This document shows, one piece after another, positions 1-64,000 of a stretch of 64,000 nucleotides of DNA (its first letter is position 1; each line of letters begins with the position of its first letter). Both the position numbers and the translations under genes were made by a program. Origin of the DNA: Acidobacteriota bacterium (lineage in GTDB: Bacteria; Acidobacteriota; Thermoanaerobaculia; Multivoradales; J023). Where the stretch lies: NCBI GenBank assembly GCA_029263315.1, contig JAJCXR010000003.1, positions 64,615 to 128,614 on the forward strand. Reading direction: 5' to 3'. Below the pieces are notes generated by a model. That model was not told the DNA's origin, ran no database searches, and worked only from the letters and a program-made list of their open reading frames with translations.

Positions 1-3000
1 GGGCCGGTAGCGGCGGCTCGGAGGTGAAGCGGGTCTCCAGGCGTTCGAAGGTACCGTCCACCGCCAAGTTGACGTCGAAATCCCGGACTCGGGTGGTGGC
101 CACCAAGTCGAGCTCCGGATTCAGCGCATAGGGATTGGCGAAGAGGATGCGGCCGCGCTGCAGTGCATAGTCGAGTCCGTTGTAGACCAACTCGCCACCG
201 GCTAGGAGGTCGACCTCGCCGTAGAGAATGGGTTTGGCCAGATTGCCGAGCAGCACCAGATCGGCCGTACCCCTGAGATTGGCCAAGTTGTTGCGTACCG
301 CCAAAGAGCCATCGAGATCCACATTGAGCTGTACCGTCGACAACAGACTGTCGGTGGGGGCCACTTCGAATCGCTGCTGCTCGAGGAAGCCGCGCATCAG
401 CTTCTCGAAGTCGACCCGTATATCGTCCAAGTACTCCATCGAATCCAAGCTGGCCCGGCCGTCGATCATATGGCCGCTGGGTGTCGAGCGCAGGGTCAAG
501 TCCGTGTCGCCGCGCAGCACCCATCCTTCGGGGTAACGCACCGTCAAATTACGGGCCGTCGCCTGGATTCGGTAGTCCAATGGCGCCTCGTCTTCGCCGA
601 ATCGCGTCCTGCCGGAAATTTCCACCGAGCCGTCCGCCAAGGTGCCCTCCAGGTCCTGCAGAATCACCTGCTGTGGCAAGAAGATCAGTTGCCCGGTCAG
701 GTTCTCCAACGGATACGGGAAACCCTCGCCCAGCCGCAGCACCCCTCGATGAATTTCGCCGGAGCCTTCGAGGCTGGGCGACGCCATGGTTCCCGCCACG
801 TTGCCGGCCACCGACAGGTCCCCGGCCAAGTCGAATCCCAGATCGAAAAAACCCAACCACTTGGCGTCGAATCGACTTTGCAGGATCAAAGCCAACGGCG
901 CGTCGGTTCCGAAGCCGACGCCGCCGGAGAACCGAAACTCACTGCCGGTGTCGGCTTCGAGGAGATGGGCCGAGGGGGTCTCGATACCTTGTGACGTCCA
1001 GCGCAACTCGATGAGCGCCTGGCTTTCCAGATGATGCTCGCCCCCGCCTGGATCCTTCAAGTCGAGGCGCAGGGTCTCCAGCCCCAGGCGGATCTCGGGT
1101 TCCTCGGCCCCTTGTCCGACGATGCTCAGCTGCCCCCGGAAATCGCCCCCGACATCCGGCGGCTCGGCAAACAGCAGCTCGAACAAACCCCGCACGTCTT
1201 GACCTTCCACGGCCAGGCGCAAATCCGTTGCGCCGGCCCGCAGGCGGCCACCCCCTCGAACTTCCACCATCTCCAGGAGACGGCCCTCGAAGTCCGCCTC
1301 TCCCCGATGCCAACGCATCTTGAGCAGCGAGGGACGTTGGCTCAGGCGCCTGCCTTCGAGGCGCAAGGTCTCGGCCCGCAAAGTCAACGCCAGGCTGGGC
1401 TCTTCGAGTTTGCCCCGAAGCCGCAGCTCGGCGCTCACCTCCCCCGCCAAGTCGGCCCGCGGCAAGAAGTCGACGATGGGGGAGGCGGACAGCTCCAAAG
1501 CCGAGGAGCGCAGGTCGAGATCCATGCCACCATCCCAATCATAGGTTCCTTGGCCGCTCAAGGAGCCGCTGGGGGCTTGCCAGTTGAAGCTCTCGAAACG
1601 CACACCCGAGGCATCCCACACCAGACGGGTGGCGATCCGGTCGAAGGGAATCGGCTGGGAGACCCACGAACCGACCTCCATGGTGGCCGGCGACAGCTCG
1701 GCGCGCAAGGTACCCCGGCTATCGGCCGCGTCGTAGGCCAGCTGCAGACGGCCGGAGATATCGCCCCCCATGGGCACCTCGAAGGGCAACCAGGGCTTGA
1801 TTTGGGCCAGCGGCCAACCGGCAGCGACGAGCCTCAGATCGGCGGGGTTTTCGCTGCTGGCATCAAAAGGAATGTCCCCTTCCATCAAAAGGGCCGACTC
1901 ACCGTCCACCAATTCGAGCCGAAGGTCGCTCAAACCCTGCTCATCGAGGTGGAACACACCTTGGGCTAGGCGAGCGGAAAGACTGTCGGTGATGACCTCT
2001 TCGAGTCGCAAACGCACTTGGCTGGAGGTCTCTCCAGGTTCGAGAAAGAGCGTCCCCTGCATTGTCCCCTTGCCGGCGGTGGGCAACCACAGGGCCGGCT
2101 CATCGGAAGGTAGAGGCAACAACGGTGACAGCTCGGCGAGATCATCCGAGGCGATTTCGAAATCGAACTGCCCCCGCTGACGATTCAGGTCGTAGGAGCC
2201 TCCGGCCAGCAAGCTCTGACGTTTCGACATCAGGCCGATGGACTCCGAATGGATGACCCCATCCTCGATACGTAATGGGAAGGCCCCAGCCAAGGGGATA
2301 CCAGACTGCTGAGGATCGACCGTCACCGCCACCTCGGCCCTGCCCTGCCCCCGTTGAGACTCCCCCAAATCGAAGCGATACAGCAGCTTGCCATGCACTC
2401 GGGAGGCGGCGCCAGTCACGGGAATCTTCTGATCCGCCAGCAGCTGATCGAGCTGCACACGCTCGAAGTCGAGATCGATGGCGGTGGGCCGCCCCTCCTC
2501 TTCGTGGGAGTAGACCACCTCACCGCGCACCGTCCCGCCGCCGTAGCTGGCCTTGTCTAGGGAGAAGCGGGTGCCGTAACGATCCGCCACCAGGCCACCT
2601 TCGAGCTGCCGAATCCGGCGCCCCCAGGCCACCAGGCTGGGGGCGGTGACCCGACTCCTCCAACCGAACGCACCTGGGCGCCAGTCGATGGTCCCATCGT
2701 AGTGAAAGGTGCCCGAGAGGTCGTGATGGTAGTCGAGGGCCGCCAGCACGTCGCCTTCGCCCTGCCCCGTAGCCAGGAACCGACAGTTGCGTTTCTCCCG
2801 ATCGAGCCGCGACCACTCGCAAGCTCCGCTCAGCTCCGACCTGAAATCCGGCCCCACGATGCTGGCTTCCTCAATGCGTACCTGCCCCCGCTGGATCTCA
2901 CCCCGAGCCGATACCGAGACCGTGAAGGGCTTGGCCCGTGGCAATCGGATGACCGCCTGTTGGGCGATCAACTGGCCCCCGACCCGCAGGTCCCCGAGAC

Positions 3001-3730
3001 CCCGCAGGCGGGCCAAGACCTGCTCGGCGCTGAGGGAGAGCTCGATGCGTCGTTGCTCGAGCAGGAACTCGCCCTTGTCCACCTCCACGTGGTCGATCTG
3101 TACCTCGAATCGCCGCTGGCGCTCACCCCGGTTGCGAAACATCACCAGATTGTGCTCACCGTCCGGGAAGTGGGCAATATGAAACACCGGACGCTCGACC
3201 CGGATCTGGCGCAGCCGCAAACAGCGCCGCTGGAGGCTGCTGAGGTCGATTTCCACCAGCCCCCAGGGGATGTGAGCCAACGGCACCCGCTCATCGGGAT
3301 CTTGCCGCTCGGGTCCATGTAAGGTCAAACCCCAAACCTGGACGGTGAACGGCAGCAGCTGGATCTCGAGGTCGTCGATCTCGACGCGGCGGTCGAAGTA
3401 TTGTCCGACGTAGTGACTCACCAGGCGGCCGATGCCGTCGCGGGCCCAATCCGTATCGAGCAACCATTGGGACACGGAGAGCAAGGAAATGAGCAGGATG
3501 AGGCTCCAGATCAGGGGCCGCAGCAGCCAGCGCCGAAAGCGTCCCGGACGGCGCTTCCCAGGACCGTCGAAATCGTCCGGCCCGTCACCCTCCGGGAATT
3601 CCTCGGAAGACCCATGCTCAGAAGACCCGTGCTCGGAAGACCCGTGCTCGGAAGACCCAGGGTCGTCGACGACCGAGTCGTCGGCGGGCCCTACGGCATC
3701 CTGGAGCTCCGGCTGTGCCCCTTCGGCCAA
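1..3730 (-). CDS. TamB/AsmA-family translocation-and-assembly-module-like giant protein. The N-terminus and start are in the window; the C-terminus runs off the left edge of the window, so more than 1240 aa are visible.
   Basis: It is absent from the ORF track because there is no in-window stop. My own minus-strand translation from 3730 downward is open to position 1. The N-terminal signal anchor reads RFRRWLLRPLIWSLILLISLLSVSQWLL. The rest is a long beta-rich repetitive body (…VEIDDLEIQLLPF…, …GTADLVLLGNLAKPILYGEVDLLAGGELVYNG…) typical of TamB/AsmA. A putative TTG start lies 1 nt after the nadK stop; the start is uncertain. Confidence 0.5.
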   Translation of the reverse strand, partial: MAEGAQPELQDAVGPADDSVVDDPGSSEHGSSEHGSSEHGSSEEFPEGDGPDDFDGPGKRRPGRFRRWLLRPLIWSLILLISLLSVSQWLLDTDWARDGIGRLVSHYVGQYFDRRVEIDDLEIQLLPFTVQVWGLTLHGPERQDPDERVPLAHIPWGLVEIDLSSLQRRCLRLRQIRVERPVFHIAHFPDGEHNLVMFRNRGERQRRFEVQIDHVEVDKGEFLLEQRRIELSLSAEQVLARLRGLGDLRVGGQLIAQQAVIRLPRAKPFTVSVSARGEIQRGQVRIEEASIVGPDFRSELSGACEWSRLDREKRNCRFLATGQGEGDVLAALDYHHDLSGTFHYDGTIDWRPGAFGWRSRVTAPSLVAWGRRIRQLEGGLVADRYGTRFSLDKASYGGGTVRGEVVYSHEEEGRPTAIDLDFERVQLDQLLADQKIPVTGAASRVHGKLLYRFDLGESQRGQGRAEVAVTVDPQQSGIPLAGAFPLRIEDGVIHSESIGLMSKRQSLLAGGSYDLNRQRGQFDFEIASDDLAELSPLLPLPSDEPALWLPTAGKGTMQGTLFLEPGETSSQVRLRLEEVITDSLSARLAQGVFHLDEQGLSDLRLELVDGESALLMEGDIPFDASSENPADLRLVAAGWPLAQIKPWLPFEVPMGGDISGRLQLAYDAADSRGTLRAELSPATMEVGSWVSQPIPFDRIATRLVWDASGVRFESFNWQAPSGSLSGQGTYDWDGGMDLDLRSSALELSASPIVDFLPRADLAGEVSAELRLRGKLEEPSLALTLRAETLRLEGRRLSQRPSLLKMRWHRGEADFEGRLLEMVEVRGGGRLRAGATDLRLAVEGQDVRGLFELLFAEPPDVGGDFRGQLSIVGQGAEEPEIRLGLETLRLDLKDPGGGEHHLESQALIELRWTSQGIETPSAHLLEADTGSEFRFSGGVGFGTDAPLALILQSRFDAKWLGFFDLGFDLAGDLSVAGNVAGTMASPSLEGSGEIHRGVLRLGEGFPYPLENLTGQLIFLPQQVILQDLEGTLADGSVEISGRTRFGEDEAPLDYRIQATARNLTVRYPEGWVLRGDTDLTLRSTPSGHMIDGRASLDSMEYLDDIRVDFEKLMRGFLEQQRFEVAPTDSLLSTVQLNVDLDGSLAVRNNLANLRGTADLVLLGNLAKPILYGEVDLLAGGELVYNGLDYALQRGRILFANPYALNPELDLVATTRVRDFDVNLAVDGTFERLETRFTSEPPLPA
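3606..3665 (-). repeat. In-frame 15-bp tandem repeat, 4 copies of gaagacccgtgctcg, inside the TamB-like N-terminus. It encodes (GSSEH)n.
   Basis: Direct reading gives gaagacccatgctca / gaagacccgtgctcg / gaagacccgtgctcg / gaagacccagggtcg. The minus-strand translation is HGSSEHGSSEHGSSE. The antisense frame gives the SEDPC repeat seen in spurious ORF 3432..4292. Confidence 0.8.
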
Positions 3731-3731
3731 C

Positions 3732-4643
3732 TCAGCCGCCCCATTTCAGCTTGTCCCGCAAGCTCTCGTAGAAGGTGCGATCACTGAGCCGCACCAGCTG
3801 GACCGTGGTGGCCGATCGTTTGACCACCACGGTGTCGAGGAAGGAGATGCTGCTGCCCTCTTGTCCGTCGACGGTGATGAAGACCTCCTCCCGCGGCGTC
3901 TGCAACTTGACTTCGATGGCCTCGGAGTCCGGCACCACGATGGGGCGAAACGACAGGGTATGCGGACAGATGGGGGTGAGAACCGCCACCGGCAAGGCCG
4001 GGTAGAGGATCGGGCCACCGGCCGACAGATTGTAGGCGGTGGAGCCGTTGGGCGTCGAGATGATGAGACCGTCGCTGCGCAGATTGGCGATCAAGCGTCC
4101 ATTGACTTGCAGCTCGAGCTCGATGATCTGGGCCAAGGCACTCTTGGCGATCACCACGTCGTTGAAAGCCCGATAGCGGCTGATGACGCTGCTGTTGCGG
4201 CGCAGCTCGACATCGAACAGAGATCGCTCCTCGATGCTGAAATCGCCCCCCAGCAATTGCACCAAGCGCGGATAGAGCTCGATGCGCGATAGCTCGGTGA
4301 GGAATCCAAGGCGTCCCATGTTGACACCGAGAATGGGCACCCCTTCGTGCAGTGAACGGGCCACCGACAGCAGGGTGCCGTCGCCACCCAAGACCACCAC
4401 CAAATCGTATTGATAGCCGTTTTGATAGGGCGCCACCCCCTGTAAGTTACTGGCTCGCAGGCAGGCTTCGTTCAGCGCCACATCGAGGTCGCGACGTTGC
4501 AACCATTCTGCCAGCTCGATGGCGGCTTGGGCCGCCTCACGACTGGCACTGCGCGCCACCACCCCAACACTACAAAACGGTGAGGGCTTCGATTTACTTG
4601 AGGTTTTGGCGGATTTGGAGGTCTTGAAAGTCGATTCTGTCAT
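3732..4643 (-). CDS. nadK: NAD+ kinase
   Basis: Motifs GGDGTLL and NMGRLGFL (PpnK family) are present. Stop is TGA at 3734-3732. The start is uncertain: Met at 4724 overlaps tlyA, while Met at 4643 (MTESTF) leaves a gap. The N-terminal 45 aa are a K/S-rich low-complexity region. Confidence 0.8.
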   Translation of the reverse strand: MTESTFKTSKSAKTSSKSKPSPFCSVGVVARSASREAAQAAIELAEWLQRRDLDVALNEACLRASNLQGVAPYQNGYQYDLVVVLGGDGTLLSVARSLHEGVPILGVNMGRLGFLTELSRIELYPRLVQLLGGDFSIEERSLFDVELRRNSSVISRYRAFNDVVIAKSALAQIIELELQVNGRLIANLRSDGLIISTPNGSTAYNLSAGGPILYPALPVAVLTPICPHTLSFRPIVVPDSEAIEVKLQTPREEVFITVDGQEGSSISFLDTVVVKRSATTVQLVRLSDRTFYESLRDKLKWGG

Positions 4644-4696
4644 CGGTCGCACCGCGGCCCGCTTCTTGGCGCCGGAGGACGGGTTGGTCTTCTTGC

Positions 4697-5443
4697 TCAA
4701 GGGCCGCCCCCTTCGGGTAGGCAAAAGAGGGCAAAGGCTTCTCGGTTTCCCTGCATACCTGTCACCGGTGAGTCGAAGGCCCCGCCTTGCCTCGATTGCA
4801 AGCCCAACGCCTCGAGATCGTCGAGTCGCTGGTCGATGACCTGCCGGCGGACGGCGGCATCACGCACGATACCGCCTTTTCCCACTTGCCGGCGTCCGGC
4901 CTCGAATTGTGGCTTGATCATCGGCAAGAGCCTTCCTCCGGGGGCCAAATGGACGAGCAACGGCGGCACGACCTTGAGCAGCGAGATAAACGACACATCG
5001 ATGGTGATCAAGTCCACCTTCTCCGGTAAGGCATCCGCTGCCAAGTGGCGAGCGTTGAGGCGCTCCATCACCACCACCCGCGGATCCTGTCGCAGCTGGT
5101 GCACCAACTGCCCATAGCCGACATCCAAGGCGTAGACTCGCCGGGCGCCACGCTGCAGGAGGCAGTCGGTAAAACCGCCGGTGGAGGCACCGACATCGAG
5201 GCAAACACAGCCTTCGGGGTTCAAGGCAAAATGGTCGAGGGCGTGGGCCAATTTGCGCCCGGCCCGTGAGACGAAGGGTTCCCGGTTCCCCAGGAGCCGC
5301 AGAGTGGCGTCTTCCCGCACCGCCGTCCCAGGTTTGTCGAGGCGCTGACCATTGACCTCGACAAGGCCCGCCATGACGGCCCGTCGGGCTTTTTCGCGAC
5401 TGTCGAACAGCCCCTTCTGGTGCAATAGTTGGTCAAGTCGCAT
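4697..5443 (-). CDS. tlyA: TlyA-family rRNA 2'-O-methyltransferase (hemolysin A-like), S4 domain plus FtsJ-like methyltransferase
   Basis: The N-terminus MRLDQLLHQKGLFDSREKARRAVMAGLVEVNGQRLDKPG matches an S4 RNA-binding domain. Followed by LDVGASTGGFTDCLLQRGA (SAM-binding). The ispA-tlyA-nadK synteny is common. Confidence 0.8.
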   Translation of the reverse strand: MRLDQLLHQKGLFDSREKARRAVMAGLVEVNGQRLDKPGTAVREDATLRLLGNREPFVSRAGRKLAHALDHFALNPEGCVCLDVGASTGGFTDCLLQRGARRVYALDVGYGQLVHQLRQDPRVVVMERLNARHLAADALPEKVDLITIDVSFISLLKVVPPLLVHLAPGGRLLPMIKPQFEAGRRQVGKGGIVRDAAVRRQVIDQRLDDLEALGLQSRQGGAFDSPVTGMQGNREAFALFCLPEGGGP

Positions 5444-5521
5444 CGCCTGGCTTCACCTCCAAGACGGCGGTTCCGTGCTCGCCGCGGCTTGCCGCATACC
5501 GCCCGGCGCTCGCCACGGCAT

Positions 5522-6418
5522 TCAACGGTCACGGGTCGAGAGGTAGTGGATCAAGGAAGGAAACAGCCCGCCGGAAGCACCCGTCAAACGCCCCGCCAGG
5601 CCGAGGGCTCGATCCCTCGCCTGCAGCAGCCGAGCCTTGCTTTCCTCGACCCCAAAAAGGCCGGGGAAGGTCAGCTTGCGAGCTACGGCATCTTTGCCAG
5701 CGGTTTTCCCCAGGTCCCCGGAGGTCCCCTCGACATCGAGAATATCATCCGCGATTTGGAACATCAGGCCGATGTGGTGGCCGAGCTCGTCGAGCAAGAC
5801 ATCCTCGCCCTCACTCACCCCGGCATAGATCCCGGCCAGACGCAGGCTGGAGGCCAGCAAATCGCCGGTCTTGTGCCGATGGATGGTCGCCAAAACAGCG
5901 GCTGCATCGTCCGGCCATTGGCGCTCGGCTTCCAGATCGGCGATCTGGCCGCCGATCATGCCGCGGCTACCGATCGCTCGACCGACCATCTCGACGGCCC
6001 GCAGGCGCTTCTCCGCCGCCACCTGGGGCGGCTCGGCAGCGAGCACCGTGAGGCCCAGAGTGAGCAGGGAATCGCCGGCCAGAATGGCCATCGCCTCATC
6101 GAAGCGACGGTGCAGGGTGGGACGCCCGCGCCGCAAATCGTCGTTGTCGAGGGCCGGCAAGTCATCGTGGATCAGACTGTAGGTGTGGATCATTTCCAGT
6201 GCCGCGCCACCGGACAACAGGGGGCCATCCTCGACCCCCAACTCTTTTCCGGTGAGTAGGGTGAGGGCCGGACGAATCCTCTTGCCACCGGCGAATAGGC
6301 TGTAGCGCATGGCCTCGTGCAGTCGCTCGGGTGCCTCCGTGGCCGGCGGCACCAAGGTGTCCAGAGCCTGGTTGATGGCCGGCAGGTGGTGCTTCAGAAA
6401 GCGGGCGAACTCAGACAT
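5522..6418 (-). CDS. ispA: Farnesyl-diphosphate synthase / geranyltranstransferase (polyprenyl synthetase)
   Basis: First Asp-rich motif LIHDDLPALDNDDLRRGRPT and second Asp-rich motif FQIADDILD are present. The start is taken at MSEF (6418), which avoids overlap with the upstream gene; Met at 6436 is the alternative. Confidence 0.85.
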   Translation of the reverse strand: MSEFARFLKHHLPAINQALDTLVPPATEAPERLHEAMRYSLFAGGKRIRPALTLLTGKELGVEDGPLLSGGAALEMIHTYSLIHDDLPALDNDDLRRGRPTLHRRFDEAMAILAGDSLLTLGLTVLAAEPPQVAAEKRLRAVEMVGRAIGSRGMIGGQIADLEAERQWPDDAAAVLATIHRHKTGDLLASSLRLAGIYAGVSEGEDVLLDELGHHIGLMFQIADDILDVEGTSGDLGKTAGKDAVARKLTFPGLFGVEESKARLLQARDRALGLAGRLTGASGGLFPSLIHYLSTRDR

Positions 6419-7625
6419 CGTCAAGCCCCTCGGCATCCCCGAGGCAAACGGGAACCGCCAGCAAAAAGAGAATCAATCGTTGGACCTCGGTATCCCGCCA
6501 GTTGTCCTCGAAGAGACCGGCGAGATTGAAGCCGATGATCACCAGCATGACACCGACGTAGAGATCGGCCCGCGGTCCTCGGCTACCCCCTTGGGCCCGA
6601 TAGCCGTCGTAGGCGAGGCGCAAGGAGCAGAACATCAGCCACAGGTAAGCCGCCAGCGACGGCAATCCTTGCTCGGCGGCGATCTGCATGAAGGTATTGT
6701 GCAAATGGGGCACCTCGAAACGGGGCGCCGTCGGATGGCGGTAGATCGGATAGCGGGACGACACCATGTCGGGACCCAGGCCGAAAAAAGGGCGCTCGGA
6801 AATCATGTAGAGCCCCGCCTCCGTCATGCAGAGCCGATCGTAGTTGGAGACATCCTGCAAATCGAAGATGGAGCGCAGACGTTCGTTCCAGGAGTCCGGT
6901 GCCAAGGTCAACAGCAGCACCGCCCCCAGGGTCAAAGTCGCCAGATAAAGTACCAAATGACGCCGGGCTCGGATCAGAATATAGAGGGTGACGGTGAGCA
7001 ACGCCGCCACCCACGCCCCGCGGGTCAAGGTCAGCATCAGCGTCCAGTTGACCAAAAAGAGGGTCACCACATGCCAGGGCCGAATGCGACCGGTGAGCCA
7101 GCGGGCCAGCAGCAGAAAATCGCCGACCAACAGGACGCCGGCGAAGGTCTGGTAGTGGGAGAAGGGCCCGACGATTCGGCGATGCAGGGTGCCGTAGTCG
7201 AGCAGGTAGTTCTGGCCGATGCCGTAGACGGCGAGGCCCAGCATCAAGATCAACAGGCCGTCGATCACCCGTCTGACGTCTTCCTCGCCACGCACCAAAA
7301 GCATGGCCCACAGCGGGATGGCCAGGGAAAAAAGACTGCGCATCTGGGGCAGGCTTCGGGCGACATCGAGGGAGGTGAGCACCGAGGTGGTGAAGAATAC
7401 GACGTAGATTCCCAAGGGCACCAAGAGGGGCGCCATAGCGCGCCAGCGCCAAGTCAATCGTCGGCGCTGCCAGAGGACCCAGAGGACGGACAAGCCCAGC
7501 AGAATGTTCGACAAGGCCAAACCACCGATGGTCCACAGATGGGCAAAGAACAACCAGAATCCGCTGCGGCCTACGGCGTCTTGTCTGAGGTCGGCGGGCA
7601 AGAGTCGAGATAGGAAGCTCATCAA
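6411..7625 (-). CDS. O-antigen ligase (WaaL/Wzy_C) family polytopic membrane protein
   Basis: About 10-12 predicted transmembrane segments. The conserved TLTRGAW motif is characteristic of the O-antigen ligase family. The periplasmic loop is R/Y-rich. Confidence 0.65.
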   Translation of the reverse strand: MMSFLSRLLPADLRQDAVGRSGFWLFFAHLWTIGGLALSNILLGLSVLWVLWQRRRLTWRWRAMAPLLVPLGIYVVFFTTSVLTSLDVARSLPQMRSLFSLAIPLWAMLLVRGEEDVRRVIDGLLILMLGLAVYGIGQNYLLDYGTLHRRIVGPFSHYQTFAGVLLVGDFLLLARWLTGRIRPWHVVTLFLVNWTLMLTLTRGAWVAALLTVTLYILIRARRHLVLYLATLTLGAVLLLTLAPDSWNERLRSIFDLQDVSNYDRLCMTEAGLYMISERPFFGLGPDMVSSRYPIYRHPTAPRFEVPHLHNTFMQIAAEQGLPSLAAYLWLMFCSLRLAYDGYRAQGGSRGPRADLYVGVMLVIIGFNLAGLFEDNWRDTEVQRLILFLLAVPVCLGDAEGLDDV

Positions 7626-7829
7626 ATGGAATCGATTGCTGTTTTTGGCGACTTTGGTCTAGGCGGCTCAGTGATGCTGGAGGGCGCTGCCCGAGGATCG
7701 AGGTGGACGCTCGCGAGGCAGCCCATGCTAGCATTCGCCGCCCGAACGTCTGAAGACATTGCAGCAGACAATGCCAGACGCGTCCAAACACCCTGATCAC
7801 CATCCACCCGCCAGTCAGCGAAGAGAGCC

Positions 7830-9104
7830 ATGGCCGAAGATCAAACCCCCGAAGTAGCTCAGGAAAGCCCCGGTAGCACCTGGGATTGCCGCTTCTGCGC
7901 CACGCCCCTGCAACACACCTTCGCCGACCTCGGGGCCTCGCCCCTGGCCAATTCCTACCTGTCGCCCGAGCAGCTGCATCGACCTGAGAGCTTCTTCCCC
8001 CTGCACGTCAAGGTCTGCAGCAATTGCTTCCTGGTGCAATTGCCGGAGGTGGAGAGCCCGGAGAATATTTTCAGCGACTACGCCTACTTCTCGTCCTACT
8101 CCGATAGCTGGTTGGAGCATGCCCGCCGGTTCGCCGCCATGGCCGGTGAGCGCTTTGCCCTGGACAGCCAGAGCCGCGTCGTGGAGGTGGCGAGCAACGA
8201 CGGATATCTGCTGCGATTCTTCGCCGAGCGGCAGATTCCGGTCCTGGGAATCGAGCCGGCCGCCAACGTGGCGGCGGCGGCGGAAACCTTGGGCATCACC
8301 ACCCGGGTGGAATTCTTCGGCAGCGCCTTGGCACGCCGGTTGGTGGCCGAAGGGCATGGGGCTGACTTGCTGGTGGGCAACAACGTGCTGGCCCACACCC
8401 CCCATCTCAACGACTTCGTCGCCGGTCTCAGCCTGCTGCTGAAGCCGCAAGGTGTGCTGTCTCTGGAGTTTCCGCATCTGCTGCGGTTGATCACCGAGAA
8501 TCAGTTCGACACCATCTACCATGAGCATTTCTCGTATTTTTCCCTGCGCACGGCCCAGCAGGTGCTACAAGACCACGGTTTGAGGATCTTCGACGTCGAA
8601 ACCCTGCCCACCCACGGTGGCTCGTTGCGCCTGCTGGCCTGTCGTGCCGCCGCGCAGCGCCCCACCCTGCCGACGGTACAAGCTGTCTTGCAAACGGAGC
8701 AGGCCGCCGGTCTCGATACCCTGCAGCCCTACCTGGCCTTTGGTGAGCAGGTCAAAACCACCAAGCGCCGGTTGCTACGCTTTCTCATCGAGGCCAAGGA
8801 GGCGGGCCGCCAAGTGGTGGGTTACGGCGCCCCTGCCAAGGGCAATACCTTGCTCAATTACTGCGGCATCGGCTGCGACTTCCTCGACTACACCGTCGAC
8901 CGCAGCCCCCACAAACAAGGCCACTACTTGCCCGGAGCTCGCATTCCGATCTTCGATCCTGATCGCATCGCCCAGACCCGGCCCGACGACGTGCTCATCC
9001 TGCCGTGGAATCTGCGGCAGGAAATCATGCAGCAAATGGCCCACATCCGAGACTGGGGCGGACGTTTCGTCGTCGCCGTGCCACAACTGCAGGTTTTGCC
9101 ATGA
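7830..9104 (+). CDS. SAM-dependent C-methyltransferase (TylCIII/NovU-like NDP-hexose C-methyltransferase; N-terminal Zn-ribbon plus class I MTase plus C-terminal C-MT domain)
   Basis: N-terminal CRFC…CSNC zinc-binding motif. MTase motif VVEVASNDGYLL. The C-terminal region matches the C-methyltransferase domain (DYTVDRSPHKQGHYLPG…PI). The 3' end overlaps rmlC by ATGA. Confidence 0.7.
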   Translation: MAEDQTPEVAQESPGSTWDCRFCATPLQHTFADLGASPLANSYLSPEQLHRPESFFPLHVKVCSNCFLVQLPEVESPENIFSDYAYFSSYSDSWLEHARRFAAMAGERFALDSQSRVVEVASNDGYLLRFFAERQIPVLGIEPAANVAAAAETLGITTRVEFFGSALARRLVAEGHGADLLVGNNVLAHTPHLNDFVAGLSLLLKPQGVLSLEFPHLLRLITENQFDTIYHEHFSYFSLRTAQQVLQDHGLRIFDVETLPTHGGSLRLLACRAAAQRPTLPTVQAVLQTEQAAGLDTLQPYLAFGEQVKTTKRRLLRFLIEAKEAGRQVVGYGAPAKGNTLLNYCGIGCDFLDYTVDRSPHKQGHYLPGARIPIFDPDRIAQTRPDDVLILPWNLRQEIMQQMAHIRDWGGRFVVAVPQLQVLP

Positions 9105-9631
9105 TCTTTCATCAACTCGACATCGCCGGAGCATTTCTCCTGGAACCGCAACGGGTGGAGGACGCCCGCGGCTTCTTCGCCCGTACATACTGCCGCCACG
9201 AGCTCGAAGAGCGGGGCCTCGACCCGACCTTGGTGCAATGCAATATTTCGGTCAATCACCAAAAGGGCACGGTGCGGGGCATGCACTACCAGGCGCCTCC
9301 CCATGAAGAGATCAAACTGGTGCGCTGTACCCAAGGGGCGATCCACGACGTCATCCTCGACCTGCGCCCCGACTCGCCCACCTACAGGCAGCATTTCGGC
9401 GTCGAGCTGAGCAAGGACAACCGCTTGTCCCTCTATATTCCCAATGGCATCGCCCATGGCTTCCAAAGCCTGGCGGACGACACCGAGGTGTTCTACCAGA
9501 TGTCCGAGTTTTACCATCCGGACTCGGCTCGGGGTGTGCGTTGGAACGATCCGGCTTTCACCATCACTTGGCCCTTGCCGGTGGCGATCATCTCGGATCG
9601 CGACCTGGCATTCCCCGATTTCAATCCTTGA
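9101..9631 (+). CDS. rmlC: dTDP-4-dehydrorhamnose 3,5-epimerase
   Basis: MIFHQLDIAGAFLLEPQRVEDARGFFARTY…RGMHYQ…NGIAHGF is a classic RmlC cupin. The start is at ATG 9101 (ATGA overlap); the track ORF 9005 is over-extended. Confidence 0.85.
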   Translation: MIFHQLDIAGAFLLEPQRVEDARGFFARTYCRHELEERGLDPTLVQCNISVNHQKGTVRGMHYQAPPHEEIKLVRCTQGAIHDVILDLRPDSPTYRQHFGVELSKDNRLSLYIPNGIAHGFQSLADDTEVFYQMSEFYHPDSARGVRWNDPAFTITWPLPVAIISDRDLAFPDFNP

Positions 9632-9709
9632 CGAAGACTCCCCCAGACGGACTCTTCCCTCAGCTCAGATAAGACGTTCTCCCCCAGAAAAGACGCTGGA
9701 GCGTAAACC

Positions 9710-10603
9710 ATGAAACTCGATGATATTCGCAAGATCTGTGTCACCGGAGCGGGCCAGATGGGCGCCCAGATCGCTATCCAGGCGGCGCTGCACGGCTACG
9801 AGGTGACCTTGCACGACATTCAAGCCGAGGCCCTGCAAAAGGCCGTTGACGGCAATCGCAAACACCTCGAGCGCCGGGTCGCCAAGGGCAAGATGAGCGA
9901 TGATGAGGTGACGGCGGTCTTCGACCGGCTGCACACCACCACCTCCCTCGAAGAGGCTTGCCGCGACGCCGACTTTGTCATCGAGGCGGTGGTCGAGATC
10001 CTCGACGTCAAGAAACAGGTCTTCGAGCAGTTGGACCGCCACTGCCCACCCCATACCATCCTGGCCACCAACAGCTCCTACCTGGGCAACTCCGAGATCG
10101 CTCCGGCGACCGGACGTCCGGACAAGGTGGTCAACATGCACTTCTTCTACCCGCCGCTGGTCATGAAGCTGGTGGAGGTGGTCAAGGGGGAGCAGACCTC
10201 CGACGAGACCTTGCGCTTGACCGCCGAGTTGGCCAGCGCCATCGGCAAGCAGCCGGTGATCCTGCACAAGGAGCTGTCGGGGTTTCTGGTCAACCGCATT
10301 TTGCGGGCGATCAGCAACGAAGCCTACTTTCTCCTGGAGAACGGCGTTGCCAGCTTTGAGGACATCGACCGAGCCTGTCAACTGGGTCTCAACCATCCGA
10401 TGGGCCCTTTCATGCTCGGCGACTTCAGCGGCCTGGACATCGGTTACGAAGCCCGTCTCGAAAAGTATCGCCAGAGCGGCGATGAGAGCATGAAACCGCC
10501 CGCCGCCCTGGAACGCCGGGTGCAGCGGGGGGACCTGGGACGCAAGACCGGTCGCGGTTTCTATGATTACTCCACCAACCCACCCACGCCCACAGAGGAC
10601 TGA
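9710..10603 (+). CDS. hbd: 3-hydroxyacyl-CoA / 3-hydroxybutyryl-CoA dehydrogenase
   Basis: NAD-binding ICVTGAGQMGAQIA. Motifs NSSYL, FFYPP, LVEVV. The C-terminal domain is GFLVNRIL. Confidence 0.8.
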   Translation: MKLDDIRKICVTGAGQMGAQIAIQAALHGYEVTLHDIQAEALQKAVDGNRKHLERRVAKGKMSDDEVTAVFDRLHTTTSLEEACRDADFVIEAVVEILDVKKQVFEQLDRHCPPHTILATNSSYLGNSEIAPATGRPDKVVNMHFFYPPLVMKLVEVVKGEQTSDETLRLTAELASAIGKQPVILHKELSGFLVNRILRAISNEAYFLLENGVASFEDIDRACQLGLNHPMGPFMLGDFSGLDIGYEARLEKYRQSGDESMKPPAALERRVQRGDLGRKTGRGFYDYSTNPPTPTED

Positions 10604-10606
10604 TTC

Positions 10607-11374
10607 ATGGATATTCAAAACGCAGTTGCCCTCGTCACCGGCGGTGCTTCCGGCCTCGGCGAAGCCACCGTCCGCCGCCTCGTCGCCGCCGGCGCCAAGG
10701 CGGTCATCGTCGACCTCAACGACGAGCGGGGCCAGGCCCTGGCCGAAGAGCTCGGCGAGGGTGTCGTCTACGTCAAGACCAACGTCGCCGATCCGGCCGC
10801 CGTCGATGCTGCCGTCGAGGCGGCCCGTGAGCTCGGTGAGCTGCGCATCGCGGTGAGCTGTGCTGGCATCGGCCCTGCCGCCAAGACCGTCGCCCGCGAC
10901 GGCTCGCCCCATGATTTCGATCTCTACCGCAAGGTGATCGAGGTCAACTTGCTGGGCACCTTCAACGTCCTCAGCCGCTGCGCCGCCGCCATGTCGCGGA
11001 ATGAGCCCAACGCCGACGGCGAACGGGGGGTGGTGATCAACACCGCCTCCGTCGCCGCCATCGAAGGGCAAATCGGCCAGGTGGCCTATTCGTCGTCCAA
11101 GGGCGGCGTCATCGGCATGACCCTGCCCGCCGCCCGTGACCTCACGTCGGTCGGTGTGCGGGTCATGACCATCGCCCCCGGTACCTTCGACACACCCCTC
11201 TTGGCCGGCCTACCCGAAAAGGTCCGCCACTCCTTGGCGGCGGGCATTCCCTTCCCCAAGCGCCTCGGCTTGCCAGAGGAGTACGCCCAGTTGGTGCAGT
11301 CGATCGTCGAAAATGCCTACCTGAACGGTGAGGTGATCCGTTTGGATGGGGCGTTGCGCATGGCACCGCGGTAG
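10607..11374 (+). CDS. Short-chain dehydrogenase/reductase (SDR), 3-hydroxyacyl-CoA dehydrogenase type-2-like
   Basis: TGGASGLG Rossmann motif, NTAS, and YSSSK (YxxxK catalytic). It lies 4 nt after hbd. Confidence 0.8.
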
Positions 11375-11389
11375 GTCCAACTAGCCAAA

Positions 11390-11530
11390 TGCAGGCTCCC
11401 TCTACCGTCCCCGGGAGAGGGCGGGGGGTGAGGGCTCCGATGCAGGCTCCCTCTACCGTCCCCGGGAGAGGGCGGGGGGTGAGGGCTCCGATGCAGGCTC
11501 CCTCTCCCGTCCCCGGGAGAGGGCGGGGGG
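11390..11530. repeat. 51-bp tandem repeat (2.7 copies); each unit holds an imperfect palindrome (ccctctaccg-tcc-ccgggagaggg). REP-like / stacked hairpins.
   Basis: Direct reading: gcaggctccctctaccgtccccgggagagggcggggggtgagggctccgat appears twice, plus a degenerate third copy. Confidence 0.85.
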
Positions 11531-11651
11531 GAGTGACGCTCAGCTGAGACCGACTGCGCTGTCGCCGCTGACGGCATAGTCGAGCCGCGTCTTCTCAAGG
11601 GGGACTTGGTATACTGAACGGGCAAAGTCATCCACCCGAGGCTCACTGCGC

Positions 11652-11826
11652 CAGGAGCAACGGGTCTTGAGACCTGGGAGGTGGCCGATGATATTGCCAG
11701 CCCCCTCACACCTGCGAAGCGGCTTGGCCGATGGCGGTCGGACAAGCCATCTGGGGCTCTGTTGCAGCGAGCGTCACGCCGCAGACGTGGATGCATCGGC
11801 GCTCGAATACCAAGGTATTTCGGGAA
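11652..11826 (+). other. Copy 1 of a duplicated intergenic element (roughly 170 nt, the 3' 65 nt near-identical to copy 2 at 49.9-50.1 kb). Candidate structured RNA or shared regulatory region.
   Basis: ggggctctgttgcagcgagcgtCacGcCgcaGaCgtggatgcatcggCgctcGaatacc aligns to 50027-50090. Upstream it aligns more weakly (tcttgagacctggg vs tcttgtgggcctggg). It contains the GATGCATC palindrome and a gctc/gagc stem. Confidence 0.5.
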
Positions 11827-11957
11827 GGATGTACTCAGGTTCTACCCAACGTTTCTGGGCAGTCTCAGGCGGCTCAGGAATTGTGGCTGGATATCGGATA
11901 GTACTCTTTATGAGGCGCTTACCGTATCATAAAACGGATACTTTGACCCACCAAAAC

Positions 11958-11974
11958 TTGACTTACAAAGTCAA
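11958..11974. promoter_or_regulatory. Perfect 6-bp inverted repeat TTGACTtacaaAGTCAA, 27 nt upstream of the peroxiredoxin start. Candidate operator in an AT-rich promoter region.
   Basis: Direct reading. It sits in a locally low-GC segment (11.85-12.0 kb). Confidence 0.4.
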
Positions 11975-12000
11975 CCAAACAACAACTAGGGGTTACAATC

Positions 12001-12651
12001 ATGTCCATTCGCATTGACGACATCGCTCCAGACTTCACTGTCAATTCCACCGCTGGCACGATCCAACTTCACGATTGGATCGGTGATAGCTATGCCATCC
12101 TCTTTTCGCATCCAAAGGATTTTACGCCGGTATGTACGACTGAATTCGGTGCCGTTGCTCAGCTGGTTCCTGAATTTGCCAAACGCAATACCAAAGTCAT
12201 GGGCGTATCTGTGGACAACGTTGAAGAGCACATAAAATGGAAGCGCGACATCGAAGCCTTCGCCGGTGCTCCTGCCGACTTTCCGATTATCGACGATACT
12301 TCGTTGCATGTATCCAAACTGTACGACATGCTGCCAGCGGGTGCCTATCTGACCGAGAATCGTACGCCTGTCGACAGCGCCACTGTGCGGACTGTATTCA
12401 TCATCGGTCCTGACAAGAAGGTTCGCCTAACCATGTCATATCCGATGTCAGTAGGCCGCAACTTCGCGGAGATTCTGCGTGCCTTGGATGCAATCCAGCT
12501 CACCGATGGTGCACCTGTTGCTACGCCCGCCAACTGGGTTCCCGGTCAGGACGTGATAGTCGGGCTGGGCCTGAACGATGAGCAGGCGAAAGAAAAGTTC
12601 GGAGATATCAATATTAAGCTGCCCTATTTGCGATTTACAAAAAGCCCCTGA
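12001..12651 (+). CDS. 1-Cys peroxiredoxin (Prx6-type thiol peroxidase)
   Basis: FSHPKDFTPVCTTE peroxidatic Cys motif; full-length Prx6-like fold of 216 aa. GC is noticeably lower than the surrounding DNA. Confidence 0.85.
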   Translation: MSIRIDDIAPDFTVNSTAGTIQLHDWIGDSYAILFSHPKDFTPVCTTEFGAVAQLVPEFAKRNTKVMGVSVDNVEEHIKWKRDIEAFAGAPADFPIIDDTSLHVSKLYDMLPAGAYLTENRTPVDSATVRTVFIIGPDKKVRLTMSYPMSVGRNFAEILRALDAIQLTDGAPVATPANWVPGQDVIVGLGLNDEQAKEKFGDINIKLPYLRFTKSP

Positions 12652-12738
12652 AAGTTAGAAACAGAACAAGTACAGGGAGCTGTCACGTTGCCCTTCTGAT
12701 GTGAAACCGAGAGACCTCAGCAGGTCGCTGGCTCGCCG

Positions 12739-14502
12739 TCAGGATGCTGGACGGCGAGCACTTTCACTCCAGCCGCGGCGTTCGCCAATCTGCCCGAGGT
12801 TGCGCAGCAGGCGGCCGGTGACCTCGCGGGCCGCCGCCCGAACCTTGCGAGAGGTAGGCTGGTCGGTGATGCGGACGCAGAAGGCCAGTTGGGCCTTGGG
12901 CAGGGGACCGATGCCGATGTAGTTGACGTGAAATCCGTACCTGGGATGGCTGGCGGTGCCGGTTTTCATGGCGACCGGGAATCCGGCGGGCGCCATATTG
13001 CGGGCCGTGCCGCGCTCGGCGACCGCCACCATGGAATCCAAGATGGGCTGAATCTGGCGCTCTTCGATGACCGGACGATCGGACGACGGCTGCAAGGGGC
13101 GGGGATGCAAACCCAAGCGTCCGTCCTGGGAAACCAGCAATCTCGGCCGGGGCATGCGGCCATCGTTGGCCATGACGGCGGCCATCAGAGCGCCATGCAG
13201 AGGTGTCATCTCCGTCGCCTCGAGGCCTATGGACAAATCCGCCAGCTGACGCAGGTCTCCCCGGGACTGGAGGATCCGGGCGCCGGGAAAGGGTCCCCAG
13301 TCGCCGCCGAAACCAAAGGCCCGAAGCTCATCCAGCATGGCGCGACGCCCGACCCGCACCGCAAGATTGGCGAAGGCGACGTTGCAGCTGACCGCCATGG
13401 CCCGATCGAGGCCGCGCAGCCGACCGGCGATATGCGGACAATAAAGCCTTTCGCCGTCATAACTCTGATGGCCGCGGCATTCCATGACGGCGAGCAGGGA
13501 GTCCGGGTCCAGCCCGGCTCGTAAAGTCGCTGCAGTGGTGATTAACTTCGACACCGACGCCGGCTCGCGGAATTGCTCGAAAGCCGCGGTGCCACCCTGG
13601 CGATAGGTCCTGCGATCACTGACCGCCGCCAAGACCTCGCCACTGTGGGGATCGATGATGACAATGCTGCCGCGGTGGGTGCGTCCAAAAGCACGGAATG
13701 CGGCCGCACTGAGCTCCAAATCCAGGCTCGAACGCAGGGAGCTGGCCTCAGGATGCTCCGCCATGGCGACCTCCACCGCCCGCGGCACCCACTCCGGACG
13801 AATTCCCTCCAACAACCGCAACTCGCGGCCGTCATAGGTGGCGATGGCTTCGCCCTGACGATCCCGCAACACTTGTCCCGCAAGGTCTGGAGATCGGCTG
13901 GCGAAGCCCTGTAACCGATGTAGTAGGCGGCTGGCGGTCGGCGGTGGTACCTGGGACGCCCCGAGGGCTTCGACCTCGATCATTTGGCCGGTCTCGATGG
14001 CCAGGGCCACCTGCACCGCGGCCACCGCCGGACGGCCCAAGGCCTCGGCCAAGACGGTCAGATGCTTGGCGTGCTCGAGCTCACCGCGCTCGAAGGCGGC
14101 ACGAACCATGAGAGGCAGCGGCAGCTCCGTCCCATCCGGGCCAGCCTCGATAGGTCCCTCGACGGCTGAGCTTGGCGCCGCCGAAGAGACGCCGAGGGCA
14201 GCCTGCAGGGTGCCGACTTGGGCATCGTCGACGACGCCGACATCACCCTCTGCCAGGAGGTGGCGGGCGGCGTCCCACTGGCCGTCCACCAGCAGGCTCC
14301 CCACCTGCAATAAAAGCGCTTGCTGCTCGACCCGCTGAATCTCGGTCGACAACAATCCCACCATGAGCACTGGCAAGCTCCACAGACCCAAACGGAGCAC
14401 GTACCGACGCCAAATAGGACGGCGCACGGTCTGTTCTTGGGCCGGTGTCTGCTGGGGTGCCGTCCGATGCCGCTCTTCGCGACCCGCCACGGAACGTGTC
14501 AC
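12739..14502 (-). CDS. Penicillin-binding protein, transpeptidase (FtsI/PBP2-like) with N-terminal membrane anchor
   Basis: SVSK (SxxK), SCN (SxN) and KTGT triad motifs in the correct order. N-terminal transmembrane segment LRLGLWSLPVLMVGLL. Confidence 0.7.
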   Translation of the reverse strand: MTRSVAGREERHRTAPQQTPAQEQTVRRPIWRRYVLRLGLWSLPVLMVGLLSTEIQRVEQQALLLQVGSLLVDGQWDAARHLLAEGDVGVVDDAQVGTLQAALGVSSAAPSSAVEGPIEAGPDGTELPLPLMVRAAFERGELEHAKHLTVLAEALGRPAVAAVQVALAIETGQMIEVEALGASQVPPPTASRLLHRLQGFASRSPDLAGQVLRDRQGEAIATYDGRELRLLEGIRPEWVPRAVEVAMAEHPEASSLRSSLDLELSAAAFRAFGRTHRGSIVIIDPHSGEVLAAVSDRRTYRQGGTAAFEQFREPASVSKLITTAATLRAGLDPDSLLAVMECRGHQSYDGERLYCPHIAGRLRGLDRAMAVSCNVAFANLAVRVGRRAMLDELRAFGFGGDWGPFPGARILQSRGDLRQLADLSIGLEATEMTPLHGALMAAVMANDGRMPRPRLLVSQDGRLGLHPRPLQPSSDRPVIEERQIQPILDSMVAVAERGTARNMAPAGFPVAMKTGTASHPRYGFHVNYIGIGPLPKAQLAFCVRITDQPTSRKVRAAAREVTGRLLRNLGQIGERRGWSESARRPAS

Positions 14503-15458
14503 CGCAGGCTCAGGTCGGCCACAACGCCCAAATGATCCGAAAGGGGAATCGGTAGGGTGTGGTACGCCTCGTAGGTCAGCTCAGGAGAGATCAGCACCCA
14601 ATCGAGGCGCCGGATGGGACGGCGGCTGGGAAAGGTCGGGGCGACGGCATGGGGCTCATAGGCTTCCAGGCCGAGGGTTTCCATCAGGAGTCGCAACGAG
14701 CGCGGCTCCCATTGCCAGCAGCAATTGAGATCTCCCACCACGACGCAGGGACGGCGGCGAGGGGTCAGCCGCTCGGCGAGCTGCAAGATTTGCTTGCGCC
14801 GCACGCGGGGAACGAGAAAATCCAGGTGCACGGAGACGATATCGATCTCGGCGTTGTTCCACTCGGGGACCTTCACCGTGGCGGCGACAAATCCTTTGGT
14901 GTCCCGCCACGAAACGGCAAAACGATGGGACGACGGTTTCTGGAGGGGTAGATTGGCCATCAGGGCGGTGCCCGAAGCAAGGCGGAATCGCCCCCACTGG
15001 AATGGGTTGTGATCACCACGATAGTGATCGATCAAATTGGCTTGCTCGGCCAGCGTCGCCACATGGTCGAAGTTGCCGCTCCAGGCGGAGGGGCCGTCCG
15101 CCTCCTGCAATGCTACGACATCCGGGGTCAGATCCCGCACCGTCGCGGCGATTTGAAGGAGGTTTTGCTGCGCCGTATGACGGCGCAAAAACGGACGGTT
15201 GGCCGTGTTACGACGGCCATGGGCCACGTTGAGGCTGAACAGGCGGAGGCTGCCGTCTTCCTTGGGCGGCACCTCGACCTCGACCTCGACTTCGGTTTCG
15301 GGGATCACTTCACGGTCCGGCAATCCGGCGGCGAGACTGGGATGACTACCCAGACGCACCGGATCGAGCCACCGACGGCTCCATGCAGCGCCATCGAAGC
15401 GGCGCCGAAGACGTCGCAATCTTGCCAGGCTACGGTGGGTCAACGAGCTGTCGCTCAA
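14499..15458 (-). CDS. Endonuclease/exonuclease/phosphatase (EEP) family protein
   Basis: LRLFSLNVAHG…VVALQE…SDH motifs of the EEP fold. 4-bp overlap with the downstream PBP gene, so an operon. Confidence 0.65.
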   Translation of the reverse strand: MSDSSLTHRSLARLRRLRRRFDGAAWSRRWLDPVRLGSHPSLAAGLPDREVIPETEVEVEVEVPPKEDGSLRLFSLNVAHGRRNTANRPFLRRHTAQQNLLQIAATVRDLTPDVVALQEADGPSAWSGNFDHVATLAEQANLIDHYRGDHNPFQWGRFRLASGTALMANLPLQKPSSHRFAVSWRDTKGFVAATVKVPEWNNAEIDIVSVHLDFLVPRVRRKQILQLAERLTPRRRPCVVVGDLNCCWQWEPRSLRLLMETLGLEAYEPHAVAPTFPSRRPIRRLDWVLISPELTYEAYHTLPIPLSDHLGVVADLSLR

Positions 15459-15552
15459 TATCGTCCTCCTGGTGAACCTGCGTTGTTACGTCTCCGGTCA
15501 CCTAGTTAAAAACTTCGATGTGTCCGCTTCGAATCCATGGACCGCTTTGCCT

Positions 15553-16254
15553 TCAGCCGGTGGCCTCCTCGGCACCCGATTCTCTACTGGGGGGGACCAA
15601 TTTGTCACCCCGCAGCTTGCGGTTGCGCAAACGACGATAGCGACGGCGGGAGGCGACCCAGTAGAACCCCTGGGGGCCCACCTTGTCACCCTTGACCAAG
15701 GGAGCAATCGTCAGCTCTTCACCCGGTGGATCTCCCACCGCGGCGTAGAAACGGTCGAATTTGTTCCACTCCTCAGCCAATTGGCCACTACGCTTGAGCC
15801 ACTGCCAAATGTAGTAAATGCGCTCGCCGCGTTTGCCGTGGCGCACTTGCTTTTCGCCATCGCAGCCGCAGCTCGCCTTCTTATCCTTGTAGAGCAAAGT
15901 CGCCCTTACGGTGAGCTCGTTGCCACAGTCGCAACTCACCCGCCATAGGATATCACCGGCCGAGGTACGGCCGCACTTTTCCTCGACGGTCAGCATGTTG
16001 AAACGCTTTCCCTTGAGATCGAGTGCCTTGCCGTGGAAACCGTCCTTGACCCGTGCAATACGCGCCTTGACGCGCCGATCGTCGCCGTCCATGGCCACTT
16101 GGCATGGATTGCAGATAACCCGTCGATCCCCCTCCCATAGACGCCGTGAGCTACATCGTTTACATACCGGATTGGAACACAGGGCGCAGCGATACCTTGG
16201 AATCGCCGCGTCACAAATCTCACTCTGAACGTGACACGTCTTGATCGTAGTCAT
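15553..16254 (-). CDS. Cys-rich hypothetical protein with N-terminal zinc-ribbon-like CxxC clusters and a basic C-terminus
   Basis: CHVQSEICD…CALCSNPVCKRCSS…CNPCQ…CDCGNE…CGCDG. R/K-rich tail. Local GC about 52 %, flanked by a 500-bp AT-rich gap (16255-16765). Confidence 0.45.
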   Translation of the reverse strand: MTTIKTCHVQSEICDAAIPRYRCALCSNPVCKRCSSRRLWEGDRRVICNPCQVAMDGDDRRVKARIARVKDGFHGKALDLKGKRFNMLTVEEKCGRTSAGDILWRVSCDCGNELTVRATLLYKDKKASCGCDGEKQVRHGKRGERIYYIWQWLKRSGQLAEEWNKFDRFYAAVGDPPGEELTIAPLVKGDKVGPQGFYWVASRRRYRRLRNRKLRGDKLVPPSRESGAEEATG

Positions 16255-16765
16255 CTTGAACCCATCCTCTCGTCAGTCCACACTTAGTAGCCCGTGTACC
16301 TACGCAGGCACACATGGGCTACGCCACTCGTCCTCGAGAAGGAGGGTCGCGTGCGCTTCCACACGATCGGCATCACCCATGGCAATTTTGCCCGAGACAA
16401 TCCGATGCCCACCCTTCATCCACCACTCTCACCCTACACACCAAGGGCAGCTTGCGTGGTCCGCTGGAACCGTGGGTCAAAAACAGAACAAATGCTACCG
16501 CTTGCTTAGACATCGACCAGGAAGGTCAAAAACTGTCTCGGTAGTAATTTGAAATGTAATGTTTGTTGGGGCCGCGGGGGCTTACCGTACACATTACCCA
16601 GGAGTTTTGACCAGCCATCTGCGGCTTGAGCTTCTAGCTGGCCTCATTCCCTTCCCAGAATTGCAACCAGGGGTCACAAAATCCCGCCTGATAGTAACCC
16701 ATACTGAGGCGTCCCACAAGTAACTCATTGCGTGGCGATCCCACGGGGGGACGCCCCCACTCGCC

Positions 16766-18616
16766 TCAAGTCTCCAGAATGCCACCGTACTGCAAGTGGT
16801 GCAGACGGTGATAAATGCCCTGCAGCGCCAGCAGCTCGTGGTGTGTGCCCTGCTCGCGCAAGCGTCCCTTGTGCATGACCAGGATGCGATCCGCCTTTTG
16901 GATCGTCGATAGACGATGGGCGATCACCAAGCTGGTGCGTCCGGTCAAAAGACGTTCGAGGGCCTGCTGAATCAACTGCTCGGTCTCCGTATCGATGGAG
17001 GCCGTCGCTTCGTCGAGGATGAGAATCCGTGGATCGAAGGCCAGGGCACGGGCGAAGGCGATCAGTTGCTTCTGCCCCACGGAGAGCCCCGCTCCCCGCT
17101 CCAGCACCGGCGTGGAGAAACCCTGGGGCAGCTTGTCGATGAAACCCAGCGCCTGGACCTCCGCCGCCGCCCAGCGTAGCCGCTCATCGTCGATGCTTTG
17201 TTTCCCCAGGCGGATATTGCTCGAGATGTCGCCGGCGAAGAGAAAGACATCCTGCAATACCATGGCCACCTGGCGGCGCAGCACCGCCGGGTGCCATTGT
17301 CGAACATCGACACCATCGACCTCGACACGCCCCCGATCGACGTCGTAAAAGCGCAACAGGAGGTTGGCCAGCGTGCTCTTGCCGGCCCCGGTGTGACCGA
17401 CCACCGCCACGGTCTCGCCGGGGGCGATGTGGAAACTGATGTCGCGCAGCACATCTTCACCCTCGACGTAGGAAAAGCTCACCTGGGAGAACTGGATCTC
17501 ACCGGCGACTTGCTGCGGCGCGTAGGCCTCGGCGGGCACCTCGATTTCCACCTCCGCATCGAGCAATTGAAAAATCCGCTCGGAGCTTGCCATCGCGGCC
17601 TGCAGGATGTTGTATTTCTCCGTCAGGTCCGCCAAGGGGCGGTAGAAACGCTGCGCGTACTGGAGGAAGGCCACCAGTGCCCCGAAGGACAGGGCACCGG
17701 CAATGATCAAACCGCCGCCGTACCAAACGATAAGGGCCAAACCGACGGCGGTGATCAGCTCGACGCCGGGAAAGTAGACGGCGAAGTAAAAGATCGCCTT
17801 GACGTTGACCACCCGGTGCTCTTCGTTGATGGCATCAAATTCTTCGTAGACCTGCCGTTGGCGGTTGAACAGCTGCACCACCGACATGCCGCCGATGTGC
17901 TCCTGCAGGAACGCATTGATCCGGGCGATCTTGACCCTCACCTCTCGGAAGCTGCGGCGGACCCGGGTCTTGAACCAGAAGGTGAGCACCAAGAGCAGGG
18001 GCAGGATCGAAAAGCTGACCAGGGCCAGCTTCCAATGCAAGATGAAGAGGGCGATGACGATACCCGCCAGCAAGAAGATATCGCCGAAGACCGAGACCAA
18101 GCCAGCGGTGAACAGCTCGTTGAGGGAGGCGATATCGGTGGTGGAACGGGTCACCAGGCGACCGATGGGGTGGCGATCGAAATAGGATACCGACAACCGC
18201 TGGAGCTTGCCGAAAACATCCCGCCGCAGGTCGTCCATGATCAGCTGACCCGTCATCTCCATGATGTAGCCCTGGGCGTAGAGCACGACGAAGGCCAGCA
18301 TCAGCGCCGCGGCGTAGGTCAAAGCCAAGGCGATCACCCCTTGCTCTGGGCTCAGGCTCCAGCCTTGGGCATCGAGGAAAGCTGCCACCCAGCGACTGGC
18401 CGCGGTATCTGGCTGCCCTTCCGAGACCGGGACGACAAACAGGTCGAGGGTCACCGCCGTCGCCAGGGGGCCCACCAGCTGTAAGGCCGACGAGGTGATG
18501 ATCATCAGCACCGCCACCATCGCCCGCCAGCGGTAGGGATACAAATAACCCAACAAGCGGCGCATCAACCGGGCATCGTAGACTTTGCCGACAGACTCTT
18601 CTTCATGATGATCCAT
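16766..18616 (-). CDS. ABC transporter, fused permease/ATP-binding exporter (MsbA/lipid A-type)
   Basis: Six transmembrane segments then Walker A GHTGAGKST, signature LSVGQKQ, Walker B ILILDEATASID. Start taken at MDHHEE (18616); the track ORF to 18970 is over-extended. Confidence 0.8.
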   Translation of the reverse strand: MDHHEEESVGKVYDARLMRRLLGYLYPYRWRAMVAVLMIITSSALQLVGPLATAVTLDLFVVPVSEGQPDTAASRWVAAFLDAQGWSLSPEQGVIALALTYAAALMLAFVVLYAQGYIMEMTGQLIMDDLRRDVFGKLQRLSVSYFDRHPIGRLVTRSTTDIASLNELFTAGLVSVFGDIFLLAGIVIALFILHWKLALVSFSILPLLLVLTFWFKTRVRRSFREVRVKIARINAFLQEHIGGMSVVQLFNRQRQVYEEFDAINEEHRVVNVKAIFYFAVYFPGVELITAVGLALIVWYGGGLIIAGALSFGALVAFLQYAQRFYRPLADLTEKYNILQAAMASSERIFQLLDAEVEIEVPAEAYAPQQVAGEIQFSQVSFSYVEGEDVLRDISFHIAPGETVAVVGHTGAGKSTLANLLLRFYDVDRGRVEVDGVDVRQWHPAVLRRQVAMVLQDVFLFAGDISSNIRLGKQSIDDERLRWAAAEVQALGFIDKLPQGFSTPVLERGAGLSVGQKQLIAFARALAFDPRILILDEATASIDTETEQLIQQALERLLTGRTSLVIAHRLSTIQKADRILVMHKGRLREQGTHHELLALQGIYHRLHHLQYGGILET

Positions 18617-18821
18617 AGGGCGCCCAACCTTAACCCAAACCGTGTCGCCATCGGAGGCCAAAAGCCGTGTCGACAGAAGAGGCGAAAAGGCGAGGTCGCG
18701 ACTTTGCCCCATTCGCCTCTTGCTATACAATGGCCGCGAGCACAAAGAGCTTGATTCACCATCTCGAACGACGGGCCTTGGCAAGGGCTCCGTCCAGACC
18801 TGATCGCGAGGACCGTAACCC

Positions 18822-19940
18822 GTGCCACCGACTCTCAACGCCTTGCTGAAGAGCATGGTCGAACAAGGGGGCTCCGACCTCCACATCACCATCTCGACAC
18901 CGCCACAAATCCGGGTCGATGGGCAGCTGAAGGCTCTCAACACGCCGCCCCTTTCGCCCACCGACACCAAACAGATCGCCTACTCGATCCTCACCGACAT
19001 TCAGAAACATCGCCTCGAAGAGGATCTGGAGCTCGATTTCTCGTTCGGCATCAAAGGCCTGTCGAGGTTCCGCGCCAACGTCTTCCACCAACGCGGCGCC
19101 GTGGCCGCCGTCTTCCGAACCATCCCTTACGAGATCAAGACCTTCCGCGATCTGGGTCTGCCGACGATCATCGAGAAGATCGCCGAGAAACCCAGGGGAT
19201 TGGTATTGGTGACCGGTCCCACCGGCTCCGGCAAATCCACCACTCTGGCGGCGATCATCGACAAGATCAACCGTGAGCGGCATGAGCACATCCTGACCAT
19301 CGAAGATCCGGTGGAGTATCTACATTCCCACCAAAACTGCCTGGTCAACCAACGGGAGCTGCACGCCGACACCCACAGCTTCACCTCGGCCCTACGCGCC
19401 GCCCTGCGCCAAGACCCTGATGTCGTGCTGATCGGTGAGATGCGCGATTTGGAGACGGTGGAGTCCGCCGTACGCATCGCCGAAACAGGTCACTTGACCT
19501 TCGGCACGTTGCACACCAATTCAGCGGCACAGACGATCAATCGCGTCATCGATGTCTTTCCGGCCCACCAGCAATCCCAAATCCGTGCCCAACTGTCGCT
19601 GGTGCTCGAAGGCATCATCTGCCAGGCCCTGTTACCGCGGGCCAACGGTAAAGGCCGAGCCCTGGCCATGGAGATCATGATCCCGAATTCCGGTATCCGC
19701 AATCTGATCCGTGAGGACAAAGTTCACCAGATCTACGGCATGATGCAGACGGGCCAGGCCAAATTCGGTATGCAGACGTTCAACCAAAGCCTGGCGGCCC
19801 TCTATTTCAAACGCCTGGTGACCCTGCAAATCGCCTTGGCCAGGTCATCGTATCCCGACGAGCTGCAAGAGCTCATTTCGCGCGGCCCGACCGCCTTGAA
19901 CCCCAACTTGAACGCTGGTGGTCCGCCGGCTAGGAGGTAG
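18822..19940 (+). CDS. pilT: Type IV pilus retraction ATPase
   Basis: GSDLHI…VDG, Walker A GPTGSGKST, Asp box, His box AHLTFGTLHT, and the PilT-specific AIRNLIRE motif. GTG start. Confidence 0.85.
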   Translation: MPPTLNALLKSMVEQGGSDLHITISTPPQIRVDGQLKALNTPPLSPTDTKQIAYSILTDIQKHRLEEDLELDFSFGIKGLSRFRANVFHQRGAVAAVFRTIPYEIKTFRDLGLPTIIEKIAEKPRGLVLVTGPTGSGKSTTLAAIIDKINRERHEHILTIEDPVEYLHSHQNCLVNQRELHADTHSFTSALRAALRQDPDVVLIGEMRDLETVESAVRIAETGHLTFGTLHTNSAAQTINRVIDVFPAHQQSQIRAQLSLVLEGIICQALLPRANGKGRALAMEIMIPNSGIRNLIREDKVHQIYGMMQTGQAKFGMQTFNQSLAALYFKRLVTLQIALARSSYPDELQELISRGPTALNPNLNAGGPPARR

Positions 19941-19943
19941 CAC

Positions 19944-21149
19944 GTGCCAAATTTCGCCTGGAAAGGACGCACCCGAACGGGCAAGATCGAAGAGGGGGTG
20001 CTCATCGCCGACACCAAGGACGCCGCCTCGGCGATCCTGCGGCGGCAGCAGATCCAAGTCACCTCGCTGCGCCCTAAAGAGGCCCGCATTCCGCTTTTGC
20101 CGAAGATCGGTGGCGGCATCAAGAGTGAGAAGGTGGCCATCTTCACCCGCCAGTTCTCGGTCATGCTCGACGCCGGTCTTCCCTTGGTGCAATGTCTCGA
20201 GATCCTCGGTGGCCAGGAAGAGCACAAGGTCTTCAAAGCCATTATCGATGCCGTACGCAGTGATGTCGAAAGCGGTAGCTCCCTAGCCGAAGCCATGCGG
20301 CGGCATCCCTCCGCCTTCGACAACCTCTATGTCAACATGATCGCCGCCGGAGAGGCGGGCGGTATTCTCGACATCATCCTGCAGCGTCTCTCCGGCTATA
20401 TCGAAAAAGCCGTCAAGCTGAAGAATCAGGTCAAGAGCGCCTTGATGTACCCGGTCTCGGTGATCCTCATCGCCAACGGTGTGTTGTTCATCATTCTGTG
20501 GAAGGTCATCCCGGTTTTTGAGCAGATGTTCGCCGGCATGGGGGCCCAGCTGCCCTACCTGACCCGCGTCGTGATCGACACCAGTGACTTCATCAACAGT
20601 TATGCCCTGTGGATCATCGGCTTACTCATCCTCGGCTCGGTGGCCTTGCGAGAGTGGCACAAGACCTATCGCGGGGCCCGCGTGCTGGATCGCCTGATGC
20701 TCAACATCCCGATCATCGGCGCCCTCCTCCTGAAGATCGCCGTGGCCCGCTTTTGCCGCACCCTGTCCACCTTGACCGCTTCGGGCGTGCCGATTCTCGA
20801 CGGCCTCGAAATCACCGCCAAGACCTCGGGCAATACGATCATCGAGGACGCGGTGATGGACGTTCGCAAGAGCGTTGAGGAAGGCAAGACGATCAGCGCT
20901 CCGTTGATCGAGACCAAGGTCTTTCCGCTGATGGTGTGCCAGATGATCAGTGTCGGCGAGCAGACCGGTGCCCTCGACCAAATGCTGTCGAAGATCGCCG
21001 ATTTCTACGAAGACGAGGTCGACACCGCCGTCAACGGTCTGATGAAGCTCATCGAGCCGCTGATGATCGTCTTTCTGGGCGGCATCATCGGCGTCATCGT
21101 GATCGCCATGTACCTGCCCATGTTCGCCATGTTCTCCAAGATCGGCTGA
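19944..21149 (+). CDS. pilC: Type IV pilus inner-membrane platform protein (GspF family)
   Basis: Two GspF repeats (…QFSVMLDAGLPLVQCL…, …FCRTLSTLTASGVPILDGL…), three transmembrane segments, about 400 aa. Confidence 0.85.
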   Translation: MPNFAWKGRTRTGKIEEGVLIADTKDAASAILRRQQIQVTSLRPKEARIPLLPKIGGGIKSEKVAIFTRQFSVMLDAGLPLVQCLEILGGQEEHKVFKAIIDAVRSDVESGSSLAEAMRRHPSAFDNLYVNMIAAGEAGGILDIILQRLSGYIEKAVKLKNQVKSALMYPVSVILIANGVLFIILWKVIPVFEQMFAGMGAQLPYLTRVVIDTSDFINSYALWIIGLLILGSVALREWHKTYRGARVLDRLMLNIPIIGALLLKIAVARFCRTLSTLTASGVPILDGLEITAKTSGNTIIEDAVMDVRKSVEEGKTISAPLIETKVFPLMVCQMISVGEQTGALDQMLSKIADFYEDEVDTAVNGLMKLIEPLMIVFLGGIIGVIVIAMYLPMFAMFSKIG

Positions 21150-21232
21150 GCCGACTACGGCCACCGACGATGGACGAGAAGGGCGCCATGGGGCGCCCTT
21201 CTGCGTTGGTGAGCAGCGCAAGGGGAAACTCC

Positions 21233-22876
21233 ATGCCGGAAATCCAGCGCAAGCTGCTTTGGTTGATCAGCATCCGGCTCCTGGTGGCCTCGGCCATTAT
21301 CGTGTCGTACTTGCTTTACGACCTTGGTCAATGGCGCAATCCGCAACTCCATTTCTTCACCGGTTTTGTCTGCTGCCAGACCCTGGTGGGCATTGCCCTG
21401 CTGGGGATCTTACGCAACCGGACGACGTTCCATGCTCATCTGCAACTGATTTCCGATTTGGTCTTGGTGACCCTGCTGCTGCACAGTTTCCAAGTCGCCG
21501 CCAGTTTTTCGACCCTCTACATCTTGGTCATCGCGGTGGCCGCCATCTACCTGTCACGCAACGAGGTCCTGTTCATCGCCGGCCTGGCCTACCTCTTCTA
21601 CGCCAGCGTGATTTCCGGTCTGGCCGGTTTCGTGATCAGCCATCGACCGATTCCGGAGCTGCCGAATCAACCCTTCGAGGCATTCCTGCTGGCCTACAAC
21701 TACGTCATGCATCTGCTGGCCTTCTACGGCGTCGCCATCCTGACGTCGTACTTAGCCCGCGACGCTGCCCGTTCGGCCGCCAAGCTGCGCAAGACGCATC
21801 TCGACCTGGCCAACCTGCAAAGCCTGCATTCCGACGTCATTCGGTCGATGTCGAGCGGTTTGATGATCCTCGACCTGGACGGCCATATCGTCAGCATCAA
21901 TCCCAGCGGTCAGGACATCCTCGGGGATCGTGAGCAGGACCTTCAAGGCGTTCGGATCACCGACAGCGGGCTCTTCGACGAGGACCAGTGGCGACAGCAG
22001 ATCGAGCATACGAGCAGCGGTCAGTTGCGCTCCGAGGTGCGGTGTCGGCGCAGCGACGGCCGGTCCATCGATGTCGGTTTCACCCTCACCCTACTGTATG
22101 ACGGCGAAGGTCGTCGGCAAGGCTACACCCTGCTGTTTCAAGATCTCACCGCCTGGCGCGCCTTGCAGGAACAGGTAAGAATTCACGATCGCATGGCCGC
22201 CCTCGGACAAATGGCCGCCGGGCTGGCCCACGAGGTGGGCAATCCGCTGGCGGCGATCTCCGGTTCCGTCGAAATGATGGCTCGCTCCTTCGGCGACGAA
22301 ACACCGCAACATCGCCTGCTGGCCATTACCCTGAAAGAAAGTCGTCGTCTCGATCGCACTGTCAAAGCCTTCCTGCAATTTGCCAAGCCCCACGAACGCC
22401 GCCCGGAGCGGGTCGATGTGGTCGCCCTCTTGGGGGGCGACTTGCAACTGTTGAGCAACAGCGAAGACATCCTGCCGAATCACGTCATCGAGAAAGATCT
22501 GGAACCTGCCATCATCTATGCGGATCGTGATCAACTGGGGCAGATCTTTTGGAACTTGGCCCGCAACGCCCTGAGGGCCATGCCGGAGGGCGGTACATTC
22601 AAGCTGATCGGCAGGCAAATGGACAGTGGTTATGAGATCTGTTTCAGCGATACTGGGAAAGGTATGACCAGCGAAGAAAAAGCCGCCCTGTTTCACCCCT
22701 TCAAATCGTTTTTCGACCGCGGCCTCGGCCTCGGCATGGCGATCGTCTATCGGGTCGTCGAAGAGCATGGTGGCGAGATCCGGGTCGACAGCACGCCCGG
22801 AGAAGGTAGCCAAATCTATGTCTACCTCCCCAATCAGCCCATCCATCATCGCCTACAGGAGGCACCCATCGTATGA
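21233..22876 (+). CDS. pilS: PilS-like sensor histidine kinase (six-TM sensor, PAS, HisKA, HATPase)
   Basis: N-terminal polytopic domain. H-box MAALGQMAAGLAHEVGNPL. N/G boxes (NLARNALRAM, GKGM…LGLGMAIV). Start at ATG 21233 with SD aagggga; the track ORF from 20936 is over-extended. Confidence 0.75.
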   Translation: MPEIQRKLLWLISIRLLVASAIIVSYLLYDLGQWRNPQLHFFTGFVCCQTLVGIALLGILRNRTTFHAHLQLISDLVLVTLLLHSFQVAASFSTLYILVIAVAAIYLSRNEVLFIAGLAYLFYASVISGLAGFVISHRPIPELPNQPFEAFLLAYNYVMHLLAFYGVAILTSYLARDAARSAAKLRKTHLDLANLQSLHSDVIRSMSSGLMILDLDGHIVSINPSGQDILGDREQDLQGVRITDSGLFDEDQWRQQIEHTSSGQLRSEVRCRRSDGRSIDVGFTLTLLYDGEGRRQGYTLLFQDLTAWRALQEQVRIHDRMAALGQMAAGLAHEVGNPLAAISGSVEMMARSFGDETPQHRLLAITLKESRRLDRTVKAFLQFAKPHERRPERVDVVALLGGDLQLLSNSEDILPNHVIEKDLEPAIIYADRDQLGQIFWNLARNALRAMPEGGTFKLIGRQMDSGYEICFSDTGKGMTSEEKAALFHPFKSFFDRGLGLGMAIVYRVVEEHGGEIRVDSTPGEGSQIYVYLPNQPIHHRLQEAPIV

Positions 22877-24342
22877 GCTCCCGAGTGTTGGTGGTCGACG
22901 ACGAGCAAAGCCTGCTGGAGTTCCTGCTGCTCTTTTTCCAGAGCGAAGGCTACGAAACCGAGGTCGCCCAGTCCGTAGAAGAGGCCCGCGAAGCCCTTGC
23001 CAAGAAGCGCTTCGATCTTGTTTTCAGCGACATCATGATGCCGGACGGCAATGGCCTCGACCTGTTGCGGGACATCAAGGCCACCCATCCGCAGACCTCG
23101 GTGATCATGATGACCGCCTACACCTCGAGCAAATCGGCTGTCGAAGCCATGAAGATGGGCGCCTACAACTACGTCTCCAAGCCCTTCAATCTCGACGAGC
23201 TCAAGGCGCTGGCGGCCGGCGCCCTCGAAAAGACGTCGCTCGAAGAGGAGAACATCTACCTACGGCGCGAGCTGGAGCAGAAATATCAGTTCTCCAACAT
23301 CATCGGCCGCAGCCCCAAAATGGTACAGGTCTTCTCGCTCATCGAGCGGGTGGCCAAGACCTCATCGACGGTCATGATCCACGGCGAGAGCGGCACCGGC
23401 AAAGAGCTCATCGCCCGCGCCGTCCATTTCACCGGCTCCCGCTCCAAGCACCGCTTCCTCTCCGTCAACTGTGGCGCCATGCCGGAAAACCTTCTCGAGA
23501 GCGAGCTCTTTGGGCACGAGAAGGGCGCCTTCACGGGCGCCGTGCGCGAGAAGAAGGGCCTCTTCCAGGAGGCTCACGAAGGCACCCTCTTTCTCGACGA
23601 AATCAGCGAAATGACCCCGACCATGCAGGTCAAATTGCTGCGCGCCCTACAGGAACGGCGCATCCGGCGGGTCGGCGGTAACGTCGAGGAAGCGGTGGAC
23701 GTGCGAATCATCGCCGCCACCAACCGTGACCTGCAGGAAGCCATCGCCCAAGGTAGCTTCCGAGAGGACCTCTTCTACCGCATCAATGTCATTCCGGTGC
23801 ATTTGCCGCCCCTGCGGCATCGCCGCGAGGACATTCCCCTGTTGGCGGAGTTCTTCATCAAGAAGTTCAGTGCCGAGATGGAAATCGACCGTCCCGACAT
23901 CTCATTGGAAGTCCTCGAAACCTTGGAGAGCTACCATTGGCCCGGCAATGTGCGGGAGCTCGAAAACACCATCGAGCGCCTATTGGCCCTCAGCACCCAG
24001 AGCCTGATCACCACCGCGGACTTGCCATCCAACATCCGTTTCTGCCAGCCGCAGGGCCCACAAGGCATTGATCTACCGCCGGAAGGTCTCGACCTGGAGT
24101 CCCATCTCGATCAAATTCGGCTGCAGCTCATGGAGCAGGCTTTGGACCGCTGCGACGGTGTCCAAACCCAGGCCGCCGACATGCTGAAGATGTCCTTCCG
24201 CTCGTTCCGCTACTACGCTAAAAAGCTCGGGTTGACCGGCACCGGCTCCGAGGAAGCAACGCGTCCCATCGCCCGCCTCGAAGACGGGGCCGACGGTAAC
24301 CCAGGGGGCGACTCCGCCTGGCCGCCGCAAAACGACGGCTAG
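22873..24342 (+). CDS. pilR: Sigma-54-dependent response regulator (NtrC family)
   Basis: Receiver domain (DD…D54…K). AAA+ domain GESGTGKE with the GAFTGA motif. C-terminal HTH. ATGA overlap with pilS. Confidence 0.85.
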   Translation: MSSRVLVVDDEQSLLEFLLLFFQSEGYETEVAQSVEEAREALAKKRFDLVFSDIMMPDGNGLDLLRDIKATHPQTSVIMMTAYTSSKSAVEAMKMGAYNYVSKPFNLDELKALAAGALEKTSLEEENIYLRRELEQKYQFSNIIGRSPKMVQVFSLIERVAKTSSTVMIHGESGTGKELIARAVHFTGSRSKHRFLSVNCGAMPENLLESELFGHEKGAFTGAVREKKGLFQEAHEGTLFLDEISEMTPTMQVKLLRALQERRIRRVGGNVEEAVDVRIIAATNRDLQEAIAQGSFREDLFYRINVIPVHLPPLRHRREDIPLLAEFFIKKFSAEMEIDRPDISLEVLETLESYHWPGNVRELENTIERLLALSTQSLITTADLPSNIRFCQPQGPQGIDLPPEGLDLESHLDQIRLQLMEQALDRCDGVQTQAADMLKMSFRSFRYYAKKLGLTGTGSEEATRPIARLEDGADGNPGGDSAWPPQNDG

Positions 24343-24734
24343 TCGGAAGACGAGGAGGTCGACCCCTTGGTGCTCGATGTCTTGTCCGCTCCCTTGGAAA
24401 CCTTGCTGGAGCTCCCGTCCTTGCTGGAGCCACCGGCATCGGAGGAAGCGGACGATTCGCTGGACGACGAAGCGCTGCTGCTGTCCGAGTCGCCCTTGGA
24501 AGCCGGCTTGTCGGACGACGATCCGTCGCCCTTGGACTCCCCCTTGCCTTCGTTCTTGCGGGCATAGTCGGTGACATACCAACCGCTACCCTTGAACTGG
24601 AAGGCGGGTGCCGACAGCAGCTTCTTGAGCTCACCGCCACAGCGCTCACAGCGGGTCAACGGATCGTCGGACATGCGTTGCAGCACTTCGCTGCGGTGCT
24701 CACACTGTAGACATTGGTATTCGTAGATCGGCAT
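24339..24734 (-). CDS. FmdB-family zinc-ribbon regulatory protein with Ser/Gly/Lys-rich C-terminal tail
   Basis: MPIYEYQCLQCEHRSEV…CERCGG is the FmdB CxxC…CxxC signature. Start at ATG 24734; the track ORF to 24836 is over-extended. Confidence 0.75.
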   Translation of the reverse strand: MPIYEYQCLQCEHRSEVLQRMSDDPLTRCERCGGELKKLLSAPAFQFKGSGWYVTDYARKNEGKGESKGDGSSSDKPASKGDSDSSSASSSSESSASSDAGGSSKDGSSSKVSKGADKTSSTKGSTSSSSD

Positions 24735-24848
24735 AACTATGATCTCCAGGCGCCCGGGGGTAGTCGAGGGGCGCCTCTGCGGACTGCGATGATGTGGACA
24801 ACAGCGACGCCACCGCCACTGACCCGGTAGGAGCAAACGGCGGCGTGC

Positions 24849-25583
24849 CTACGTCTGTTGGTTGGGCTCCTCGACCTCTTCGATCAGCCGAAGGATGCGA
24901 TAAGCATAAAGCAATCGCGCATTCTCGGAAACACTATAGGGTCCCAAGGTGCAGGTATCGAAAAGAGATCGCTTTCCGTCCACCAGACGGAGGAGATCAA
25001 ATTGCTCGCGGTTGAGGGCCAGCTCGATCAGGTCTTCGGTGCAATACGACGCTGCGAGCACCGTCGACTTCTTTCCCAGGCGTGCCACCAGGGCTTTGGT
25101 ATCCGGCACTTCCTTGATGCCGCGGAGAATCGCCTGCCGTACCGGTAGGTGAATCCGCACCATTTGCGGCTCATAGAGCTCACCGATCTTGAAGCTGACA
25201 TTGCCCCGCTGCCAGGAAAAGACGCTCCACACGATGGCTTCCATATGGCTGCGAATTGCCGTATACATATCAGCCGGTGCCAGAACGCCCTTTTCGATCA
25301 ACAGCTGTCCGTATTTCTTGTCCGACCCTTCCCGCTGTCGCATGGTCTCGACGAGATCTTTGCGCGATAGGTCACCGATGCGGTAGAGGTACGGGCCCAA
25401 GCGGTCCGTGCGATCATTGGAGGCGGCGTGGATGATGTTACCGTCACTGATGAAAATGCGCTTGCAGACACCTTCTCTCTCGATCTCGAACAAACCCGGC
25501 ACCTTGTGACGATCGATATTGGCGAACATCTCCGGCAAGGCCATGTCTTCAAGGGATTCTCGGAATTGAAACGTCTTGACCAT
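24849..25583 (-). CDS. DUF4388 (PATAN-domain) protein
   Basis: N-terminal SLEDMALPEMFANIDRHKVPGLFEIEREG matches the DUF4388/PATAN N-terminal consensus. Confidence 0.5.
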   Translation of the reverse strand: MVKTFQFRESLEDMALPEMFANIDRHKVPGLFEIEREGVCKRIFISDGNIIHAASNDRTDRLGPYLYRIGDLSRKDLVETMRQREGSDKKYGQLLIEKGVLAPADMYTAIRSHMEAIVWSVFSWQRGNVSFKIGELYEPQMVRIHLPVRQAILRGIKEVPDTKALVARLGKKSTVLAASYCTEDLIELALNREQFDLLRLVDGKRSLFDTCTLGPYSVSENARLLYAYRILRLIEEVEEPNQQT

Positions 25584-25723
25584 AGGTTTGCAATCTACCA
25601 GAGCGCTTCACGTCGATCCACCATCGGCCCGAGCCTGGAAAATATGTGCCACTGAGTAGCGTAGTATGGGACCTAGCCTGCACCGCCATCGACTGGACCC
25701 CGGCCCCCCTGGAGACCTGCCCC

Positions 25724-26956
25724 ATGTTGACCCCAGAAGCCGCCTGGAACAGAATTTCGGCTGAAATCGAACCCTTGCCCGTCCGCGATACCCCCCGCCA
25801 AGAGGCGGTTGGCCATTGCCTGGCGCGGGACTTGGTCGCCACCGTCGACATGCCACCGGCCGATGTCTCGGCGATGGACGGGTATGCCCTGCATGGGGAG
25901 GTGGCGACGGGCAGTCTCTTACCGGTCGCGATGACCGTAGCGGCGGGGAAACCAAGCCCTGCCACGTTGCGGCCGGGGCAAGCCGCCAAGATCATGACCG
26001 GCGCCGTGGTGCCGGAAGGCGCCGACCGTGTCATAGCCATCGAGCGAACCGACGGCGGGGTGCAGCGGGTACAATTAGATGGCCCGGCCCCCGAAGGGCA
26101 ACATATCCGGCGGGCCGGTGAAGTGGTAAAAACGGGGCAACCGCTGCTCAACAGCGGCACGGCTTTGACCCCGGGGGCCATTTCCCTGCTGGCCTCCCAT
26201 GGTTACGCCTCGGTCCCCACCCACCGTCTGCCCCGGGTCGCCGTCCTGGCCACCGGCGACGAAGTCGTGCCACCGGAGTCGGAGCCCTTGGCCGGTCAGC
26301 TACGCAACTCCAATGGCCCTTTCCTGCTCGCCGCCGGTCGCACCCTGGGGCTCGACTTTCATTCCCTGGGCATCGCCCCGGATAGCGTGACCGGCCTACG
26401 TCACAAGGTGAGCGAAGGTCTACAGCATGACCTGACCCTACTCTGCGGTGGTGTCTCCATGGGGGATTTCGATTTCGGCGAGCAAGTCCTGGCCGAGCTT
26501 GGCTGCGACATCCTCTTCGACAAAGTCGCCCTGCAACCGGGCAAACCCCTGGTCGCCGCCCGGCATCGTGATAGCGGGCACTGGGTCTTGGGGTTGCCGG
26601 GTAATCCGGCCTCGGTGATGGTGACGTTCTGGCTCTTCGCCCGTCCCCTGTTGCGCCGCCTGCAGGGGCGGCGCGACAGCTTCTGGCAAGGCGCTCTGAC
26701 AGCTCGCCTCGATGCCCCGTTACCCGTCGGTAAGGACCGTGACCGTTTCCTCGCCGCCGAGGTGCGGGCCGTCGACGGGGCCTTGAGCGTCACACCCCAA
26801 CCTCCTCGGGGATCCCATGACGTGGTGTCCTACTCCCAGGGCAGCGCCCTGGTACGCATCCGACCCCACGCCGACGCCAGCAAGATCGGAGATCCATGCG
26901 AGATCCTTCCCCTGGCGGACTGGTGGCTACCCGAGGGTCCCCGCGGACCGTCGTGA
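25724..26956 (+). CDS. moeA: Molybdopterin molybdenumtransferase
   Basis: Typical MoeA layout: …SAMDGYA… then the MoCF biosynthesis domain (GGVSMGDFD, GLPGNP). Start at ATG 25724. Confidence 0.8.
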   Translation: MLTPEAAWNRISAEIEPLPVRDTPRQEAVGHCLARDLVATVDMPPADVSAMDGYALHGEVATGSLLPVAMTVAAGKPSPATLRPGQAAKIMTGAVVPEGADRVIAIERTDGGVQRVQLDGPAPEGQHIRRAGEVVKTGQPLLNSGTALTPGAISLLASHGYASVPTHRLPRVAVLATGDEVVPPESEPLAGQLRNSNGPFLLAAGRTLGLDFHSLGIAPDSVTGLRHKVSEGLQHDLTLLCGGVSMGDFDFGEQVLAELGCDILFDKVALQPGKPLVAARHRDSGHWVLGLPGNPASVMVTFWLFARPLLRRLQGRRDSFWQGALTARLDAPLPVGKDRDRFLAAEVRAVDGALSVTPQPPRGSHDVVSYSQGSALVRIRPHADASKIGDPCEILPLADWWLPEGPRGPS

Positions 26957-27065
26957 AGCGAGACGGCGGGCAGCCGCGTGGCGCTTGTCCCGGGACAGTC
27001 GCCGATCGGCGCGAGAGACTTCCGAGTGTTTCCAAGGCACAGTCTTTCCCGGGCACGGGAATTCC

Positions 27066-27118
27066 AGGGCTCGGTATTTCGAGGGGCGCGGTATTTCGAG
27101 GGCGCGGTATTTCGAAAG
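27066..27118. repeat. Three tandem copies of about 17 bp (gcgcggtatttcgaggg) in the moeA-FGE intergenic region
   Basis: Direct reading: ggctcggtatttcgaggg / gcgcggtatttcgaggg / cgcggtatttcgaaagc. Confidence 0.7.
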
Positions 27119-27158
27119 CAAAAAAAGAGCCTGCCCCACCTTGCGGCACGACAGGCAT
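27119..27158 (-). terminator. Rho-independent terminator, minus-strand orientation (hairpin gcctgtcgtgccgcaaggtggggcaggc followed by TCTTTTTTT on the minus strand)
   Basis: Plus strand reads aaaaaaagagcctgccccaccttgcggcacgacaggc, a GC-rich stem with an A-run 5' on plus, which is a T-run 3' on minus. Confidence 0.55.
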
Positions 27159-27577
27159 CCGGAGACTCAGCGTCTCAAGCTTTCCAATCCGAGGGGCTAG
27201 GCCCGTCTGAGGAGGAGATCTTGGACGTCGGGAGGGAACCCGTTGATCCATCGGCTTCGGCTCGGGCAGGTCAGGGAGTCCTGCGCTAGCCATGGAAGCT
27301 CAGATCAGCACCTCAGCTCGGTTTGGGACGCTTGCGCTAGTTTTCTACTTTAGCAATCTGCGTACCAACCGTGGCAAAACACGTTTGGCGAAGGCCGATC
27401 GCTAGAAACCCTTGAGGCAAGCGCTCCAAGCCCTTGGCATGGAAGTTGAGCCGAGAGAATGAGTATAGACAATTTCTCAAAGGTGATAAAGAACTTTCTC
27501 AGCCTTGAGAATCAATTTTCCGATTCGGCACGGCGAAAACAGAGTTTTATACTCTTCCGCCCATAATTTTCTGATGA

Positions 27578-28264
27578 TCAGAACCGGTCGATGTCGCAGG
27601 CGAGGCGGAATCCGTAATCGCTGTATTGAAAGTGCGGAGGAATTGACGAACGGGCCGCACAGCGGCTGACCTTGATCTTGTGCCGCCATGCACCGCCCCG
27701 GGAGGCCCGCCGACGGCCCTCATCGGGCCCCCTTGGGTTGTCCGCTGGCGACGAAGCGTAGTAGTCGGCGTCATACCAATCGAGGCACCACTCGTGGACA
27801 TTTTCGCCTAGACCCAGGAACCCCAGGGGATGCAGCGAAGGATAAAGATCCACCGGCTCGGGGCCCTGCAACCAGCGTCGTTTGTAATCGGGTAGCGTTT
27901 CCGGTGCTGCGTCGCCCCACGGATAAAGGACCTCACGCCCCGCCTTGGCGGCGTACTCCCACTCCGCCTCACTGGGCAGCCGGACCGGTAGGCCCCAGCG
28001 CTCTCCGACCCATCGGCAATAGAGGACGGCGTCGTCCCAGGACGGTCCCACCGCCGGCCTGCGGGGGTGGCTCAGCTCCTCGTCCTGCCAAAAGGAAGGT
28101 GCCGGATGCCCGGTGTCATCGAGAAAGGCCTGATAGTCCTGACGGACCACTTGACTGCGGGCGAGACGAAAGGCATCGACACGGACGTGATGGCGTGGAT
28201 TCTCATTGCTGCGGGGGCCACCCCCCATCCAGAATCCACCGCCCGGTAAGTCGATCCAGTCCAT
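27578..28264 (-). CDS. Formylglycine-generating enzyme (FGE/SUMF1/EgtB/PvdO) family protein
   Basis: …GLPVRLPSEAEWEYAA…ENVHEWCLDWY…SRGGAWRH…DYGFRLA is the FGE-sulfatase fold signature. Confidence 0.75.
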   Translation of the reverse strand: MDWIDLPGGGFWMGGGPRSNENPRHHVRVDAFRLARSQVVRQDYQAFLDDTGHPAPSFWQDEELSHPRRPAVGPSWDDAVLYCRWVGERWGLPVRLPSEAEWEYAAKAGREVLYPWGDAAPETLPDYKRRWLQGPEPVDLYPSLHPLGFLGLGENVHEWCLDWYDADYYASSPADNPRGPDEGRRRASRGGAWRHKIKVSRCAARSSIPPHFQYSDYGFRLACDIDRF

Positions 28265-28283
28265 GCCGAACGAGCCGTCCCGG

Positions 28284-29090
28284 CTATTGCCGGTTCAACC
28301 CCTTGTCGTAGGGCATGATCTCGATGCGGTAGTCCTCGGGGATCTGCTGATCCGCCGGACGGTAGCGGTTGATGTAACCGATCACCGTCGGCGACTTGGT
28401 ACCCATGCCCCGCTCATGGGCTAGAAAGTCGTCTTTGTACCAGTCGTAGATCTTCGACAGGTGGACGGTGCGCGACGCGGTGTCGGCGCGAACATGCATG
28501 GGTGAGGTCGCAAACTCTGTGATGGCGGCGTCGAGCTGGGCTTCGAGGGCCTCTCCGGTGAAAGCCTGCTGCGGCAACCTCGGGCAGCTGATGGAGGCGC
28601 AGACCAACGCCGCATGGATGCGCGGATCCTCGAACTGCTCACGGATCAGCTTGTCTTCCAGGTGCTTCAAGCTCATTTTCTTGCCGTCGATGACGTATTT
28701 GCTGCCAACAAAGAAGGAGTAACCGGACCATAGGCTGCCCCAAACACTCTTTTGCTCGCCCCCACCATCGAGAACGCCTACGAAGGTATTGGCGTTGTAG
28801 GCGTTCAAGTAGTAGGCGAGACGATCGGCGCTGCTCGGGAAACGTTGCGGATCGGACATGGGCCCAGTCTCGCTCAGGGCGTTGACATAGCGTTCCAAGA
28901 GCTGCGGCTCTTTCTTCAGCTCGGTGTAACTGACCATGCCCCGTTCATCGACATGCTCGCTCAGCACCGTCGTCCAGTCATCATGGGAAAAACGGCTCAC
29001 GGTATCGTCTCCTAGGACACTTCCCGCCATCCAACCCAGAGCGATACAGGCCATTGAGGCGACTGCGGTCATGGGCACGGCCCGGCGCAT
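28284..29090 (-). CDS. DUF547-like protein with N-terminal signal/anchor
   Basis: The NAYNANT motif and a Cys in ASISCPRL resemble DUF547. Start uncertain (29090, 29072 or 29162). Confidence 0.45.
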   Translation of the reverse strand: MRRAVPMTAVASMACIALGWMAGSVLGDDTVSRFSHDDWTTVLSEHVDERGMVSYTELKKEPQLLERYVNALSETGPMSDPQRFPSSADRLAYYLNAYNANTFVGVLDGGGEQKSVWGSLWSGYSFFVGSKYVIDGKKMSLKHLEDKLIREQFEDPRIHAALVCASISCPRLPQQAFTGEALEAQLDAAITEFATSPMHVRADTASRTVHLSKIYDWYKDDFLAHERGMGTKSPTVIGYINRYRPADQQIPEDYRIEIMPYDKGLNRQ

Positions 29091-29249
29091 GGGCAAGGTC
29101 GACCGCAGGGTTTCTGCGGACAGACAACGATCAGCATTGCGGTAGATCATACGAAAGTGCACTCCATTTTCTAGGGTTAGGGTCGCACTTTACCTACGCA
29201 GCGTCCGGCGGGGCGGTTTTCCGTCCCGCCCCTAGCCACCGACCACGTC

Positions 29250-31070
29250 TCAGGCGCGGCGCAATCGACCGATGGCCAAGAAAGCCAAGCCAAAGGCCAA
29301 CAGCCACATGCCCCAGCGGCCCAAGGCGGGGATTTCCAGCGGCGACGCCGCCCCCTCGACCAAGGTCACCGCCAACTGGTTGGACGCCACCTCGATCTCC
29401 ACCGGGCCCCCCTGGGGTGTTTCCGTCCAGCCCTTGGTCACCGCCAGGGCGCGAAAGGCTCGGCGATAGAGCACCCGGGCCTCGACATCCACCACCTCAC
29501 CGGCGACCGTCCCAGGTGGCAGGGCGAAGCTCACCTCGGTGATGTCGACGCCACCGGAGGGGATGCCGGAATCTTCGTAAACCCCCTCCGCATCGATGAA
29601 CAGCACCGGCCGTACCACTTCCCCTTGACCGTTGATACGGCCTTCCAGAACCTTGGCGTAACCCTTGCCCGGGAACCCGGCGTAGTCCCCATCCTGCTGT
29701 CCCGGCACATCGTCGGAACCCCAAAACGGAATCTGCGGGCCCTCGACTTGCGCCAAGGGTTGCCCGTCGAGACTCGCTTCGATGACCAACATGGCGTTAC
29801 GAATCGACACTCCGGTGGGAAAGTTGTGGCCGCCGCCGTGGTTGCTGACCTCGGCGCGCACCCGCACCAAACCCATCGCATCGTCTGCCGAGGTGGTCAA
29901 GTCGATGGCTTCGGCCAGGGTGGTCGGTGTCGAGCCGATGAATTCATGGCTGTTCAGCTGCGCGGCGACCCGTTCGTCGGGACCACCCACTTTGCAGAAG
30001 ACGCCGTTCTCTTGCGGCGTCGGCATGTGACAGTCCTGACAGCTGCGGAAATTCTCGCCGGGGATGGCATAAGGGGACTCCGTCCACTCGACGTACGTAT
30101 CTTGACCCGGGGCGCCGGTGAAGGGATTCTGATACTGGTGACAGCTGGCGCAGATGCGCGATTCACGGAAGAACGGCGCATAGGAAGCGTTCATACCGGT
30201 GAACGGAACATCGTCCAGGGGACCCCAGGCATATTGGCTCGTGGCGCCGGGACCGTCCGGAAAGCGATAGGTCGAATTGCCCAAATGATGCAGGGCATTG
30301 ACGTCACCATCGGAGGAATCGATCTGGTGGCAGGCCACACAGTTGACCCCTTCCAGGGCGCCGCTCACCACCACTTCGTCGAGGAAGACATTGCCGGGAT
30401 CGAAGGCATCCGCCATCGGTGTGTGGCAGGTGGCGCAGAAGCCGGTGTCATCGGCGTCGTGGGTATCGCGGAAGACGTAGCCGTTGCCACCACCGGGCGT
30501 CCCGGTACCGCTGAAGAGGTCGAGGACCCAGGTATCCTGTCCAGCGAAGGAGTGATTGCTGGTCTGCCATTGGTCGCGCTGGGTGGTGTGGCAATTACCG
30601 CAGAAATTCGCCGACGGGATGTTGCTCTCGTAGTTGGGATCCTCGACCGTCGGCAGCTCCACCAGGCGGATCTGCACATCGGTGACATCATCCGTCGGTA
30701 CAAAGGTGCCACGGATGATGTAGTTGCTGGCCGCCGACCGGTCGTAGGTGAGCGCCGCGCTGACGTTGAAGGGGCCGGCGCCGGACACCGGCAAGACAAA
30801 CGAGCCGTCAGCACCGCTGATGACAGAGGTGTCCGGATCACCCTCGACCCGTACGATGGCTCCGGCAATGGGGGTGCCGGGGTCGCCGCTACCTTCCACC
30901 AGGACCCGGCCGGAGATATCCGCCTGGGCAGGGATGGCGAGCAGCAGCGAGGCCAGCAGGCCGGCGACCAGTAGGCAGCGAGCGAGACCGGCGGAACGGC
31001 TCGGGAACACGGAGCCGGCACTGTGCGGCTCCAACTCGGGACGAAAGGGGAAAGCATCAACCCAGCTCAT
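29250..31070 (-). CDS. Secreted multiheme (penta-heme) c-type cytochrome with N-terminal carboxypeptidase-regulatory-like domain and a C-terminal hydrophobic-plus-basic sorting-signal-like tail
   Basis: Five CxxCH motifs (CGNCH, CATCH, CVACH, CASCH, CQDCH). Signal peptide LLVAGLLASLLLAIPAQA. C-terminus …PLEIPALGRWGMWLLAFGLAFLAIGRLRRA. Start at 31070 or 31094. Confidence 0.75.
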   Translation of the reverse strand: MSWVDAFPFRPELEPHSAGSVFPSRSAGLARCLLVAGLLASLLLAIPAQADISGRVLVEGSGDPGTPIAGAIVRVEGDPDTSVISGADGSFVLPVSGAGPFNVSAALTYDRSAASNYIIRGTFVPTDDVTDVQIRLVELPTVEDPNYESNIPSANFCGNCHTTQRDQWQTSNHSFAGQDTWVLDLFSGTGTPGGGNGYVFRDTHDADDTGFCATCHTPMADAFDPGNVFLDEVVVSGALEGVNCVACHQIDSSDGDVNALHHLGNSTYRFPDGPGATSQYAWGPLDDVPFTGMNASYAPFFRESRICASCHQYQNPFTGAPGQDTYVEWTESPYAIPGENFRSCQDCHMPTPQENGVFCKVGGPDERVAAQLNSHEFIGSTPTTLAEAIDLTTSADDAMGLVRVRAEVSNHGGGHNFPTGVSIRNAMLVIEASLDGQPLAQVEGPQIPFWGSDDVPGQQDGDYAGFPGKGYAKVLEGRINGQGEVVRPVLFIDAEGVYEDSGIPSGGVDITEVSFALPPGTVAGEVVDVEARVLYRRAFRALAVTKGWTETPQGGPVEIEVASNQLAVTLVEGAASPLEIPALGRWGMWLLAFGLAFLAIGRLRRA

Positions 31071-31472
31071 GTTGAAAATCCTCTTGCAGAACATCTGGGG
31101 TGGGCGGAATCCGCTCAGCGATCTCTGGAGACATCTACTGCTGCGACATCTAGCGGCAGACCTGAAGCGTACCGTAAATAAGGGGCCTCAATGTATCACC
31201 ACAGGGCTGGCGACGCACCCGGGAGGCCGGCAGCAGGCAGATGAGCCACATCAGGCGACCACCGACGGACCAAACGATTATGGTATCGTAGGATATCTCA
31301 GGGGCCCAGAATCACCACCTTCAGGCCACTTCGAAAGACCATCCGCAGAATCTCACCATGACCCACCCTCGAGTCTTACGAAACCGGGTCGCCACAGGAA
31401 CAGCCAAAGACCGGGGGACCTCCTCCGGCCTACGCCAGAGCTCATCGGGCTCGCACCACCGACGGAGACACC

Positions 31473-34172
31473 ATGCGCCCATTCCTTTCCCGTTCTAGCC
31501 TCGGCCTGGCATTCTGCGGCCTGCTACTCTCACTGCCACAGGTCAGCTACGGCGCCCTATTTGTCCGCGTCGCCGACGACGATCTCGCCGATCAAGCCGC
31601 CCTGATCGTCGAAGCCAAGGTCTTGGCCAGTGACAACAAAGCGGCCATCGACCGTCCCGCCACCGATTACTTGATCAACGTCGAGCGACTCGTCGCCGGT
31701 CAGCTGCCAGGCTCTTCCCTGGTGGTGCGGGTGCCCGGCGGTATTGGCGCCGATGGCATGGAGCTGCACCTCTACGGCGCCCCCCGTCTGCCATTGGACG
31801 ACAACGTCTTACTTTTCCTCACTCCGCGCCCCGACGGCACCTACGCCGTGCTGCACTTCATGCAGGGTTTCTTCCGCATTTCCGAAGTGGACGGCGAGAA
31901 AATCGCCTGGCGCAGCTTCGAGGATTCCACCGAGTTGGTGGGACAAAAAACGCTGCATCCGGAAGCGCCGCGCCACTTGGAACGCTTCAGCCAGTGGCTG
32001 ATTGAGCACAAGTCCGGCAACCCACAGCCGGCCGACTATTGGCTGACCACCGACATCGGCCCCTTGGCCGACAAGTTCAATTTCATCACCAGCGGCAGCA
32101 ACGGCCGGCGCTTCCGCTGGCAGGCGTTCGATGGCGGCGGCAGTGTCCGCTGGAGCGCCCACCAAGGAGGGCAAGCCGGCTTGACGGGGGGCGGCTTTGC
32201 CGAATTCCAGATCGCCCTGGCCGCCTGGACCAACGAGTCGTCAACGCCGGTGCGCTACTTCTACGGCGGCCAAACCTCCGCCTCCGCCGGTCTCCAAAGC
32301 TTCGACAGCATCAACGCCATTCTCTTCGGCGATCCCAATGGCAATTTCGACACCCCCTTCCGGTGCCCGGGGGGCGGCACGCTGGCCGCCGGCGGCCCCT
32401 GGTCCGACCTCTCCCCGACCACCTTCAACGGCGTCGTCTACAACATCATCGCCGGCGGCGACATCGTCACCAACAAAGGCATCGAGTGCGCCATCGGACG
32501 CACCGGCTATGCCGAAGAGGTGTTCGCCCACGAGCTCGGCCACACCTTGGGTTTAGGCCATTCCTGCGGCGACCAGGAATCGGGAGGCTGTAGCCCCGGC
32601 AGCGTCACCGATGAAGCCCTGATGCGGGCCAACGCCCACGCCGACTTTCGCGGCGCCAGCCTCAACAGCGATGATCGGGCCGGGCTGCGGGTGCTCTATG
32701 AGCTCACCGCCCCCTCGACCCCGTCCCGACCCAACAACCTGCAGGCCAACCCCACCGGCCCCGGAAGTGTCGTGCTGACCTGGGCCGATGCGTCCAACAA
32801 CGAAACGTCCTTCGAGATCGACCGCAAGATCGACGACGCGGACTTCGAGCCCATCGTACAGCTGCCGGCCAATACCGAGATCTACACCGATCTCGGGGCC
32901 AGCTCGGGTCGGGTCCACACCTATCGCGTGCGCTCCCGCAACGCCGCCGGTCCCTCTCTGTGGTCCAACACCAACCTAGCGGTGCCTCCCGGTGAATTTG
33001 CCCCCAGCGACTTGCTAGCCCGCACTCGCTCCACCGATACCATCGACCTCACCTGGGTGGACAACGGGTTCACCGAATTCGGCCAGCAGGTCGAGATCTC
33101 GACCGACGCCGGTCTGACCTTCGAGGTCTTGGCCCAGCTTCCCGCCGACTCCACCGGCTACACGGCCAGCGACCTGGAATTGGGAACCGACTACACGTTC
33201 CAGGTCAAAAATACCGGCGGTATCGGGGACTCGTCCTACTCCAACTTGGCCAACGCCACCACCTTCCTACAAGAAGCGGCCCTATGCGTCCAGAGCGCCA
33301 ATCACTTCTGCCTCGGTGAGCAACGGTTCCGCGTCGAGGTGGAATATCGCGACTTCGACGATAACACCGGATTGGCGACCCGCGTCGACTTGGGCTCCAT
33401 CGCCCCGGCGGATTCCGGCCTCTACTATTTCTTCAACGAGGACAACTGGGAATTTTTGGTCAAAGTGCTCGACGGTTGTGGGGTGACCGACCGCTTCTGG
33501 GTCTTCGCCGCCGCCACCACCAACATCGAGTACACCCTGCGGGTCACCGACGCCTGGAGCGGCTTGACGCAGGAATACTTCAATCCCCTCGGCACCTCCG
33601 CCGCCGCCATCACCGATACCGAAGCCATCGCCTCGTGTGGCGCCGCGCCACCGGAGCTGGGGGATGATGCCCTCCTGGGCCCTGGCTTCGAAGGAGTTGA
33701 CGCCAAGGTCGCCCTGGCCGAATCGGTGGACGCCTTCTACCAACAGTGGCAGCAGCGCTTGGACTCCGACATGGGGACCAAGGCCGCCGGTGACCGTGTC
33801 GCCGGTGACAAGACCGGCCCCTGCCTCCCCAGCGCCACCAACCATTGCTTGAGCAACGGTCGCTTCCATGTGGAGGTGGAGTGGCGGGACTTCGTCGACG
33901 ACGGCGGTTTGGCCCAGACCGTGCCCTTGGAGTCCGAGGATTCTGGACTTTTCTACTTCTTCAACGCCGACAACTGGGAGATGTTGGTCAAGGTGATCGA
34001 CGGCTGCACCTTCAATGATCGCTACTGGGTGTTCTCCGCCGCCACCACCAACATCGAATACACCCTGCGGGTCACCGACACGCAGAGCGGCACCGTCCGG
34101 GAGTTCACCAACCCCTTGGGGACCTCCGCCGATGCCTTGACCAATACCTCGGCCTTCGCCACCTGTCCGTAG
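31473..34172 (+). CDS. Secreted zinc metalloprotease (metzincin, M10/serralysin-matrixin-like HExxHxxGxxH) with two FN3 domains and two C-terminal roughly 110-aa four-Cys repeat domains
   Basis: Signal peptide. HELGHTLGLGHS zinc motif. FN3-like segments (NNLQANPTGPGSVVLTWADASNNETSFEIDRK; SDLLARTRSTDTIDLTWVDNG). Duplicated domain C…RF(R/H)VEVE(Y/W)RDF…GL(Y/F)YFFN(E/A)DNWE…VKV(L/I)DGC…RYWVF(A/S)AATTNIEYTLRVTD…. Confidence 0.7.
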   Translation: MRPFLSRSSLGLAFCGLLLSLPQVSYGALFVRVADDDLADQAALIVEAKVLASDNKAAIDRPATDYLINVERLVAGQLPGSSLVVRVPGGIGADGMELHLYGAPRLPLDDNVLLFLTPRPDGTYAVLHFMQGFFRISEVDGEKIAWRSFEDSTELVGQKTLHPEAPRHLERFSQWLIEHKSGNPQPADYWLTTDIGPLADKFNFITSGSNGRRFRWQAFDGGGSVRWSAHQGGQAGLTGGGFAEFQIALAAWTNESSTPVRYFYGGQTSASAGLQSFDSINAILFGDPNGNFDTPFRCPGGGTLAAGGPWSDLSPTTFNGVVYNIIAGGDIVTNKGIECAIGRTGYAEEVFAHELGHTLGLGHSCGDQESGGCSPGSVTDEALMRANAHADFRGASLNSDDRAGLRVLYELTAPSTPSRPNNLQANPTGPGSVVLTWADASNNETSFEIDRKIDDADFEPIVQLPANTEIYTDLGASSGRVHTYRVRSRNAAGPSLWSNTNLAVPPGEFAPSDLLARTRSTDTIDLTWVDNGFTEFGQQVEISTDAGLTFEVLAQLPADSTGYTASDLELGTDYTFQVKNTGGIGDSSYSNLANATTFLQEAALCVQSANHFCLGEQRFRVEVEYRDFDDNTGLATRVDLGSIAPADSGLYYFFNEDNWEFLVKVLDGCGVTDRFWVFAAATTNIEYTLRVTDAWSGLTQEYFNPLGTSAAAITDTEAIASCGAAPPELGDDALLGPGFEGVDAKVALAESVDAFYQQWQQRLDSDMGTKAAGDRVAGDKTGPCLPSATNHCLSNGRFHVEVEWRDFVDDGGLAQTVPLESEDSGLFYFFNADNWEMLVKVIDGCTFNDRYWVFSAATTNIEYTLRVTDTQSGTVREFTNPLGTSADALTNTSAFATCP

Positions 34173-34218
34173 GGGCGGAGGTTCCCGCCAGGTCGATGGC
34201 CTGGCGGGGCCAGCCTCC

Positions 34219-37200
34219 CTAGCCCTCCTCCACCCGATACCTCGACCCCTCCGGGTGCTTCGACACCATCACCCGCCAGGGCAAGCGCTCGGTGAGCTCC
34301 GGCAGGTGGGTGATGATGCCCACCATGCGGCCACCGTGGGGTAGGGCTTCGATGGCCCCGGCGACGGTTTCGAGGGTCTCCGGATCGAGGGTGCCGAAAC
34401 CTTCGTCGATGAACAGGCTCTCGACGGTGATGGCGCCGGCTTCCCGCTGCACTTGCTCGCAGAGCTCGAGGGCCAGGGCCAGGGAGGCGAGGAAGGTCTC
34501 ACCGCCGCTCAAGGTATCGGCGCTGCGGCGCTGGCTGGCGTTGTCGTGGTCGACGACGACAAAGGTGCCCTCTTCGAAGGCCAGCTCGTAGCGCTGCTGG
34601 CTGAGGATCAACAGCCGTTGGGTGGCGCCACGCACCAAGTCATCAAAGACTTTTTCCAGCAGGAAAGCTTGGAACCTTTGCCCGGCCAGCTCCCGCTGGA
34701 GCTCTTGGTAGGCCCGCAGATCCCGACGCACGTCCACCAGCTCACTGGACAGCTCACCGCGACGGCGGTGCCGCCGCTCAACGTCAGCCAAGCTCACTCC
34801 GAGCCGCGCCAAGGCGTCCCGTCCCTGGCGCTCGACCTCCTCTAAGCGTTCCACCTCCGACTCCTGGGACGCCAGCTCCCGGGCCGACATCGGAGTGCCG
34901 CCGAGGCTGTCCTGGAGCTCCTTCAAACGCTGATCGAGACTTTCGACCTCCCGCTCATAGCGCCGCTGATCGGTCTCCAGCTCCGCCCGGGTGGTTTCGT
35001 CCACCACGGCGTCTCGGACCGCCTCCGGGGATTGAAATCCCGCTTCGTCGAGGCTCCGTTGCACTTCGGTTTGCAGGGCTTCGAGCTGCGCCTCGGCTTG
35101 CTGTGAGGCTTCTTCTGTTTGTCGATGCTGCTGCTCAGCGGCGGCCAACTCGACGGCCGAACGCCGCTCGGTGTCGGCAGCCGATCTCTGAGCTCTCTGC
35201 AAGGCAGCGAGGCGCGCCTCCACCTGACGTCGGAGCTCTTCGGGATCCTCTTCCGAGCTGACCTCGGGGAAACGCTCCTGCATGGCCTCCAACTGCCGCT
35301 GCGCCGCCTGCAGGCGACGATCCAGCTCTTTCAGCAACTCCCGTAAAACCTGGGCTTCGTCGTCGAGCCGTTCCCGTTGTCTATCCACTTCCTGCAACCG
35401 ATGCTGCTGACGATGCACCTGCTCGTTGATTTCGCGGAAACGTTGGCGGCGCTCGGCCATGCCCTCCGCCGCTTGCAGCACCCGTTCCTCGATGGTGGCT
35501 TTCGGGTCGCCCTCCAGGTCATCCGCCAGGGCGATTTGAAGGTCCGCCGCCAGGCGGCCCACCTCTTCGGCCATGGCCGAGGCTCGAGCCGTGGATCGTC
35601 GCCGGCTCTCCCGACGCTCGACGGCCGCCGCATCCATCTCGGCCAAACGCCGCTCGGCGACGGCCAACCGGCCGGTCGCCGCCTCAAGCTCCTGCGCCGT
35701 CGCATCACATCGGGCCCGCAACGGGGTCAAGCTGTGGTGCGCTTCCGCCGACGGTTGCGGTAATTCGACGATCGACTGCTCGCACACCGGGCAAGGGGCG
35801 CCGGGCTCGAGCCCATGCCGCAGGATGCTCGCTTGATGCGCCTGCTCGGCGTGTTGCAACGCAGCCTGCGCCGCCTGATGCCCCCCTTGGCAGCGTAGCT
35901 GAGTCGCCTGCGCCGCCTCGACGGCTTGGGCCGCTGCCGCCTGCGAGGCGGTGACTTCATCGAGGGCAAGGCGCGCCGTCTCTTCCTGGGCTGCCAGCTT
36001 CGTCATCTCCTGGCGTAGGTGCTGCAGGCGAAGCGCCGTGTCGCGGACCGCATCGAGCCGCTGCTCGAGCTCGGCGTCGTAGCCCAGCTCCTGCAATTCT
36101 TCTTGGCTGCCGGCCAGATCATCGGCAGCGGTCTGTCGACGCCCCGCCGCGGCTTCTCCCTGATGCTCCAGGGCTTGCAACTTGGCCCACTTGGCGATGT
36201 GCTGCGCTGCCAAGGTTTCGAGATCGTGCAGCACTTTTTGCCGCGGCTCGATCCACTCCAACCAGCGATCCAGTCGTTGCCCCTCCGCCTGGAGCGCCGC
36301 CATCTCCTCCCCCCGGGCCTCACTCTCCGCCATGCCTTCCCTGGCTTGCCGATGGGCCCCTCGGGCAGCCCGCCAGGCGATTTCAGCCGACTCCGCCGCC
36401 TGCAGCAATTGTTGACGGCGCTCCGTCTCGTCGCGCCAGCGGTCGAGCAAGGGCACCAAGGGCAGAGCTCGCTGCGCCTCCTGCAACCGCCGGGCCGCCG
36501 CTTGACGACTCGGCATCTGCGTCTCCAACTCCCGACGACGGCTCGACTTGACCTCCAGCTCGTCGCTCTGGCGCCGCCGCTGGCGGGCCGATTCCAAACC
36601 TTGACGGGCCACCACCAGGGCCGCGGCATCCTCCTCCAGACGTTCTCGGACAATGGTCATCTGCTGCCGAAGCTCGTCTAATCGTTCGGCGGTGGCGGCG
36701 GCATAGTCCTCCGTGAAGCGTCGCTCCACTTCTTCCAGGCGCGCTTCGAGACGTTGGCCTCGACGGCGCGCCATGGCCCGCATGTCTTCGTAGATATCGA
36801 GCCGCAACAGCTTGCGCAGGATCTCCCGTTGCTTGCTGGCCGGACTCTTGAGGAAGGCGGCGAAGTCGCCCTGGGGAAGGATGACGGCACGCACAAAGGT
36901 GTCGTAGTCGAGGCCCAAAAGCGCCTGCACTTGGCGATCCGTCTGGCGCACGCCGTCGCTCAGGGAGCTGTACATGCCATCCACTCGCTCTTCCAGCTGG
37001 GCGCTGGTGGAGCGCCCCCGATGCAGAGCGCGAAAGACCCGGAATTCCCGCTCCGCCAGACGGAAATCGAGGCTGACGGCGGCCCGTGAGGCGCCGAGGG
37101 AGATGAGCTCGGACAGCCCTTGCCGCAGCCGTGGCACCTTGCCGAAGAGGGCAAAGATCATGGCGTCCAAGAGGCTCGATTTGCCGGACCCGGTGGGACC

Positions 37201-37296
37201 GGAAATGGCGAAGAGATCGAGACCCTCCAAATCGAGGGGCTCCTGGCGTTCCTTGAAACAGGTGAAACCTTCCAAGGTCAGGCGCAAGGGACGCAT
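34219..37296 (-). CDS. sbcC: Double-strand break repair ATPase SbcC (Rad50 family)
   Basis: N-terminal Walker A ISGPTGSGKSSLLDA. Very long coiled-coil. Zinc hook CPVC. C-terminal signature LSGGE and D-loop LFIDEGFGTLD. Start at ATG 37296-37294, which overlaps the sbcD stop by 1 nt (TAATG). Confidence 0.85.
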   Translation of the reverse strand: MRPLRLTLEGFTCFKERQEPLDLEGLDLFAISGPTGSGKSSLLDAMIFALFGKVPRLRQGLSELISLGASRAAVSLDFRLAEREFRVFRALHRGRSTSAQLEERVDGMYSSLSDGVRQTDRQVQALLGLDYDTFVRAVILPQGDFAAFLKSPASKQREILRKLLRLDIYEDMRAMARRRGQRLEARLEEVERRFTEDYAAATAERLDELRQQMTIVRERLEEDAAALVVARQGLESARQRRRQSDELEVKSSRRRELETQMPSRQAAARRLQEAQRALPLVPLLDRWRDETERRQQLLQAAESAEIAWRAARGAHRQAREGMAESEARGEEMAALQAEGQRLDRWLEWIEPRQKVLHDLETLAAQHIAKWAKLQALEHQGEAAAGRRQTAADDLAGSQEELQELGYDAELEQRLDAVRDTALRLQHLRQEMTKLAAQEETARLALDEVTASQAAAAQAVEAAQATQLRCQGGHQAAQAALQHAEQAHQASILRHGLEPGAPCPVCEQSIVELPQPSAEAHHSLTPLRARCDATAQELEAATGRLAVAERRLAEMDAAAVERRESRRRSTARASAMAEEVGRLAADLQIALADDLEGDPKATIEERVLQAAEGMAERRQRFREINEQVHRQQHRLQEVDRQRERLDDEAQVLRELLKELDRRLQAAQRQLEAMQERFPEVSSEEDPEELRRQVEARLAALQRAQRSAADTERRSAVELAAAEQQHRQTEEASQQAEAQLEALQTEVQRSLDEAGFQSPEAVRDAVVDETTRAELETDQRRYEREVESLDQRLKELQDSLGGTPMSARELASQESEVERLEEVERQGRDALARLGVSLADVERRHRRRGELSSELVDVRRDLRAYQELQRELAGQRFQAFLLEKVFDDLVRGATQRLLILSQQRYELAFEEGTFVVVDHDNASQRRSADTLSGGETFLASLALALELCEQVQREAGAITVESLFIDEGFGTLDPETLETVAGAIEALPHGGRMVGIITHLPELTERLPWRVMVSKHPEGSRYRVEEG

Positions 37297-38534
37297 TAGA
37301 GGCCGCCGCTCTTGGTGTAGAGCTGCTGGAAGAGCTCGATCAGATGATCGTCCGGCGAACGACCATGTCGGCGTCGATAGAAGGCGGAGAAGATATCTGA
37401 GGCCGAAGCGCCGGCCGCCATGAGCGCCGCCGAGGCGGTGTCGTCCTGCCCCGAGGGCTCGGCCTCCGGTAGCTGCAATCGCACCACCACCGCATTGGGC
37501 AATAACCGACGCACGCGGCTCGCCACCTCGGGATCGGGGCTGTCGAGGGGAATGGTCAGACGCAACCATCCAGCGGTCGCCAAGGTATCGGCCTGCGCTT
37601 CGATCTGTTGCAAAGTGGCCAGGTGATCGATCAGCGGTGTCGCCCCTTGGTAGGGAACCGTCTCGACCCGCGCCGCGCCGCCGGGCTCCACTTCGACGAC
37701 GACAAAGCTCTTGGTTTCCTCGGCTTCGCCAAAATCGAGCTGTAGAGCCGAGCCGGCGTAGTACGCCTCGGTGGCCACGGCGTCGAGCCGCTGGGGCCTA
37801 TGGACATGCCCCATGGCGACATATTGGGCGCTGCTGGGCAAGGTCGCCGGTGCCAGTGCCCAATCCTCCCCCACATGGACCCGGCGCTCGGAATTGGACA
37901 GGGCGCAGCCGCCGACGAAGGCATGGGCAGTGAGCAGGTTGACCGTATCGGGACGGAAAGTGGTGGCCAACTGGGCGATGAGCAGCCCCATGCGATCGGG
38001 GTAGGACTTGCTGCGCGCAAGGTCCTCGTCGTCGAAGCGCTCCAGGGCGCTCACCAGTTGGCGTGGACCGGCGAAGGGTATCGCCGCAATCGTCGCCCGC
38101 TGCCCGTTCTTGGCCAGGAGATCCAGCACGCCGCCGCGGGCGGAAGCGCCGGGCCGGGACGCTCCCGGCCGGGCCGCGCCAGGCCGGGCCACTCCCGGCC
38201 GGGCCGCGCCAGGCCGGGCCACCACATGGCAGTCGACCAACTCGCTGAGCAGACCCCAGGCTGCCAGGCGAGCCGGGCTGTCGTGGTTGCCGGCGATCAC
38301 CAGGCTGGGGACCCCGGCCTGTCCCACCGCCTTGAAAAATCGAAATACTAGACTTTCCGCCTCCGCCGAAGGCGAGGGCGTGTCGAAGACGTCACCGCTG
38401 TGGATCAGCAGATCGATGTCGTGACGGCGCACGAAGTCCGTCAGGTGATCGAGCACCCGCCCGAGCTCGTCGAGGCGTTTCTTGCCTTTCCACACCTTGC
38501 CGGCGTGCCAATCGCTGGTGTGAAGAATGCGCAT
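37296..38534 (-). CDS. sbcD: Exonuclease SbcD (Mre11-family calcineurin-like phosphoesterase)
   Basis: MRILHTSDWHAG…GDVFD…GNHD…HAF…GHVH motifs. Contains an (ARPGA)n insertion from a tandem DNA repeat. Confidence 0.85.
   Translation of the reverse strand: MRILHTSDWHAGKVWKGKKRLDELGRVLDHLTDFVRRHDIDLLIHSGDVFDTPSPSAEAESLVFRFFKAVGQAGVPSLVIAGNHDSPARLAAWGLLSELVDCHVVARPGAARPGVARPGAARPGASRPGASARGGVLDLLAKNGQRATIAAIPFAGPRQLVSALERFDDEDLARSKSYPDRMGLLIAQLATTFRPDTVNLLTAHAFVGGCALSNSERRVHVGEDWALAPATLPSSAQYVAMGHVHRPQRLDAVATEAYYAGSALQLDFGEAEETKSFVVVEVEPGGAARVETVPYQGATPLIDHLATLQQIEAQADTLATAGWLRLTIPLDSPDPEVASRVRRLLPNAVVVRLQLPEAEPSGQDDTASAALMAAGASASDIFSAFYRRRHGRSPDDHLIELFQQLYTKSGGL
38147..38222 (-). repeat. In-frame 15/30-bp tandem repeat inside sbcD, encoding ARPGAARPGVARPGAARPGASRPGAS
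   Basis: cgctcccggccgggccgcgccaggccgggc / cactcccggccgggccgcgccaggccgggc, with degenerate flanking copies. Confidence 0.8.
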
Positions 38535-38600
38535 TCAGGTAGATGGAGTGGATCTGTAGCCCGGCGGCTGGGCCGGGTTTCTCTTTACCGCAACCGACGA

Positions 38601-38882
38601 TCACTGACCGGAGAAAGGGTCCGGCGTCACATTCTTTGGCGGTGGTTTGCTGGACTGCGTTGCCTTGGGCGGACCGGCGTCGGCCTTGGGTCGGCCTTTC
38701 CAACGGGCCACCAGAATGGTGAGCAAACCGAGCAGGATCTCATCGATCAAGAAAATCGGGTCTGGGACCACTAGGTCGAGGACAAACAGCGCGGTCAGCA
38801 GCATCACCAAATGCGACGACTTGAGGGTCGCCGTGAAGCGCTCTAGGAAACCAGCGACGCCGCTCTTAGTGGGTTCTTTCAT
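38601..38882 (-). CDS. Small hypothetical membrane protein (93 aa, two predicted transmembrane segments)
   Basis: HLVMLLTALFVLDLVVPDPIFLIDEILLGLLTILVARW is hydrophobic. Plausible codon usage. No recognised family. Confidence 0.4.
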   Translation of the reverse strand: MKEPTKSGVAGFLERFTATLKSSHLVMLLTALFVLDLVVPDPIFLIDEILLGLLTILVARWKGRPKADAGPPKATQSSKPPPKNVTPDPFSGQ

Positions 38883-38943
38883 GGGCCGTCCTGTAGTGCT
38901 ATTGAAGGTGGCGGAAGACGCACGTCTGCCGTCTATTCTACGC

Positions 38944-38972
38944 CCAAGGGGCGGCCCCTATTCATTTTTTCG
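38944..38972 (+). terminator. Candidate rho-independent terminator-like hairpin (ggggcggcccc then TATTCATTTTTT), plus orientation
   Basis: Direct reading. There is no obvious plus-strand gene upstream, so its role is unclear. Confidence 0.3.
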
Positions 38973-38985
38973 GCACTCCGTCCGT

Positions 38986-39065
38986 GCTCGCTCGAAGGGG
39001 GGCCCGCCAAGGGCCTCCCGCGGGCACCGATTTCGTAAAGCGGGACGGGAACTAGCTTGTGTCCA
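38986..39065. repeat. Copy A of a roughly 80-bp direct repeat (…ccaagggcctcccgcgggcaccgatttcgtaaagcgggacgggaactagcttg…)
   Basis: Aligns to 39203-39292, which is copy B and overlaps the 3' end of the sigma-54 activator gene. Confidence 0.6.
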
Positions 39066-39202
39066 TCCAGAAATAGCTCAAGGAGGGCGGAGGCCCCATT
39101 GGGCTCGGCCGGGGCTCCGAGCTCGCCGGGCCCTTAGAGGGCACCATAAACTGTTGCTGCTCAAGCCTTTACCGGTTATACAATGCTGTACAAGCTCAAA
39201 CA

Positions 39203-39292
39203 CGCTCGCCCCTTGGCGGGCCCCCCTTGCTCGCTCCAAGGGGCCTCCGTTGGCACCGATTCTGGTAAATCTGTACGGGAACTAGCTTGGAA
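39203..39292. repeat. Copy B of the roughly 80-bp direct repeat. It contains an internal inverted repeat gccccttgg…ccaaggggc and spans the activator stop codon.
   Basis: Direct reading. Confidence 0.6.
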
Positions 39293-40982
39293 TCTCGATA
39301 CCCAGCGACTTGATGCGACGGTACAGGGTCGGACGGCTCATCTGGAGCTTTTCGGCGGCGCAGGACGTATCCCCCGAGCAACTCTCCAAGGCGGCGATGA
39401 TTTCATCCCGTTCCACCGCTTCGAGGATCGCCGATAGGGATTCCCCATCCTGCTTCTCCTCACCGCGAATGCCCGGGCTCAGACGCTCCGTATCGAGCAA
39501 CTCGCGATCCTCCAGGAACAAGACAGCCCGAGAGATCTCGTTCTTCAACTGACGAATGTTGCCCGGCCAGCGATAGCGCCGCATGGCCCGCACGGCGGCG
39601 CGGGAAATGCCACGCACCCGAATGTTGTAGCGCTGCGCTTCCCTGGCCAAGAAGAAGGCCGAGAGGTTGGAGATGTCGGCCCGCCGTTGCCGCAGGGGCG
39701 GCAGCTCCACTTCCCAGGTGGCGATGCGATGGTAGAGATCGCCACGGAAAGTGCCGTCCTTGAGCATCTTGTGGATCGGCCGATTGGTGGCAGCCACCAC
39801 CCTGGCCCTTGCCGGTCGCGGCGTGTGGCCGCCGATGCGGAAGACTTCCTTCTCCTGCAAGACGCGCAGAATCTTGGCCTGGGTCTCGAGGGCCATGTCG
39901 CCGATCTCGTCGAGGAAGATGGTCCCCTTGTTGGCCGCCTCGAACTTGCCGGGACGCGCTTCGACGCCAGTGGCCACCCCCCGTTCAACCCCGAAAAGCT
40001 CCGCTTCCAAGAGATCGCGAGGCAAGGAGGCACAGTTGATCGTCACCAGGGGTTGGTTGGCCCGCGGCGACGCTTTGTGGATGAAGCTGGCCAAGACCTC
40101 CTTACCGGTCCCCGACTCGCCGCAAATCAGCACTCCGACATCGCCCCGCGACACCCGCTCCGCTTGATCGTAGATTCTCTGCACCTCAGGGTCCACCGAC
40201 GGCGGTTGCGGCTTCAGGTGGCCGACTTCCGCCGATTCCGGCAACGCCCTGTGGACGGCGGTCCGTTGCTCGGCAATGGTCAGCATGAGCGAGGCCGACT
40301 CGACGATGGGCCGATAGTGCTCCCCACTGCCCGGACGGTTGAAACGGGCCCTGACTTGGCAATTGGGGGAGGTCACCTCGACCCACGGCAGGTCCGCGCC
40401 CCCGGTGTCCGGACGCTCGGCGGAGAACAGCACACCGCCGGCGGGGTCTTCCATCTCGATGATCTCAACGGTGTTGACCGGCATCGATTCAAAGAGGGCA
40501 TGACCGACGCTCTGGGCCAATTGCTGGCGGGTGGTCTCGGCGGTCAACCGATGGAGGATGCGGGGCAGGTGATCGAGGGCGAAGCGATCGAGGGGTGAGA
40601 ACGACTCAGTCATGTCGGCGATGTCGGCGGCGATCACACTACGGGGCTCGTAATTGCCCCGCGGTACCATGATGCCGACCTCGAGGTCGTCGTCGGAGAC
40701 TTCCTCCAACAGCACCACGACCCTGCCGATGACAAAAATCTCACCGACCTCAACGGCCACCCTCTCGATACGGCGAGAATGCACCAGGGTGCCATTGGTG
40801 GAGCCCAAATCCTCCAGCTGGACCCCCTCCTCGGTCACCGTCAGCACGGCGTGTCGCCGCGACACCGTGGGTGTAGGTATGCACACTTCGTTGGCCGGTT
40901 CCGAGCCGATGACGTTCGGCCCCCGGCTCAGAGTCGCACGAATCGTCTGGTCATCAAATTTTGCGACGATACGATAAGCCAT
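39282..40982 (-). CDS. Sigma-54-dependent transcriptional activator with N-terminal FHA domain (FHA, AAA+, Fis-type HTH)
   Basis: FHA-like N-terminus (…IGSEPANEVCIPTPTVSRRHAVL…GSTNGT). AAA+ GESGTGKE with the GVATGVE variant of GAFTGA. C-terminal HTH. Start at MAYRIV (40982). Confidence 0.75.
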   Translation of the reverse strand: MAYRIVAKFDDQTIRATLSRGPNVIGSEPANEVCIPTPTVSRRHAVLTVTEEGVQLEDLGSTNGTLVHSRRIERVAVEVGEIFVIGRVVVLLEEVSDDDLEVGIMVPRGNYEPRSVIAADIADMTESFSPLDRFALDHLPRILHRLTAETTRQQLAQSVGHALFESMPVNTVEIIEMEDPAGGVLFSAERPDTGGADLPWVEVTSPNCQVRARFNRPGSGEHYRPIVESASLMLTIAEQRTAVHRALPESAEVGHLKPQPPSVDPEVQRIYDQAERVSRGDVGVLICGESGTGKEVLASFIHKASPRANQPLVTINCASLPRDLLEAELFGVERGVATGVEARPGKFEAANKGTIFLDEIGDMALETQAKILRVLQEKEVFRIGGHTPRPARARVVAATNRPIHKMLKDGTFRGDLYHRIATWEVELPPLRQRRADISNLSAFFLAREAQRYNIRVRGISRAAVRAMRRYRWPGNIRQLKNEISRAVLFLEDRELLDTERLSPGIRGEEKQDGESLSAILEAVERDEIIAALESCSGDTSCAAEKLQMSRPTLYRRIKSLGIEIPS

Positions 40983-41249
40983 CGCGACATTCCTTCCCAC
41001 AAGGACGCCGCAACCCGCGACGCCAACGCGTTAGCCAAATCGCCGCAGCCTGCCTTGCACCACGGCCACGATCGACGGTCGCCGTCGCGTTGGGCCCTGG
41101 GATCTGGCTAGGACTGCCGAGAAACAACGCCGATGTCGACATCGGCGATCACTTTCATAATCGCCTTACTTTCTCACATTTGAAACGCAATTTCACACTC
41201 ATTTCTCAGACATGAGAACCAAGTCTTCATTATTGTTGGGCATTAGTTT

Positions 41250-41265
41250 TGGCCAGTGAGCTGCC
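41250..41265 (+). promoter_or_regulatory. Candidate sigma-54 (-24/-12) promoter TGGCcagtgagcTGCc, immediately upstream of the cupin gene
   Basis: GG and GC lie at the canonical 10-nt spacing (TGGCACG-N4-TTGCA consensus). The inferred leader is only about 4-10 nt. Low confidence. Confidence 0.25.
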
Positions 41266-41278
41266 ATAGAATGCACCC

Positions 41279-41635
41279 ATGGCCAATTCACCCACCGAGA
41301 TCGAGCACCCCAGCCGCATCCGCCCCGGCGAGCACGCCGTCTATGGGGCCGAACGCATGGGCAAATCCACCCTTTTCCAGTCATCTCGCATGCTGGTGGG
41401 CCTGAATGCCTTCGAGCCCGGCCAGGAGCACCGGCTGCACGCCCATGAAGGCATGGACAAGGTCTATCAAGTGATCAGTGGCCGCGGTGTCTTCCTATTG
41501 CAGGATGACAACCTCGAGATGGGCGCCGGGGATTTGATGGTGGCTCCCGAAGGGGTGCCCCACGGCATTCGCAACACAGGGGAGGAGCGCCTCCTCGTGC
41601 TGGCCATTTTGGCACCGGCGCCGGCCGCCAAATAG
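41279..41635 (+). CDS. Cupin-domain protein
   Basis: G(x)5HxH…E…H cupin motifs (EHRLHAHEGMDKVYQVISG…PEGVPHGIRN). Confidence 0.7.
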   Translation: MANSPTEIEHPSRIRPGEHAVYGAERMGKSTLFQSSRMLVGLNAFEPGQEHRLHAHEGMDKVYQVISGRGVFLLQDDNLEMGAGDLMVAPEGVPHGIRNTGEERLLVLAILAPAPAAK

Positions 41636-41667
41636 AGAGGCCGATCAGGACCGATCAGGCGATGTCG

Positions 41668-43416
41668 TCAGGGATCGGCAAGCTCGGCAGGCACCGCCGG
41701 CCCAGGGATTGCCAAACAGGGTCCGGGGCGCTCGCTGTTGCAGATCCTGCCCTCCACCCGGGGTGCGATGCCCGGTTTGCGGGTCGCCTGCAAGTGCTCC
41801 ACCACCAACGCCTTCAGCTCGGGAGGATGGTCGTCGGGGATCACCATGTCGGGGTGCAACATGGTGTAACCGTCCTGGCCGCGACTCGGCGTGACCAGAT
41901 AGTTACCGGTGACCAGGATGAGCTCGTCCTCAGGGCGAATCGGCCGAGGTCCCTCGGCGGTCAAGAGGGTCAGGCGATCGGCCCGCTGGGCCTCGGCATC
42001 ATGGCGGAAAGCAAATCCCGCCACCTGCAACCATTTACCTTCGCCGGTCCAATTCCCCACCGAGTGGTCGAGGGCCTGCTGCAGGATCTCTCCGGTGATA
42101 CGAACCCGACGCAAGAAACTACTGAATTGGAAGGTTTCTTCGATGTGTCGACGGGTTATGTCGGTCGCGGCGGGAATGTCTTGGTTGAGACGCAGGCTTC
42201 CCGAGTTGATGAACGCGATGTCCGCCCCTTCCTCGGCAAAGGCCGCCAGTGCCCGGTCCGCCACCCAGTTGCCGAGGTTGGTCTCAAATCGCCTGATGTC
42301 CAGCTCTTCACCGGACAAACGCACCAACGTATGGCCGAAGACATCGTCGAGACATCCCGGGGTCAGCTGCAGCTTCTCGGAGCAGAACTCTTGATCGTGC
42401 TGCCGTGTCCACCGCGCCACCACTTCCATGACCGCCGGGTCGACATCCGCCGTCGCATCCAGTTGACGAGCCTCGAATTCGATACGCGGCGCCCCTGACG
42501 CCCCGGGGCGAATCCGCACCACCGTCGCTGAACGGGCCTCGGCGTCCGCCTTGAGGATCCATCGCCCATGCACTTGGCGCTCTATCCGGGCATGCTCATG
42601 GCCCCCCAACACCAGATCGGGGCCATCGTCGCCCAGGGCCTGCAACAGGGCGATGTCGTCGCTCAGCGGCAGATGCGTCAAAGCGACGACCACCTCGGCT
42701 CCGGCCTCGCGGAGCTCCTTCACCAGACGCCGCGCCGTCGTCGCCGGCGGATCGAAGCTGGTGACATAGGCCGGGTGCACCATATCGGTGGAGAGACTGA
42801 ACAAACCGAGACGCACGCCGCCGCTTTCGATGAGCTTCGAGTCAATGAGGTTCCAGGCCTCCACCCCCTGCTTGGAGCCCACATCCGGCTGAAAATTGAT
42901 GTTGCTCGCCAACCAGAAAAAGGCGGATTCTTCGATGCGGCGATCGAGCATCGCCGCATCCTCGGCGTCTTCTTGATCGAATTCATGGTTGCCGAAGGTG
43001 GCGAGCATCCGTGGGTCGAATTGGTGCCGCTCACCGTTCATCATATTGAGCACGTCGATCATCTGAGCCCCTTGGAATTGGCGACTCAACATCGACGGAA
43101 ACAGCAGGTCACCGGCATGCAAGAACAACAGATCCGGGGCCTCTTCCTCGAGCTCGGCCCTGAGGGCCCGCACCCGTGCCAGACCACCCCCTTGGCCATT
43201 GTCGACACCGCCGATGCGGTACACATCGTTGATGTGCAGCAGGGTCGCTTGGCGGCCGGCGGGCTCTGCCTGCGTCCCGACGTGGCTCGCCGTCTCGGCG
43301 GTGGTCTGCGGGCGGGTTGGAGGGTGCGCCGTGCCCACCGTTTGACAAGCCGTGGTTCCGATGCCGAGGCCAAGGCCGAGTAACAAGACGAGGAAACTGT
43401 GCCTAGGTATCGACAT
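41668..43416 (-). CDS. Bifunctional metallophosphatase / 5'-nucleotidase (UshA family) lipoprotein
   Basis: Lipoprotein signal LLLGLGLGIGTTAC. GNHEFD, HAGD and HEH metallophosphatase motifs. C-terminal 5'-nucleotidase domain. Confidence 0.8.
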   Translation of the reverse strand: MSIPRHSFLVLLLGLGLGIGTTACQTVGTAHPPTRPQTTAETASHVGTQAEPAGRQATLLHINDVYRIGGVDNGQGGGLARVRALRAELEEEAPDLLFLHAGDLLFPSMLSRQFQGAQMIDVLNMMNGERHQFDPRMLATFGNHEFDQEDAEDAAMLDRRIEESAFFWLASNINFQPDVGSKQGVEAWNLIDSKLIESGGVRLGLFSLSTDMVHPAYVTSFDPPATTARRLVKELREAGAEVVVALTHLPLSDDIALLQALGDDGPDLVLGGHEHARIERQVHGRWILKADAEARSATVVRIRPGASGAPRIEFEARQLDATADVDPAVMEVVARWTRQHDQEFCSEKLQLTPGCLDDVFGHTLVRLSGEELDIRRFETNLGNWVADRALAAFAEEGADIAFINSGSLRLNQDIPAATDITRRHIEETFQFSSFLRRVRITGEILQQALDHSVGNWTGEGKWLQVAGFAFRHDAEAQRADRLTLLTAEGPRPIRPEDELILVTGNYLVTPSRGQDGYTMLHPDMVIPDDHPPELKALVVEHLQATRKPGIAPRVEGRICNSERPGPCLAIPGPAVPAELADP

Positions 43417-43529
43417 GCATGGAACCTTTCTGGAGGTTTACCGCAGGGACCGGAGCCCGGCCGCAGTGATGGGCCTGATCAAGTGACGGGTCGGATCCAG
43501 TGACAGGTCGGATCAAGTGACGGGGCGGA

Positions 43530-44804
43530 TTACGTAACGACCTCGCGCTTGCGGAAGCGCTCCGAATCCCAGGCTCGGGAGGTCAGCACTTGTCGCAACA
43601 CCTGCACCGCATCCCACACATCGACGTGGCTGGTGTAGAGGGGCCCCAAACCAAACCGCATGATATCCGGCTCACGAAAGTCCCCCACCACGCCCCGGTC
43701 GATCAAGGCTTGCATGATCGAGTAGGCCTGGGGATGCCGAAAGCTCACTTGGCTTCCCCGCTGCCGCTCCCCCTGTGGGCAGGCGACTTCCAAGTCAGCA
43801 TCCTCGCACTCTTGCTCCACCAGAGCGATCATCGCGTCGCCGAGGGAGACGCCCTTGCGCCACACCATCTCGAGATCCAACCCATCGAAGAGGTCGAGGG
43901 CGGCATCGAGGGCGGCGAGGCTGAGAATGGGCGGGGTGCCGCACCGGAAGCGCCCGATACCGGAGGCCGGTCGGTAGGTCGGCTCGAAGGCAAATGGGGA
44001 ACGGTGCCCTAACCAACCGGTCAACGGCGAGCGGGCCCGGTGCTGCCAGCGGCGGGCAACATAGAGGAAGGCCGGCGCCCCGGGTCCGCCGTTGAGAAAT
44101 TTGTAGCCACATCCGACCGCCAGATCCACGTAGCAGCCGTTGAGGTCGACGGGCAGGGCACCGGTGCTGTGGGACAGGTCCCAAAGCACCAAGGCTCCCC
44201 GCTCGTGGGCCGCCCGGGTCATGGCGGCCATGTCGTGGAGCTGGCCCGAACGGTAGTCGACATGGGTCAGCACCAGGACCGCCACGTCTTCGTCCAAGGC
44301 CAGGGTCAGCTTGGACCGCTCCACCGTCCGCATACGGAGATCTTTGCGCAGCCCGGCCAATCCCTGTGCCATGTACAAGTCGGTCGGAAATTGCCGGTCC
44401 TCCGACAGGATCACCGAACGGCCCGGCCGCAGCTCGACGGCCGCCGAGATCAGCTTGAACAAGTTGACGGAGGTGGAATCGGCGACCACCACCTCATCGC
44501 CCTCGGCACCGATGAGACGAGCGATCTTGGCGCCCACGGTTCGTGGCCAGTCGATCCAGCGGTGGACGTTCCACGACCGGACCAAGCTCTCTCCCCACTC
44601 CTGATCGATGACCCGCAACAAACGCTCGCGACTCTTTTTGGCCAACGGACCCAAGGAGTTGCCGTCGAAATAGAGCAATCCAGGCGGCAGGAGAAACTTC
44701 GCCCGGGTGCGCAGCAACGGATCGTGGCGATCCTCCTCCTCCATCAGCTCGCGGCTCAGGAGGTAGCCCGAGGCGATGGCTTCGCTGAAGCTATCGGGTT
44801 CCAT
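43530..44804 (-). CDS. kynU: Kynureninase (PLP-dependent, aminotransferase class V fold)
   Basis: LDGNSLG…DLSHS…K. Overall length 425 aa. Start at MEPDSF (44804). Confidence 0.75.
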
Positions 44805-45426
44805 ACATCCGGTCGCCGGCATCGCCCAGCCCGGGGACGATATAACCGTGGTCATTGAGGTGACTGTCGAGGGTTGCCGTGTAGATCGGCACCTCGGGAT
44901 GATGTCGGTGAAAATGCTCGATGCCTTCCGGGGCCGACAACAGGGCCACAAAACGCATTTTCTTGGCGCCGGCTTCCTTCAGCTTGTCGATGCCCGCCAC
45001 CGCCGTATGACCGGTGGCCAACATCGGGTCGAGGACGATGAGCAAACGTTCCTCGAGCAAGCCGGGCAGTTTGGAGTAGTAGTCCACCGCCGCTAAGGTC
45101 TTGGGATCACGAAAAAATCCCAAATGCCCCACCCGTGCCGACGGCATGACCTCCAACCAACCGTTGAGGAAACCGTTACCTGCCCGCAGGATCGAAATCA
45201 GGGCTGGTTTGCGTCCGGCCAACAGCGGCGCTTGCATCGGTGCCAGCGGAGTCTCGATGGAAGATTCGGTCAGCGGGAGATCCTGCGTCACGGCATAGGC
45301 CATCAGCATGCTGATCTCCCGCAGCAGGGTGCGGAACAGGGCGACCCCCGTATGCAGCTGACGCATCAGGGTCAGCTTGTGCTGGATCAGAGGATGATCG
45401 ATGACATGGACGATTCCCGACGTCAT
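44791..45426 (-). CDS. upp: Uracil phosphoribosyltransferase
   Basis: …[12 protein letters not shown]… and PRPP-binding [15 protein letters not shown]. Start at MTSG (45426), or 45471/45522. Confidence 0.8.
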
Positions 45427-45674
45427 CGGGGATGGTGCACCGTCCCCAGGGGACACATCAGAGTAAGCCATGCTTCGCAGATTATCACGTCTCCGCCTCC
45501 TCCCAAGGGGCAGTTTGAGCACCGATCACAGCCCCCGACGAAGGGCGGTCGCAGCACCCGATATCCAACCGATCAGGCTTCGTAATAGTCGCTGTAAGAA
45601 TCGTGGTGCTATCTTTTCCTTACACTCCCGGCAGGGCCCCTGTACCCTGCTCAACACTCCAAGAGGTCCTATTT

Positions 45675-48600
45675 ATGTATCCGACTCCAAGTGCTCGTCG
45701 TCTTGGCTCTTCCCTAGGAGCCACCCTCAGCGCTCTGGTCCTCGGGCTTGCGGCCTACGGCCTGGCAGGTACTACGCCTGCATTTGCCGCCGGCCCCGGC
45801 TCGGTTGCGCCGACTACCCCAGTCTCCACTCCTGCGGCCGCCGCCGCGACATCGAGCAATACGCCGATGCCGTCTGATCTGACATCGACCTCGAGCTCCA
45901 ACACTTCGTCCTGGGGCGGACACGGTGGTGGTAGCCATGGAAGCAGCGGCAACCACGGTGGTGGTGGCGGCAACCACGGTGGTGGTGGCGGCAACCACGG
46001 CGGTGGTGGCGGCAACCACGGCGGTGGTGGCGGTAACCACGGTGGTGGCGGACACGGCGGTGGTGGCGGACACGGCGGTGGTGGCGGTCACGGCGGTGGC
46101 GGTGGTGGCGGTGGTCACGGCGGTGGCGGTGGTCACGGCGGTGGCGGTGGTCACGGCGGTGGCGGTGGTCACGGCGGTGGAGGCGACGGCGGTGGCTGTC
46201 CTGGTGGCCATGGAGGCGGCGGCGAAGATGACGACAACTGTCCGCGTACCCCCGGCTATTGGAAAAACCACACCGATGTTTGGCCGGTCGACGGCTTGAC
46301 CGTCGGCGGAATCTCCTACGACCAAGCCGATCTGCTCGCCTTCCTCAACTATGGCGGCTCCGACATGTCCATGAAGCTCGCACGCCACCTCACGGCGACG
46401 ATGCTCAATCTGGCCAACGGAACGGGAACCTCGATCCAGTCCGTCGTCGACGACGCCAATGACCTCTTGCAAAACAACCCACCGGGTTGCAATCCCCGCG
46501 GCAGCGTCAAGGCCATGGCCCGAGATCTCAAGAACCTCTTGGACGATTACAACAACTTCGGCGACTGCGGCGACTCCGGCGGCGGCGACGATGATGACGA
46601 CGATGACGACGATGACGACGACGACGATGACGACGATGATGACGACGACGATGACGACGATGACGACGGGACCTGCCCCCGTTCCCCGGGCTACTGGAAG
46701 AATCATCTCAGTGCCTGGCCGGTCGATAGCCTGACCCTCGGCGGCATCCCTTACGACCAAGCCGACCTGCTCATCTTCCTCCACTACGGTGGCCCCGACA
46801 TGTCCATGAAGCTGGCGCGGCATCTCACCGCGGCGATGCTCAATCTGGCCAATGGCGCGGGCACCTCGGTGCAGAGCGTCGTCGACGACGCCAATGACTT
46901 CTTGGCCATCATGCCGCCGGGTAGCCAACCGAGCGGCATGGACAAGACCTTGGCCAAGGACCTCAAGAATCTGCTGGACGATTACAACAACGGCGACGAC
47001 TGCGGCAGTGGCGATCCCGAGCCCCCGCCACCATGCTCCGCCGAGGCGCCCCTCGACCTCGTCTTCGTGCTCGACCTCTCCGGCAGCATGACTTCCAGCT
47101 TCCCGGCGGTCGGCAATCGCCTGGCCGCGGCCCAGACGGCGCTGCTGGCAATCAACGACCAGTTGCAAGCCCGGGGTGACGGCAGCCGGGCCGCCCTGGT
47201 GACCTTCGCAGGCTTCTGGACGGTCGAAGAAAACCTCAACCAAGCAGTGATCCTGCAGTCCGGCTTCACCTCGGATCTAGCCTCCTTGGAGCCGTTGATC
47301 TCGAGCTTCGATCCGATCGATATTCCGGCCGACGCCACGACACCCACGGCCCTCGCCCTCGAAGGCACCTTGAGCCTGTTGCTCGGCGAGTCGAACCCGA
47401 CCCACAAGCGGGCCATGGTCTTGGTCACCGACGGCGTGCCCAACATCGACCTCATGGGCCGCGGTGCCCTCGAGTACGAGTTGGAGGAGATCCAAGACAT
47501 CGACATCGAAGACGGCTTGGGCGGTTTCCTCAGCTGGCCGGCAGTATCACTGCTCGGCGGTTTCAACCCCGCCTACGGCACCTTTGATGGCCAAACCCTG
47601 AGCGACTCGATGCTGCAATTGGAGATCATGAAGTCCATGGTGCCCGACCTGCGCATTTTCGGTATCGCCTTGCAGGGTGACGGCATTGATCTAGGCACTT
47701 TCAATGAAGGTCTGCTGCGCTACAGCGCCGCCATCTCCGGTGGCGTCTCCTACAGCGCCAGCAACTTCAGCCAGCTCGAGATGATCCTCGACACCCTCGA
47801 CCTGGACTACGATTGCAGCGGCGATCCGCCGGTCGACCCCACCGAGCCTTCGTCGATCGGCGACCGGGTGTGGCAGGACGACAACGGCGACGGTGTACAA
47901 GACCCCGGCGAAGCCGGATTGAACGGTGTCACGGTGACCCTGCTGGACGACCAAAACATGGTGCTGCTGACCACCGTCACCACCGGCGACGGCGAATACC
48001 TCTTCGCCGGTCTGCCGGCCGGGGACTTCACCGTCGTCATCGACCCTGCCACCTTGCCGGCCGGCATCGATCAGGCGACCTATGACCTCGACGGCACCGA
48101 TACCTTGGATCAAGCCAGCGTCAGCTTGGCAGCCGGCCAGGACCTCGACACGGTGGACTTCGGCTATCGCGAGTTTGTGCCGCCGCCGTTGATCTGCGCC
48201 GTCGACACCTTCGACGGCCCTGAGCTCGATCCCGACTGGGCCTTCCGTTTCCTCGGCAACGCCTTCGAAGGCGGCGCCGAGATCGTCAACGGCGAGCTGT
48301 ACCTCAGCGGCAACGGCACCGAGCTTTACCATGGCGACGACAACGCTGGCTTCGTCTTCAAGACGGTGTCCGGTGATTTCCGCGTCGAGACCACCATCAC
48401 CGGTTTCCCGGTGGATATCGGTGGCCTGGTGCGCAAGGCCGGTATCCACGTACGGACGGCCTGGGACGATCCGCTGGCGCCACGGGTGATGGTCAATTTC
48501 ATCCCCCACCTGCCCAGCCCCGAGACCACGGCGTTGCAATTCGACGCCCGCATCTCCCAAGGGGCCACGGCGGTGGAGTTGGCCAGCAACGTGCTCGATG

Positions 48601-49661
48601 TCCCGTTGCCGGTGACCGTCGCCGTCGAGCGCCAAGGCGCCACCTTCACCGTCTCCTACAGCACCGACGACGGTGTGACGTGGATTCAGCCGACGGGTGC
48701 CCTCGGGGGCTCGGTGGCCATCGACGCCATGGACGCGACCTATGTCGGCATGGCCACCGCCTCCTACGAGTCGACCCAGGTGATGACGGCATCCTTCGAC
48801 GACTTCAACCTGTGCGGCTACGGTGGCGTGCCGGAGATCCTGCCGCCCCCCACCTCCGGCTGCGACGAAACCGAGGAATTCGACGTCATCTACCTGATGG
48901 ACCTGTCCGGTAGCATGGCGTCCTACTTCCAGAACGCCGGTACCGGGACGCGCCTCGAGGCTAGCCAGATCGCCCTGTCGAGCCTCAACGATTCCCTGGC
49001 CCTGCGGGGTGACGGCAGCCGGGCTGCCCTCATCACCTTCAGCGGTTTCCTCACCCCCGAGGAAAACCTGGCCGACGGCTACATCGTGCAGTCTGGCTTG
49101 ACCACCGACTTCGCCAGCCTGGAGACCTTGATCCAGAGCTTCGCGGTGGGCGATCTCCAAAACCTCGACACGACCCCGACGCCGCTGGCCTTGGAGGGTG
49201 CCCTGGAGACCCTCCTGGCGCAGGCGGATCCGACCCACACTCCGGCGGTGGTCTTGGTCACCGACGGTATCCCCAACATCGACATCCTCGGTGAAGGTGG
49301 CCCCGGGATCTATGACCTGGACGAAATCCAAGGCATCGTCCTCTACGACGGCGTGGGCGGCTTCCTGCCGGCCCTCGATGTCGCCCTGCTCGGCAACTAC
49401 AACCCCGGGCTCGACAACTTCGATGGCCAGGTCATGTCCGATGCCATGGTGCAGCTCGAAGGCCTGCGCACGGCGTTCCCCAGCATCGAGATCTACGGCG
49501 TCGCCCTGCAGGGCAACGGCTCGGATCTCGGCACCTTCAACGAAGGCCTGCTCGACTACGGGGCCTACTTGACCAACGCTCTATCGTTCAGCGTCAACAA
49601 CGCCGACGAGTTGGCCACCGCCATGGGGGTGCTCGAGTTGCAGCTCAGCTGCACACCTTGA
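45675..49661 (+). CDS. Giant secreted protein (1328 aa): signal peptide; Gly/His-rich low-complexity region; duplicated roughly 110-aa CPR(T/S)PGYWKNH…[11 protein letters not shown] domain separated by a poly-Asp run; two vWA (MIDAS DxSxS) modules; Cna-B/SdrD-B-like domain; LamG/beta-sandwich-like region
   Basis: Start at ATG 45675 with SD aagagg. Signal [25 protein letters not shown]. (GGGGHGGGG)n. 29 consecutive Asp. [12 protein letters not shown] and [42 protein letters not shown]. Confidence 0.7.
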   Translation: [1328 protein letters not shown]

Positions 49662-49701
49662 GGCTAGGTTGAGCGATCGAGCCCGATCGCTGACAGCACA
49701 A

Positions 49702-49729
49702 AGCCCCCGCCTCGGCGGGGGCTTTTTTG
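49702..49729 (+). terminator. Rho-independent terminator (aagcccccgcctcggcgggggcTTTTTTGTTG)
   Basis: Perfect GC-rich hairpin plus T-run, 40 nt after the stop of the giant secreted-protein gene. Confidence 0.85.
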
Positions 49730-49899
49730 TTGTGGGGCTCGAGTGAGCACTGCGGCCTACGATGCTTCTCCCCGCGGTTCGGCGGAAAGCAAACGCCCCG
49801 GCCCCGTTCGTCGACCCGAAGAGCTATTCAGATCGGGTGGCCATCGGCAAGAAGCAGCATCGTCTCCCCGTGGTATAATTCTACCCACAATTAATTCTA

Positions 49900-50095
49900 A
49901 AGATCTCGTCTGAGTCATCTTGTGGGCCTGGGCCTGAAGCTTCCCTTAGTGCACCTTTCCGGAAGTAGGGTGAGCTATCGAGAGCCCCGAGGCCCGCGTC
50001 CGCAAGGCTTGCGAGTGAGGCATCGTGGGGCTCTGTTGCAGCGAGCGTAACCCGCGGAGGTGGATGCATCGGGGCTCAAAATACCAGCGTCTTTT
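49900..50095 (+). other. Copy 2 of the duplicated intergenic element (see 11652..11826), ending 50 nt before the start of the giant membrane-protein gene
   Basis: catcgtggggctctgttgcagcgagcgtaacccgcggaggtggatgcatcggggctcaaaataccag, followed by gcgtcttttttt. Confidence 0.5.
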
Positions 50096-50145
50096 TTTGA
50101 AAAGGTGTACTTGGGGAGAGGGCCCGAGCCTCGGGAGGAGTCGTC

Positions 50146-53100
50146 ATGCTGCGCAAACCGGTATTCTGGGTGTCTTTTGTCGCCCTCTCCATCGTCGCCT
50201 GGTGGTTCACCCTAAGCACCTTCGAGCAGGCCTACCCGGTGGTCGATCTAGAGCTGACGATGAACCGCAGCGGCGCCCTGGCCAAGGCCGAGGACCTGGC
50301 CTCCCGTCATGGTTGGGGACCACCAGGGGCGACACAGGCAGTCGCCTTCGAGCGGGACGAGACCGTGCAGGTCTTCGTCGAGCTCGAGGCCGGCGGCAAA
50401 GCCGCCTTTCAGGAGATGCTGGCGGCAGATCTCTATGCTCCCTATAGCTGGAAGGTCCGCCGATTCCAGCCCGGCCATACGACGCAGGGCGAGGTCCGTT
50501 TCACTCCGGACGGCGAGCCCTACGGCTTTCGCATCAAGCTGCCAGAAGACGCTCCGGGAGCCAGTTTGGAACCGGCGGCGGCCCGTCGCTTGGCCGAGGA
50601 TGCCGCCGCCGGTGACTGGCGCGTCCACTTCGCCGACTTCGAGCTCATCGAAGGCTCGCAGGAAATGCGTCCCGGCGGACGCACCGACCACACGTTTGTC
50701 TACCAACGTCAGGCACAAAGCCTGGGCGAAGCTCGCTACCGACTCCGCTTGGTGGTCAGCGGCGACCAACTCAGCGAGCTCAGCCACAGCGTCGCCATTC
50801 CGGAGACCTTCCATCGCCGCTTGGCGCAGCTGCGGGCCGGCAATCAGGCCCTCTCCTCCGCCGGCAGGATCGTCATGCTGGTGCTGCTGCTCGGCGGCGG
50901 CTGTCTGACGGGCCTCCTCTTCCTTCTCCGACGACGGGCCCTGTTGTGGCGACAGGCATTGGTTTGGGGGGCAACGATCGGCCTGCTGCAGCTGATGGCC
51001 GGGCTCAATCGATGGCCCCTTTGGTGGATGGAGTACGACACCGCCGTCGGAGCCAAGAGTTTTGTCATCGAAACGATCTTCAACCTGTTTTCAGAGTGCG
51101 TTTGGCTCACCTTGGGCACGGCGTTCGTTTTCATGGCAGCCGAGGGCTTGACCCGCTATGCCCTGCCCGATCAGATTCAGCTCTGGCGTTCTGCGTCGGC
51201 GGCGGCAAGCCCACAGATCCTCGGCCGAACCGCAGCGGCCTACCTGCTGGTTGGCCCCTACTGTGCCTACAAAGTGGCTTTCTTTCTCTTCACTTCCCAA
51301 AACCTCGGTTGGTGGTCACCGGCCTCCCACCTTTCGGACCCCAACATCCTCGCCACGTGGTTACCGTGGCTCAACCCCATCGCCGCAGCCCTGCGGGCTG
51401 GATTCGCCGAGGAATGCCTGTTCCGGGCCCTGCCGTTGGCCATCGCCACGCTGCTCGGGCGGCGCTTCGGACAACCGCGCCTGTGGATCGGCGCCACCTT
51501 GATACTGCAAGCCGTGATCTTCGGCGCCTCTCACGCCAACTATCCCAACCTGCCAGCCCATGCGCGATTGGTGGAGCTGATCCTGCCTTCCATTCTCTAT
51601 GGCTTGATCTACTTGCGCTTCGGCCTGTTGCCGGGAATCCTCCTGCACTTCGCCTTCGATGTCCTGGCCTTTGGCCTGCCGGTGCTCGTCTCCACCGCCC
51701 CCGGCGCGGCGATCCACCTGACAATGCTGGCATTGATCACCCTCCTCCCCATGGCAGTGGTACTGCTGGCGCGCTGGCGTCAAGGTCGCTGGGGCGAGGT
51801 CGACGGGACCCTCCTCAACGGCTCATGGGTACCCCCACCTGCCACTGCGGAGACGCCAGGACGATGGGCACCGAGCCGCCAACTGGACCTGCCAGGCTAC
51901 CGCTGGCTCTATGTAGCGGCGGCTGCGGGGGCCGCTCTGTGGCTGGCGACGAGTCGCTTCGAGTCCGATGCTCCACGCCTCCAGGTCGATCGGAGCACAG
52001 CCATCACGGCCGCCCGGCAAGAGGCCCAGAACCTGGGCTGGGAGCTGAGCCCCCATGCCACCGTGCTCGGCCAAGTGCGCTTCGAGCTCGATGATGGCCA
52101 CCGCTTTGTCTGGCAGCAAGGGGGACGCCAACTCTATGATTCATTGCTGGGCAGCTACCTGCGTCCGCCACGTTGGCACTTCCGTTTTGTCAACTTCAGC
52201 GGCGAGGTTACGGGGCGGGCCGAAGAGCACCAGATATGGATCGATGGGAGGGGCCAAGCCTTTCAGCACTGGCATCGACTACCGGAGGACCGGGACGGCG
52301 CCAACCTCGAGGCCGGGAACGCCAGAACCTTGGCCCTGGCAGCGCTGGCCAGCCGCTACGGCCTGGGGCCAGACCAGCGGATCGAGATATCCGCCCTTCC
52401 GTCACAACGCCCCTCCCGCCGGGATTGGCAATTCACCTTCGAAGACCCCACCGTGCTGCCCGAGACCCCCGGCAAAGCGCTGGCGACCGTCCTCATCGCG
52501 GGCCACGAGGTGATCAGCTCTTTCCGTCAAATCCAACCACCGGAATCGTGGCGCCGGGCCGAAAGGGAACATGCTGCGATCGGCGAAGTGCTGCACCAGG
52601 GGAGCCGACTGTGCTTTTTCTTGGTCTGCCTCGGCGGACTACTGGCGGCGGTGTACCGCTGGAGCCAGCGACGGCTCGCCGGTCGAGGGACCATCCTTTC
52701 CTTGACCCTTCTCAGCCTGCTGGCGGTTGTCATCCTGATCGACCTCTGGCCCCTTCTCCAGGCCGAGCTATCCACCTCCCGGGCTCCCGGCCTGCAGATG
52801 ACAGCTAAGCTCAAGGGCATCCTACCGCCCGCCATCGGCATCCTGGTCGCCGTGGCCCTGCAGATCGGCTTCACCCTGCGCTGGCCTCCGTTGCGCACCC
52901 CGAAAAACCTTCGAGCCGCGTTGCTCCCGGGCTTAGCCCTGGGCACTGTCTGGGCCGGCCTGGCGGCGCTCGTTCTGCGACTGAGGCCGTCTTCGCTGCC
53001 CATCTGGCCGGACTTCACCGTCGCCGGCAGCGCGCTACCTTGGCTGGGCGCCAGCCTGCATCCGCTGGCAACTTTTTTCATCGTCGCTTTGCCAACAGTC

Positions 53101-53556
53101 TGGATCGTCGTCGGTGCGGACCACCTCACCGCCGGATGGCAGCGGCGGCGCGGTTTGGCAGCCTTGCTGATGATCGGTTTGGCGATCGGCTTCACGGGTT
53201 GGTCGGTCGACGACCCATCCCTGTGGTTCTGGCAAGGCTTGCTCTTGGGGGGCTCCCTCCTCGCAGCCTACATCCTGGTACTTCGTCACCAGCTCTCCCT
53301 GGTCGTGCCCGCCGTCGCCGGCGCGGTGGCCTGGCAAACCCTCGGCCAAGGGATTCTGCGGGCTTACCCTGGGGCCTTGCTCGGCAACCTACTTGCCGTC
53401 GTCGTGATCCTGCTGGTGGCTCTGTGGTGGGTACGGGCTCTGGCCGACGACACCATGCCCGCCGCAAGGTCAGTCGAAGCAGAAAGCGCAGGACAACCTA
53501 ATCTTGGTGCAGGGCTTCGATCGGATCCACCGAGGCGGCACGAACGGCAGGTATGA
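50146..53556 (+). CDS. Giant polytopic membrane protein (1136 aa) with an embedded CPBP (CAAX protease / bacteriocin-processing, Abi) intramembrane metalloprotease domain
   Basis: CPBP motifs in order: EECLFRALP (motif 1), FGASHANYP (motif 2), HFAFDVLAF (motif 3). More than 15 predicted transmembrane segments. Large soluble domains at residues 30-230 and 560-750. Confidence 0.65.
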   Translation: MLRKPVFWVSFVALSIVAWWFTLSTFEQAYPVVDLELTMNRSGALAKAEDLASRHGWGPPGATQAVAFERDETVQVFVELEAGGKAAFQEMLAADLYAPYSWKVRRFQPGHTTQGEVRFTPDGEPYGFRIKLPEDAPGASLEPAAARRLAEDAAAGDWRVHFADFELIEGSQEMRPGGRTDHTFVYQRQAQSLGEARYRLRLVVSGDQLSELSHSVAIPETFHRRLAQLRAGNQALSSAGRIVMLVLLLGGGCLTGLLFLLRRRALLWRQALVWGATIGLLQLMAGLNRWPLWWMEYDTAVGAKSFVIETIFNLFSECVWLTLGTAFVFMAAEGLTRYALPDQIQLWRSASAAASPQILGRTAAAYLLVGPYCAYKVAFFLFTSQNLGWWSPASHLSDPNILATWLPWLNPIAAALRAGFAEECLFRALPLAIATLLGRRFGQPRLWIGATLILQAVIFGASHANYPNLPAHARLVELILPSILYGLIYLRFGLLPGILLHFAFDVLAFGLPVLVSTAPGAAIHLTMLALITLLPMAVVLLARWRQGRWGEVDGTLLNGSWVPPPATAETPGRWAPSRQLDLPGYRWLYVAAAAGAALWLATSRFESDAPRLQVDRSTAITAARQEAQNLGWELSPHATVLGQVRFELDDGHRFVWQQGGRQLYDSLLGSYLRPPRWHFRFVNFSGEVTGRAEEHQIWIDGRGQAFQHWHRLPEDRDGANLEAGNARTLALAALASRYGLGPDQRIEISALPSQRPSRRDWQFTFEDPTVLPETPGKALATVLIAGHEVISSFRQIQPPESWRRAEREHAAIGEVLHQGSRLCFFLVCLGGLLAAVYRWSQRRLAGRGTILSLTLLSLLAVVILIDLWPLLQAELSTSRAPGLQMTAKLKGILPPAIGILVAVALQIGFTLRWPPLRTPKNLRAALLPGLALGTVWAGLAALVLRLRPSSLPIWPDFTVAGSALPWLGASLHPLATFFIVALPTVWIVVGADHLTAGWQRRRGLAALLMIGLAIGFTGWSVDDPSLWFWQGLLLGGSLLAAYILVLRHQLSLVVPAVAGAVAWQTLGQGILRAYPGALLGNLLAVVVILLVALWWVRALADDTMPAARSVEAESAGQPNLGAGLRSDPPRRHERQV

Positions 53557-55936
53557 AGCAAGCGACCGCGGCGACCGACAGCAGCAGGAGAGCGGTCAAA
53601 CCAAACGTCATCGGATCCATCGGCTGCAGGCGAAAGAGGGCTCCCCGCAGGGCGAATCCCAAAGGCACGGCCAAGGCCAATCCGATCAGCAAGCCGACGG
53701 ACGCCCGCATCAGGCTCTGTCTGAGGACCAAGGTGAGAACGTCACGGGAGGTGCCGCCCAGAGCCATACGCACCCCCATTTCTCGGGTACGCTGCGCGAC
53801 CCGAAAAGCGATCACACCATACAGCCCGATGGTGGCCAAGAGAACCGCCGCGGCACCGAAAATGCTGAACATGGTCCCCAACAGAATGGGGAAGAACATG
53901 GCCCGGGAGACCACCTCCTGCATCGGCCGGAGATAAAACAACGGCAGGTTGGGGTCGATCTCTCGCACCGTCTGCCGCAACGTCTCGGCAAAGGCCATCG
54001 GTTCCTGAGCTGTCCTGACCACAATCCAAGCCTCGGATTTCGGATACTGGTCAAAGGGAAAATAAATCGCCGGAGCGTCGCCGGGATTGTCAAAGTCTCC
54101 GAAGTGCAGGTTGGGAGCCACGCCGACCACCTCCGCCCAACCGCTATCCGGATCCTCGGGCTCGTTCTTGCCCCGCCACAGACGCAGCCGTTGACCGATG
54201 GCATTCTCGCCCGGCCATTGCTGTCTGGCCAATGCCTCGCTGACCAAGACCACCGCTGGAGCCGCTTGGCGATCCGACGCCGTCACGCCACGGCCATGGC
54301 GGACGGCGACACCGAGGGTTTTCAAATAACCGGGGGTGATTCTCAGGAACCGGGCCACCGGCATATCGGACGCTTCGTCGTAGGCAGTTCCCCGCACCAG
54401 GTACCTCGCCGACACCGAAGTGGTGGTATCCAAAGGCAGAATCGTCCCGATACCCGCCGCGCTGACCCCAGGCTTGGCGGCCAGCCTTGACTCCAAATCC
54501 TCAAAGAAGGCCTGCCAATCTTCCCGCTCCGGGTACTTCGCATCGAACAACGCTAGGCGGGCGGTCAATATCTGCTGCGGCTCAAGATGTAGATCGTAGT
54601 TGTTGATCGTGGCCACGGTCCGCACCATCAGACCGGCACCGATCAACAGGGGAAACGACACCGCCAGTTGGATGATGACCAACTTACGGCTCAGCCAACC
54701 CATGCGGAAGCTGCTCGAACCGCGAGCCGCATCCTGTAGCACCCGGTTCAGGTCCGGCTTTGACGCCTGCCAGGCCGGTCCCAAGCCGGCCGCCAGCGCC
54801 GCCAGCACGGTGACACCAAGGGTGAAGAACAACACCCGGCCATCGATCTGAAACGACACCCAGAAAGGCGGATCCATATCGGCGATGCTGGCGCTCAGAG
54901 CCCCGACGGCGAGATGCGCCAGCATCACACCGACGGCGACTCCGCCGGTCGCCAACAAGCCCGCATCCAACAGCACTTGACCCAGCGTTTGAGCACGGCT
55001 GGCCCCTAAGGCCGAGCGGATCGCCAGCTCATGTCCCCGCGATGCGGCGCGGACGATCAACAGATTCGCCACGTTGATCGAAGCGATCAGCAAGACCAGC
55101 AGCGTCGCCGCCAACATCACCCCCAGCAACAGTTGGGCGCGTTGGTCGATGAAGGAGTCGACATAGGGCTTGACCGCCACTCCGATGCCCTTGTTGGCCT
55201 CGGGATACTGTTCCTCCAGGCGTCGGCCGATGGTCTCCATCTCAGCCGCCGCCTGTTTGATGGAGACGCCGTCGGCCAAACGGCCAAAGACCCCGAGGCG
55301 CATTCCGGAGCCCCGCTCCGTCTCACCGGGCGACAACTGCAAAGGCAACCAAACGTCGTGCCGGAAAGGGAAACGGAAACCCGGTGGAAGCACACCGATC
55401 ACCGTCGACGGTTCGGCGTTGACCCGCACGACCCGGCCCACGATGTCGGGGTCGGAGTCGTAGCGCTGTCGCCACACATGGTGACCGATGAGCAAAACAG
55501 GGGGTGCCCCCGGCCGTTCGTCCTCAGCGCGGAATCCCTGCCCTAGGAAAGGCTTGACCCGCAGCAGGTCGAGGAAGCTAGCCGAGATCCTGACGCCGTG
55601 GTAGCGCTCCGGCAGGTACTCGTCGCTCAGGTTGACGGTGATCGGATCGAATCCGGCCAAAGCTTCGAAACTCTGCTGCTGGCTCCGCCAGTCGACAAAA
55701 TCATGCTCGCTGACCCGCGTTCCGCTGGGGGACGGATTGAAATCCCGCTGCTCCAACTGCAGCAAACGCTCGGATTCTTCGAAGGGCAAACCGCGCAAAA
55801 CCGCCCCGTCGATCACCGCAAACATCGAGACGGTCAGGCCGATCCCCAACGCCATGGCCAAGACGGCCCCGAGACTGGAACCTGGGTTCTTGATCAATCG
55901 CCGGAGACTGTAACGAAGCTCGCTGAAAAGGCTCAT
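53498..55936 (-). CDS. FtsX-family ABC transporter permease with duplicated domains (ADOP / MacB-like, no fused ATPase)
   Basis: ADOP-type N-terminus MSLFSELRYSLRRLIKNPG. Two FtsX 4-TM modules, each preceded by a large periplasmic domain. 812 aa. Confidence 0.8.
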   Translation of the reverse strand: MSLFSELRYSLRRLIKNPGSSLGAVLAMALGIGLTVSMFAVIDGAVLRGLPFEESERLLQLEQRDFNPSPSGTRVSEHDFVDWRSQQQSFEALAGFDPITVNLSDEYLPERYHGVRISASFLDLLRVKPFLGQGFRAEDERPGAPPVLLIGHHVWRQRYDSDPDIVGRVVRVNAEPSTVIGVLPPGFRFPFRHDVWLPLQLSPGETERGSGMRLGVFGRLADGVSIKQAAAEMETIGRRLEEQYPEANKGIGVAVKPYVDSFIDQRAQLLLGVMLAATLLVLLIASINVANLLIVRAASRGHELAIRSALGASRAQTLGQVLLDAGLLATGGVAVGVMLAHLAVGALSASIADMDPPFWVSFQIDGRVLFFTLGVTVLAALAAGLGPAWQASKPDLNRVLQDAARGSSSFRMGWLSRKLVIIQLAVSFPLLIGAGLMVRTVATINNYDLHLEPQQILTARLALFDAKYPEREDWQAFFEDLESRLAAKPGVSAAGIGTILPLDTTTSVSARYLVRGTAYDEASDMPVARFLRITPGYLKTLGVAVRHGRGVTASDRQAAPAVVLVSEALARQQWPGENAIGQRLRLWRGKNEPEDPDSGWAEVVGVAPNLHFGDFDNPGDAPAIYFPFDQYPKSEAWIVVRTAQEPMAFAETLRQTVREIDPNLPLFYLRPMQEVVSRAMFFPILLGTMFSIFGAAAVLLATIGLYGVIAFRVAQRTREMGVRMALGGTSRDVLTLVLRQSLMRASVGLLIGLALAVPLGFALRGALFRLQPMDPMTFGLTALLLLSVAAVACFIPAVRAASVDPIEALHQD

Positions 55937-55937
55937 C

Positions 55938-56891
55938 TCAAGTCATTGGGGCCGGCGACGATCGCGCCAACGCCTCAATGCAGAGGGCTGTCGTGATCTC
56001 CTCCGAACCGTAATACCCTTCATCGAAATCAATGTAGTAGGCCGCCCGCGGCCAACTGCCGTCCTCGTTCTGGCGATCGAGCAAGTAGCGTACCGCTGCG
56101 GCGAGGATCGATGGCTCAGCATACCCAAGATTCAGCAGGCTGGCCACCGCCATGGCGGTGTGAAGGACACTGCCCCCAAGCCCCCCATCGCCGTCTTGGC
56201 GAGCCAGAATTCGTTCGCTGGCCGCTGACCGTGCCGCCGCCAAGCGCCTTACGCCATGGAAGTAAGCCCGCGACAACACATAGAAAAAGAGTAGGTCGTC
56301 GACACCGTAGACAGTGCGTTTGCCCTCCTCGCCGTCGGTGGTGAGATGGACCAAATAGTCACACGCCGCCAGGGTCTCCGGTCGTTCGCCCAGGTAGAGA
56401 AGCACGTTGGCGTTGACCAGACCACACACATTGTTGGCCCCACCGTCGCTGAGGAAGGTGCGGAATCGACCGTCGGCATCGCGGTTGAGCAGAAAGAGCC
56501 GATAGTTGAGCCCCAACAGCAAGTAGTCGTGAGCGTCCTTCAGCACATAGGCCGCGCAAGCGGTGTCGTCGAGGTCCGGCGGCAAGGTTTCGGCATTCCC
56601 CAGGCTGAAGTAGCGCCACAAACCCGGGGCTTCCATTTCCCCGAGCAGAAAGGTGGAACCACGGGAGACGATGGAGGGCACCCGAAGGTCGTCACTGTAA
56701 GCCAACGAGTAGAGGATATAGGAGGTGCCATAGGGCGTGCTCTTGAGTTGAGGATTGGCTTCCATCGCCAGGTCACTATAACGATAGGTCTTGAGCTCGC
56801 CGCTGGGCAACTGTTGCCGATCGAGAAAACCGACCGCGCGGGACAGAGCTGTGCGGACCCGCGTCGCTGCCGCTTCCTCAGCCGGATTCAT
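55938..56891 (-). CDS. Prenyltransferase / squalene-oxidase repeat (alpha/alpha-toroid) protein, 317 aa
   Basis: LLDRQNEDGSWP is the canonical QxxDGSW repeat of prenyltransferase-beta / terpene-cyclase folds. Further degenerate repeats (LNRDADGRF, LARQDGDGGLGG). Confidence 0.55.
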   Translation of the reverse strand: MNPAEEAAATRVRTALSRAVGFLDRQQLPSGELKTYRYSDLAMEANPQLKSTPYGTSYILYSLAYSDDLRVPSIVSRGSTFLLGEMEAPGLWRYFSLGNAETLPPDLDDTACAAYVLKDAHDYLLLGLNYRLFLLNRDADGRFRTFLSDGGANNVCGLVNANVLLYLGERPETLAACDYLVHLTTDGEEGKRTVYGVDDLLFFYVLSRAYFHGVRRLAAARSAASERILARQDGDGGLGGSVLHTAMAVASLLNLGYAEPSILAAAVRYLLDRQNEDGSWPRAAYYIDFDEGYYGSEEITTALCIEALARSSPAPMT

Positions 56892-58156
56892 GGCGTCGAC
56901 TCCAGCTCTTTTTTATCCGCCCCCACCGCCCGCCGTGCCGCGACCCAAGTGGAGACCAAACGGCCGACCGAGACCAGGGGGCGGAGGACAATCGAGCGAA
57001 ACATACGCCACCCTATGTAAACCATGAACAGGGCCATGAAGCCGGACATCAACAGCGAGGAAAGACTCACCTCCGGGGATCCGGCGGCGAAGGCCATCAC
57101 CTTGTCGGGAAACAGTCGCACGGAGCTCCAGACGCGAGGGGCGATCTTCCAAATGAAAAAACCCCACACCGCAATGCTCAAGACCGAATAGACGGCCAGC
57201 GTGGCAGTCACCCGTTCCGACCACGGTAACTCCTCCGCCGGCCGGCCCCGCAAGCGATGCCAATAGTGCTTGATGATGCGGCTAGGCTGACGACTGAGAT
57301 TGGTGACTCCTAGGGCATCCGCCAGCATCCAATAGCCGTCGAACTTGAAAATCGGGTTCAGCGAAAACAGCGAGCTGCCGGCGATCATCAAGATGCCGAC
57401 CCCGAGGGGCTCCCAACCGGTGAGGCTGTATGCCACGAGATAGACAGCCGCCGTCAACCATTGGAAGTAGAGGCCCCCGAGATCCACTACGACCCGCTGC
57501 TTGCGTTGCAGGCGCCAGGCCGAGCTGACGTCGCTGTAGAGGGCAGGGTAGATCAAATAGAAGGTGAATCCGATGTCACTGGGCCGGGCTCCATAGTAGG
57601 CGCAGGCCGTGGCATGGCCCAGCTCATGGAACACGATCGACAACATCAGGAGCGCGTAGCCGGCCCAGAAACTAGAGTCGTGAAACTGCTTGGTCAGGGG
57701 TTCGGCCCCCCAAATCGCAAAACCCATGGCGACGCTGAGAAGTAGCGCGGCGACCACTTGGGGCTTGAATAGGGGCGTCAGGACAGAGACGATCCGCACC
57801 ACCGCGACTTCGGGTAGGAGCCGAATGCGGAACCAGAAACCCAAGGGATTGTCGTTGGCATTGTCTTCAATGCTCTCGATACGCTCGAGCAATTTCTGAT
57901 ACTTCGCCTCGAGCTCCTCACCGGAAATGGTGCTCCCTTGGGACCGCGACAGTGCCGCGGCGATCTCCTCGGAGCTGACACCCGATTGCCGGAGCTGCAA
58001 TAGCCGATGGGCGCTGGCCGACAAACGCATGTTGCTGCCGTTACGACCGCTCAACAAATAGGTCGGTTTGGCCTCGGAGATATCGACCTGCCGACGCTCC
58101 GTCAAGCCGATCCAGCGGGGTCCTTCCACCGTCTCTTGGGCGCCGCCGGTTGTCAT
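56888..58156 (-). CDS. Membrane-embedded zinc metalloprotease, M50/site-2-protease-like (HExxH within a transmembrane segment), with N-terminal cytoplasmic domain
   Basis: LSIVFHELGHATACAYYG in a hydrophobic segment. About 8 transmembrane segments. Start at MTTGG (58156), avoiding overlap; the track ORF to 58201 is over-extended. Confidence 0.55.
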   Translation of the reverse strand: MTTGGAQETVEGPRWIGLTERRQVDISEAKPTYLLSGRNGSNMRLSASAHRLLQLRQSGVSSEEIAAALSRSQGSTISGEELEAKYQKLLERIESIEDNANDNPLGFWFRIRLLPEVAVVRIVSVLTPLFKPQVVAALLLSVAMGFAIWGAEPLTKQFHDSSFWAGYALLMLSIVFHELGHATACAYYGARPSDIGFTFYLIYPALYSDVSSAWRLQRKQRVVVDLGGLYFQWLTAAVYLVAYSLTGWEPLGVGILMIAGSSLFSLNPIFKFDGYWMLADALGVTNLSRQPSRIIKHYWHRLRGRPAEELPWSERVTATLAVYSVLSIAVWGFFIWKIAPRVWSSVRLFPDKVMAFAAGSPEVSLSSLLMSGFMALFMVYIGWRMFRSIVLRPLVSVGRLVSTWVAARRAVGADKKELESTP

Positions 58157-60102
58157 GGCGTCGCCTCTTCCATCGTCGAGGCGCGAGCGAGCCGATGCCA
58201 AAGGACTGCCGAGCGTAGAACAAAGGCCGTCGTCAGATCACAGATACCTGATACCCCCTGAATTCGCTGCAGCAAGCTCTGCGCCCGCTCGAGCTCGTCC
58301 AGGTCAATGGCCCGGGTGCGGACGCGGGCCCGCCCTTGGGCCAAGGCGAGCCCCTGAAGCGCCAAGGCAGCGCTCATAGCGTCGCTGGCCGACGCGCCCC
58401 AGTCGGCGCTTCGCCACGCCTGCCGCAGGAAAGACTCGGCCCGTCCCACCACCGAAGATGTCGAACGCAGGGCGACCAAACAACGCAAGCAAGCCACGGT
58501 GGGATACAGACCACGATAGGCGCTGCTGCGCCAACTACCGTCGGCTTGCTGCTGCTCTTCGAGCCAGGTCAAACCCCGCTCGATGGGCTCCGCAAATCGC
58601 TGCCCGTCGAAGAGAGCCAGGGCTTCCAAGAGTTGGGCCGTGACCGCCGCATCCGGCTCACCCACGGGCAGCGTCTCACCCTGTGGCGATCGCCGGATCC
58701 AAGTCTCGACGGCCCCATCGGGTCGCAACACACCAAAATCTTCGAGCTGAGACAGGAGTTGGGCACAGTGTTGCTCGGCATCTTCTCGGCGTCCGGCGCG
58801 TAGTAGGATGCGCAGAATCAAACCCAGATGATCGCTGTCGGCAGGTAGCCCCATGGAGACCGCAGAATAGCTCCAGCCGCCACCGGGGCGGCGGCGGTAG
58901 ACGAGATAGTCCACTTGGCTTTGAATCAGCGGTTGCAGTTGGCCTTCCAAGAGGCTGTCGACGTCGCAGAGGGCATCGGCCGCCATGGCCAATGGCAGCA
59001 CATCGCCTACTTTCGAAGTGACGTCTCGCCCTGCGTCGGTGGGCCGCCTTCCACCGCTAGCACCCCATCGGTGCAAGATTCGCTGCACCGCATCCCATGC
59101 CACCTCCTGCCAGGCATCCGAGGGCGGTGGCAGGGCTACGGCAAGCCGACGGGTTGTCGCCTGCCGCTTCTCGGCGATGTGCTCGAGTTGTTGCAACACA
59201 GCCTGGCAGCGTTCGCGGATCGCCGACGTTTGCCGGTGCCAGAGCAAATCCGGATAGCCCTCGGTCAAGCGCTCCGACTCGGCGATGGCTTCCAGGGCAA
59301 GCCTCATGGTGTATCCCACATGGCCACCGTAGTATATCTCGCGACGGGTGCGCTCTCCGTCGGCTCGCAGTTGCCGACGGTCGCCAGCAAAGGCCGCAGC
59401 GGTGACGCGGCTGAGCAGCAACGAAGGAAAACCACTTTCAAGATCCGCCCGCCAGTCGGTCAGATCATCGAGCATCTGTCGAGCTGTGTAATAGCGTTCG
59501 ATGCTTTGGGTCAACGGTTCGTAGCACCGATCGTCCTTGGCCAACGCCGCCAGTCCCGCGACGGAAACTTTGGCCAGGCCGCACTTGCCGACCGCGACCG
59601 AGACCGCCTGCGCTTCCGTGAAACGCTCCCAGCTCGCCTCCGGACTAGCCAGCTCACGTTCCAGGAGACAGGCTTCGGTATAGGCGACCCAATAGTCGCG
59701 GAAACGGTTCCAAAAGGGGTCCGTCGATTCGATAAGGGGATGCAGGAGGCGATAGCCCTCGAACTGCATGACTTCGATGCCCAAGACATCGCCGGTGATG
59801 TGCTCGGTCTCTTCGTCCATCACTCGATCTGCAACGATGATGGAATCGAAGATCAGGCCGGCACCTCGGGCTAGAGGCTCGACCTGGGCCAGCTTCAAGT
59901 CTGGAAAGGCATCGAGGAAAAGGTAGGGGTAACCGTGGTAGATCGAGTCGGGGTCGCTGCATTGGTGTCTCACACCCTTCGGCCATGCCCCGACCGCCAG
60001 CGCACGGGTCGCCGCGGAGTCGACCATCAGGCGCTGTATCTCTGGCGGAAAAAGGCCTGATGACACGTCCTTCGGAGGCGACGCCTTGGTGTCGCTGGTC
60101 AT
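58153..60102 (-). CDS. Terpene-cyclase / prenyltransferase-like alpha/alpha-toroid repeat protein (649 aa) with an unassigned N-terminal domain
   Basis: C-terminal half holds QxxDGSW-type repeats (LEEQQQADGSWRS, YRRRPGGGWSY). The N-terminal 300 aa are unassigned and include an acidic segment QMLDDLTDWRADLESG. Confidence 0.5.
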   Translation of the reverse strand: MTSDTKASPPKDVSSGLFPPEIQRLMVDSAATRALAVGAWPKGVRHQCSDPDSIYHGYPYLFLDAFPDLKLAQVEPLARGAGLIFDSIIVADRVMDEETEHITGDVLGIEVMQFEGYRLLHPLIESTDPFWNRFRDYWVAYTEACLLERELASPEASWERFTEAQAVSVAVGKCGLAKVSVAGLAALAKDDRCYEPLTQSIERYYTARQMLDDLTDWRADLESGFPSLLLSRVTAAAFAGDRRQLRADGERTRREIYYGGHVGYTMRLALEAIAESERLTEGYPDLLWHRQTSAIRERCQAVLQQLEHIAEKRQATTRRLAVALPPPSDAWQEVAWDAVQRILHRWGASGGRRPTDAGRDVTSKVGDVLPLAMAADALCDVDSLLEGQLQPLIQSQVDYLVYRRRPGGGWSYSAVSMGLPADSDHLGLILRILLRAGRREDAEQHCAQLLSQLEDFGVLRPDGAVETWIRRSPQGETLPVGEPDAAVTAQLLEALALFDGQRFAEPIERGLTWLEEQQQADGSWRSSAYRGLYPTVACLRCLVALRSTSSVVGRAESFLRQAWRSADWGASASDAMSAALALQGLALAQGRARVRTRAIDLDELERAQSLLQRIQGVSGICDLTTAFVLRSAVLWHRLARASTMEEATP

Positions 60103-60151
60103 CGGGCAGGCTCGGGCATCAATCGGGTTCCTCCCCGTGGCACCGCAACGT

Positions 60152-60190
60152 CAAAGGCAAAAGATGGGCGCGACCTTTGACGCGCCCATC
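60152..60190 (-). terminator. Rho-independent terminator or attenuator directly downstream of the precursor-peptide gene (minus-strand hairpin gatgggcgcg-tcaaaggt-cgcgcccatc then TTTTGCCTTTG)
   Basis: Direct reading. It sits between the precursor stop (60197) and the next minus-strand gene start (60102). Confidence 0.6.
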
Positions 60191-60196
60191 ATCTTC

Positions 60197-60376
60197 TCAA
60201 ACCAAAACCGGCTCGGAAGGCTCACTCGGCTCGACGCTGAAAGACCCACAATTCACGTCGCACCACAGGCCATCGGCGCCCACCGCAGCGGCGAGCTCAA
60301 TGCGGCGTTCCAGATCCTCGACGTCGAGATCCTCAGCGTTCAGGGATTCAATCTCGAGAAGTTTCTCATCTTTCAT
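60197..60376 (-). CDS. RiPP-like precursor peptide (59 aa): acidic helical leader plus Cys-containing core
   Basis: MKDEKLLEIESLNAEDLDVEDLERRIELAAAVG | ADGLWCDVNCGSFSVEPSEPSEPVLV. Strong SD gaaaggaagaagcg before ATG 60376 (the track start at 60406 is a TTG over-extension). Own terminator. Flanked by a radical SAM/SPASM enzyme, a protease and a permease. Local AT-rich DNA. Confidence 0.6.
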   Translation of the reverse strand: MKDEKLLEIESLNAEDLDVEDLERRIELAAAVGADGLWCDVNCGSFSVEPSEPSEPVLV

Positions 60377-61015
60377 CGCTTCTTCCTTTCTGAAAAGGGG
60401 TTTCAAGGATCGAGCATGGCCTTCCTAGTGGTCAGGCTATACCCTAGGCTACACGCCTTCTTTATCTTCGGCCCTTGCCGACCGAAGTGCCGAATCTCGG
60501 CTTCAACCTTATCTTCAACATTCCGCGTAACCAACCCATCCGGCAGCCACCTCACTTGGCAGCCGAAGCAAGCCGACTGCACAGACTTCATCACGAGCGT
60601 GGAGCTGTGCTACCCATCTCCTTTGCCGAAATCGTACTTCTCAAGAAACTATTGTGCTTCAGTTGAATTCGACGCACCTTATCCTTATCCATAGCCAGGC
60701 CGACCCCACTCTGGATTGGCGTATAGGTAACGCCTTACAAGCTTTCAACTTACCTAGCACGATATTTGAGACCTGAGAAAATGTCAATAGCGAAGTTGAA
60801 AGGTGAGTGTTTCCGAGAGCTGAGAATCGGGCGGCATGCCGGGCCGCCGGACAAGAGATCGCAAACCCGAGGGATCCGGTTTGAAACGGCTGGCCATCCT
60901 GTACAATCTGAGGTTGATCGTTCTAATCAAGTTTTGGCAGCTCAACCTTGGCGGTTGAGCCTGAGCAAGGCTACGGCAATCAACTCGTGTCAGCTCGGCC
61001 CCACCGGAGAATCGA

Positions 61016-61999
61016 ATGAGCCAGAAAACAACCTCGAAGCAAACTTCTGGACAGTCGACGCCAGACGACGCCTCCGCCATCGATTTGCACAACCTCTCAG
61101 AACCTCTGTTGCAACGATTGCAGCAGCTAGAAGCCTTGAATGGGTACGACCAATGTTTCCACCGCGCCGTGCCCAACAACTACGTCTATATGCTGATCAA
61201 TGCCAGCTATCCACTGGAAGACTACTTGGCCGGCATTGCCACCAACACGGCACCACTCAATCGTGCCAATGGCCGTGTCTATCGATACTGTGTGGACAAG
61301 GTTAAGGAGCTACCACGGCAGGCTGTGCTCGGAAACGATGAGCTGATTCAATGGTTGGGCGGATGGAAAAAAACGACAACCACCTCGGTCAATCTCAAAG
61401 GGGTGGCCTTTGCCGAGAAGGTTTTTGCCTTTCTCGCAGACGCAGGCCTCGACGCCCGACGCCGCTGGCGAACAGAGGCTCCTGAGATGCATGACATGTT
61501 CACGCGGCAGATCCCCCACAAGATCGAGCATCTTCTGCGACTCAATCTGAGCATCCCCCATGACCTGGTGACCCAGTCCCTACAACGGCTGATGGATGAG
61601 GTATTCGGGGCTTCCGATACATTCTCATTGATCGAACGGGTTGAGGTCGCCAAACCCAACCTCAGCAATGACACCTCAGTGACGAATTACCCAACCATCA
61701 TCCTTTACCTCGTCGTTGATGCTAACGAGCCGGCGCGCCGTGACGAAGTCGATCAGCTGTTGCGTCTACTTCATCCGTGGGCTGCCGGTTTTGAGCACGG
61801 CCTCGGGGCGGAGTCGGACTTCGCCGACCTATGGTACCCATTCCTCACAGTTACCCAAGGGTACAAGCTTTGGAAACGGTACTTGCGGGTGGTGGGATTG
61901 CTCGACGAAGTCTACGACCGGGACTTCAACTATGCCTATTTGAGAGGCAGGCCAACACTTAGGAACTTTCCGCAAGTCCTATCCCAGTACCGGCCTTAG
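61016..61999 (+). CDS. Hypothetical protein (327 aa), no recognisable domain, low-GC gene inside the RiPP-like locus
   Basis: Long ORF with SD ggaga. GC clearly below the genome average. Converges on the radical SAM gene with a 13-bp gap. Confidence 0.5.
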   Translation: MSQKTTSKQTSGQSTPDDASAIDLHNLSEPLLQRLQQLEALNGYDQCFHRAVPNNYVYMLINASYPLEDYLAGIATNTAPLNRANGRVYRYCVDKVKELPRQAVLGNDELIQWLGGWKKTTTTSVNLKGVAFAEKVFAFLADAGLDARRRWRTEAPEMHDMFTRQIPHKIEHLLRLNLSIPHDLVTQSLQRLMDEVFGASDTFSLIERVEVAKPNLSNDTSVTNYPTIILYLVVDANEPARRDEVDQLLRLLHPWAAGFEHGLGAESDFADLWYPFLTVTQGYKLWKRYLRVVGLLDEVYDRDFNYAYLRGRPTLRNFPQVLSQYRP

Positions 62000-62012
62000 T
62001 ACACCTATCCTC

Positions 62013-63521
62013 CTACTGGTCGCAGACCCGATCGACGTGAGCGCTGAGGGCTTCGCCGGAGGTGTAAGCTTGGAAAGCGTCGGCAACACTAGAACGAAAG
62101 CGCGACGCAAAGGCATCGCAAAAGTTCATGTGCAAGCTGCCGGTCTTGCCCTCGGCCAAGACCGCACATCCACCTCCGCAGTGCATGTTATAACGGCACT
62201 TACGGCAGGCGGGGTTGCTCGCCACCGTCCGACTCCGCCACAATTTCTCATTGTCGCCGCGGATGTGTAGCTCTCCCTCTTCGGAGATGTAGCCGAGACG
62301 AATGTTGGGGTTTCCGGTGCGTTCCCAACAGGCGTAGATGTCACCGAAGGCATCGAAGATGTACATCCCGACATGGGCACTGCAGAAACTCTCGCGAACC
62401 GGTGGCATACCGCTGCCATTGCCCGATTCGAGGAATAAGCGGTGGGCTTGATTGCGAGTGGAATCGTCCGGCCGCCCCAAGACCTTTATACTCGGATGCT
62501 CATCACGCATCGCAGCCAACGCCTGATCGAGCTCATAACTGTTCATCGTCGTCTGCTTGGAAACGTTGTCGTTGCCGGGCTGAATAGGAGCCGTATAGGC
62601 GCTGAAAGTGGGCATCTCGGGCCAACCTTCGGCGTAAATCGCCTCCGCCACCGCAGGCATTTGATCGATGTTGTTGCGATCGACATTGAGCCGCACGCTG
62701 ATACCGACGCCTTTTTCCAGGGCCCAGGTCACGTTGCGTCGGATCTTCTCCCAAGAGCCGGAGCCATCGGCATAGATGCGCCGTCGGTCGTGCTCTTCCG
62801 GGGGGCCATCCAGGGTCACCTGGATATTGGCGATCCGCTGCGGTGAGATGAGGTCGCCATAGGCCTCGATTTCCGTCGCATTGCTGACCGCCGAAAAGGT
62901 GGCTGGACCAAGCTCCAAGGCCTTGTCGACAATGTTCTGAATGGTTGGCAGATTCGCCGCCAGCAGGGGCTCGCCGCCGAAAAATAGTATCGAGCGACTG
63001 GGCGCCTGGCCGTCCTTGATGCCGTGTCTAGCCTCAATTTGAGGCATCGCACCGAAAATCCGATCTATCATCTCGGGCTTGATGGTGCGCAGCAGATGGT
63101 TGTACTTGGGATTCGTCCGCATGTGATCTTGGAAACAATAAGCACAGCGCAGATTGCAATTGTAGGTTGGCATGATGACGTAGCTCGGCATCTTCGCCAC
63201 CTTCTGCTGATGGATCTTGGTGGCCATCTTGACCAACAACTCTTCCTCTTCCTCGACACTCATATTGGTCAAATAACCGCGACGTATCAGGGTTTCGAGG
63301 GCCCCATCGGACGGCGCCTTCACCTCCTCCTCGACGGTCGACGGCTCAGAAACCCAAGCGCCGTAAAGAGGTTGAGGAGCCCGGCGAGCTTCCAGCGACC
63401 GCAAGTAGTTTGCTACTTTGCGTGAAACCTTGTCATAGGCCCCGGTATAACCGTGCACGAGGAGCATTTCTTCGCTGGTGTCCGGTAAGTCAACATAGAT
63501 CGTGTAGCTACTCGCGCGCAT
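62013..63521 (-). CDS. Radical SAM enzyme with C-terminal SPASM domain and about 130-aa N-terminal extension (possible RiPP recognition element)
   Basis: CNLRCAYC (CxxxCxxC). SPASM auxiliary-cluster cysteines C…CWERTG…CRKCRYNMHCGGGCAV. Start at ATG 63521 with SD aaggagg; the track ORF to 63608 is over-extended. Confidence 0.8.
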   Translation of the reverse strand: MRASSYTIYVDLPDTSEEMLLVHGYTGAYDKVSRKVANYLRSLEARRAPQPLYGAWVSEPSTVEEEVKAPSDGALETLIRRGYLTNMSVEEEEELLVKMATKIHQQKVAKMPSYVIMPTYNCNLRCAYCFQDHMRTNPKYNHLLRTIKPEMIDRIFGAMPQIEARHGIKDGQAPSRSILFFGGEPLLAANLPTIQNIVDKALELGPATFSAVSNATEIEAYGDLISPQRIANIQVTLDGPPEEHDRRRIYADGSGSWEKIRRNVTWALEKGVGISVRLNVDRNNIDQMPAVAEAIYAEGWPEMPTFSAYTAPIQPGNDNVSKQTTMNSYELDQALAAMRDEHPSIKVLGRPDDSTRNQAHRLFLESGNGSGMPPVRESFCSAHVGMYIFDAFGDIYACWERTGNPNIRLGYISEEGELHIRGDNEKLWRSRTVASNPACRKCRYNMHCGGGCAVLAEGKTGSLHMNFCDAFASRFRSSVADAFQAYTSGEALSAHVDRVCDQ

Positions 63522-64000
63522 TGTTACTCCTCCTTGAGCCCACACGGACTCTAACGCCTGCGTCAACCTGTCGACGGGGCTTCTACTTCTAGAGATGGGA
63601 GAGACCACGACGAGGCTACACGCTTGCGGGGGAACCTGTCAAGACGAAAAGACCTCCCGCGATGGTGCCCAGCACGCCACGGCCGTGAAGGCGTCAATGC
63701 CCTAATCGACAATACCCTTCGGGTTGGTCGGCCGAGAATGGCCTTTGGCGACAACTTCGAGCGCTACGCTGCTGGGTCAAAGACGCCGATGGCATGCCGC
63801 TGGGTCAGCTCTTCAGGTGGCGATGGGAGCAAGGCCATCTTGCTCCGTCCCCCACTGGGGAGTGCAGCGTCGCTGCTAGCAGTCTGTGGTGAAAGTGCTG
63901 CGCGAATGAGAGCGAGATTTTTTTCGTCAGAACAAGGCGCAGAATTGCATGAATATTGGTGATCTTCAGAGATTCTGTAACACAGTTCTGGCGGAAAAGG

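Follow-up and report, generated by a model that had tools for sequence, protein, structure and literature searches.

A two-copy intergenic repeat of an uncultured acidobacterium-like lineage, palindromic upstream of a CPBP gene and partial beside a peroxiredoxin gene

Two intergenic loci with a shared segment

The stretch of DNA analysed here (64 kb, hereafter the window) belongs to an uncultured acidobacterium-like, Thermoanaerobaculia-like lineage, and its own proteins were found only on Logan metagenome contigs and one NCBI contig. Two of its intergenic regions share a direct repeat. Copy A is flanked by the stop codons of two convergent genes, encoding a short-chain dehydrogenase (SDR; stop at 11374) and a penicillin-binding protein (PBP; stop at 12739), and it shares their 1.36-kb gap with a 51-nt unit repeated three times in tandem and a gene for a 1-Cys peroxiredoxin. 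Copy B lies between a strong terminator (49700-49725) and the start codon (50146) of a gene for a 1136-aa protein, homologs of which are named CPBP intramembrane protease in Thermoanaerobaculales, Vicinamibacteria and Acidobacteriota MAGs (the nearest at 57% identity). The features of the two loci are as follows.

11389-11541, no strand assigned: tandem repeat of 51 nt in three copies, left flank of copy A (repeat family D5; GC 0.745)
11607-11615, plus strand: TGGTATACT, box resembling an extended −10, 137 nt before core A, found by motif scan; putative promoter
11745-11839, plus strand: copy A of the repeat, matching copy B in its apex and right arm (blastn E=3e-15; 96.3 bits with covariance model R1)
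11753-11774, plus strand: exact 22-nt block GGGGCTCTGTTGCAGCGAGCGT in copy A (0 mismatches)
11787-11804, plus strand: block GTGGATGCATCGGCGCTC in copy A, which includes the palindrome GATGCATC
11905-12738, plus strand: peroxiredoxin cassette of horizontal origin, including an upstream region of its own, to the right of copy A (from identity, GC and DNA homology)
49871-49908, plus strand: TGGTATAAT, the native CPBP promoter, with the conserved first part of the 5′ UTR, outside the repeat (from alignment with the L015 ortholog)
49911-50143, plus strand: full predicted RNA hairpin of the CPBP 5′ UTR, inner palindrome plus outer stem (from folding)
49942-50004, minus strand: left arm of copy B, which repeats the right arm and tail in inverted, diverged form (from the R1 match, self reverse-complement and arm duplex)
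50018-50117, plus strand: copy B of the repeat, comprising the apex (22-mer, 50027-50048) and the right arm (50054-50117) (blastn; 99.3 bits with R1)

An initial annotation had described a ~170-nt element at 11652-11826 and 49900-50095. A direct repeat is indeed present exactly twice in the window, but only ~95 nt of it are homologous: blastn aligned 11745-11835 with 50018-50111 (95 nt, 80% identity, E=3e-15), and we take the copies as 11745-11839 and 50018-50117. The earlier coordinates had thus included ~95 nt of unrelated sequence and missed ~15-20 nt of the 3′ tail. Borders of the homology were sharp, with unalignable flanks, and the ~65% identity previously noted for the 5′ part (~130 nt) proved to be at chance level, shuffled sequences aligning as well in 169 of 1000 cases globally (score 6 versus 3.8±2.0) and 205 of 1000 locally (score 11 versus 9.4±1.7). 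The inner 61 columns of the alignment contain 7 differing positions (~89% identity), including the exact 22-nt block GGGGCTCTGTTGCAGCGAGCGT (plus strand, 11753-11774 in A and 50027-50048 in B) and the exact 13-nt block GTGGATGCATCGGSGCTC (at 11787 and 50060), and the differences across the core are compatible with uniform divergence of ~12%. No third GGGGCTCTGTTGCAGCGAGCGT site was found in the 64-kb window at up to 3 mismatches (0 expected by chance). The covariance model that had been proposed as a check could be built from both copies as a sequence-only model (R1); it recovered the copies at 96-99 bits (A, 96.3; B, 99.3), and no other match in the window exceeded 12 bits.

As first described, both copies are oriented alike, on the plus strand and upstream of plus-strand genes. 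They lie 38.3 kb apart, with ~190 nt from the end of core A to the peroxiredoxin ATG (12001) and ~60 nt from the end of core B to the CPBP ATG (50146), and have similar GC contents (0.61 for A, 0.585 for B). Neither strand of the element (~95-176 nt) carries a conserved ORF or peptide, and a coding function was ruled out by two 1-nt indels between the copies, which shift the frame on both strands. A further motif common to the region downstream of A and the region upstream of B, TTCTACCCA, was not significant.

Other repeats were seen in the window. A 49-nt segment occurs twice (39011-39059 and 39241-39289; 71% identical, 230 nt apart, with GGCACCGATT...GGGAACTAGCTTG) in the intergenic region beside a gene for an FHA-domain sigma-54 activator, with a TATACAAT-like box between the copies. 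Long runs of 15-21-nt repeats (GGTGGTGGCGGCAACCAC...) at 45912-46214 encode a Gly/His-rich low-complexity stretch in the N-terminal part of a 1352-aa VWA/SdrD-like protein, internal duplications of 84-300 nt were present at 46143/46578 and 47172-47472/49005-49305, and a repeat finder reported short tandem arrays with 15-17-nt periods at 38146-38220, 3602-3661 and 43464-43530.

Palindrome and predicted hairpin of copy B

Copy B is part of an imperfect palindrome of ~176 nt (49942-50117), with two ~60-nt arms that are ~70% complementary and an apex that carries the 22-mer. The left arm was matched by R1 on the minus strand (49946-50004; inverted and partial, model positions 37-97, E=0.02), and the self reverse-complement score of the region was 35, versus 13-16±3.4 in shuffles (0 of 500 as good), ranking it among the highest 1% when every 260-nt window of the 64 kb was scored. 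The same arm is complementary to the right part of copy A as well (1 of 1000 shuffles as good). As RNA, 49936-50124 was predicted to fold into a single long hairpin (−85.3 kcal/mol, z=-3.7; for 49886-50150, z=-2.9) with the 22-mer at its largely unpaired apex. The arm duplex alone reached −71.5 kcal/mol, versus −34.0±4.4 in shuffles, and the sequence just beyond the arms was predicted to add an outer stem (−30.4 versus −21.3±3.7; 13 of 1000 shuffles as good).

The predicted structure favours the sense strand, both for the full hairpin (plus −113.1 versus minus −85.9 kcal/mol) and for 49936-50124 (plus −85.3 versus minus −67.9 kcal/mol), and the alignment of the two arms holds 16 plus-strand G·U pairs versus 6 A·C (P = 0.05). 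Together, the G·U excess and the strand asymmetry are suggestive of the existence of B as a sense RNA. Specific occlusion of the ribosome-binding site by the hairpin was rejected, the Shine-Dalgarno sequence having an unpaired probability of 0.27, versus 0.28±0.16 when the 5′ arm was shuffled. No plausible end of B carries a direct repeat that could represent a target-site duplication (left flank ...GAAGCT, right flank GAGGGC...).

Copy A matches only the apex and right arm of B and has no significant left arm. Its predicted hairpin was unremarkable (z=-1.1), shuffles matched its arms in 29 of 1000 alignments and 116 of 1000 duplexes, and G·U bias was absent (counts of 9 versus 9). Elsewhere in the window, GATAGGTGTACTAAGG at 61994-62009 (minus strand) reproduces the outer arm end of B with one mismatch (~0.01 expected) and sits in a 13-nt gap between two convergent genes; this end-like motif (13 nt) may be the trace of a third copy or a coincidence.

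The segment that the two copies share gave no sign of a conserved fold of its own. On either strand, the core folded no better than dinucleotide shuffles (z 0.0 to +0.7), RNAalifold returned only a weak consensus for the two copies (98 columns, −16.6 kcal/mol) whose only double change fell in the tail, where the alignment is poor, and no conserved secondary structure with covariation emerged from these two sequences. The earlier suggestion that differences between the copies are partly compensatory therefore found no statistical support: the impression arose from one pair, the status of which depends on gap placement, and the other differences shorten stems. In copy B, the CGAGCG/CGCTCG stem of copy A is only shorter. 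No Rfam family matched anywhere in the window at the gathering score, and at E≤10 nothing fell on the core, the only matches being a chance snoRNA and terminator-type matches to the terminator of the upstream gene (49700-49725), such that the Rfam comparison foreseen by the initial annotation yielded no relevant family. The best explanation for the high similarity of A and B is common descent of a copied segment rather than a conserved structured RNA.

Flanking DNA and distribution of the repeat

At the A locus, the peroxiredoxin gene was acquired horizontally, as a low-GC cassette that includes a regulatory region of its own. The protein is 88-94% identical in amino acids to proteins of Marinobacter, Acidithiobacillus, Pseudomonas and others (gammaproteobacterial, proteobacterial and other), and GC is 0.52 in the gene and 0.45 upstream of it, versus 0.66-0.67 in the neighbouring genes. 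DNA homology with the loci of other hosts extends over 11940-12653 and includes ~60-95 nt upstream of the gene, and this upstream region, which aligns with L017 and L018, carries an inverted motif, ACTTTGAC...CAAAGT. No terminator was found between core A and the peroxiredoxin gene. On the other side of A, the 51-nt tandem array begins right after the SDR stop, with units that range from perfect to 82% and each contain a CCCTCT...AGAGGG palindrome; two Logan contigs (L001 and L003) begin within it (11389-11541).

Relatives differ at this site. In the closest available relative (PBP 82% identical), PBP and SDR are separated by 63 nt, with no copy A, tandem repeat or peroxiredoxin cassette; a relative at 69% has a different gene (413 aa) between PBP and SDR; and in a relative at 76%, the 159 nt that follow PBP yielded no core. 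Since relatives lack the A segment and the adjoining cassette is foreign, copy A is within or beside a recent insertion in a variable hotspot, and the imported promoter region separates it from the peroxiredoxin start. Presence or absence of A among relatives is polymorphic, but this comparison is confounded by co-insertion with the cassette.

At the B locus, an extended −10 consensus, TGGTATAAT (49871-49879), and the next ~30 nt are kept upstream of the L015 ortholog, the two upstream regions aligning as TGATAG-ACT...ACCAACAATTGGTCTAAAGAACTTCG. Because the box is conserved in L015, TGGTATAAT would be the native CPBP promoter, which places copy B in the CPBP 5′ UTR. The conservation of this promoter and the first ~30 nt of the 5′ UTR (ACCnACAATTnnTCTAAAGAnCT; 49871-49908, positions 803-845 of L015) despite 57% protein identity was an observation in its own right, and may reflect an operator or a 5′-end signal. 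Beyond the promoter, the L015 leader has no significant structure, and its best local alignments with the element, in both orientations, scored at the shuffle mean, which ruled it out as a diverged homolog. A sigma-54 promoter (TGGCAC-N5-TTGCW, GG-N10-GC) was also considered and rejected, the GG-to-GC spacing in CTGGGGCTCTGTTGCA being one base short.

No core was found in L015, L016, L035 or L036. Larger collections were scanned with a two-block pattern (GTTGCAGCGAGC, 10-36 nt, GGATGCATC, both blocks exact; slightly looser for IMG/VR), which returned 10 matches among 185,579 GTDB species genomes, 13 in JGI metagenomes and 1 in IMG/VR. All were attributable to chance: none had the flanking conserved bases, and most fell in coding sequence. 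As far as exact-block scans tell, the core in its present form appears confined to the source lineage. Within that lineage, Logan contigs pass unbroken through both cores, which would argue against further near-identical copies. The large ORFs of the window encode no transposase or integrase domain, and no insertion sequence (IS) with matching ends was found.

Candidate origins and roles of the repeat

We tentatively interpret A and B, with somewhat less than even confidence, as copies of a lineage-specific and putatively mobile intergenic palindromic repeat of the MITE/ERIC/Correia-like kind, co-transcribed at B and partial at A. Copy B would be the complete form, preceded by the ancestral promoter of the CPBP membrane-protease gene and situated inside that gene's 5′ UTR. 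From this position we infer that B is co-transcribed; on the mRNA it would fold into the long hairpin, which, by analogy with known elements, could alter mRNA processing, stability or translation. Copy A would be a half-copy (apex and right arm) that meets the acquired cassette within a variable hotspot flanked by two convergent core genes. Sharp borders, a palindromic B, a half-copy A, a restricted distribution and the lack of a shared RNA structure fit this repeat class better than a dedicated riboregulator, and the palindromic B and half-copy A point towards the repeat- or IS-derived class that the initial annotation had set against its own regulatory proposal.

Bacterial MITEs and similar repeat elements are known upstream of genes, with promoters or promoter-like boxes, and are cleaved or otherwise processed as mRNA hairpins (PMC10969869, PMC2649163, PMC3184786). 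Among them, the Correia elements of Neisseria (CREE/NEMIS) are, like the present element, small, non-coding and intergenic, with inverted arms and a position often just upstream of genes; they carry −10-like boxes near an end and are co-transcribed as long mRNA hairpins (PMC2649163, PMC10969869), features that are predicted for the element described here. Copy B resembles them in size class (~176 nt), palindromic form and 5′ UTR position. The differences are that there is no sequence similarity, that the TA target duplication of Correia elements was not found here, that the arms are ~60 nt and ~70% complementary rather than 26-nt terminal inverted repeats (TIRs), and that two copies are known, from 64 kb, versus more than 100 for Correia. 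In ERIC/IRU and RU-1/2/3 elements, too, the whole element is an imperfect palindrome (100-170 nt) located in transcribed intergenic regions, with full and partial copies (PMC3184786, PMC2229807). However, ERIC belongs to another phylum, has no sequence similarity to the present element and is conserved across genera, whereas the closest available relatives lack the present element. REPINs and REP doublets share with it the inverted pair of a repeated unit, the hairpin and the lineage specificity (PMC3116915), but REP units are 20-40 nt long, very abundant and linked to a RAYT transposase, and the window showed neither such a gene nor such abundance.

Several observations sit less comfortably with a MITE/ERIC-like element. 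Only two copies are known, within 64 kb, and Logan contigs are unbroken through both cores; the ends of B lack a target-site duplication; the window contains no transposase, integrase or IS with matching ends; the ~60-nt arms exceed typical TIRs; and A and B differ to very unequal extents in their left and right halves.

The promoter-like boxes, in addition, would be more natural if the repeat were part of a regulatory unit. Extended −10 boxes of the form TGGTATAMT occur only twice in the 64-kb window (both strands searched; 0.1 expected), on the same strand and at similar distances upstream of the cores (137 nt for A, 146 nt for B), and it is this coincidence that speaks most strongly for promoter, spacer and core forming one functional unit. 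The two loci could then be paralogous cis-regulatory leaders, each with an extended −10, a variable spacer of ~135-145 nt and a ~95-nt core in the 5′ UTR, through which a common factor (protein, sRNA or ligand) would co-regulate the peroxiredoxin and CPBP genes. We regard this as unlikely, although it accounts for cores that are oriented alike relative to the downstream gene, for the absence of a terminator from core A to the peroxiredoxin, and for 22-nt and 13-nt blocks that are exactly kept, the former at the largely unpaired hairpin apex of B. The box coincidence itself is weakened on both sides. The B box is older than the element, being kept in L015, so its distance to the core is an accident of position, and the A box, TGGTATACT, overlaps 8 nt (CTTGGTAT) that match, in inverted orientation, ATACCAAG at 11807-11814, the end of the core (inverted repeat I5). 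Moreover, the copies have no common structure (core z ~0, weak alifold consensus, no hairpin at A), the upstream region of the peroxiredoxin gene was imported with it and is conserved in unrelated hosts, and the core is missing from the orthologous CPBP leader of L015 and from every collection scanned. Rfam riboswitches and leaders likewise occupy 5′ UTRs and contain highly conserved sequence blocks, but the present element differs from them in having no Rfam match even at E≤10, no conserved structure or covariation and no phylogenetic conservation. The broader proposal of the initial annotation (an RNA leader, a small RNA or a promoter module) retains the position of B in the CPBP 5′ UTR, its strand-asymmetric predicted hairpin and the TGGTATAMT boxes, and loses shared structure, Rfam membership and homologs.

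A reading of comparably low probability is a one-off ectopic duplication, in which the SDR-PBP hotspot, while it acquired the peroxiredoxin cassette by illegitimate recombination, also received a single copy of ~100 nt from the CPBP leader (or from a third locus), leaving A as a non-functional remnant and the B hairpin as a local feature of its leader. Host-like and foreign DNA meet exactly at copy A, in a 1.3-kb segment that relatives lack, and the GC of A (0.61) is like that of B (0.585) and the host and unlike that of the cassette; the sharp borders of the homology and the count of only two copies would also be expected. A single copying event would, however, leave unexplained both the inverted copy of the segment inside B and the matching −10 box upstream of A, and the divergence of A and B (~11-20%) is large for an event no older than the separation from the relative whose PBP is 82% identical.

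The complementarity between the copies raises the improbable alternative that A is an independent small-RNA gene, transcribed from TGGTATACT, whose 3′ domain mimics the right arm of B and remodels the CPBP leader by pairing in trans with its left arm. A promoter-like box does lie upstream of A, and the predicted duplex of core A with the B left arm (−63.0 versus −47.3±5.1 kcal/mol; 1 of 500 shuffles as good) comes near the −72.7 of B's own arms; this complementarity nevertheless follows automatically from the homology of A and B, and so is not independent evidence. No terminator follows A, relatives and collections show no conservation, and pairing of the CPBP ribosome-binding site is independent of the left arm. 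Still less probable is a trans-acting pair in which an RNA through A from TGGTATACT would mimic the 3′ arm of the CPBP leader hairpin and compete for its 5′ arm as an 'arm decoy'; expression of the imported oxidative-stress gene would then be coupled to the native membrane protease. Finally, that these direct repeats, similarly oriented and 38.3 kb apart, are the attL and attR of a ~38-kb integrated island is refuted by gene content and synteny, the interval consisting of core genes (ABC transporter, PilT/PilC/PilS/PilR, SbcCD, sigma-54 activators and kynureninase) of even GC, with no integrase and with synteny in relatives that have no repeat, between copies that are only 80-89% identical.

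On balance, the sequence is new and its kind ordinary: this is a real, lineage-restricted, two-copy repeat with a putative function only. It opens no new class of regulator, and would be of interest only if the core were a functional RNA or the copies interacted. If the MITE/ERIC-like interpretation is right, the repeat would exemplify hairpin-forming repeats between the genes of a Thermoanaerobaculia-like acidobacterial lineage that has been poorly sampled and, by its placement in a 5′ UTR and at the edge of acquired DNA, would bear on how such repeats may reshape leaders and mark insertion hotspots.

Follow-up and report, generated by a model that had tools for sequence, protein, structure and literature searches.

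A tandem-duplicated, single-chain CPBP (Rce1-like) membrane protein with PepSY-like extracytoplasmic domains, a probable intramembrane endopeptidase from an Acidobacteriota genome

The catalytic motifs of Rce1 are carried on core transmembrane (TM) helices TM4, TM5 and TM7, and PepSY domains are associated with the control of extracytoplasmic hydrolases. Enzymes of the Rce1/MmRce1 type and short CPBP proteins such as MroQ and MrtX share the motifs EExxxR, FxxxH and HxxxN/D, the second and third motifs being separated by a single helix. A CPBP protein acting as an envelope sorting protease has precedent (PMC11980579); non-catalytic CPBP folds serve as chaperones or presenters, a role in substrate presentation or scaffolding having been proposed for APH-1 and LnsB (PMC7387801). 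PepSY domains keep an envelope hydrolase inactive (bioRxiv 10.64898/2026.06.01.729290) and control PBPs (PMC10653890). The protein described here shares features with each of these systems. Like the short CPBP proteins it has the three motifs and the single intervening helix and, like MrtX in particular, it lacks an obligatory gene neighbour; unlike them it is 1136 aa long (4–5 times larger), has 20 predicted TM helices, is duplicated with an apparently inactive module, carries two extracytoplasmic PepSY-like domains and matches no NCBIfam CPBP subfamily. The sequence-only reading had already noted a size about four times that of ordinary CPBP proteins, and this holds, MrtX being 239 aa (PMC11980579).

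The gene lies in a 64,000-nt window, meaning the whole stretch of DNA analysed, from the Acidobacteriota bacterium assembly GCA_029263315.1 (contig JAJCXR010000003.1, positions 64,615–128,614, forward strand). It is complete, occupies 50146..53556 of the window and runs from an ATG through 1136 codons to a stop, with no internal stop; features below are on the plus strand unless another strand is given. The N-module TM bundle (aa 236–546, 50851..51783; about nine helices from the AF2 model and loop charges) includes a CPBP/Rce1-like catalytic core (aa ~405–506, 51358..51663) that, when the segment was scanned alone, scored 43.8 bits with PF02517 (Rce1-like; cut-off 22.4, E 3.1e-11), covering profile positions 2–92 of 93. 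Pfam and NCBIfam scans of the full-length protein returned no match, which is attributed to composition filters in HMMER. Motif 1 reads EECLFR (aa 422–427, 51409..51426), motif 2 FGASH (aa 459–463, 51520..51534; terminating a TM helix on the outer side) and motif 4 HFAFD (aa 501–505, 51646..51660). None of the seven residues E422, E423, R427, F459, H463, H501 and D505 varies among the 119 homologues compared, such that the motifs are both intact, as first read, and conserved. In the AF2 model, helix 409–441 carries EE..R, helix 444–462 has F...H at its end, helix 471–492 is without a motif and helix 494–509/511–515 carries H...D; hydropathy is concordant. The motifs therefore sit on successive TM helices of the bundle, as CPBP membership requires. 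A family-specific motif, PLxWMxYDTA (aa 291–300), also lies within this bundle, where conservation per 25-residue window is mostly 0.64–0.85 with a dip to 0.55 at aa 301–325.

Comparisons with described relatives were otherwise empty. PDB sequence searches with the protein found nothing, solved Rce1-type structures being too distant for a sequence match, and a full-length Foldseek search, which might have linked it to the solved Rce1 (MmRce1, 4CAD), gave only noise. NCBIfam CPBP models, searched with the full-length protein and six segments at E <= 10, matched no family; the only NCBIfam matches of any kind were three, unrelated and sub-threshold. Judged from its motifs and profile match, the CPBP core is nonetheless genuine.

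Profile comparison further indicates that the protein arose when a ~550-aa module was duplicated in tandem, each copy consisting of a single anchor helix, a domain of ~210 aa and a bundle of about nine TM helices. The N and C halves aligned in hhalign with a probability of 99.8% (E 2.2e-30, 412 columns), N positions 19–462 pairing with C-half positions 52–473 in an alignment that begins at TM helix 11. Parts of the module were also recognizable separately: the soluble domains S1 and S2 aligned with a probability of 99.5% (E 6.7e-23), and the first bundle helices (aa 238–322 versus 818–897) with one of 80% (E 1.4e-5). In the AF2 model the two halves mirror each other in their succession of helices and strands, and the C-module TM bundle (aa 816–1104, 52591..53457; about nine helices, by homology and AF2) follows the N bundle in helix count and order. 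This second bundle is a degenerate copy. At the positions that align with E422, E423 and R427 its residues vary and are not acidic (T/L/S, G/S/Q and L/F/A, respectively), and the C module contains no conserved Glu and no conserved His other than H911, predicted to lie where a helix ends on the cytoplasmic side. Catalytic residues are thus kept in the N module only, and have been lost from the C module family-wide with its full length retained; conservation is higher in the N half than in the C half. Homology to an active module combined with loss of catalytic residues marks the C module as a pseudoenzyme. When its core counterpart (aa 955–1105) was compared with the N core alone, no similarity was detectable (E 0.15), and it is collinearity and helix count that suggest a CPBP-like fold for this region. 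The extra TM bundles and domains described in the sequence-only reading are therefore present, but hhalign identifies them as a second, inactive copy of the module rather than as accessory additions.

In having a CPBP-derived bundle without catalytic residues, the C module resembles APH-1 of gamma-secretase, LnsB and SpdC/LyrA, and it presumably shares the presentation or scaffolding role proposed for APH-1 and LnsB (PMC7387801). It differs from APH-1, LnsB and SpdC in that here the inactive copy, its core fold being deduced, is joined covalently to an active counterpart of like fold instead of being paired with an unrelated enzyme. A comparable architecture is found in the neighbouring ADOP-type permease (53498..55936, minus strand; 812 aa, two MacB_PCD/FtsX domains), where an anchor helix, a periplasmic domain and a TM bundle are likewise tandem-duplicated in one chain; its fold and function are unrelated, however, and both of its copies keep their signatures, whereas one copy in the CPBP protein is degenerate.

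Soluble domain S1 (aa 28–235, 50227..50850) is predicted to be periplasmic and to consist of tandem PepSY-like units. Its AF2 model (pLDDT 88.5) contains two units, each with one helix packed on a four-strand antiparallel sheet, which is the PepSY fold in tandem. The best PDB match in Foldseek was 5BOI, the C-terminal tandem-PepSY domain of YpeB (probability 1.00, E 1.3e-3), over 184 columns with a modest TMq of 0.47 and 11% sequence identity, followed by DUF2874 proteins. Soluble domain S2 (aa 603–815, 51952..52590; from hhalign and AF2), a second tandem PepSY-like domain also predicted to be periplasmic, has its secondary structure elements in the same order as S1. Neither domain of the window protein matched Pfam at E <= 10, and S1 of 20 family members gave no match to any Pfam model, PepSY families included. 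The S2-equivalent region of one homologue (P0114) scored 32.5 bits with PF16244 (DUF4901, ‘YcdB, YcdC repeated domain’), above the cut-off of 27, and S2 of another (P0064) reached 24.6 bits, below it. We consider that the modelled structures support a PepSY assignment of S1 and S2 at the level of fold. Conservation of S1 equals that of the catalytic core, and its invariant residues include V78, E79, L80, E81, G83, G84, R179, D181, P219, E220 and F222. As in YpeB (5BOI) and PepSY/DUF4901 proteins, tandem helix-plus-four-strand units are placed outside the membrane beside an anchor; unlike YpeB, which is a separate regulator, S1 and S2 interrupt the series of TM helices in a polytopic protease.

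The positive-inside rule predicts a chain of 20 TM helices whose two ends both face the cytoplasm, with S1 and S2 (about 210 aa each) outside it, in agreement with the two roughly 200-aa extracytoplasmic domains that had been proposed. TM helix 1 (aa 5–27, 50158..50226; by hydropathy, AF2 helix 5–29), the N-module anchor, runs from inside to outside behind an N-terminal stub with a mean of 1.9 K+R. Its homology to an internal helix, TM helix 11 (aa 582–602, 51889..51951; AF2), supports its being an anchor and not a cleaved signal peptide, TM helix 11 being its counterpart as the C-module anchor. The inter-module linker (aa 547–581, 51784..51888), predicted inside with a mean of 4.1 K+R, is less conserved (0.42–0.49) and of lower pLDDT. 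Short loops predicted inside carry 1.1–2.2 K+R and longer ones 4.1–4.6, one single-residue loop having none, versus 0–1.0 for short loops predicted outside. The chain ends in a disordered tail (aa 1105–1136, 53458..53553; pLDDT <50, conservation ~0.05). The positions of the helices would place the active site under the PepSY-like domains, in the periplasmic half of the membrane.

The protein belongs to a large, widespread and unstudied family of membrane proteases. At least 563 genome matches from many phyla were confirmed, a profile search with S1 recovered, at E <= 1e-30, at least 770 clusters defined at 50% identity, and orthologues at ~40% identity occur across many phyla. What is new here is the tandem duplication, the restriction of catalytic residues to the N module, the PepSY-like soluble domains and the topology. 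We propose that the protein is probably a stand-alone inner-membrane CPBP (Rce1-like) intramembrane glutamic endopeptidase, tandem-duplicated so as to resemble a pseudo-heterodimer in a single chain. That it is so widely distributed and has no operon partners points to a housekeeping role in the envelope rather than a locus-specific one, and its most likely function is that of an intramembrane protease with housekeeping duties in the envelope, its inactive partner being part of the chain. The N module would hydrolyse a membrane-anchored or membrane-proximal envelope substrate, while the inactive C module and the two PepSY-like domains in the periplasm may contribute to substrate recognition, gating or presentation, by analogy with APH-1, LnsB and SpdC, which have the CPBP fold but are not catalytic, and with YpeB, whose PepSY domains hold a hydrolase. 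A bolder version, which we regard as rather doubtful, is that of a hitherto unrecognised, phylum-spanning envelope-biogenesis protease in which the inactive CPBP copy and four periplasmic PepSY-like repeats of the same chain capture dispersed membrane-anchored substrates and present them to the active copy. If so, surface proteins that are lipidated or have a C-terminal anchor would be among the candidate substrates, and the protein would follow, in a single bacterial chain, the logic of APH-1/presenilin or iRhom. It could then also be the missing sorting enzyme that acts on a signal so far unassigned in Acidobacteriota, Calditrichota, Gemmatimonadota and related phyla.

The same domains could be read as belonging to a mainly non-proteolytic scaffold or regulator, in which four periplasmic PepSY-like repeats bind and control envelope enzymes and the CPBP fold serves as a platform. 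Such a protein might control peptidoglycan hydrolases or synthases in the manner of YpeB–SleB or CopD–PBPs, PepSY proteins being regulators of cell-wall enzymes (PMC10653890; bioRxiv 10.64898/2026.06.01.729290), and the PepSY-like fold of S1 and S2, together with core-like conservation of S1 that suggests a conserved binding partner, is consistent with this. SpdC/LyrA, LnsB and APH-1 provide precedents for non-catalytic CPBP platforms (PMC7387801). Those proteins, however, have lost their catalytic residues (PMC7387801), whereas all seven are invariant here; that the N set is unchanged while the duplicated C module has lost its residues argues for selection on catalysis in the N module, and we consider a mainly non-proteolytic role unlikely.

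We think it distinctly improbable that the enzyme is a sorting-type endopeptidase, analogous to the myxosortase MrtX, that removes a C-terminal anchor or processes dispersed exported, possibly lipidated proteins. MrtX substrates are scattered in the genome and were found by phylogenetic profiling, not by adjacency (PMC11980579; bioRxiv 10.1101/2023.06.07.544157), which matches the lack of conserved context of the present family across 84 homologous loci, and an active site in the periplasmic half of the membrane would suit such a reaction. One protein in the window ends in a tail like a tripartite sorting signal, with IPALGRWG followed by a TM helix and then RLRRA. On the other hand, no NCBIfam CPBP family was matched at E <= 10, the myxosortase families MrtX (NF040593), MrtJ, MrtC, MrtA and MrtP included, no cognate signal was among the results, and 1136 aa with 20 TM helices is far from the 239 aa of MrtX.

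Adjacency had led the sequence-only reading to suggest processing or immunity functions linked to the neighbouring vWA gene or to the RiPP-like locus. Many short bacterial CPBP proteins are indeed bacteriocin-immunity or processing factors (PMC7387801, PMC11980579), and the gene stands between a gene for a giant secreted vWA/SdrD_B protein, its upstream neighbour, and a minus-strand run comprising the ADOP permease, SQHop_cyclase-like genes, two small ORFs and a radical-SAM gene, so that an Abi/CPBP-like self-immunity or processing protease serving the vWA protein, or the downstream RiPP-like cluster with the ADOP permease as exporter, could be imagined. The vWA gene, however, is followed by an intrinsic terminator (49700..49735; 11-bp stem with 8 G-C pairs, then a T run) and a gap of 484 bp before the CPBP gene, which places the two genes in separate transcription units, and the CPBP gene is convergent with the RiPP-like run. 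Among the 84 homologous loci, vWA, cyclase-like and radical-SAM neighbours occur in none and an ADOP-type permease in two, and no real neighbour family is common to more than 10; the neighbourhoods on four long homologue-bearing contigs are unrelated. The gene is its own transcription unit and has no conserved neighbours, leaving a link to the vWA, RiPP-like or ADOP genes unsupported. PADLOC gave no match, and the orthologues extend at ~40% identity over many phyla. A locus-specific role is largely refuted by this absence of conserved context, bacteriocin or RiPP adjacency included, and we rate it as highly unlikely.

That the ORF is one intact, real gene is confirmed. A Shine-Dalgarno-like GGGAGGAG (50133..50140) lies 5 nt 5' of the ATG, and the N-terminus MLRKPVFW agrees with the family consensus MFRKPxFW, M1 and W8 being at least 95% conserved. 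Of 628 homologues found, the best 120 are 39–57% identical, mostly with ~97% query coverage, and 1069–1141 aa long, nearly all of them about 1100–1130 aa, apart from a single outlier of 1493 aa. Relatives are full-length and collinear rather than split, half-length database entries being only contig-end fragments or frameshifts. With the ribosome-binding site, conserved N-terminus and full-length homologues taken together, neither a frameshift nor an internal start nor a fusion made by the gene call is tenable, and no objection raised at the outset (a shorter gene, a frameshift, non-conserved motifs) applies. High G+C sequence does yield long spurious ORFs, with many shadow ORFs here, and the full-length Pfam and NCBIfam scans were empty, but collinear homologues in hundreds of genomes, the conserved start and a confident AF2 model of the whole protein (pLDDT 88.7, pTM 0.85) leave a practically negligible chance of an artefact, be it a frameshift-fused gene pair or a shorter gene, and it is rejected.

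The 59-bp overlap with the convergent ADOP gene noted at the outset is exact (53498..53556, assigned to neither strand). Both ends are stop codons and the overlap is thus independent of the choice of start codon; it is made by the disordered tail of the CPBP protein, which is not conserved in homologues. The permease itself ends in RAASVDPIEALHQD directly before its stop, which we take to resemble the usual ends of MacB/FtsX permeases.

The CPBP gene (50146..53556, + strand) is an uninterrupted ORF of 1136 codons whose product, as laid out from hydropathy, loop charges and a full-length AF2 model (pLDDT 88.7, pTM 0.85), falls into two modules. The N module consists of an anchoring TM helix (aa 5-27), a soluble domain S1 (aa 28-235) and about nine TM helices that include the CPBP core (aa 236-546). 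After a poorly conserved linker (aa 547-581), the C module has its own anchor helix (aa 582-602), a soluble domain S2 (aa 603-815) and a C bundle of about nine TM helices (aa 816-1104), and the chain ends in a disordered tail that is not conserved in homologues (aa 1105-1136). When the halves were compared profile to profile using family sub-alignments, 412 columns were aligned with a probability of 99.8% (E 2.2e-30), spanning the anchor helix and the soluble domain and reaching into the bundle. S1 and S2 alone matched with an E-value of 6.7e-23, and the first bundle helices (aa 238-322 versus 818-897) with one of 1.4e-5. Similarity between the protease-core segments alone (aa 400-546 versus 955-1105) was undetectable (E 0.15); we consider these segments equivalent because they are collinear and the order and number of their helices match in the model.

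The three CPBP motifs named in the sequence-only reading are all present in the N module, as EECLFR (aa 422-427), FGASH (aa 459-463) and HFAFD (aa 501-505). Their residues E422, E423, R427, F459, H463, H501 and D505 form a complete catalytic set in which each position is invariant in 119/119 homologues, as are other charged residues of the N bundle (D298, E333, R337, R474 and E477). Opposite E422, E423 and R427, the C module has variable columns (T/L/S, G/S/Q and L/F/A, respectively). No Glu is conserved in the C bundle among the same 119 homologues, and the sole conserved His there, H911 (84/119), sits at a predicted cytoplasmic helix end. Overall, the N half is more conserved than the C half. 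Half-against-half homology, invariance of the N module and residue loss in the C module together identify the protein, on sequence grounds, as one predicted-active CPBP module joined in a single chain to its own degenerate copy, which is catalytically inactive.

Scanned alone, aa 361-546 matched PF02517 (Rce1-like) at 43.8 bits (E 3.1e-11; curated cut-off 22.4 bits), covering profile positions 2-92 of 93. The full-length protein gave no match in Pfam (E <= 1) or in NCBIfam; because the segment-only scan matches PF02517, the empty full-length Pfam scan is probably an artefact of HMMER composition filters acting on a long hydrophobic protein. A precomputed Pfam assignment is absent from many homologues, and the CPBP domain of this family can escape full-length HMM scans and automated annotation. 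The profile match, the motifs and their predicted placement on helices assign the protein to the CPBP/Rce1-like family at the sequence level, although it is a member neither of the myxosortase subfamilies nor of the context-defined Abi immunity proteins; no CPBP subfamily in NCBIfam matched any of six segments. Sequence searches of the PDB with the full protein, the S1 profile and the CPBP-core profile returned nothing meaningful, and a Foldseek search of the PDB with the full-length model returned only ABC-transporter noise (TM-score ~0.07).

An AF2 model of S1 (aa 28-240, 20-sequence alignment, pLDDT 88.5) comprises two consecutive units, each with a helix packed on four strands, and in the full-length model the elements of S2 follow one another in the same order. 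The top Foldseek match for S1 in the PDB was the C-terminal domain of Bacillus megaterium YpeB (5BOI; probability 1.00, E 1.3e-3, 184 columns, TMq 0.47), followed by DUF2874 proteins. The YpeB domain is a tandem PepSY domain. Repeat-versus-repeat homology inside S1 or S2 was undetectable by hhalign, no Pfam model matched either domain of the window protein, and 0 of 20 S1 sequences matched a PepSY family; in one homologue, P0114, the S2 region matched PF16244 (DUF4901, 'YcdB, YcdC repeated domain') at 32.5 bits (threshold 27). Given the sequence-level Pfam blanks, we call S1 and S2 tandem PepSY-like according to their modelled fold, rather than members of Pfam PepSY. Invariant positions kept in both copies are W-x-V-R, R-x-D and P-E-x-F/W, the last where the domain meets the TM helix that follows it. 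In degree of conservation, S1 equals the catalytic core.

Topology was assigned assuming 20 TM helices, with K+R counts averaged over the family. These alternate along the loops in keeping with the positive-inside rule: there are 1.1-2.2 K+R in short predicted-inside loops and 4.1-4.6 in longer ones, the exception being one single-residue loop with none, and 0-1.0 in short predicted-outside loops. By this rule both termini and the linker are predicted inside and the two PepSY-like domains outside, giving four extracytoplasmic PepSY-like repeats and bearing out the earlier proposal of two extracytoplasmic soluble domains. The existence of an internal counterpart at aa 582-602 argues that the first helix serves as an anchor rather than as a cleaved signal peptide. 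H463 is predicted at the outer end of its helix, H501 and D505 at approximately mid-membrane, and E422 and E423 some 11-12 residues deeper than the outer end of their own helix. From these helix positions, rather than from coordinates, we place the inferred active site beneath the soluble domains, within the periplasmic half of the membrane.

The structure of the CPBP protein is clear and unusual for its family, and its function can be proposed. PepSY-like domains are associated with control of extracytoplasmic hydrolases. Most probably, the N module is a working intramembrane glutamic endopeptidase whose envelope substrate is membrane-anchored or membrane-proximal, and the inactive module and the PepSY-like domains recognise, gate or present that substrate. 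PepSY domains hold or control an extracytoplasmic enzyme in YpeB with SleB (bioRxiv 10.64898/2026.06.01.729290), and PepSY control of extracytoplasmic enzymes has been described for CopD with PBPs (PMC10653890). Some CPBP folds have lost catalysis and act as presenters or chaperones (APH-1, LnsB and SpdC; PMC7387801), a precedent for the proposed role of the inactive module. Another precedent is the CPBP protease MrtX, which has dispersed surface proteins as its sorting substrates (PMC11980579; bioRxiv 10.1101/2023.06.07.544157). A rival reading, a myxosortase-like sorting role, is compatible with the data, but no subfamily model matched the CPBP protein. In another rival reading the protein would be mainly a scaffold or regulator. 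We disfavour this explanation because the known non-catalytic CPBPs lose their motifs, and here motif loss is confined to the duplicate. If the N module is indeed an active protease, having active and inactive copies in one chain makes the protein a test case for the part played by non-catalytic copies in substrate handling, and the placement of PepSY-like domains beside an intramembrane protease is an unexplored pairing.

The sequence-only reading had suggested a processing or immunity function tied to the neighbouring genes. Upstream lies the gene for a 1352-aa vWA/SdrD_B protein (45603..49661, +), followed by a strong intrinsic terminator (49700-49735) within the 484-bp gap (49662..50145) that separates it from the CPBP gene. 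The gap also contains an extended -10-like TGGTATAAT (49871-49879), and the leader (49885-50150; -113.5 kcal/mol) folds somewhat better than shuffled sequence (z -2.7); Rfam gave only sub-threshold matches in the gap, on the terminator hairpin. Downstream, the CPBP gene converges on a minus-strand run (53498..63608), the RiPP-like locus of the earlier reading, in which the ADOP permease is the last gene. The run also includes two genes with weak SQHop_cyclase-like matches (55938..56891 and 58153..60102, both −), an unassigned 437-aa ORF and, further along, a radical-SAM gene (62013..63608, −), with small ORFs of 59 and 62 aa on the matching contig. In four homologues on contigs of 0.6-2.2 Mb the neighbours are entirely different, and when the ORFs of 84 homologous loci were clustered all against all, no genuine neighbour family was shared by over 10 of them. 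Of the window's own neighbours, the vWA, cyclase-like and radical-SAM genes recur in 0 of these 84 loci and the ADOP and kynureninase genes in 2, so the suggested role through the vWA or RiPP-like neighbours finds no support and is contradicted by context. PADLOC reported nothing. By conservation the RiPP-like locus is unrelated to the CPBP gene, and from the terminator, the gap and the non-recurring neighbours we conclude that the CPBP gene is a stand-alone unit, which should not be annotated as part of either the RiPP-like or the vWA locus.

The gene model itself is secure. The annotated start is real, because a Shine-Dalgarno-like sequence, GGGAGGAG, lies 5 nt before the ATG and the N-terminus is conserved: MLRKPVFW agrees with the homologue consensus MFRKPxFW, with M1 and W8 conserved at >=95%. 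At the 3' end, the reported 59-bp overlap with the convergent ADOP permease gene (53498..55936, −; 812 aa, two MacB_PCD/FtsX modules, C-terminus ...RAASVDPIEALHQD) is exact by ORF coordinates, with stop codons at both ends. That the long ORF is an artefact (a frameshift, an internal start or two genes) is refuted, because full-length homologues are collinear and the short entries are fragments or frameshifts.

A search of about 5.8 billion proteins returned 628 homologues; nearly all of the best 120 are 1069-1141 aa long with 39-57% identity, and most have a query coverage of ~97%. The length outlier among these 120, P0021 (1493 aa), carries a class-III aminotransferase domain (PF00202, E 8e-62) N-terminal to the CPBP protein, a join that may be a gene-call or assembly fusion rather than a true architecture. 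A genome scan with one genome per species gave at least 563 confirmed matches, and all 80 loci kept from it are collinear, nearly all covering query residues 1 to ~1100; the shorter matches sit at contig ends. Judged by record titles, whose phylum labels may be imprecise for MAGs, these carriers are very broadly distributed, across many Acidobacteriota classes, Calditrichota (including Caldithrix abyssi), Gemmatimonadota, KSB1, Ignavibacteria, Neomarinimicrobiota, Fidelibacterota, Latescibacterota, TA06, Eisenbacteria, Elusimicrobia, Cytophagia/Chitinophagales, Opitutia, Planctomycetota, Chloroflexota and one Chondromyces MAG. An exhaustive search of 1.84 billion representatives at 50% identity with the S1 profile gave 2003 matches with E <= 1e-3, of which 770 reach E <= 1e-30, pointing to a family of no fewer than 770 clusters at 50% identity. 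Among the best 150, nearly all have a length of ~1100-1170 aa and two matched stretches. Candidate split or single-module relatives among these 150 were rejected as contig-end fragments or frameshifted calls; one such short entry, P0238, is cut off where its 2,237-bp contig stops. This is an ancient and fixed architecture, and ~40% identity across phyla together with the lack of operon partners suggests a core or housekeeping envelope function in poorly studied lineages.

Prokaryotic CPBP proteases are abundant and mostly unexplored (PMC11980579). The gene itself is not new, as hundreds of members are present in databases under generic names, such as 'CPBP family intramembrane metalloprotease/glutamic endopeptidase' or 'YdiL' where homologues are named at all. 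In the searchable literature we found no description of the duplicated active-plus-inactive CPBP architecture, of tandem PepSY-like ectodomains on a CPBP protein, or of the size and breadth of the family, and searches on CPBP with PepSY, CAAX with PepSY, and DUF4901 returned nothing relevant.

Several other genes in the window were noted in passing. A 1116-aa ORF (34219..37569, −) was considered as a paralogue of the CPBP gene and rejected as SbcC-like; the segment 34219..38534 (−) holds this SbcC-like gene (AAA_23 and SbcC_Walker_B matches) together with an SbcD-like gene (412 aa). The protein encoded at 29250..31094 (−), 614 aa long and with Pfam matches of multihaem-cytochrome type, ends in ...IPALGRWGMWLLAFGLAFLAIGRLRRA; this resembles a tripartite C-terminal sorting signal, in which an IPTL/PEP-CTERM-like motif is combined with a TM helix and a basic tail. 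Two large secreted-looking proteins terminate in Cys-(x)-Pro-stop, namely an 899-aa M12/reprolysin-like protein with fn3 (31473..34172, +; ...SAFATCP) and the vWA/SdrD_B protein (...LELQLSCTP); this common ending may be a coincidence or a shared C-terminal feature.

Follow-up and report, generated by a model that had tools for sequence, protein, structure and literature searches.

In the 64,000-nucleotide window (the whole stretch of Acidobacteriota DNA analysed), we found a minus-strand gene set encoding a short precursor peptide, a prenyltransferase-cyclase fusion protein (PC), an HExxH intramembrane metalloprotease, a stand-alone terpene cyclase and an ADOP-family permease, with a radical SAM/SPASM (rSAM) gene upstream (Table 1). 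Our coordinates for the genes, the 59-aa precursor, the ribosome-binding site and the hairpin terminator all matched those of an initial annotation. Its reading of the region as a RiPP maturation and export locus was upheld by the conserved small-ORF precursor and the recurring gene set described below.

Table 1. Features of the locus, in window coordinates
Feature	Position	Strand	Evidence or remark
Polytopic membrane protein, 1136 aa	50146..53556	+	Convergent with permease gene; cluster membership uncertain
ADOP-family duplicated FtsX/MacB-type permease, 812 aa	55936-53498	-	TIGR03434, 813 bits (cut-off 622)
Stand-alone single-domain class II terpene cyclase, 317 aa	56891-55938	-	Pfam SQHop_cyclase_C 1.6e-6, above cut-off
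HExxH intramembrane metalloprotease, 422 aa (longest ORF 437 aa)	58156-56888	-	FHELGH; weak Peptidase_M50 match
PC ORF, 649 aa	60102-58153	-	Pfam SQHop_cyclase_C 1.3e-7
PC C domain, residues about 365-649	58153..59010	-	Single alpha/alpha-barrel class II terpene cyclase fold
PC P domain, residues 1 to about 345	59068..60102	-	Trans-isoprenyl-diphosphate-synthase (trans-IDS)-like prenyltransferase
Hairpin and T-run, intrinsic terminator or attenuator	60190-60153	-	Directly after precursor stop codon
Precursor peptide, 59 aa, MKDEKLLEIESLNAEDLDVEDLERRIELAAAVGADGLWCDVNCGSFSVEPSEPSEPVLV	60376-60197	-	Leader HMM, tblastn, CDS in source records
Sigma-70-like promoter match, TTGACA-17-TATCGT	60759..60787	-	About 385 nt upstream of precursor ATG
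ORF in low-GC stretch, 327 aa	61016..61999	+	Convergent with rSAM gene; cluster membership uncertain
Radical SAM/SPASM peptide maturase, 502 aa (longest ORF starts 63608)	63521-62013	-	Radical_SAM 1.5e-12

Genes and control elements of the locus

Judging from its sequence conservation, the 59-aa ORF is a genuine conserved precursor. Its leader spans residues 1 to about 33 and carries the motif SLNAEDLDVEDLERRIEL, and its core starts near G33/A34 and contains W38-C39-D-V-N42-C43. The search for precursor homologues in other genomes, proposed when the ORF was first called as a leader plus core, bore out that call: leader HMM and tblastn matches turned up in 40 or more loci, in every case either immediately upstream of the PC gene or adjacent to the rSAM gene, with the motif SLNxxDLDVEELERRLEL conserved across related loci. 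The ORF is also carried as an annotated CDS in the source records. Both control elements initially annotated were present, namely GGAAG 5-6 nt upstream of the precursor ATG and a hairpin of 10 pairs (8 of them G-C) with an 8-nt loop and the tail TTTTGCCTTT. The sigma-70-like match is the only one in 11 kb, but shuffled sequences average 3.1, so it is weak promoter evidence; a search for a sigma-54 promoter found none. Overlaps of 1-4 nt among the four genes 3′ of the precursor (PC, HExxH, cyclase and ADOP), including that of the HExxH gene start with the PC stop codon, indicate that they are translationally coupled. The plus-strand 327-aa ORF separates the rSAM gene from the precursor, so the two are not co-transcribed here.

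The PC protein had been described as a toroid repeat protein, which holds for its terpene-cyclase-like C-terminal half and misses the trans-IDS-like P domain at the N-terminus. This P domain has the trans-IDS fold with conserved Asp-rich motifs, D92xxxD96 and Q209-M-L-D212-D213-L-T-D216, the latter preceded by a Gln; the protein had no match to Pfam polyprenyl_synt at E < 0.01. Since ordinary chain-elongating synthases can also have a Gln three residues ahead of DDxxD, this residue does not discriminate by itself. The C domain has a monodomain class II cyclase fold with an altered acid motif, D422-S-D424-H425. In all loci, selection maintains both the P-domain Asp motifs that bind metal and the DxDD motif of a cyclase. 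More distant PC homologues in Hyalangium (L006, L007) lie outside RiPP contexts.

The 317-aa cyclase holds a canonical PPD106-L-D108-D109-T-A motif, whose residues D106, L107, D108 and T110 do not vary among 28 homologues. Its family profile matched the cyclase domain of drimenol synthase (3.3e-25) and AstC (1.8e-14) in the PDB, and its AF2 model (pLDDT 92.7) aligned in Foldseek with drimenol synthase (TM 0.81) and MstE (TM 0.75). These fold matches, together with the SQHop_cyclase_C matches, agree with the earlier terpene-cyclase-like reading of the toroid proteins. Across related loci, the stand-alone cyclase was present in precisely those that have a DxDH or degenerate motif in the fused C domain or lack this domain; none was found in loci whose fused C motif is DADD. 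Distant 317-aa homologues (L090, L091) were observed outside RiPP contexts.

The HExxH protein matched the NCBIfam models daptide_HExxH (3.9e-35; 121.7 against a cut-off of 300) and YydH/LiaK (9.9e-15; 54.9 against 225), and its position under both curated cut-offs indicates a distinct family; its homologues adjoin PC genes in 45 loci. By its resemblance to daptide and YydH/LiaK RiPP leader peptidases, it is probably a leader peptidase, in line with what had been suggested for this M50-like protein. The permease has two copies each of the MacB_PCD and FtsX domains, and its initial FtsX/ADOP identification was confirmed by the TIGR03434 score; the gene is present in nine related loci, and its product is probably an exporter or a self-protection protein.

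The rSAM enzyme contains the CxxxCxxC motif as CNLRCAYC and has a SPASM domain at its C-terminus (TIGR04085, 49.6 bits; cut-off 27). Its best equivalog matches were PapB (6e-36; 124 against a cut-off of 340) and TIGR04463 (5.7e-35), all far under the cut-offs, and its best PDB match was CteB (5wgg, 4.6e-13); PapB and CteB are thioether formers. Relatives with 29-78% identity adjoin PC genes in about 40 loci. On these domain matches and this linkage to the peptide, the enzyme is of the peptide-maturase type, as first annotated.

Two flanking ORFs were kept at the same position in the closest related locus, L002. The 327-aa ORF (53% identity) had no Pfam or NCBIfam match and was absent from all other loci. 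The 1136-aa protein (51% identity) has the CPBP-like motifs EECLFR, FGASH and HFAFD; it had no Pfam match, and the NCBIfam model ABC_perm_CPBP matched it only at E 0.09. Separate Rce1-like CPBP genes were found in six related loci. The local GC dip noted earlier is real (0.52-0.55 at 60.5-62.0 kb against 0.60-0.66 in the surroundings), and horizontal acquisition on this basis would be speculation.

Distribution of the gene set and its core peptides

The precursor, PC and HExxH genes co-occur in about 45 loci from at least 10 phyla, including Acidobacteriota, Chloroflexota, Cyanobacteria, Myxococcota, Bacteroidota/Ignavibacteria, Bacillota, Armatimonadota, Actinomycetota and others, and about 40 of these loci also have the SPASM rSAM gene. 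This recurrence of leader and gene set in dozens of unrelated genomes indicates that the locus is more than a chance assembly. Domain identities, folds, motifs and gene linkage were directly observed across phyla. Polyprenyl synthase genes were present in eight related loci, and none was found in the cluster of the present window.

Among 48 distinct cores, 41 contain Trp, which lies within 20 residues of the leader motif in 34 of them; the other seven have Tyr or only Cys instead. In most of the cores a Trp adjoins a Cys. Asn or Asp occupies the third residue after Cys in 48% of cases against a background of 14%, giving a strong C-x-x-N/D signature in Cys-rich cores, which the SPASM rSAM gene accompanies. 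Cys-free cores retain Trp and have no rSAM gene, as in the Nostoc loci, which comprise the precursor, PC and HExxH genes only. Two loci (L029 and L037) have two-Cys cores and no rSAM gene seen in the flank.

Relation to characterised maturation systems

The initial annotation had regarded the locus as an undescribed RiPP class. This claim does not stand, since NctPC and ChrPC, RiPP maturases in which a prenyltransferase is fused to a terpene cyclase, were published in 2024 (Hubrich et al., Chem 10:3224, 2024, as summarised in the review PMC13290415). According to this review, ChrPC has the P+C architecture, attaches a prenyl group to an internal Trp of a RiPP and cyclises that chain. Peptide prenylation, an early guess for the present locus, is the best-supported mechanism. 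Judged by architecture and motifs only, the 649-aa protein appears akin to ChrPC. As far as the review describes ChrPC, both have a trans-IDS-like prenyltransferase domain with a Gln-plus-DDxxD motif fused to an MstE-like monodomain class II cyclase, and both are encoded alongside a precursor with leader, core and internal Trp. Measured against the same description, the present locus adds a SPASM rSAM enzyme, Cys-rich C-x-x-N/D cores, an HExxH intramembrane protease and an ADOP permease, and its fused C domain reads DSDH, not DxDD, the canonical motif being held by the second, stand-alone cyclase. ComQ/ComX and PalQ/PalX are trans-IDS-like Trp prenyltransferase systems acting on Bacillus and Paenibacillus peptides (PMC10853753, PMC13290415). 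They share with the present locus an isoprenoid-synthase-fold enzyme that alkylates (here, putatively) Trp of a ribosomal peptide, and a conserved second Asp-rich motif reused for substrate binding. Unlike the present locus, ComQ and PalQ are single-domain and come without terpene cyclase, rSAM enzyme or HExxH protease, and their systems use different leaders (PalX is of the NHLP type).

MstE, AstC/drimenol synthase and other single-domain class II terpene cyclases have the single alpha/alpha-barrel fold seen in both the 317-aa protein and the C domain, and their DxDD(T) acid motif recurs in the 317-aa protein. Their prenyl substrates are small molecules (meroterpenoids, FPP), whereas the substrate here is presumed to be a peptide-bound prenyl chain. 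The rSAM enzyme resembles the ranthipeptide maturases PapB (freyrasin) and CteB (SCIFF/thermocellin) in its rSAM core, its SPASM domain and the periodic spacing from Cys to an acidic or amide residue in Cys-rich cores. It differs in its low PapB score, its leader and its coupling to terpenoid enzymes, and PapB substrates have C-x3-D spacing, not C-x-x-N/D. The HExxH protein, although under both family cut-offs, resembles the daptide MpaP-type and YydH/LiaK-type proteases: all are polytopic membrane proteins that have HExxH within a transmembrane segment and whose genes belong to RiPP operons.

Proposed pathway and alternative explanations

The following scheme is inferred, from the acceptor residue and the length of the prenyl chain to the cross-link chemistry, the sequence of the steps and any bioactivity. 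The conserved acidic leader of the 59-aa precursor would serve as the binding handle, and the P domain would ionise a prenyl diphosphate (probably C15-C20) and alkylate the indole of Trp38. A class II terpene cyclase would then protonate the distal double bond and cyclise the prenyl chain, chiefly the 317-aa DLDDT enzyme, possibly with the altered fused C domain. The rSAM/SPASM enzyme would form one or more intrapeptide Cys thioether rings, most likely from Cys39 to Asn42 (the C-x-x-N/D unit), the HExxH protease would remove the leader, and the ADOP permease may export the product or protect the producer.

The P domain might instead prenylate a Cys sulfur, as in CaaX protein prenylation, or Tyr, with CPBP/Rce1-like proteases trimming after the lipidated residue. 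The seven Trp-free cores, the usual position of an aromatic residue right beside a Cys, the Rce1-like genes and the motifs of the 1136-aa protein would all fit. We nevertheless consider this unlikely: CPBP proteins commonly serve in bacteriocin immunity, statistics do not back the assignment of the 1136-aa protein to CPBP, Cys-free Nostoc and group-B cores keep Trp (GWEIF, GWVID, GWHV) together with a PC gene, and the characterised trans-IDS-like peptide prenyltransferases all act on Trp (PMC13290415).

A plain thioether peptide (ranthipeptide or sactipeptide) would need no more than an rSAM/SPASM enzyme, an HExxH protease, a permease and Cys-rich cores with C-x-x-N/D units; the isoprenoid-fold proteins would then make or bind a separate terpenoid lipid or act in scaffolding or immunity. 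The more distant homologues outside RiPP contexts point the same way. That explanation is quite improbable given that PC in Nostoc stays linked to precursor and HExxH without rSAM or Cys, that the Asp and DxDD motifs are under selection throughout, and that PC, HExxH and cyclase are translationally coupled. LanC, too, is an alpha/alpha barrel, and certain cores (L004) have many Cys, Ser and Thr residues, which would suit LanC-type joining of Cys thiols to dehydrated Ser/Thr. We regard such a lanthipeptide-like pathway as very remote: there was no LANC_like Pfam match and no dehydratase gene, the best structural matches were terpene cyclases, not LanC, and many cores, such as CWANACGINLA, are without Ser/Thr.

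Taken together, the locus is probably a gene cluster that makes a cross-linked ribosomal peptide bearing a terpenoid modification, by the chemistry of the scheme above. This sub-family is widespread and appears uncharacterised in the literature searched. It would extend a RiPP type, the terpene-cyclised prenyl peptides, that was first described in 2024.

Organization of the cluster and its flanks

ORF reading, together with hairpin and composition analysis, recovered all of the elements that the initial annotation had described, namely the genes, the precursor, its ribosome-binding site (GGAAG, 5–6 nt ahead of the ATG) and the hairpin. The latter, with 10 pairs of which 8 are G-C, lies directly 3′ of the precursor ORF and is followed by TTTTGCCTTT. 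The four large genes downstream of the precursor overlap by 1–4 nt, indicating that they form one translationally coupled operon. The proposed local dip in GC content was likewise borne out, with values of 0.52–0.55 at 60.5–62.0 kb versus 0.60–0.66 in the surroundings. One correction concerns transcription: the radical SAM gene is convergent with the 327-aa ORF and lies off the precursor's transcript.

Features of the cluster and its surroundings (window coordinates)
Feature	Position	Strand	Remarks
Radical SAM/SPASM gene	63521-62013	-	ORF reading; longest ORF from 63608
327-aa ORF	61016-61999	+	between radical SAM gene and precursor; 640-bp spacer before precursor
63-aa ORF	60403-60594	-	just upstream of precursor
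Precursor, 59-aa ORF	60376-60197	-	94 nt upstream of PC gene; W38 in core
PC, 649-aa ORF	60102-58153	-	first of four coupled large genes
HExxH membrane protein, 422 aa	58156-56888	-	directly after PC
Stand-alone cyclase, 317-aa ORF	56891-55938	-	after HExxH gene
Permease, 812 aa	55936-53498	-	last gene of operon
1136-aa polytopic membrane protein	50146-53556	+	
1352-aa protein	45603-49661	+	VWA and SdrD B-like domains; adjoins cluster
FHA-type sigma-54 activator	39282-41000		~20 kb from cluster

The 327-aa ORF occupies the lowest-GC stretch, matched no family and was conserved only in the closest related locus (L002), where a DDE transposase is found ~200 bp from its homologue. The cluster may have, at this ORF, a border that is mobile or was gained recently. 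The 63-aa ORF, gene-called as 62 aa in the Logan assembly, lacked homologues in the related loci and probably represents no true gene. In three related loci, a regulator with GAF, sigma-54-activator and HTH_8 domains lies between the ADOP permease and the radical SAM gene (L004, 6372–7886; L008, 6357–7871; L010); this regulator is absent from the window's cluster, and the FHA-type activator is located at a distance from it. Although sister loci have a sigma-54 activator, no −24/−12 match was found upstream of the window's precursor, and sigma-54 control was rejected.

On the other side, the 1136-aa protein is conserved adjacent to the cluster in L002 and carries the three protease motifs of CPBP/Rce1 type (EECLFR...FGASH...HFAFD). 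Its assignment to CPBP was not retained, as these motifs were recognized by eye only, with no Pfam match, an E of 1.6 in BLASTP against an Rce1-like neighbour and an E of 0.09 in NCBIfam. Further upstream genes, encoding uracil phosphoribosyltransferase, kynureninase, 5′-nucleotidase and SbcCD, look like unrelated housekeeping genes.

Prenyltransferase, cyclases and partner enzymes

A profile of the 649-aa family (A1, 22 sequences) was searched against PDB sequences. Residues ~400–649 matched squalene-hopene cyclase (2.8e-28) and the single-domain cyclases 8pak/8paj, and residues 61–213 matched polyprenyl synthetases (4lob, 2.6e-5; 3oyr; 4jxn). The protein had been annotated as a toroid repeat protein only, and this search revealed the overlooked second, N-terminal domain (P domain). 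Its near-invariant residues make up two Asp-rich motifs, D92xxxD96 and Q209-M-x-D212-D213-L-x-D216-W, the second followed by PSLLL. The P domain has the N-terminal isoprenoid-synthase fold and the two Asp-rich motifs of the trans-IDS type, and the fused C-terminal domain (C domain) has an MstE-like monodomain class II cyclase fold. Q209, within Q-[ML]-x-D-D-L-x-D, was kept in nearly all of ~80 loci. A Gln ahead of the second Asp-rich motif is not exclusive to peptide prenyltransferases.

A 2026 review (PMC13290415) describes, from the work of Hubrich et al. (Chem 10:3224, 2024), two bifunctional RiPP maturases: NctPC, an ABBA-type prenyltransferase with a cyclase, and ChrPC, a trans-IDS-like P domain with an MstE-like C domain. 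According to this review, ChrPC attaches prenyl chains from C10–C20 donors to an internal Trp, and cyclisation of the chain falls to its C domain; the Gln just ahead of the second Asp-rich motif is common to the trans-IDS-like enzymes ComQ, PalQ and ChrPC and to Ord1 and is connected with Trp recognition, and the trans-IDS-like peptide prenyltransferases it treats as characterised all target Trp (PMC13290415). With ChrPC taken as the review describes it, the 649-aa protein resembles it in its fold, the order of its domains, its motif and its genomic partner, and a precursor with an internal Trp (W38) was found next to the window's gene, as in ChrPC-type systems. By the same account, systems of this kind were first described in 2024 with ChrPC and NctPC, so the proposal of an undescribed class went too far, and the locus is best placed within this kind and not in a categorically new class. 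In the literature searched, we found no report of linkage between a PC maturase and a SPASM radical SAM enzyme.

The 317-aa protein scored over the cut-off of Pfam SQHop_cyclase_C, and a 28-sequence profile of its family matched the cyclase domain of drimenol synthase (3.3e-25) and AstC (1.8e-14). Its AF2 model (pLDDT 92.7) matched drimenol synthase (TM 0.81), 8pak/8paj and MstE (TM 0.75) in Foldseek. The single alpha/alpha barrel carries the canonical class II acid motif D106-L-D108-D109-T110. The 28 homologues share D106, L107, D108 and T110 without exception, and at least 90% of them have D109. This protein is a stand-alone monodomain class II terpene cyclase (AstC-like_C/MstE-like). A 39%-identical homologue in Cupriavidus numazuensis (L090, 1–7936) begins 4 nt inside the end of an RHS gene encoding a 2693-aa RHS-repeat/YD-shell toxin. 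A position overlapping the end of an RHS toxin gene is the usual site of an immunity gene or toxin-tip partner.

When we examined the acid motif of the fused C domain, it was DADD in almost all clades, and in the window's clade it was D-S/T/A-D-H or worse (DAWH, DANH, DGAH, SAHH). In the window itself the motif is D422-S-D424-H425, with His in place of the third Asp. Every locus of this clade (L002, L004, L008, L010 and the window) has a stand-alone cyclase with PPDLDDT[AS], as do four of the P-domain-only loci (L042, L071, L075, L076), and among the compared PC loci none with a fused DADD motif has one. Because the central Asp (D424) is retained, the window's fused C domain may keep some activity. 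As judged from these motifs, the pattern of motif loss together with a stand-alone enzyme suggests that the separate cyclase has taken over catalysis or has a share in it.

The radical SAM protein contains CNLRCAYC (CxxxCxxC) and exceeded the cut-offs of PF04055 (48.5 versus 29.5 bits) and, for its C-terminal SPASM auxiliary-cluster domain, of TIGR04085 (49.6 versus 27). Its best equivalog resemblances are all RiPP maturases (PapB, 6e-36; TIGR04463; CefB; geopeptide; DynA), and no named equivalog was reached, with 124.3 versus 340 bits for PapB (NF047865) and 120.9 versus 525 for TIGR04463. The best solved relative is CteB, the SCIFF thioether maturase (5wgg, 4.6e-13). The HExxH protein matched the daptide intramembrane metalloprotease model NF041824 (3.9e-35, 121.7 bits versus a cut-off of 300) and, under the cut-off, the YydH/LiaK epipeptide protease (1e-14). 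Since the HExxH motif is present and the daptide cut-off is missed, it belongs to a family related to, but distinct from, the daptide HExxH proteases. The permease scored 813.3 bits against TIGR03434 (ADOP; cut-off 622.3) with MacB_PCD and FtsX each matched twice, and is thereby a true member of the ADOP family of duplicated FtsX/MacB permeases.

Other assignments were weighed against these results. Membership of the toroid proteins in hopanoid or squalene metabolism, an alternative raised at the outset, was rejected: their scores against the squalene-hopene cyclase equivalog TIGR01507 (28.5 and 22.7 bits) are far below the cut-off of 431, each protein has one barrel in place of the two-domain beta-gamma build of that enzyme, and both are peptide-linked. 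The radical SAM enzyme, for which an anaerobic sulfatase maturase identity had been considered, reached 61.3 bits in that family against a cut-off of 349, well below its RiPP-maturase scores. A lanthipeptide system with LanC-type toroids was also rejected, as no LANC_like match was obtained in Pfam or NCBIfam, no dehydratase gene was found and the structural neighbours are terpene cyclases.

Distribution of the family and patterns in the precursor cores

Loci were sampled by exact look-ups and by a scan limited to a single genome from each GTDB species (79 loci), and were compared by tblastn with the window's proteins and by clustering of all neighbouring ORFs. The 649-aa family is rare, with 24 clusters among 5.8 billion proteins. 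The P domain alone gave 541, 263 and 83 clusters (50% identity) at E <= 1e-3, 1e-10 and 1e-30, respectively, among 1.84 billion representatives; about half of these relatives are fused (>600 aa) and about half stand-alone (~310 aa). An HExxH homologue adjoins the PC gene in 45 loci, and a SPASM radical SAM homologue (29–78% identity) was detected in ~40, a count taken from tblastn because the radical SAM and PC families merged in ORF clustering. The hosts belong to Thermoanaerobaculia, other Acidobacteriota, Chloroflexota, Cyanothece, Myxococcota, Sulfidibacter, Ignavibacteria/Bacteroidota, Bacillota, Armatimonadota, Actinomycetota, Eisenbacteria and Vulcanimicrobiota. In L004, L008 and L010 (43–44% identical), the genes for the ADOP permease, sigma-54 activator, radical SAM enzyme, precursor, PC, HExxH protein and cyclase follow one another in one direction. 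This co-directional order indicates that the radical SAM linkage is genuine, the window's separated copy notwithstanding.

Other genes recur around the related clusters. An EryCIII-like glycosyltransferase gene (~420 aa) was found in 12 of them (L022, L025, L036, L038–L042, L050, L051, L054, L067), a pair of ABC ATPase and FtsX permease genes and Rce1-like CPBP genes in others, and a TPR protein gene in Bacteroidota and Ignavibacteria-type loci (L048, L049, L052, L053, L058, L061). These genes look like modular add-ons for tailoring and export. In locus L089 (7750–14379), an 80-aa ORF lies in a row with genes for a PC-like protein of 726 aa, a polyprenyl synthase, a methyltransferase, YcaO and a member of the nitroreductase family, and this locus looks like a different RiPP class, of azoline type, with a terpenoid module. 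The Hubrich abstract is said to predict cyclic terpene units in several RiPP families, and L089 fits this prediction.

Conservation of the 59-aa ORF and its linkage to the maturation genes had been set beforehand as a test of the RiPP reading, and both were found: a leader HMM derived from four precursors matched small ORFs carrying E[IV]xSLNxxDLD[VI]EELExRLE[LM]A in most loci, either shortly ahead of the PC gene or next to the radical SAM gene. Multiple copies are common, with six in Ktedonosporobacter rubrisoli, five in L041 and three to four in L026/L027. Of the post-leader regions, 48 of which are distinct, Trp is present in 41 (within the first 20 residues in 34) and Cys in 43, and Trp or Tyr stands beside Cys in 34. 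The window's core reads ...G-L-W38-C39-D-V-N42-C43-G....

Three Nostoc loci (L013, L014, L017) consist of precursor, PC and HExxH genes alone, flanked by unrelated genes, and no radical SAM gene was found within flanks of up to 10 kb; their cores have Trp and lack Cys (GWEIFGPNEPI, GWVIDGPNGP). In a second group (L009, spanning 6748–12031, L016, L018 and L019), a PC-like gene occurs with genes for a polyprenyl synthase and a B12-binding radical SAM enzyme, and L009 and L016 have an additional small ORF with the EELESRL motif and a Cys-free GWHVxVxVS core. From these core and gene patterns, Trp goes with the PC enzyme and Cys with the SPASM enzyme, with exceptions: L029 and L037 have two-Cys cores and no radical SAM gene was seen there, and seven Trp-less cores hold Tyr or Cys only. 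In actinobacterial loci (L056–L066), a P-domain-only homologue lies beside a B12-radical SAM gene.

At position +3 from Cys, Asn accounts for 30% and Asp for 18% of residues (48% jointly, versus a background of 14%), and the next Cys follows at +4 or +5. The resulting unit, C-x-x-N/D(-x)-C, is repeated in CGANACAGNGC and CGADCGVLCGANC and corresponds to C39-D-V-N42-C43 in the window. Given this unit and the thioether-forming relatives of the radical SAM enzyme, the simplest inference is a thioether ring that would link Cys to Asn/Asp.

Proposed maturation route and significance

These findings mark the locus as a genuine cluster for a RiPP, most likely with a five-step route of prenylation, cyclisation, thioether formation, leader removal, and export or self-protection. 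The P domain, guided by the leader, would prenylate Trp38, and the prenyl chain would be cyclised on protonation by the 317-aa cyclase, alone or together with the fused C domain. The radical SAM enzyme would form a thioether at C39-x-x-N42, the HExxH protease would remove the leader, and the ADOP permease would serve export or self-protection. Fold, motif and linkage in this scheme were computed; we infer which residue accepts the prenyl group, how long the donor is, what kind of cross-link forms and in which order the steps run.

A broader reading, which we offer tentatively and consider unlikely, is that the locus belongs to an uncharacterised, phylum-spanning RiPP family whose products would be stapled by the radical SAM enzyme (C-x-x-N/D thioether) and bear a polycyclic terpene on Trp. 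As part of this same doubtful proposal, the degenerate C domain and the DLDDT cyclase of the Thermoanaerobaculia branch would work together much as the two domains of the beta-gamma squalene-hopene cyclase do, the paired cyclases would build a peptide-borne terpene scaffold unlike the 2024 examples, and the radical SAM enzyme might link Cys to the neighbouring prenylated Trp or to the terpene.

Peptide-terpene hybrids with a cyclised prenyl group were first reported in 2024, and two of their maturases have been characterised. The loci compared here form a coherent family, without a Pfam or NCBIfam model for either the precursor or the PC enzyme, and its recognisable leader motif and minimal three-gene unit provide handles for discovery. 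Radical SAM stapling, a glycosyltransferase, a B12-radical SAM enzyme and a polyprenyl synthase appear as modular add-ons, and the enzymes may find use in site-specific lipidation or terpenoid decoration of peptides. In evolutionary terms, the combination of a degenerate fused cyclase with a stand-alone one would represent a directly testable case of sub-functionalisation. The interest of the family lies in a broad, so far unmodelled sub-family that would combine two rare chemistries.

Follow-up and report, generated by a model that had tools for sequence, protein, structure and literature searches.

The locus described here is probably the core of a RiPP operon for a peptide-terpenoid hybrid, in which an aromatic residue of the core peptide (W38) would be prenylated and the prenyl chain then cyclised by class II chemistry. 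This reading draws on sequence, structure models and analogy with characterised systems, and builds on the folds, motifs, gene coupling and synteny with precursors observed around these genes. The following features lie in the window (the whole stretch analysed, 64,000 nucleotides), with PC denoting a prenyltransferase-cyclase fusion.

62013..63608, minus strand: radical SAM/SPASM peptide maturase, ORF of 531 aa (502 aa in the public gene call, from 63521)
61016..61999, plus strand: orphan gene, 327 aa, between the precursor and radical SAM genes
60197..60376, minus strand: precursor peptide, 59 aa, MKDEKLLEIESLNAEDLDVEDLERRIELAAAVGADGLWCDVNCGSFSVEPSEPSEPVLV, with ATG at 60376 (ORF reaches TTG at 60406)
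60159..60190, minus strand: terminator-like hairpin between the precursor and PC genes, with a 10-bp stem, 8-nt loop and T-run
58153-60102, minus strand: PC protein, ORF of 649 aa
59068..60102, minus strand: P domain, PC residues 1-345, trans-isoprenyl-diphosphate-synthase-like (trans-IDS-like) fold
58153..59004, minus strand: C domain, PC residues ~367-649, predicted class II terpene cyclase toroid
56888..58156, minus strand: predicted intramembrane HExxH metalloprotease, 422 aa from ATG at 58156 (public gene call; ORF 56888-58201, 437 aa)
55938..56891, minus strand: predicted stand-alone class II terpene cyclase, 317 aa, motif P105-D106-L-D108-D109-T110
53498..55936, minus strand: ADOP-family permease, duplicated MacB/FtsX (NCBIfam TIGR03434, 813 bits against a 622-bit cut-off)
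50146..53556, plus strand: membrane protein of 1136 aa, convergent with the operon and containing an Rce1-like/CPBP intramembrane protease domain

The PC, protease and stand-alone cyclase genes (55938-60102, minus strand) are translationally coupled: ATGA overlaps, in which the next gene's ATG runs into the preceding stop codon, join PC to the protease and the protease to the cyclase. The original prediction placed two proteins of prenyltransferase/terpene-cyclase fold, marked by QxxDGSW-type repeats, around the protease. These repeats were located in both outer proteins: LEEQQQADGSWRS at about residues 514-526 of the 649-aa protein (QW-like QQADGSW at 518-524) and LLDRQNEDGSWP at about 270-281 of the 317-aa protein (NEDGSW at 275-280). 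Both proteins score above the Pfam SQHop_cyclase_C gathering score of 26.1 bits (31.4 bits, E 1.3e-7, and 27.8 bits, E 1.6e-6, respectively). Foldseek matched the AF2 model of the 317-aa protein (pLDDT 94.3) to drimenol synthase 9mhs (E 3e-15, query-normalised TM 0.80, rmsd 3.0), and a profile search of the PDB retrieved 9mhs (7e-25) and AstC (5e-14). Its DLDdt aligns with DLDTT, the location of the AsDMS D333N mutant; across 46 homologues PDLDDT is conserved, with D106 and D108 invariant. The C domain carries the acid motif D422-S-D424-H425, with His in the fourth position. Its phmmer match in the PDB is 8paj, a 365-aa monodomain cyclase (E 8e-7, PADSDH aligned to PADADS), and its Foldseek matches are 8paj, 8pak, MstE and drimenyl diphosphate synthase. 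The DxD(D/T/H) catalytic motif is at the expected position, and sequence and models together place both toroids among the monodomain class II terpene cyclases (MstE, drimenol-synthase or AstC type).

The predicted alpha/alpha-toroid superfamily was thus correct, while the option of protein-prenyltransferase beta subunits was rejected, as there is no conserved Zn site and the motif sits at the class II position. The toroids could also act on the peptide itself, through LanC-like or protein-prenyltransferase-beta-like Cys alkylation or cyclisation. The Cys-rich cores, the alpha/alpha-toroid common to LanC and FTase-beta, and the C3d/A2M thioester domains among the distant fold matches would suit such a role. 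We regard it as highly improbable: neither toroid family has any conserved Cys or His to act as a Zn ligand, Pfam gave no LanC or prenyltransferase match (LanC had been excluded from the outset), and what is conserved is the DxD acid motif of class II cyclases, aligned with that of drimenol synthase and 8paj. The top structural matches are all terpene cyclases, and structure prediction gave no glycoside-hydrolase barrel.

An extra N-terminal domain of roughly 300 aa, considered of unknown function, had been noted in the larger protein. The domain is real, well-modelled and all-helical (residues ~20-345), and its fold is recognizable as trans-IDS-like. A profile search of the PDB matched it to polyprenyl synthetase 4lob (E 1.1e-5) with both Asp-rich motifs aligned, in an alignment that begins only just before the FARM. 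Foldseek matches include GGPP/OPP synthases (target-normalised TM 0.65-0.70) and the Trp prenyltransferase Ord1 (9v4g, E 1.3e-3). The FARM-like motif, D92-R-V-M-D96, is degenerate with respect to DDxxD, and the SARM reads Q209-M-L-D212-D213-L-T-D216-W217. Conserved among homologues are G172-K173, Q209 (before the SARM) and D212/D213. Sequence and model thus point to a trans-polyprenyl-synthase fold for the N-terminal 345 aa of PC, like that of ComQ, PalQ, Ord1 and the P domain of ChrPC, and prenyl transfer most likely resides there. With transfer placed in the P domain, what is cyclised would be the peptide-attached isoprenoid, not the peptide; the earlier suggestion of peptide prenylation or cyclisation was in the right area. 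No support was found for the quality-control or immunity role offered beside it.

As had been noted, a leader-type peptide is encoded nearby (60197-60376/60406), directly upstream of PC. This precursor matched no Pfam or NCBIfam model, and is matched at E 2e-21 by a leader profile built from related loci. Precursors in L003, L005, L006, L008, L009, L090 and L092 share the leader E(I)ESLN..LDVEELE.R(I/L)E(L/M), and radical SAM orthologues lie 5' of the precursor in each; L006 has five precursor copies and L090 two. The peptides of L007 and L002 have a different leader and end GGW.../GGYW.... Every related precursor has W or Y adjoining Cys at the start of the core. We propose that the core starts near G33, with W38 as the prenyl acceptor and C39 and C43 as the radical SAM targets. 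Tyr replaces Trp in the L008 and L092 precursors. This counts against the prenylation reading, as the characterised trans-IDS-like peptide prenyltransferases are all Trp-specific according to a review (PMC13290415).

About ten loci share the order radical SAM/SPASM enzyme, precursor(s), PC and then usually HExxH protease. The set of radical SAM enzyme, precursor(s), PC and protease, with or without the cyclase, is found in L003/L004, L005, L006, L008, L009, L090 and L092, with PC identities of 35-65%. Protease orthologues lie 3' of PC in L003, L005, L006, L008 (past a glycosyltransferase), L009 and L092. Genes for homologues of the 649-aa protein adjoin precursor peptides and not hopanoid or cell-wall genes. 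An ordinary free-terpenoid pathway (sesqui-/diterpene or hopanoid-like) merely adjoining a radical SAM RiPP cluster, with the 649-aa protein as a bifunctional prenyl synthase/cyclase, is unlikely. Such a pathway would accord with the 62 of 80 genome loci of the 317-aa family that have no RiPP genes within 10 kb, with some family members whose neighbours are UbiA prenyltransferases or polyprenyl synthase-like genes, and with the distant PC homologues L001 and L091, which have no recognisable precursor or radical SAM gene nearby. It is opposed by the position of PC directly 3' of a conserved-leader precursor in at least nine independent loci spanning both PC clades, by the ATGA coupling that ties PC to the probable leader protease, and by the conserved core Trp/Tyr. 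In Anaerolineae, loci with a 317-aa family member also encode a stand-alone P-like protein, radical SAM enzymes and an HExxH protease, together with a precursor of NHLP/Frankia type whose core is rich in Trp; this, like the polyprenyl synthase gene in the L007 cluster, favors the hybrid reading. The present cluster contains no prenyl-diphosphate synthase gene, which counts against that reading, as do the degenerate FARM, the fourth-position His of the C-domain motif and the distant homologues L001 and L091.

The acid position of the C domain varies within the clade (D/H/W/N/A). The window, L003, L005, L006 and L009 each have a stand-alone cyclase, and their C-domain motifs are DSDH, DAWH, DGAH, DADH and DADH, respectively. 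No such cyclase was found in the sequenced flanks of L007, L008, L002, L090 and L092, where the C domains carry DADD. Across these roughly ten loci, several of them on short contigs, a separate cyclase thus correlates with a degenerate acid motif. In the window's clade the acid seems to be disappearing from the fused C domain, and the separate cyclase seems to have taken over or extended cyclisation. The order of steps could also be reversed, with the 317-aa cyclase acting on a free prenyl diphosphate (e.g., FPP to drimenyl diphosphate), the P domain transferring a pre-cyclised terpenyl group and the C domain reduced to a binding module. Two observations fit this order: drimenol synthase, AstC and SsDMS, which among solved structures lie closest to the 317-aa protein, use free FPP, and the acid of the C domain is not conserved within the clade. 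Against it, drimenyl diphosphate is not allylic, and on established terpene chemistry the P domain would have difficulty ionising it in class-I fashion. C domains of the sister clade retain DADD and are accompanied by no separate cyclase, implying that PC alone suffices there. MstE-type monodomain cyclases use acceptor-attached prenyl groups (PDB entry titles), and in the precedent given in the review cyclisation follows transfer to the peptide (PMC13290415). We therefore consider the reversed order improbable and favor prenyl transfer before cyclisation.

That precedent is ChrPC (Hubrich 2024, via PMC13290415), which has a trans-IDS-like P domain and an MstE-like C domain. According to the review, C10-C20 donors are transferred onto an internal Trp of a RiPP and the prenyl group is then cyclised; the Gln-SARM pair is the Trp-recognition element in trans-IDS-like peptide prenyltransferases (PMC13290415). 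PC resembles this enzyme, by architecture and fold and not by direct alignment, in a P domain followed by a monodomain class II cyclase domain, in adjoining a RiPP precursor with an internal Trp and in the conserved Gln before the SARM. Beyond what is described for ChrPC, the locus encodes a further cyclase that stands alone and belongs to another lineage (drimenol synthase/AstC-like), a radical SAM/SPASM maturase alongside Cys-containing cores, an ADOP permease and an HExxH protease of daptide-like type. It also differs from ChrPC in a leader family without a Pfam/NCBIfam model, a C-domain motif (DSDH) whose acid is drifting in the clade, and an apparently acidobacterial host (Thermoanaerobaculia-like relatives). 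ComQ, PalQ and Ord1 share the all-alpha isoprenoid-synthase fold, Asp-rich donor site and Gln-SARM element. They are single-domain enzymes with no terpene cyclase that leave a linear prenyl on a cyclised 6/5/5 tryptophan, whereas the P domain here is fused to a cyclase and has DxxxD as its FARM. MstE, 8paj/8pak and the cyclase domains of drimenol synthase (9mhs/AsDMS), AstC and SsDMS share with the toroids a single beta-type alpha/alpha toroid, DxD(D/T) in register and QW-like repeats (TM 0.75-0.81 to the 317-aa model). The substrates of these known cyclases are prenyl-aromatic small molecules or free FPP, and some of the enzymes carry a fused HAD phosphatase domain; at this locus a prenylated peptide is the presumed substrate, and translational coupling ties the gene to that of a RiPP protease.

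The protease, described originally as M50-like, is indeed of the intramembrane HExxH type (FHELGHA). Its Pfam Peptidase_M50 and M50B matches are weak and under cut-off, and its best NCBIfam matches are daptide_HExxH (E 3.9e-35, 121.7 bits against a 300-bit cut-off) and YydH/LiaK (E 1e-14, 54.9 against 225 bits). Like daptide MpaP and YydH/LiaK it is a polytopic membrane HExxH protein, but it scores far below both curated cut-offs and no other daptide genes are present at the locus. It is probably the leader peptidase. The maturase matches Pfam Radical_SAM (E 1.5e-12) and the NCBIfam SPASM domain (49.6 bits, above the 27-bit cut-off). PapB ranthipeptide (6e-36), TIGR04463 'vs C-rich' and CefB are the nearest named NCBIfam families and share radical SAM and SPASM domains and CxxxC Cys-containing cores; the maturase falls far under the cut-off of each. 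The ADOP permease gene begins 1 nt past the stand-alone cyclase stop codon, and the cassettes of L003, L005 and L090 likewise have MacB/FtsX permeases at their flanks. The ADOP permease is probably the exporter or immunity pump.

The 1136-aa protein matches Pfam Rce1-like PF02517 when residues ~400-550 are scanned alone (E 1.7e-11, 44.7 bits against a 22.4-bit cut-off); a full-length Pfam scan gave no match, and no homologue was found in the other loci. L090 encodes a 251-aa Rce1-like protein inside its PC operon, and the 1136-aa protein may be linked to the operon through immunity or processing. The 327-aa orphan lies within a lower-G+C stretch, matched no Pfam or NCBIfam family and was not found at the equivalent position in related loci; it is a doubtful member of the system. 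The hairpin is possibly an attenuator setting the precursor-to-enzyme ratio. On its own it is only suggestive, as one site was found in the stretch against ~0.9 expected by chance.

Acceptor residue, donor length, step order and cross-link chemistry are our proposals in the following pathway. The 59-aa precursor would be bound via its conserved acidic leader, and the radical SAM/SPASM enzyme would cross-link C39 and C43 of the core, probably as thioethers. The P domain would ionise a C15-C20 prenyl diphosphate at its Asp-rich motifs and move the prenyl group onto the conserved aromatic at the core start, W38. The chain on the peptide would be cyclised through protonation by the DxD Asp of a class II toroid: D424 of the fused C domain, D108 of the stand-alone cyclase, or both in sequence. 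The membrane HExxH protease would then cut off the leader and the ADOP permease would export the product. The stand-alone second cyclase, the drifting C-domain acid, the Cys-rich cores with a SPASM maturase and the daptide-like protease are specific to this clade. Lipidated peptides with a terpene-cyclised lipid were first described as a product class in 2024, and the present locus would be an undescribed version from an acidobacterium-like genome.

Three minus-strand open reading frames (ORFs) were found at 55938-60102, the interval of the original prediction, together with both quoted copies of its QxxDGSW repeat. The outer two encode PC, a 649-aa fusion of a prenyltransferase-like P domain with a terpene cyclase C domain, and a stand-alone second cyclase of 317 aa; these proteins exceed the Pfam gathering score for SQHop_cyclase_C (31.4 and 27.8 bits vs 26.1), which in PC applies to the C domain.

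Genes of the cluster in the window:
62013-63608, minus strand: radical-SAM/SPASM enzyme (ORF)
60197-60376, minus strand: precursor peptide, 59 aa
58153-60102, minus strand: PC, 649 aa (ORF)
56888-58201, minus strand: HExxH protease (437-aa ORF; the public gene call from the ATG at 58156 gives 422 aa)
55938-56891, minus strand: 317-aa protein (ORF)
53498-55936, minus strand: ADOP-family duplicated MacB/FtsX permease (813 bits vs the 622-bit NCBIfam cut-off)

The genes for PC, the protease, the 317-aa protein and the ADOP permease follow one another with ATGA overlaps at two junctions and a gap of 1 nt at the third. After the precursor's stop codon and ahead of PC, the minus strand has a terminator-like hairpin with a perfect, GC-rich stem of 10 bp and then a T-run (60163-60190; 60159-60190 with the T-run). 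It resembles the attenuators by which RiPP operons balance precursor against enzymes. The closest related contigs come from Thermoanaerobaculia MAGs; they and the ADOP permease point to an acidobacterial host. G+C content is 0.55-0.57 over 60001-64000, compared with 0.60-0.65 in the adjoining 10 kb, and this stretch carries the precursor, the radical-SAM gene and an opposite-strand 327-aa orphan gene (61016-61999) that has no family match in Pfam or NCBIfam and is missing from the related loci.

The N-terminal domain of PC, described in the original prediction as of unknown function, matches trans-isoprenyl-diphosphate-synthase-like prenyltransferases. The AlphaFold model of PC (pLDDT 83.7) has two domains, and profile and Foldseek searches both identify the N-terminal 345 residues as a trans-polyprenyl-synthase fold. 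An 18-homologue P-domain profile searched against the PDB matched the polyprenyl synthetase 4lob at E 1.1e-5, aligning "fvadkliD" with "VHDDVVD" at the first Asp-rich motif (FARM) and "ArqlldDLsdWkeD" with "AFQIIDDILDYTSD" at the second (SARM). Foldseek matches include GGPP/OPP synthases (target-normalised TM 0.65-0.70) and the tryptophan prenyltransferase Ord1. Little or no variation is seen at D92, D96, Q209, D212, D213, D216 and W217. The FARM reads D-R-V-M-D in the window and DxxxD family-wide, departing from the canonical DDxx(xx)D. PC is unmatched by Pfam polyprenyl_synt even at E 0.1, which sets it apart from ordinary chain-elongating synthases. The prenyltransferase activity of the cluster is probably that of this domain.

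The C domain (approximately residues 367-649) has the features of a monodomain class II (MstE-like) terpene cyclase. By sequence it matches 8paj, a 365-aa monodomain cyclase, at E 8e-7, with PADSDH aligned to PADADS; by fold it matches 8paj, 8pak, MstE and drimenyl diphosphate synthase (Foldseek). Fold and catalytic motif likewise identify the 317-aa protein as a class II terpene cyclase, which combines a beta-domain alpha/alpha toroid with a DxDD/DxDT motif. A 46-homologue profile matched drimenol synthase (9mhs) in its class II cyclase domain at E 7e-25 over residues 34-312, squalene-hopene cyclase at E 3e-15 and AstC at E 5e-14. P105-D-L-D-D-T110 is in register with DLDTT of drimenol synthase, the motif altered to DLNTT in the AsDMS "D333N" entries 9m7d-f; D106 and D108 are invariant among the 46 homologues, where conservation of D109 and T110 is 90% or higher. 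The AlphaFold model (pLDDT 94.3) superposes on drimenol synthase with a query-normalised TM of 0.80 and an rmsd of 3.0 Å, and on the monodomain cyclases 8pak, 8paj and MstE with TM of about 0.76. This drimenol synthase/AstC-like lineage, in which DxDD(T) is kept invariant, differs from that of the C domain.

The toroid fold and the link to a RiPP, both proposed from the sequence, were correct, and the option of prenyltransferase beta-subunits for the toroids gives way to two cyclases. Peptide-directed LanC- or FTase-like chemistry shares the toroid and fits less well. The LanC/Zn-dependent reading was rejected because neither toroid alignment contains an invariant or near-invariant Cys or His; the Zn ligands of protein prenyltransferase beta-subunits and LanC (Asp/Cys/His or Cys/Cys/His) are not conserved, and Pfam returned no match to either family. 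A glycoside-hydrolase barrel, named beforehand as an example of a fold that would refute the prediction, was dismissed by fold search, where the sole such entry, MmpH, ranked far down the list.

A precedent for the fusion is ChrPC. As summarized in a review (PMC13290415, citing Hubrich et al., Chem 2024), ChrPC joins a trans-IDS-like "P" prenyltransferase to an MstE-like "C" cyclase, uses C10-C20 donors to prenylate an internal RiPP tryptophan, and cyclises the attached group. The same review states that a Gln just upstream of the SARM and the first SARM Asp recognise the indole in trans-IDS-like peptide prenyltransferases, that the characterised members are all Trp-specific, and that ChrPC and NctPC are the only characterised fused prenyltransferase-cyclase peptide maturases (2026 review, PMC13290415). 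Compared by description, the window PC has the same two-domain architecture and the Gln-SARM element; its trans-IDS-like N-domain, MstE-like C domain and Trp-containing precursor are those of a ChrPC-type system. We consider the architecture and predicted mechanism to be the same, and make no claim of orthology. A full-text literature search for ChrPC/NctPC found only PMC13290415, and one linking RiPPs to class II terpene cyclases and radical-SAM enzymes turned up nothing relevant.

The precursor gene lies 94 nt upstream of PC and its product carries W38. This arrangement is conserved in at least nine loci, with Tyr in place of Trp in two. A leader of the form E(I)ESLN..LDVEELE.R(I/L)E(L/M) is common to the precursors, and at the start of the core an aromatic residue stands next to Cys: GLWC in the window and MGWVC, DCWVNC, DSWATCC, GLYC and GCY in other loci. 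A free-terpene pathway that is a mere neighbour of a RiPP cluster fits this linkage less well than peptide modification. A public-assembly gene, the 63-aa ORF at 60403-60594, was rejected as a second precursor because it has no leader similarity.

The protease was originally called M50-like; its HExxH motif is present, but its Pfam M50/M50B matches are weak. Its scores against the NCBIfam daptide metalloprotease NF041824 (E 3.9e-35, 121.7 bits vs a cut-off of 300) and YydH-LiaK NF058609 (E 1e-14, 54.9 bits vs 225) mark it as related to these families, yet not a member of either. The radical-SAM enzymes of the cluster and its relatives all fall below the cut-off of every named family. For the window enzyme, the best named-family score, among PapB-type ranthipeptide and other radical-SAM/SPASM families, is 124.3 bits vs 340, and the generic SPASM domain model is the sole NCBIfam model passed.

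PC homologues in related loci (L numbers) also lie directly downstream of small peptide and radical-SAM genes.

Gene content of related loci:
L003/L004, L005, L006 (five precursors) and L009: full cassette of radical-SAM enzyme, precursor, PC, HExxH protease and 317-type cyclase
L008: radical-SAM enzyme, precursor, PC, glycosyltransferase, HExxH protease
L092: radical-SAM enzyme, precursor, PC, HExxH protease
L090: radical-SAM enzyme, two precursors, PC, ABC ATPase, FtsX, Rce1-like protein, glycosyltransferase
L007: genuine polyprenyl synthase, B12-radical-SAM enzyme, peptide, PC

EryCIII-like glycosyltransferase genes adjoin PC genes in L008 (10061-11287), L090 (10323-11504) and L091 (8198-9418), which suggests glycosylated product variants. 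A sigma-54-dependent activator (GAF, Sigma54_activat and HTH_8) is encoded directly upstream of the radical-SAM gene in L003 (6372-7886), L005 (4357-5871) and L006 (2509-4095); none is at the matching position in the window. L007 (4748-10031) and L002 (9559-12052) pair a DADD-clade PC with another peptide type, with cores ...KGGWHVAVVVSRD and ...KAGGYWDGFTLVIGKA; these peptides have a different leader and end in GGWH... and GGYWD.... The distant PC homologues of L001 (Hyalangium gracile, 10001-11902) and L091 (6001-8136) have the C-domain motifs DAET and DIGT; in their neighbourhoods no recognisable precursor or radical-SAM gene was found, and NRPS/PKS and kinase genes are nearby.

The 317-aa lineage is very widespread (248 relatives, one genome per species), and 62 of the 80 best loci lack other cluster genes within their flanks. 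Some of these 80 adjoin UbiA prenyltransferase domains, and in three from Anaerolineae the RiPP system occurs in a split form. In these "split" systems, from MAGs (L012 3778-10993, L013 and L021), an HExxH protease, a radical-SAM enzyme, a B12-radical-SAM enzyme and a 317-family cyclase accompany a stand-alone 323-aa P-like protein without a Pfam match and a 103-aa precursor of Frankia_peptide/NHLP type with C-terminal SKGCDWICYGYKWG. In cyanobacteria, both Nostoc (L057 6425-11746, L059, L063) and others (L026, L086), the cyclase domain sits within long open frames. That of L057, the sole one scanned, also has PhyH, thioesterase, UbiA prenyltransferase and TPR matches; reading this 1773-aa ORF as a fusion was set aside, and it was taken as adjacent genes or domains in one frame. 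The cyanobacterial setting looks like that of a meroterpenoid, as for MstE, rather than a RiPP.

Convergent with the operon in the window is a gene for a 1136-aa polytopic membrane protein (50146-53556, plus strand) containing an Rce1-like/CPBP "type II CAAX prenyl endopeptidase" domain (motifs EECLFR, FGASH and HFAFD). Pfam detects this domain in the isolated fragment only (E 1.7e-11) and missed it in the full-length scan. Sought by sequence across all fetched loci, the CPBP protein was found in the window alone; the 251-aa Rce1-like gene within the PC operon of L090 has only Pfam-level kinship with it. These genes possibly link a prenyl-peptide protease family to a prenylated RiPP.

The acid motif of the C domain differs between two PC clades.

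C-domain motifs and the separate cyclase:
PC clade without a separate cyclase (the sister or DADD clade; homologues P0012-P0022): D-A/V-D-D in every member; 317-type cyclase absent
PC clade with a separate cyclase: His at the fourth position, with D, H, W, N or A in the acid column; 317-type cyclase present

The window motif, D422-S-D424-H425, retains the acid Asp, and close homologues have H, W, N or A in that column. From about ten loci we infer that selection for catalysis has been relaxed in the fused C domain of the separate-cyclase clade, where the recruited 317-type cyclase would carry out or extend ring formation. This constitutes a natural experiment, in which the catalytic acid appears to be lost from a fused cyclase domain in a clade recruiting a separate cyclase.

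The observed folds, motifs, gene coupling and synteny suggest a pathway whose acceptor residue, donor length, step order and cross-link type are predicted. The 59-aa precursor would be modified under leader guidance: the radical-SAM/SPASM enzyme would cross-link C39 and C43, the P domain would transfer a C15-C20 prenyl group to W38, and the stand-alone cyclase (D108), the C domain (D424) or both would cyclise the pendant chain through protonation. The membrane HExxH protease would then remove the leader, and the ADOP permease would export the product. Cyclisation of free FPP before transfer would use the same enzymes in another order and fits less well; cyclisation on the peptide accounts better than any rival for the acid motifs and for the conserved link to precursors.

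Searched exhaustively with HMMER, the P-domain profile returned 229 representatives at E <= 1e-30; word-indexed searches had understated the family (24 matches in one, and four in another that used the P-domain alignment). Among 171 relatives at 50% identity (the best 150 of the 229 HMMER matches plus the word-index matches), 104 are PC fusions and 67 are P domains alone, so the fusion is not rare. The abstract of the 2024 ChrPC paper reportedly calls such fusions common among installing maturases. We conclude that the system is a variant of a recently described kind and not categorically new. Its interest lies in the combination of radical-SAM cross-linking, prenylation and two cyclases, and in a coherent, uncurated family with at least 100 PC fusions in 171 relatives and precursors whose leader has no Pfam or NCBIfam model. 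Under the proposed pathway one short peptide would undergo three chemistries: cross-linking by the radical-SAM enzyme, prenylation of an aromatic residue and terpene cyclisation initiated by a proton. If the product is confirmed, the family would be a source of new scaffolds of the peptide-terpenoid kind and of a portable pair of enzymes that put cyclic terpenes on peptides.

A bolder and rather doubtful reading is that the clade forms a distinct RiPP subclass, in which a radical-SAM cross-linked, Cys-containing peptide bears a polycyclic terpene on Trp, cyclase function is split, and recognition is Rce1-like. Under such a reading, the C domain may now serve as a substrate-holding module with partial catalytic activity or none, the drimenol-synthase/AstC-like cyclase may perform or extend the rings in a two-cyclase relay on a peptide-bound isoprenoid, and the Rce1-like "CAAX prenyl protease" protein may recognise the peptide once prenylated, with a role in processing or immunity.
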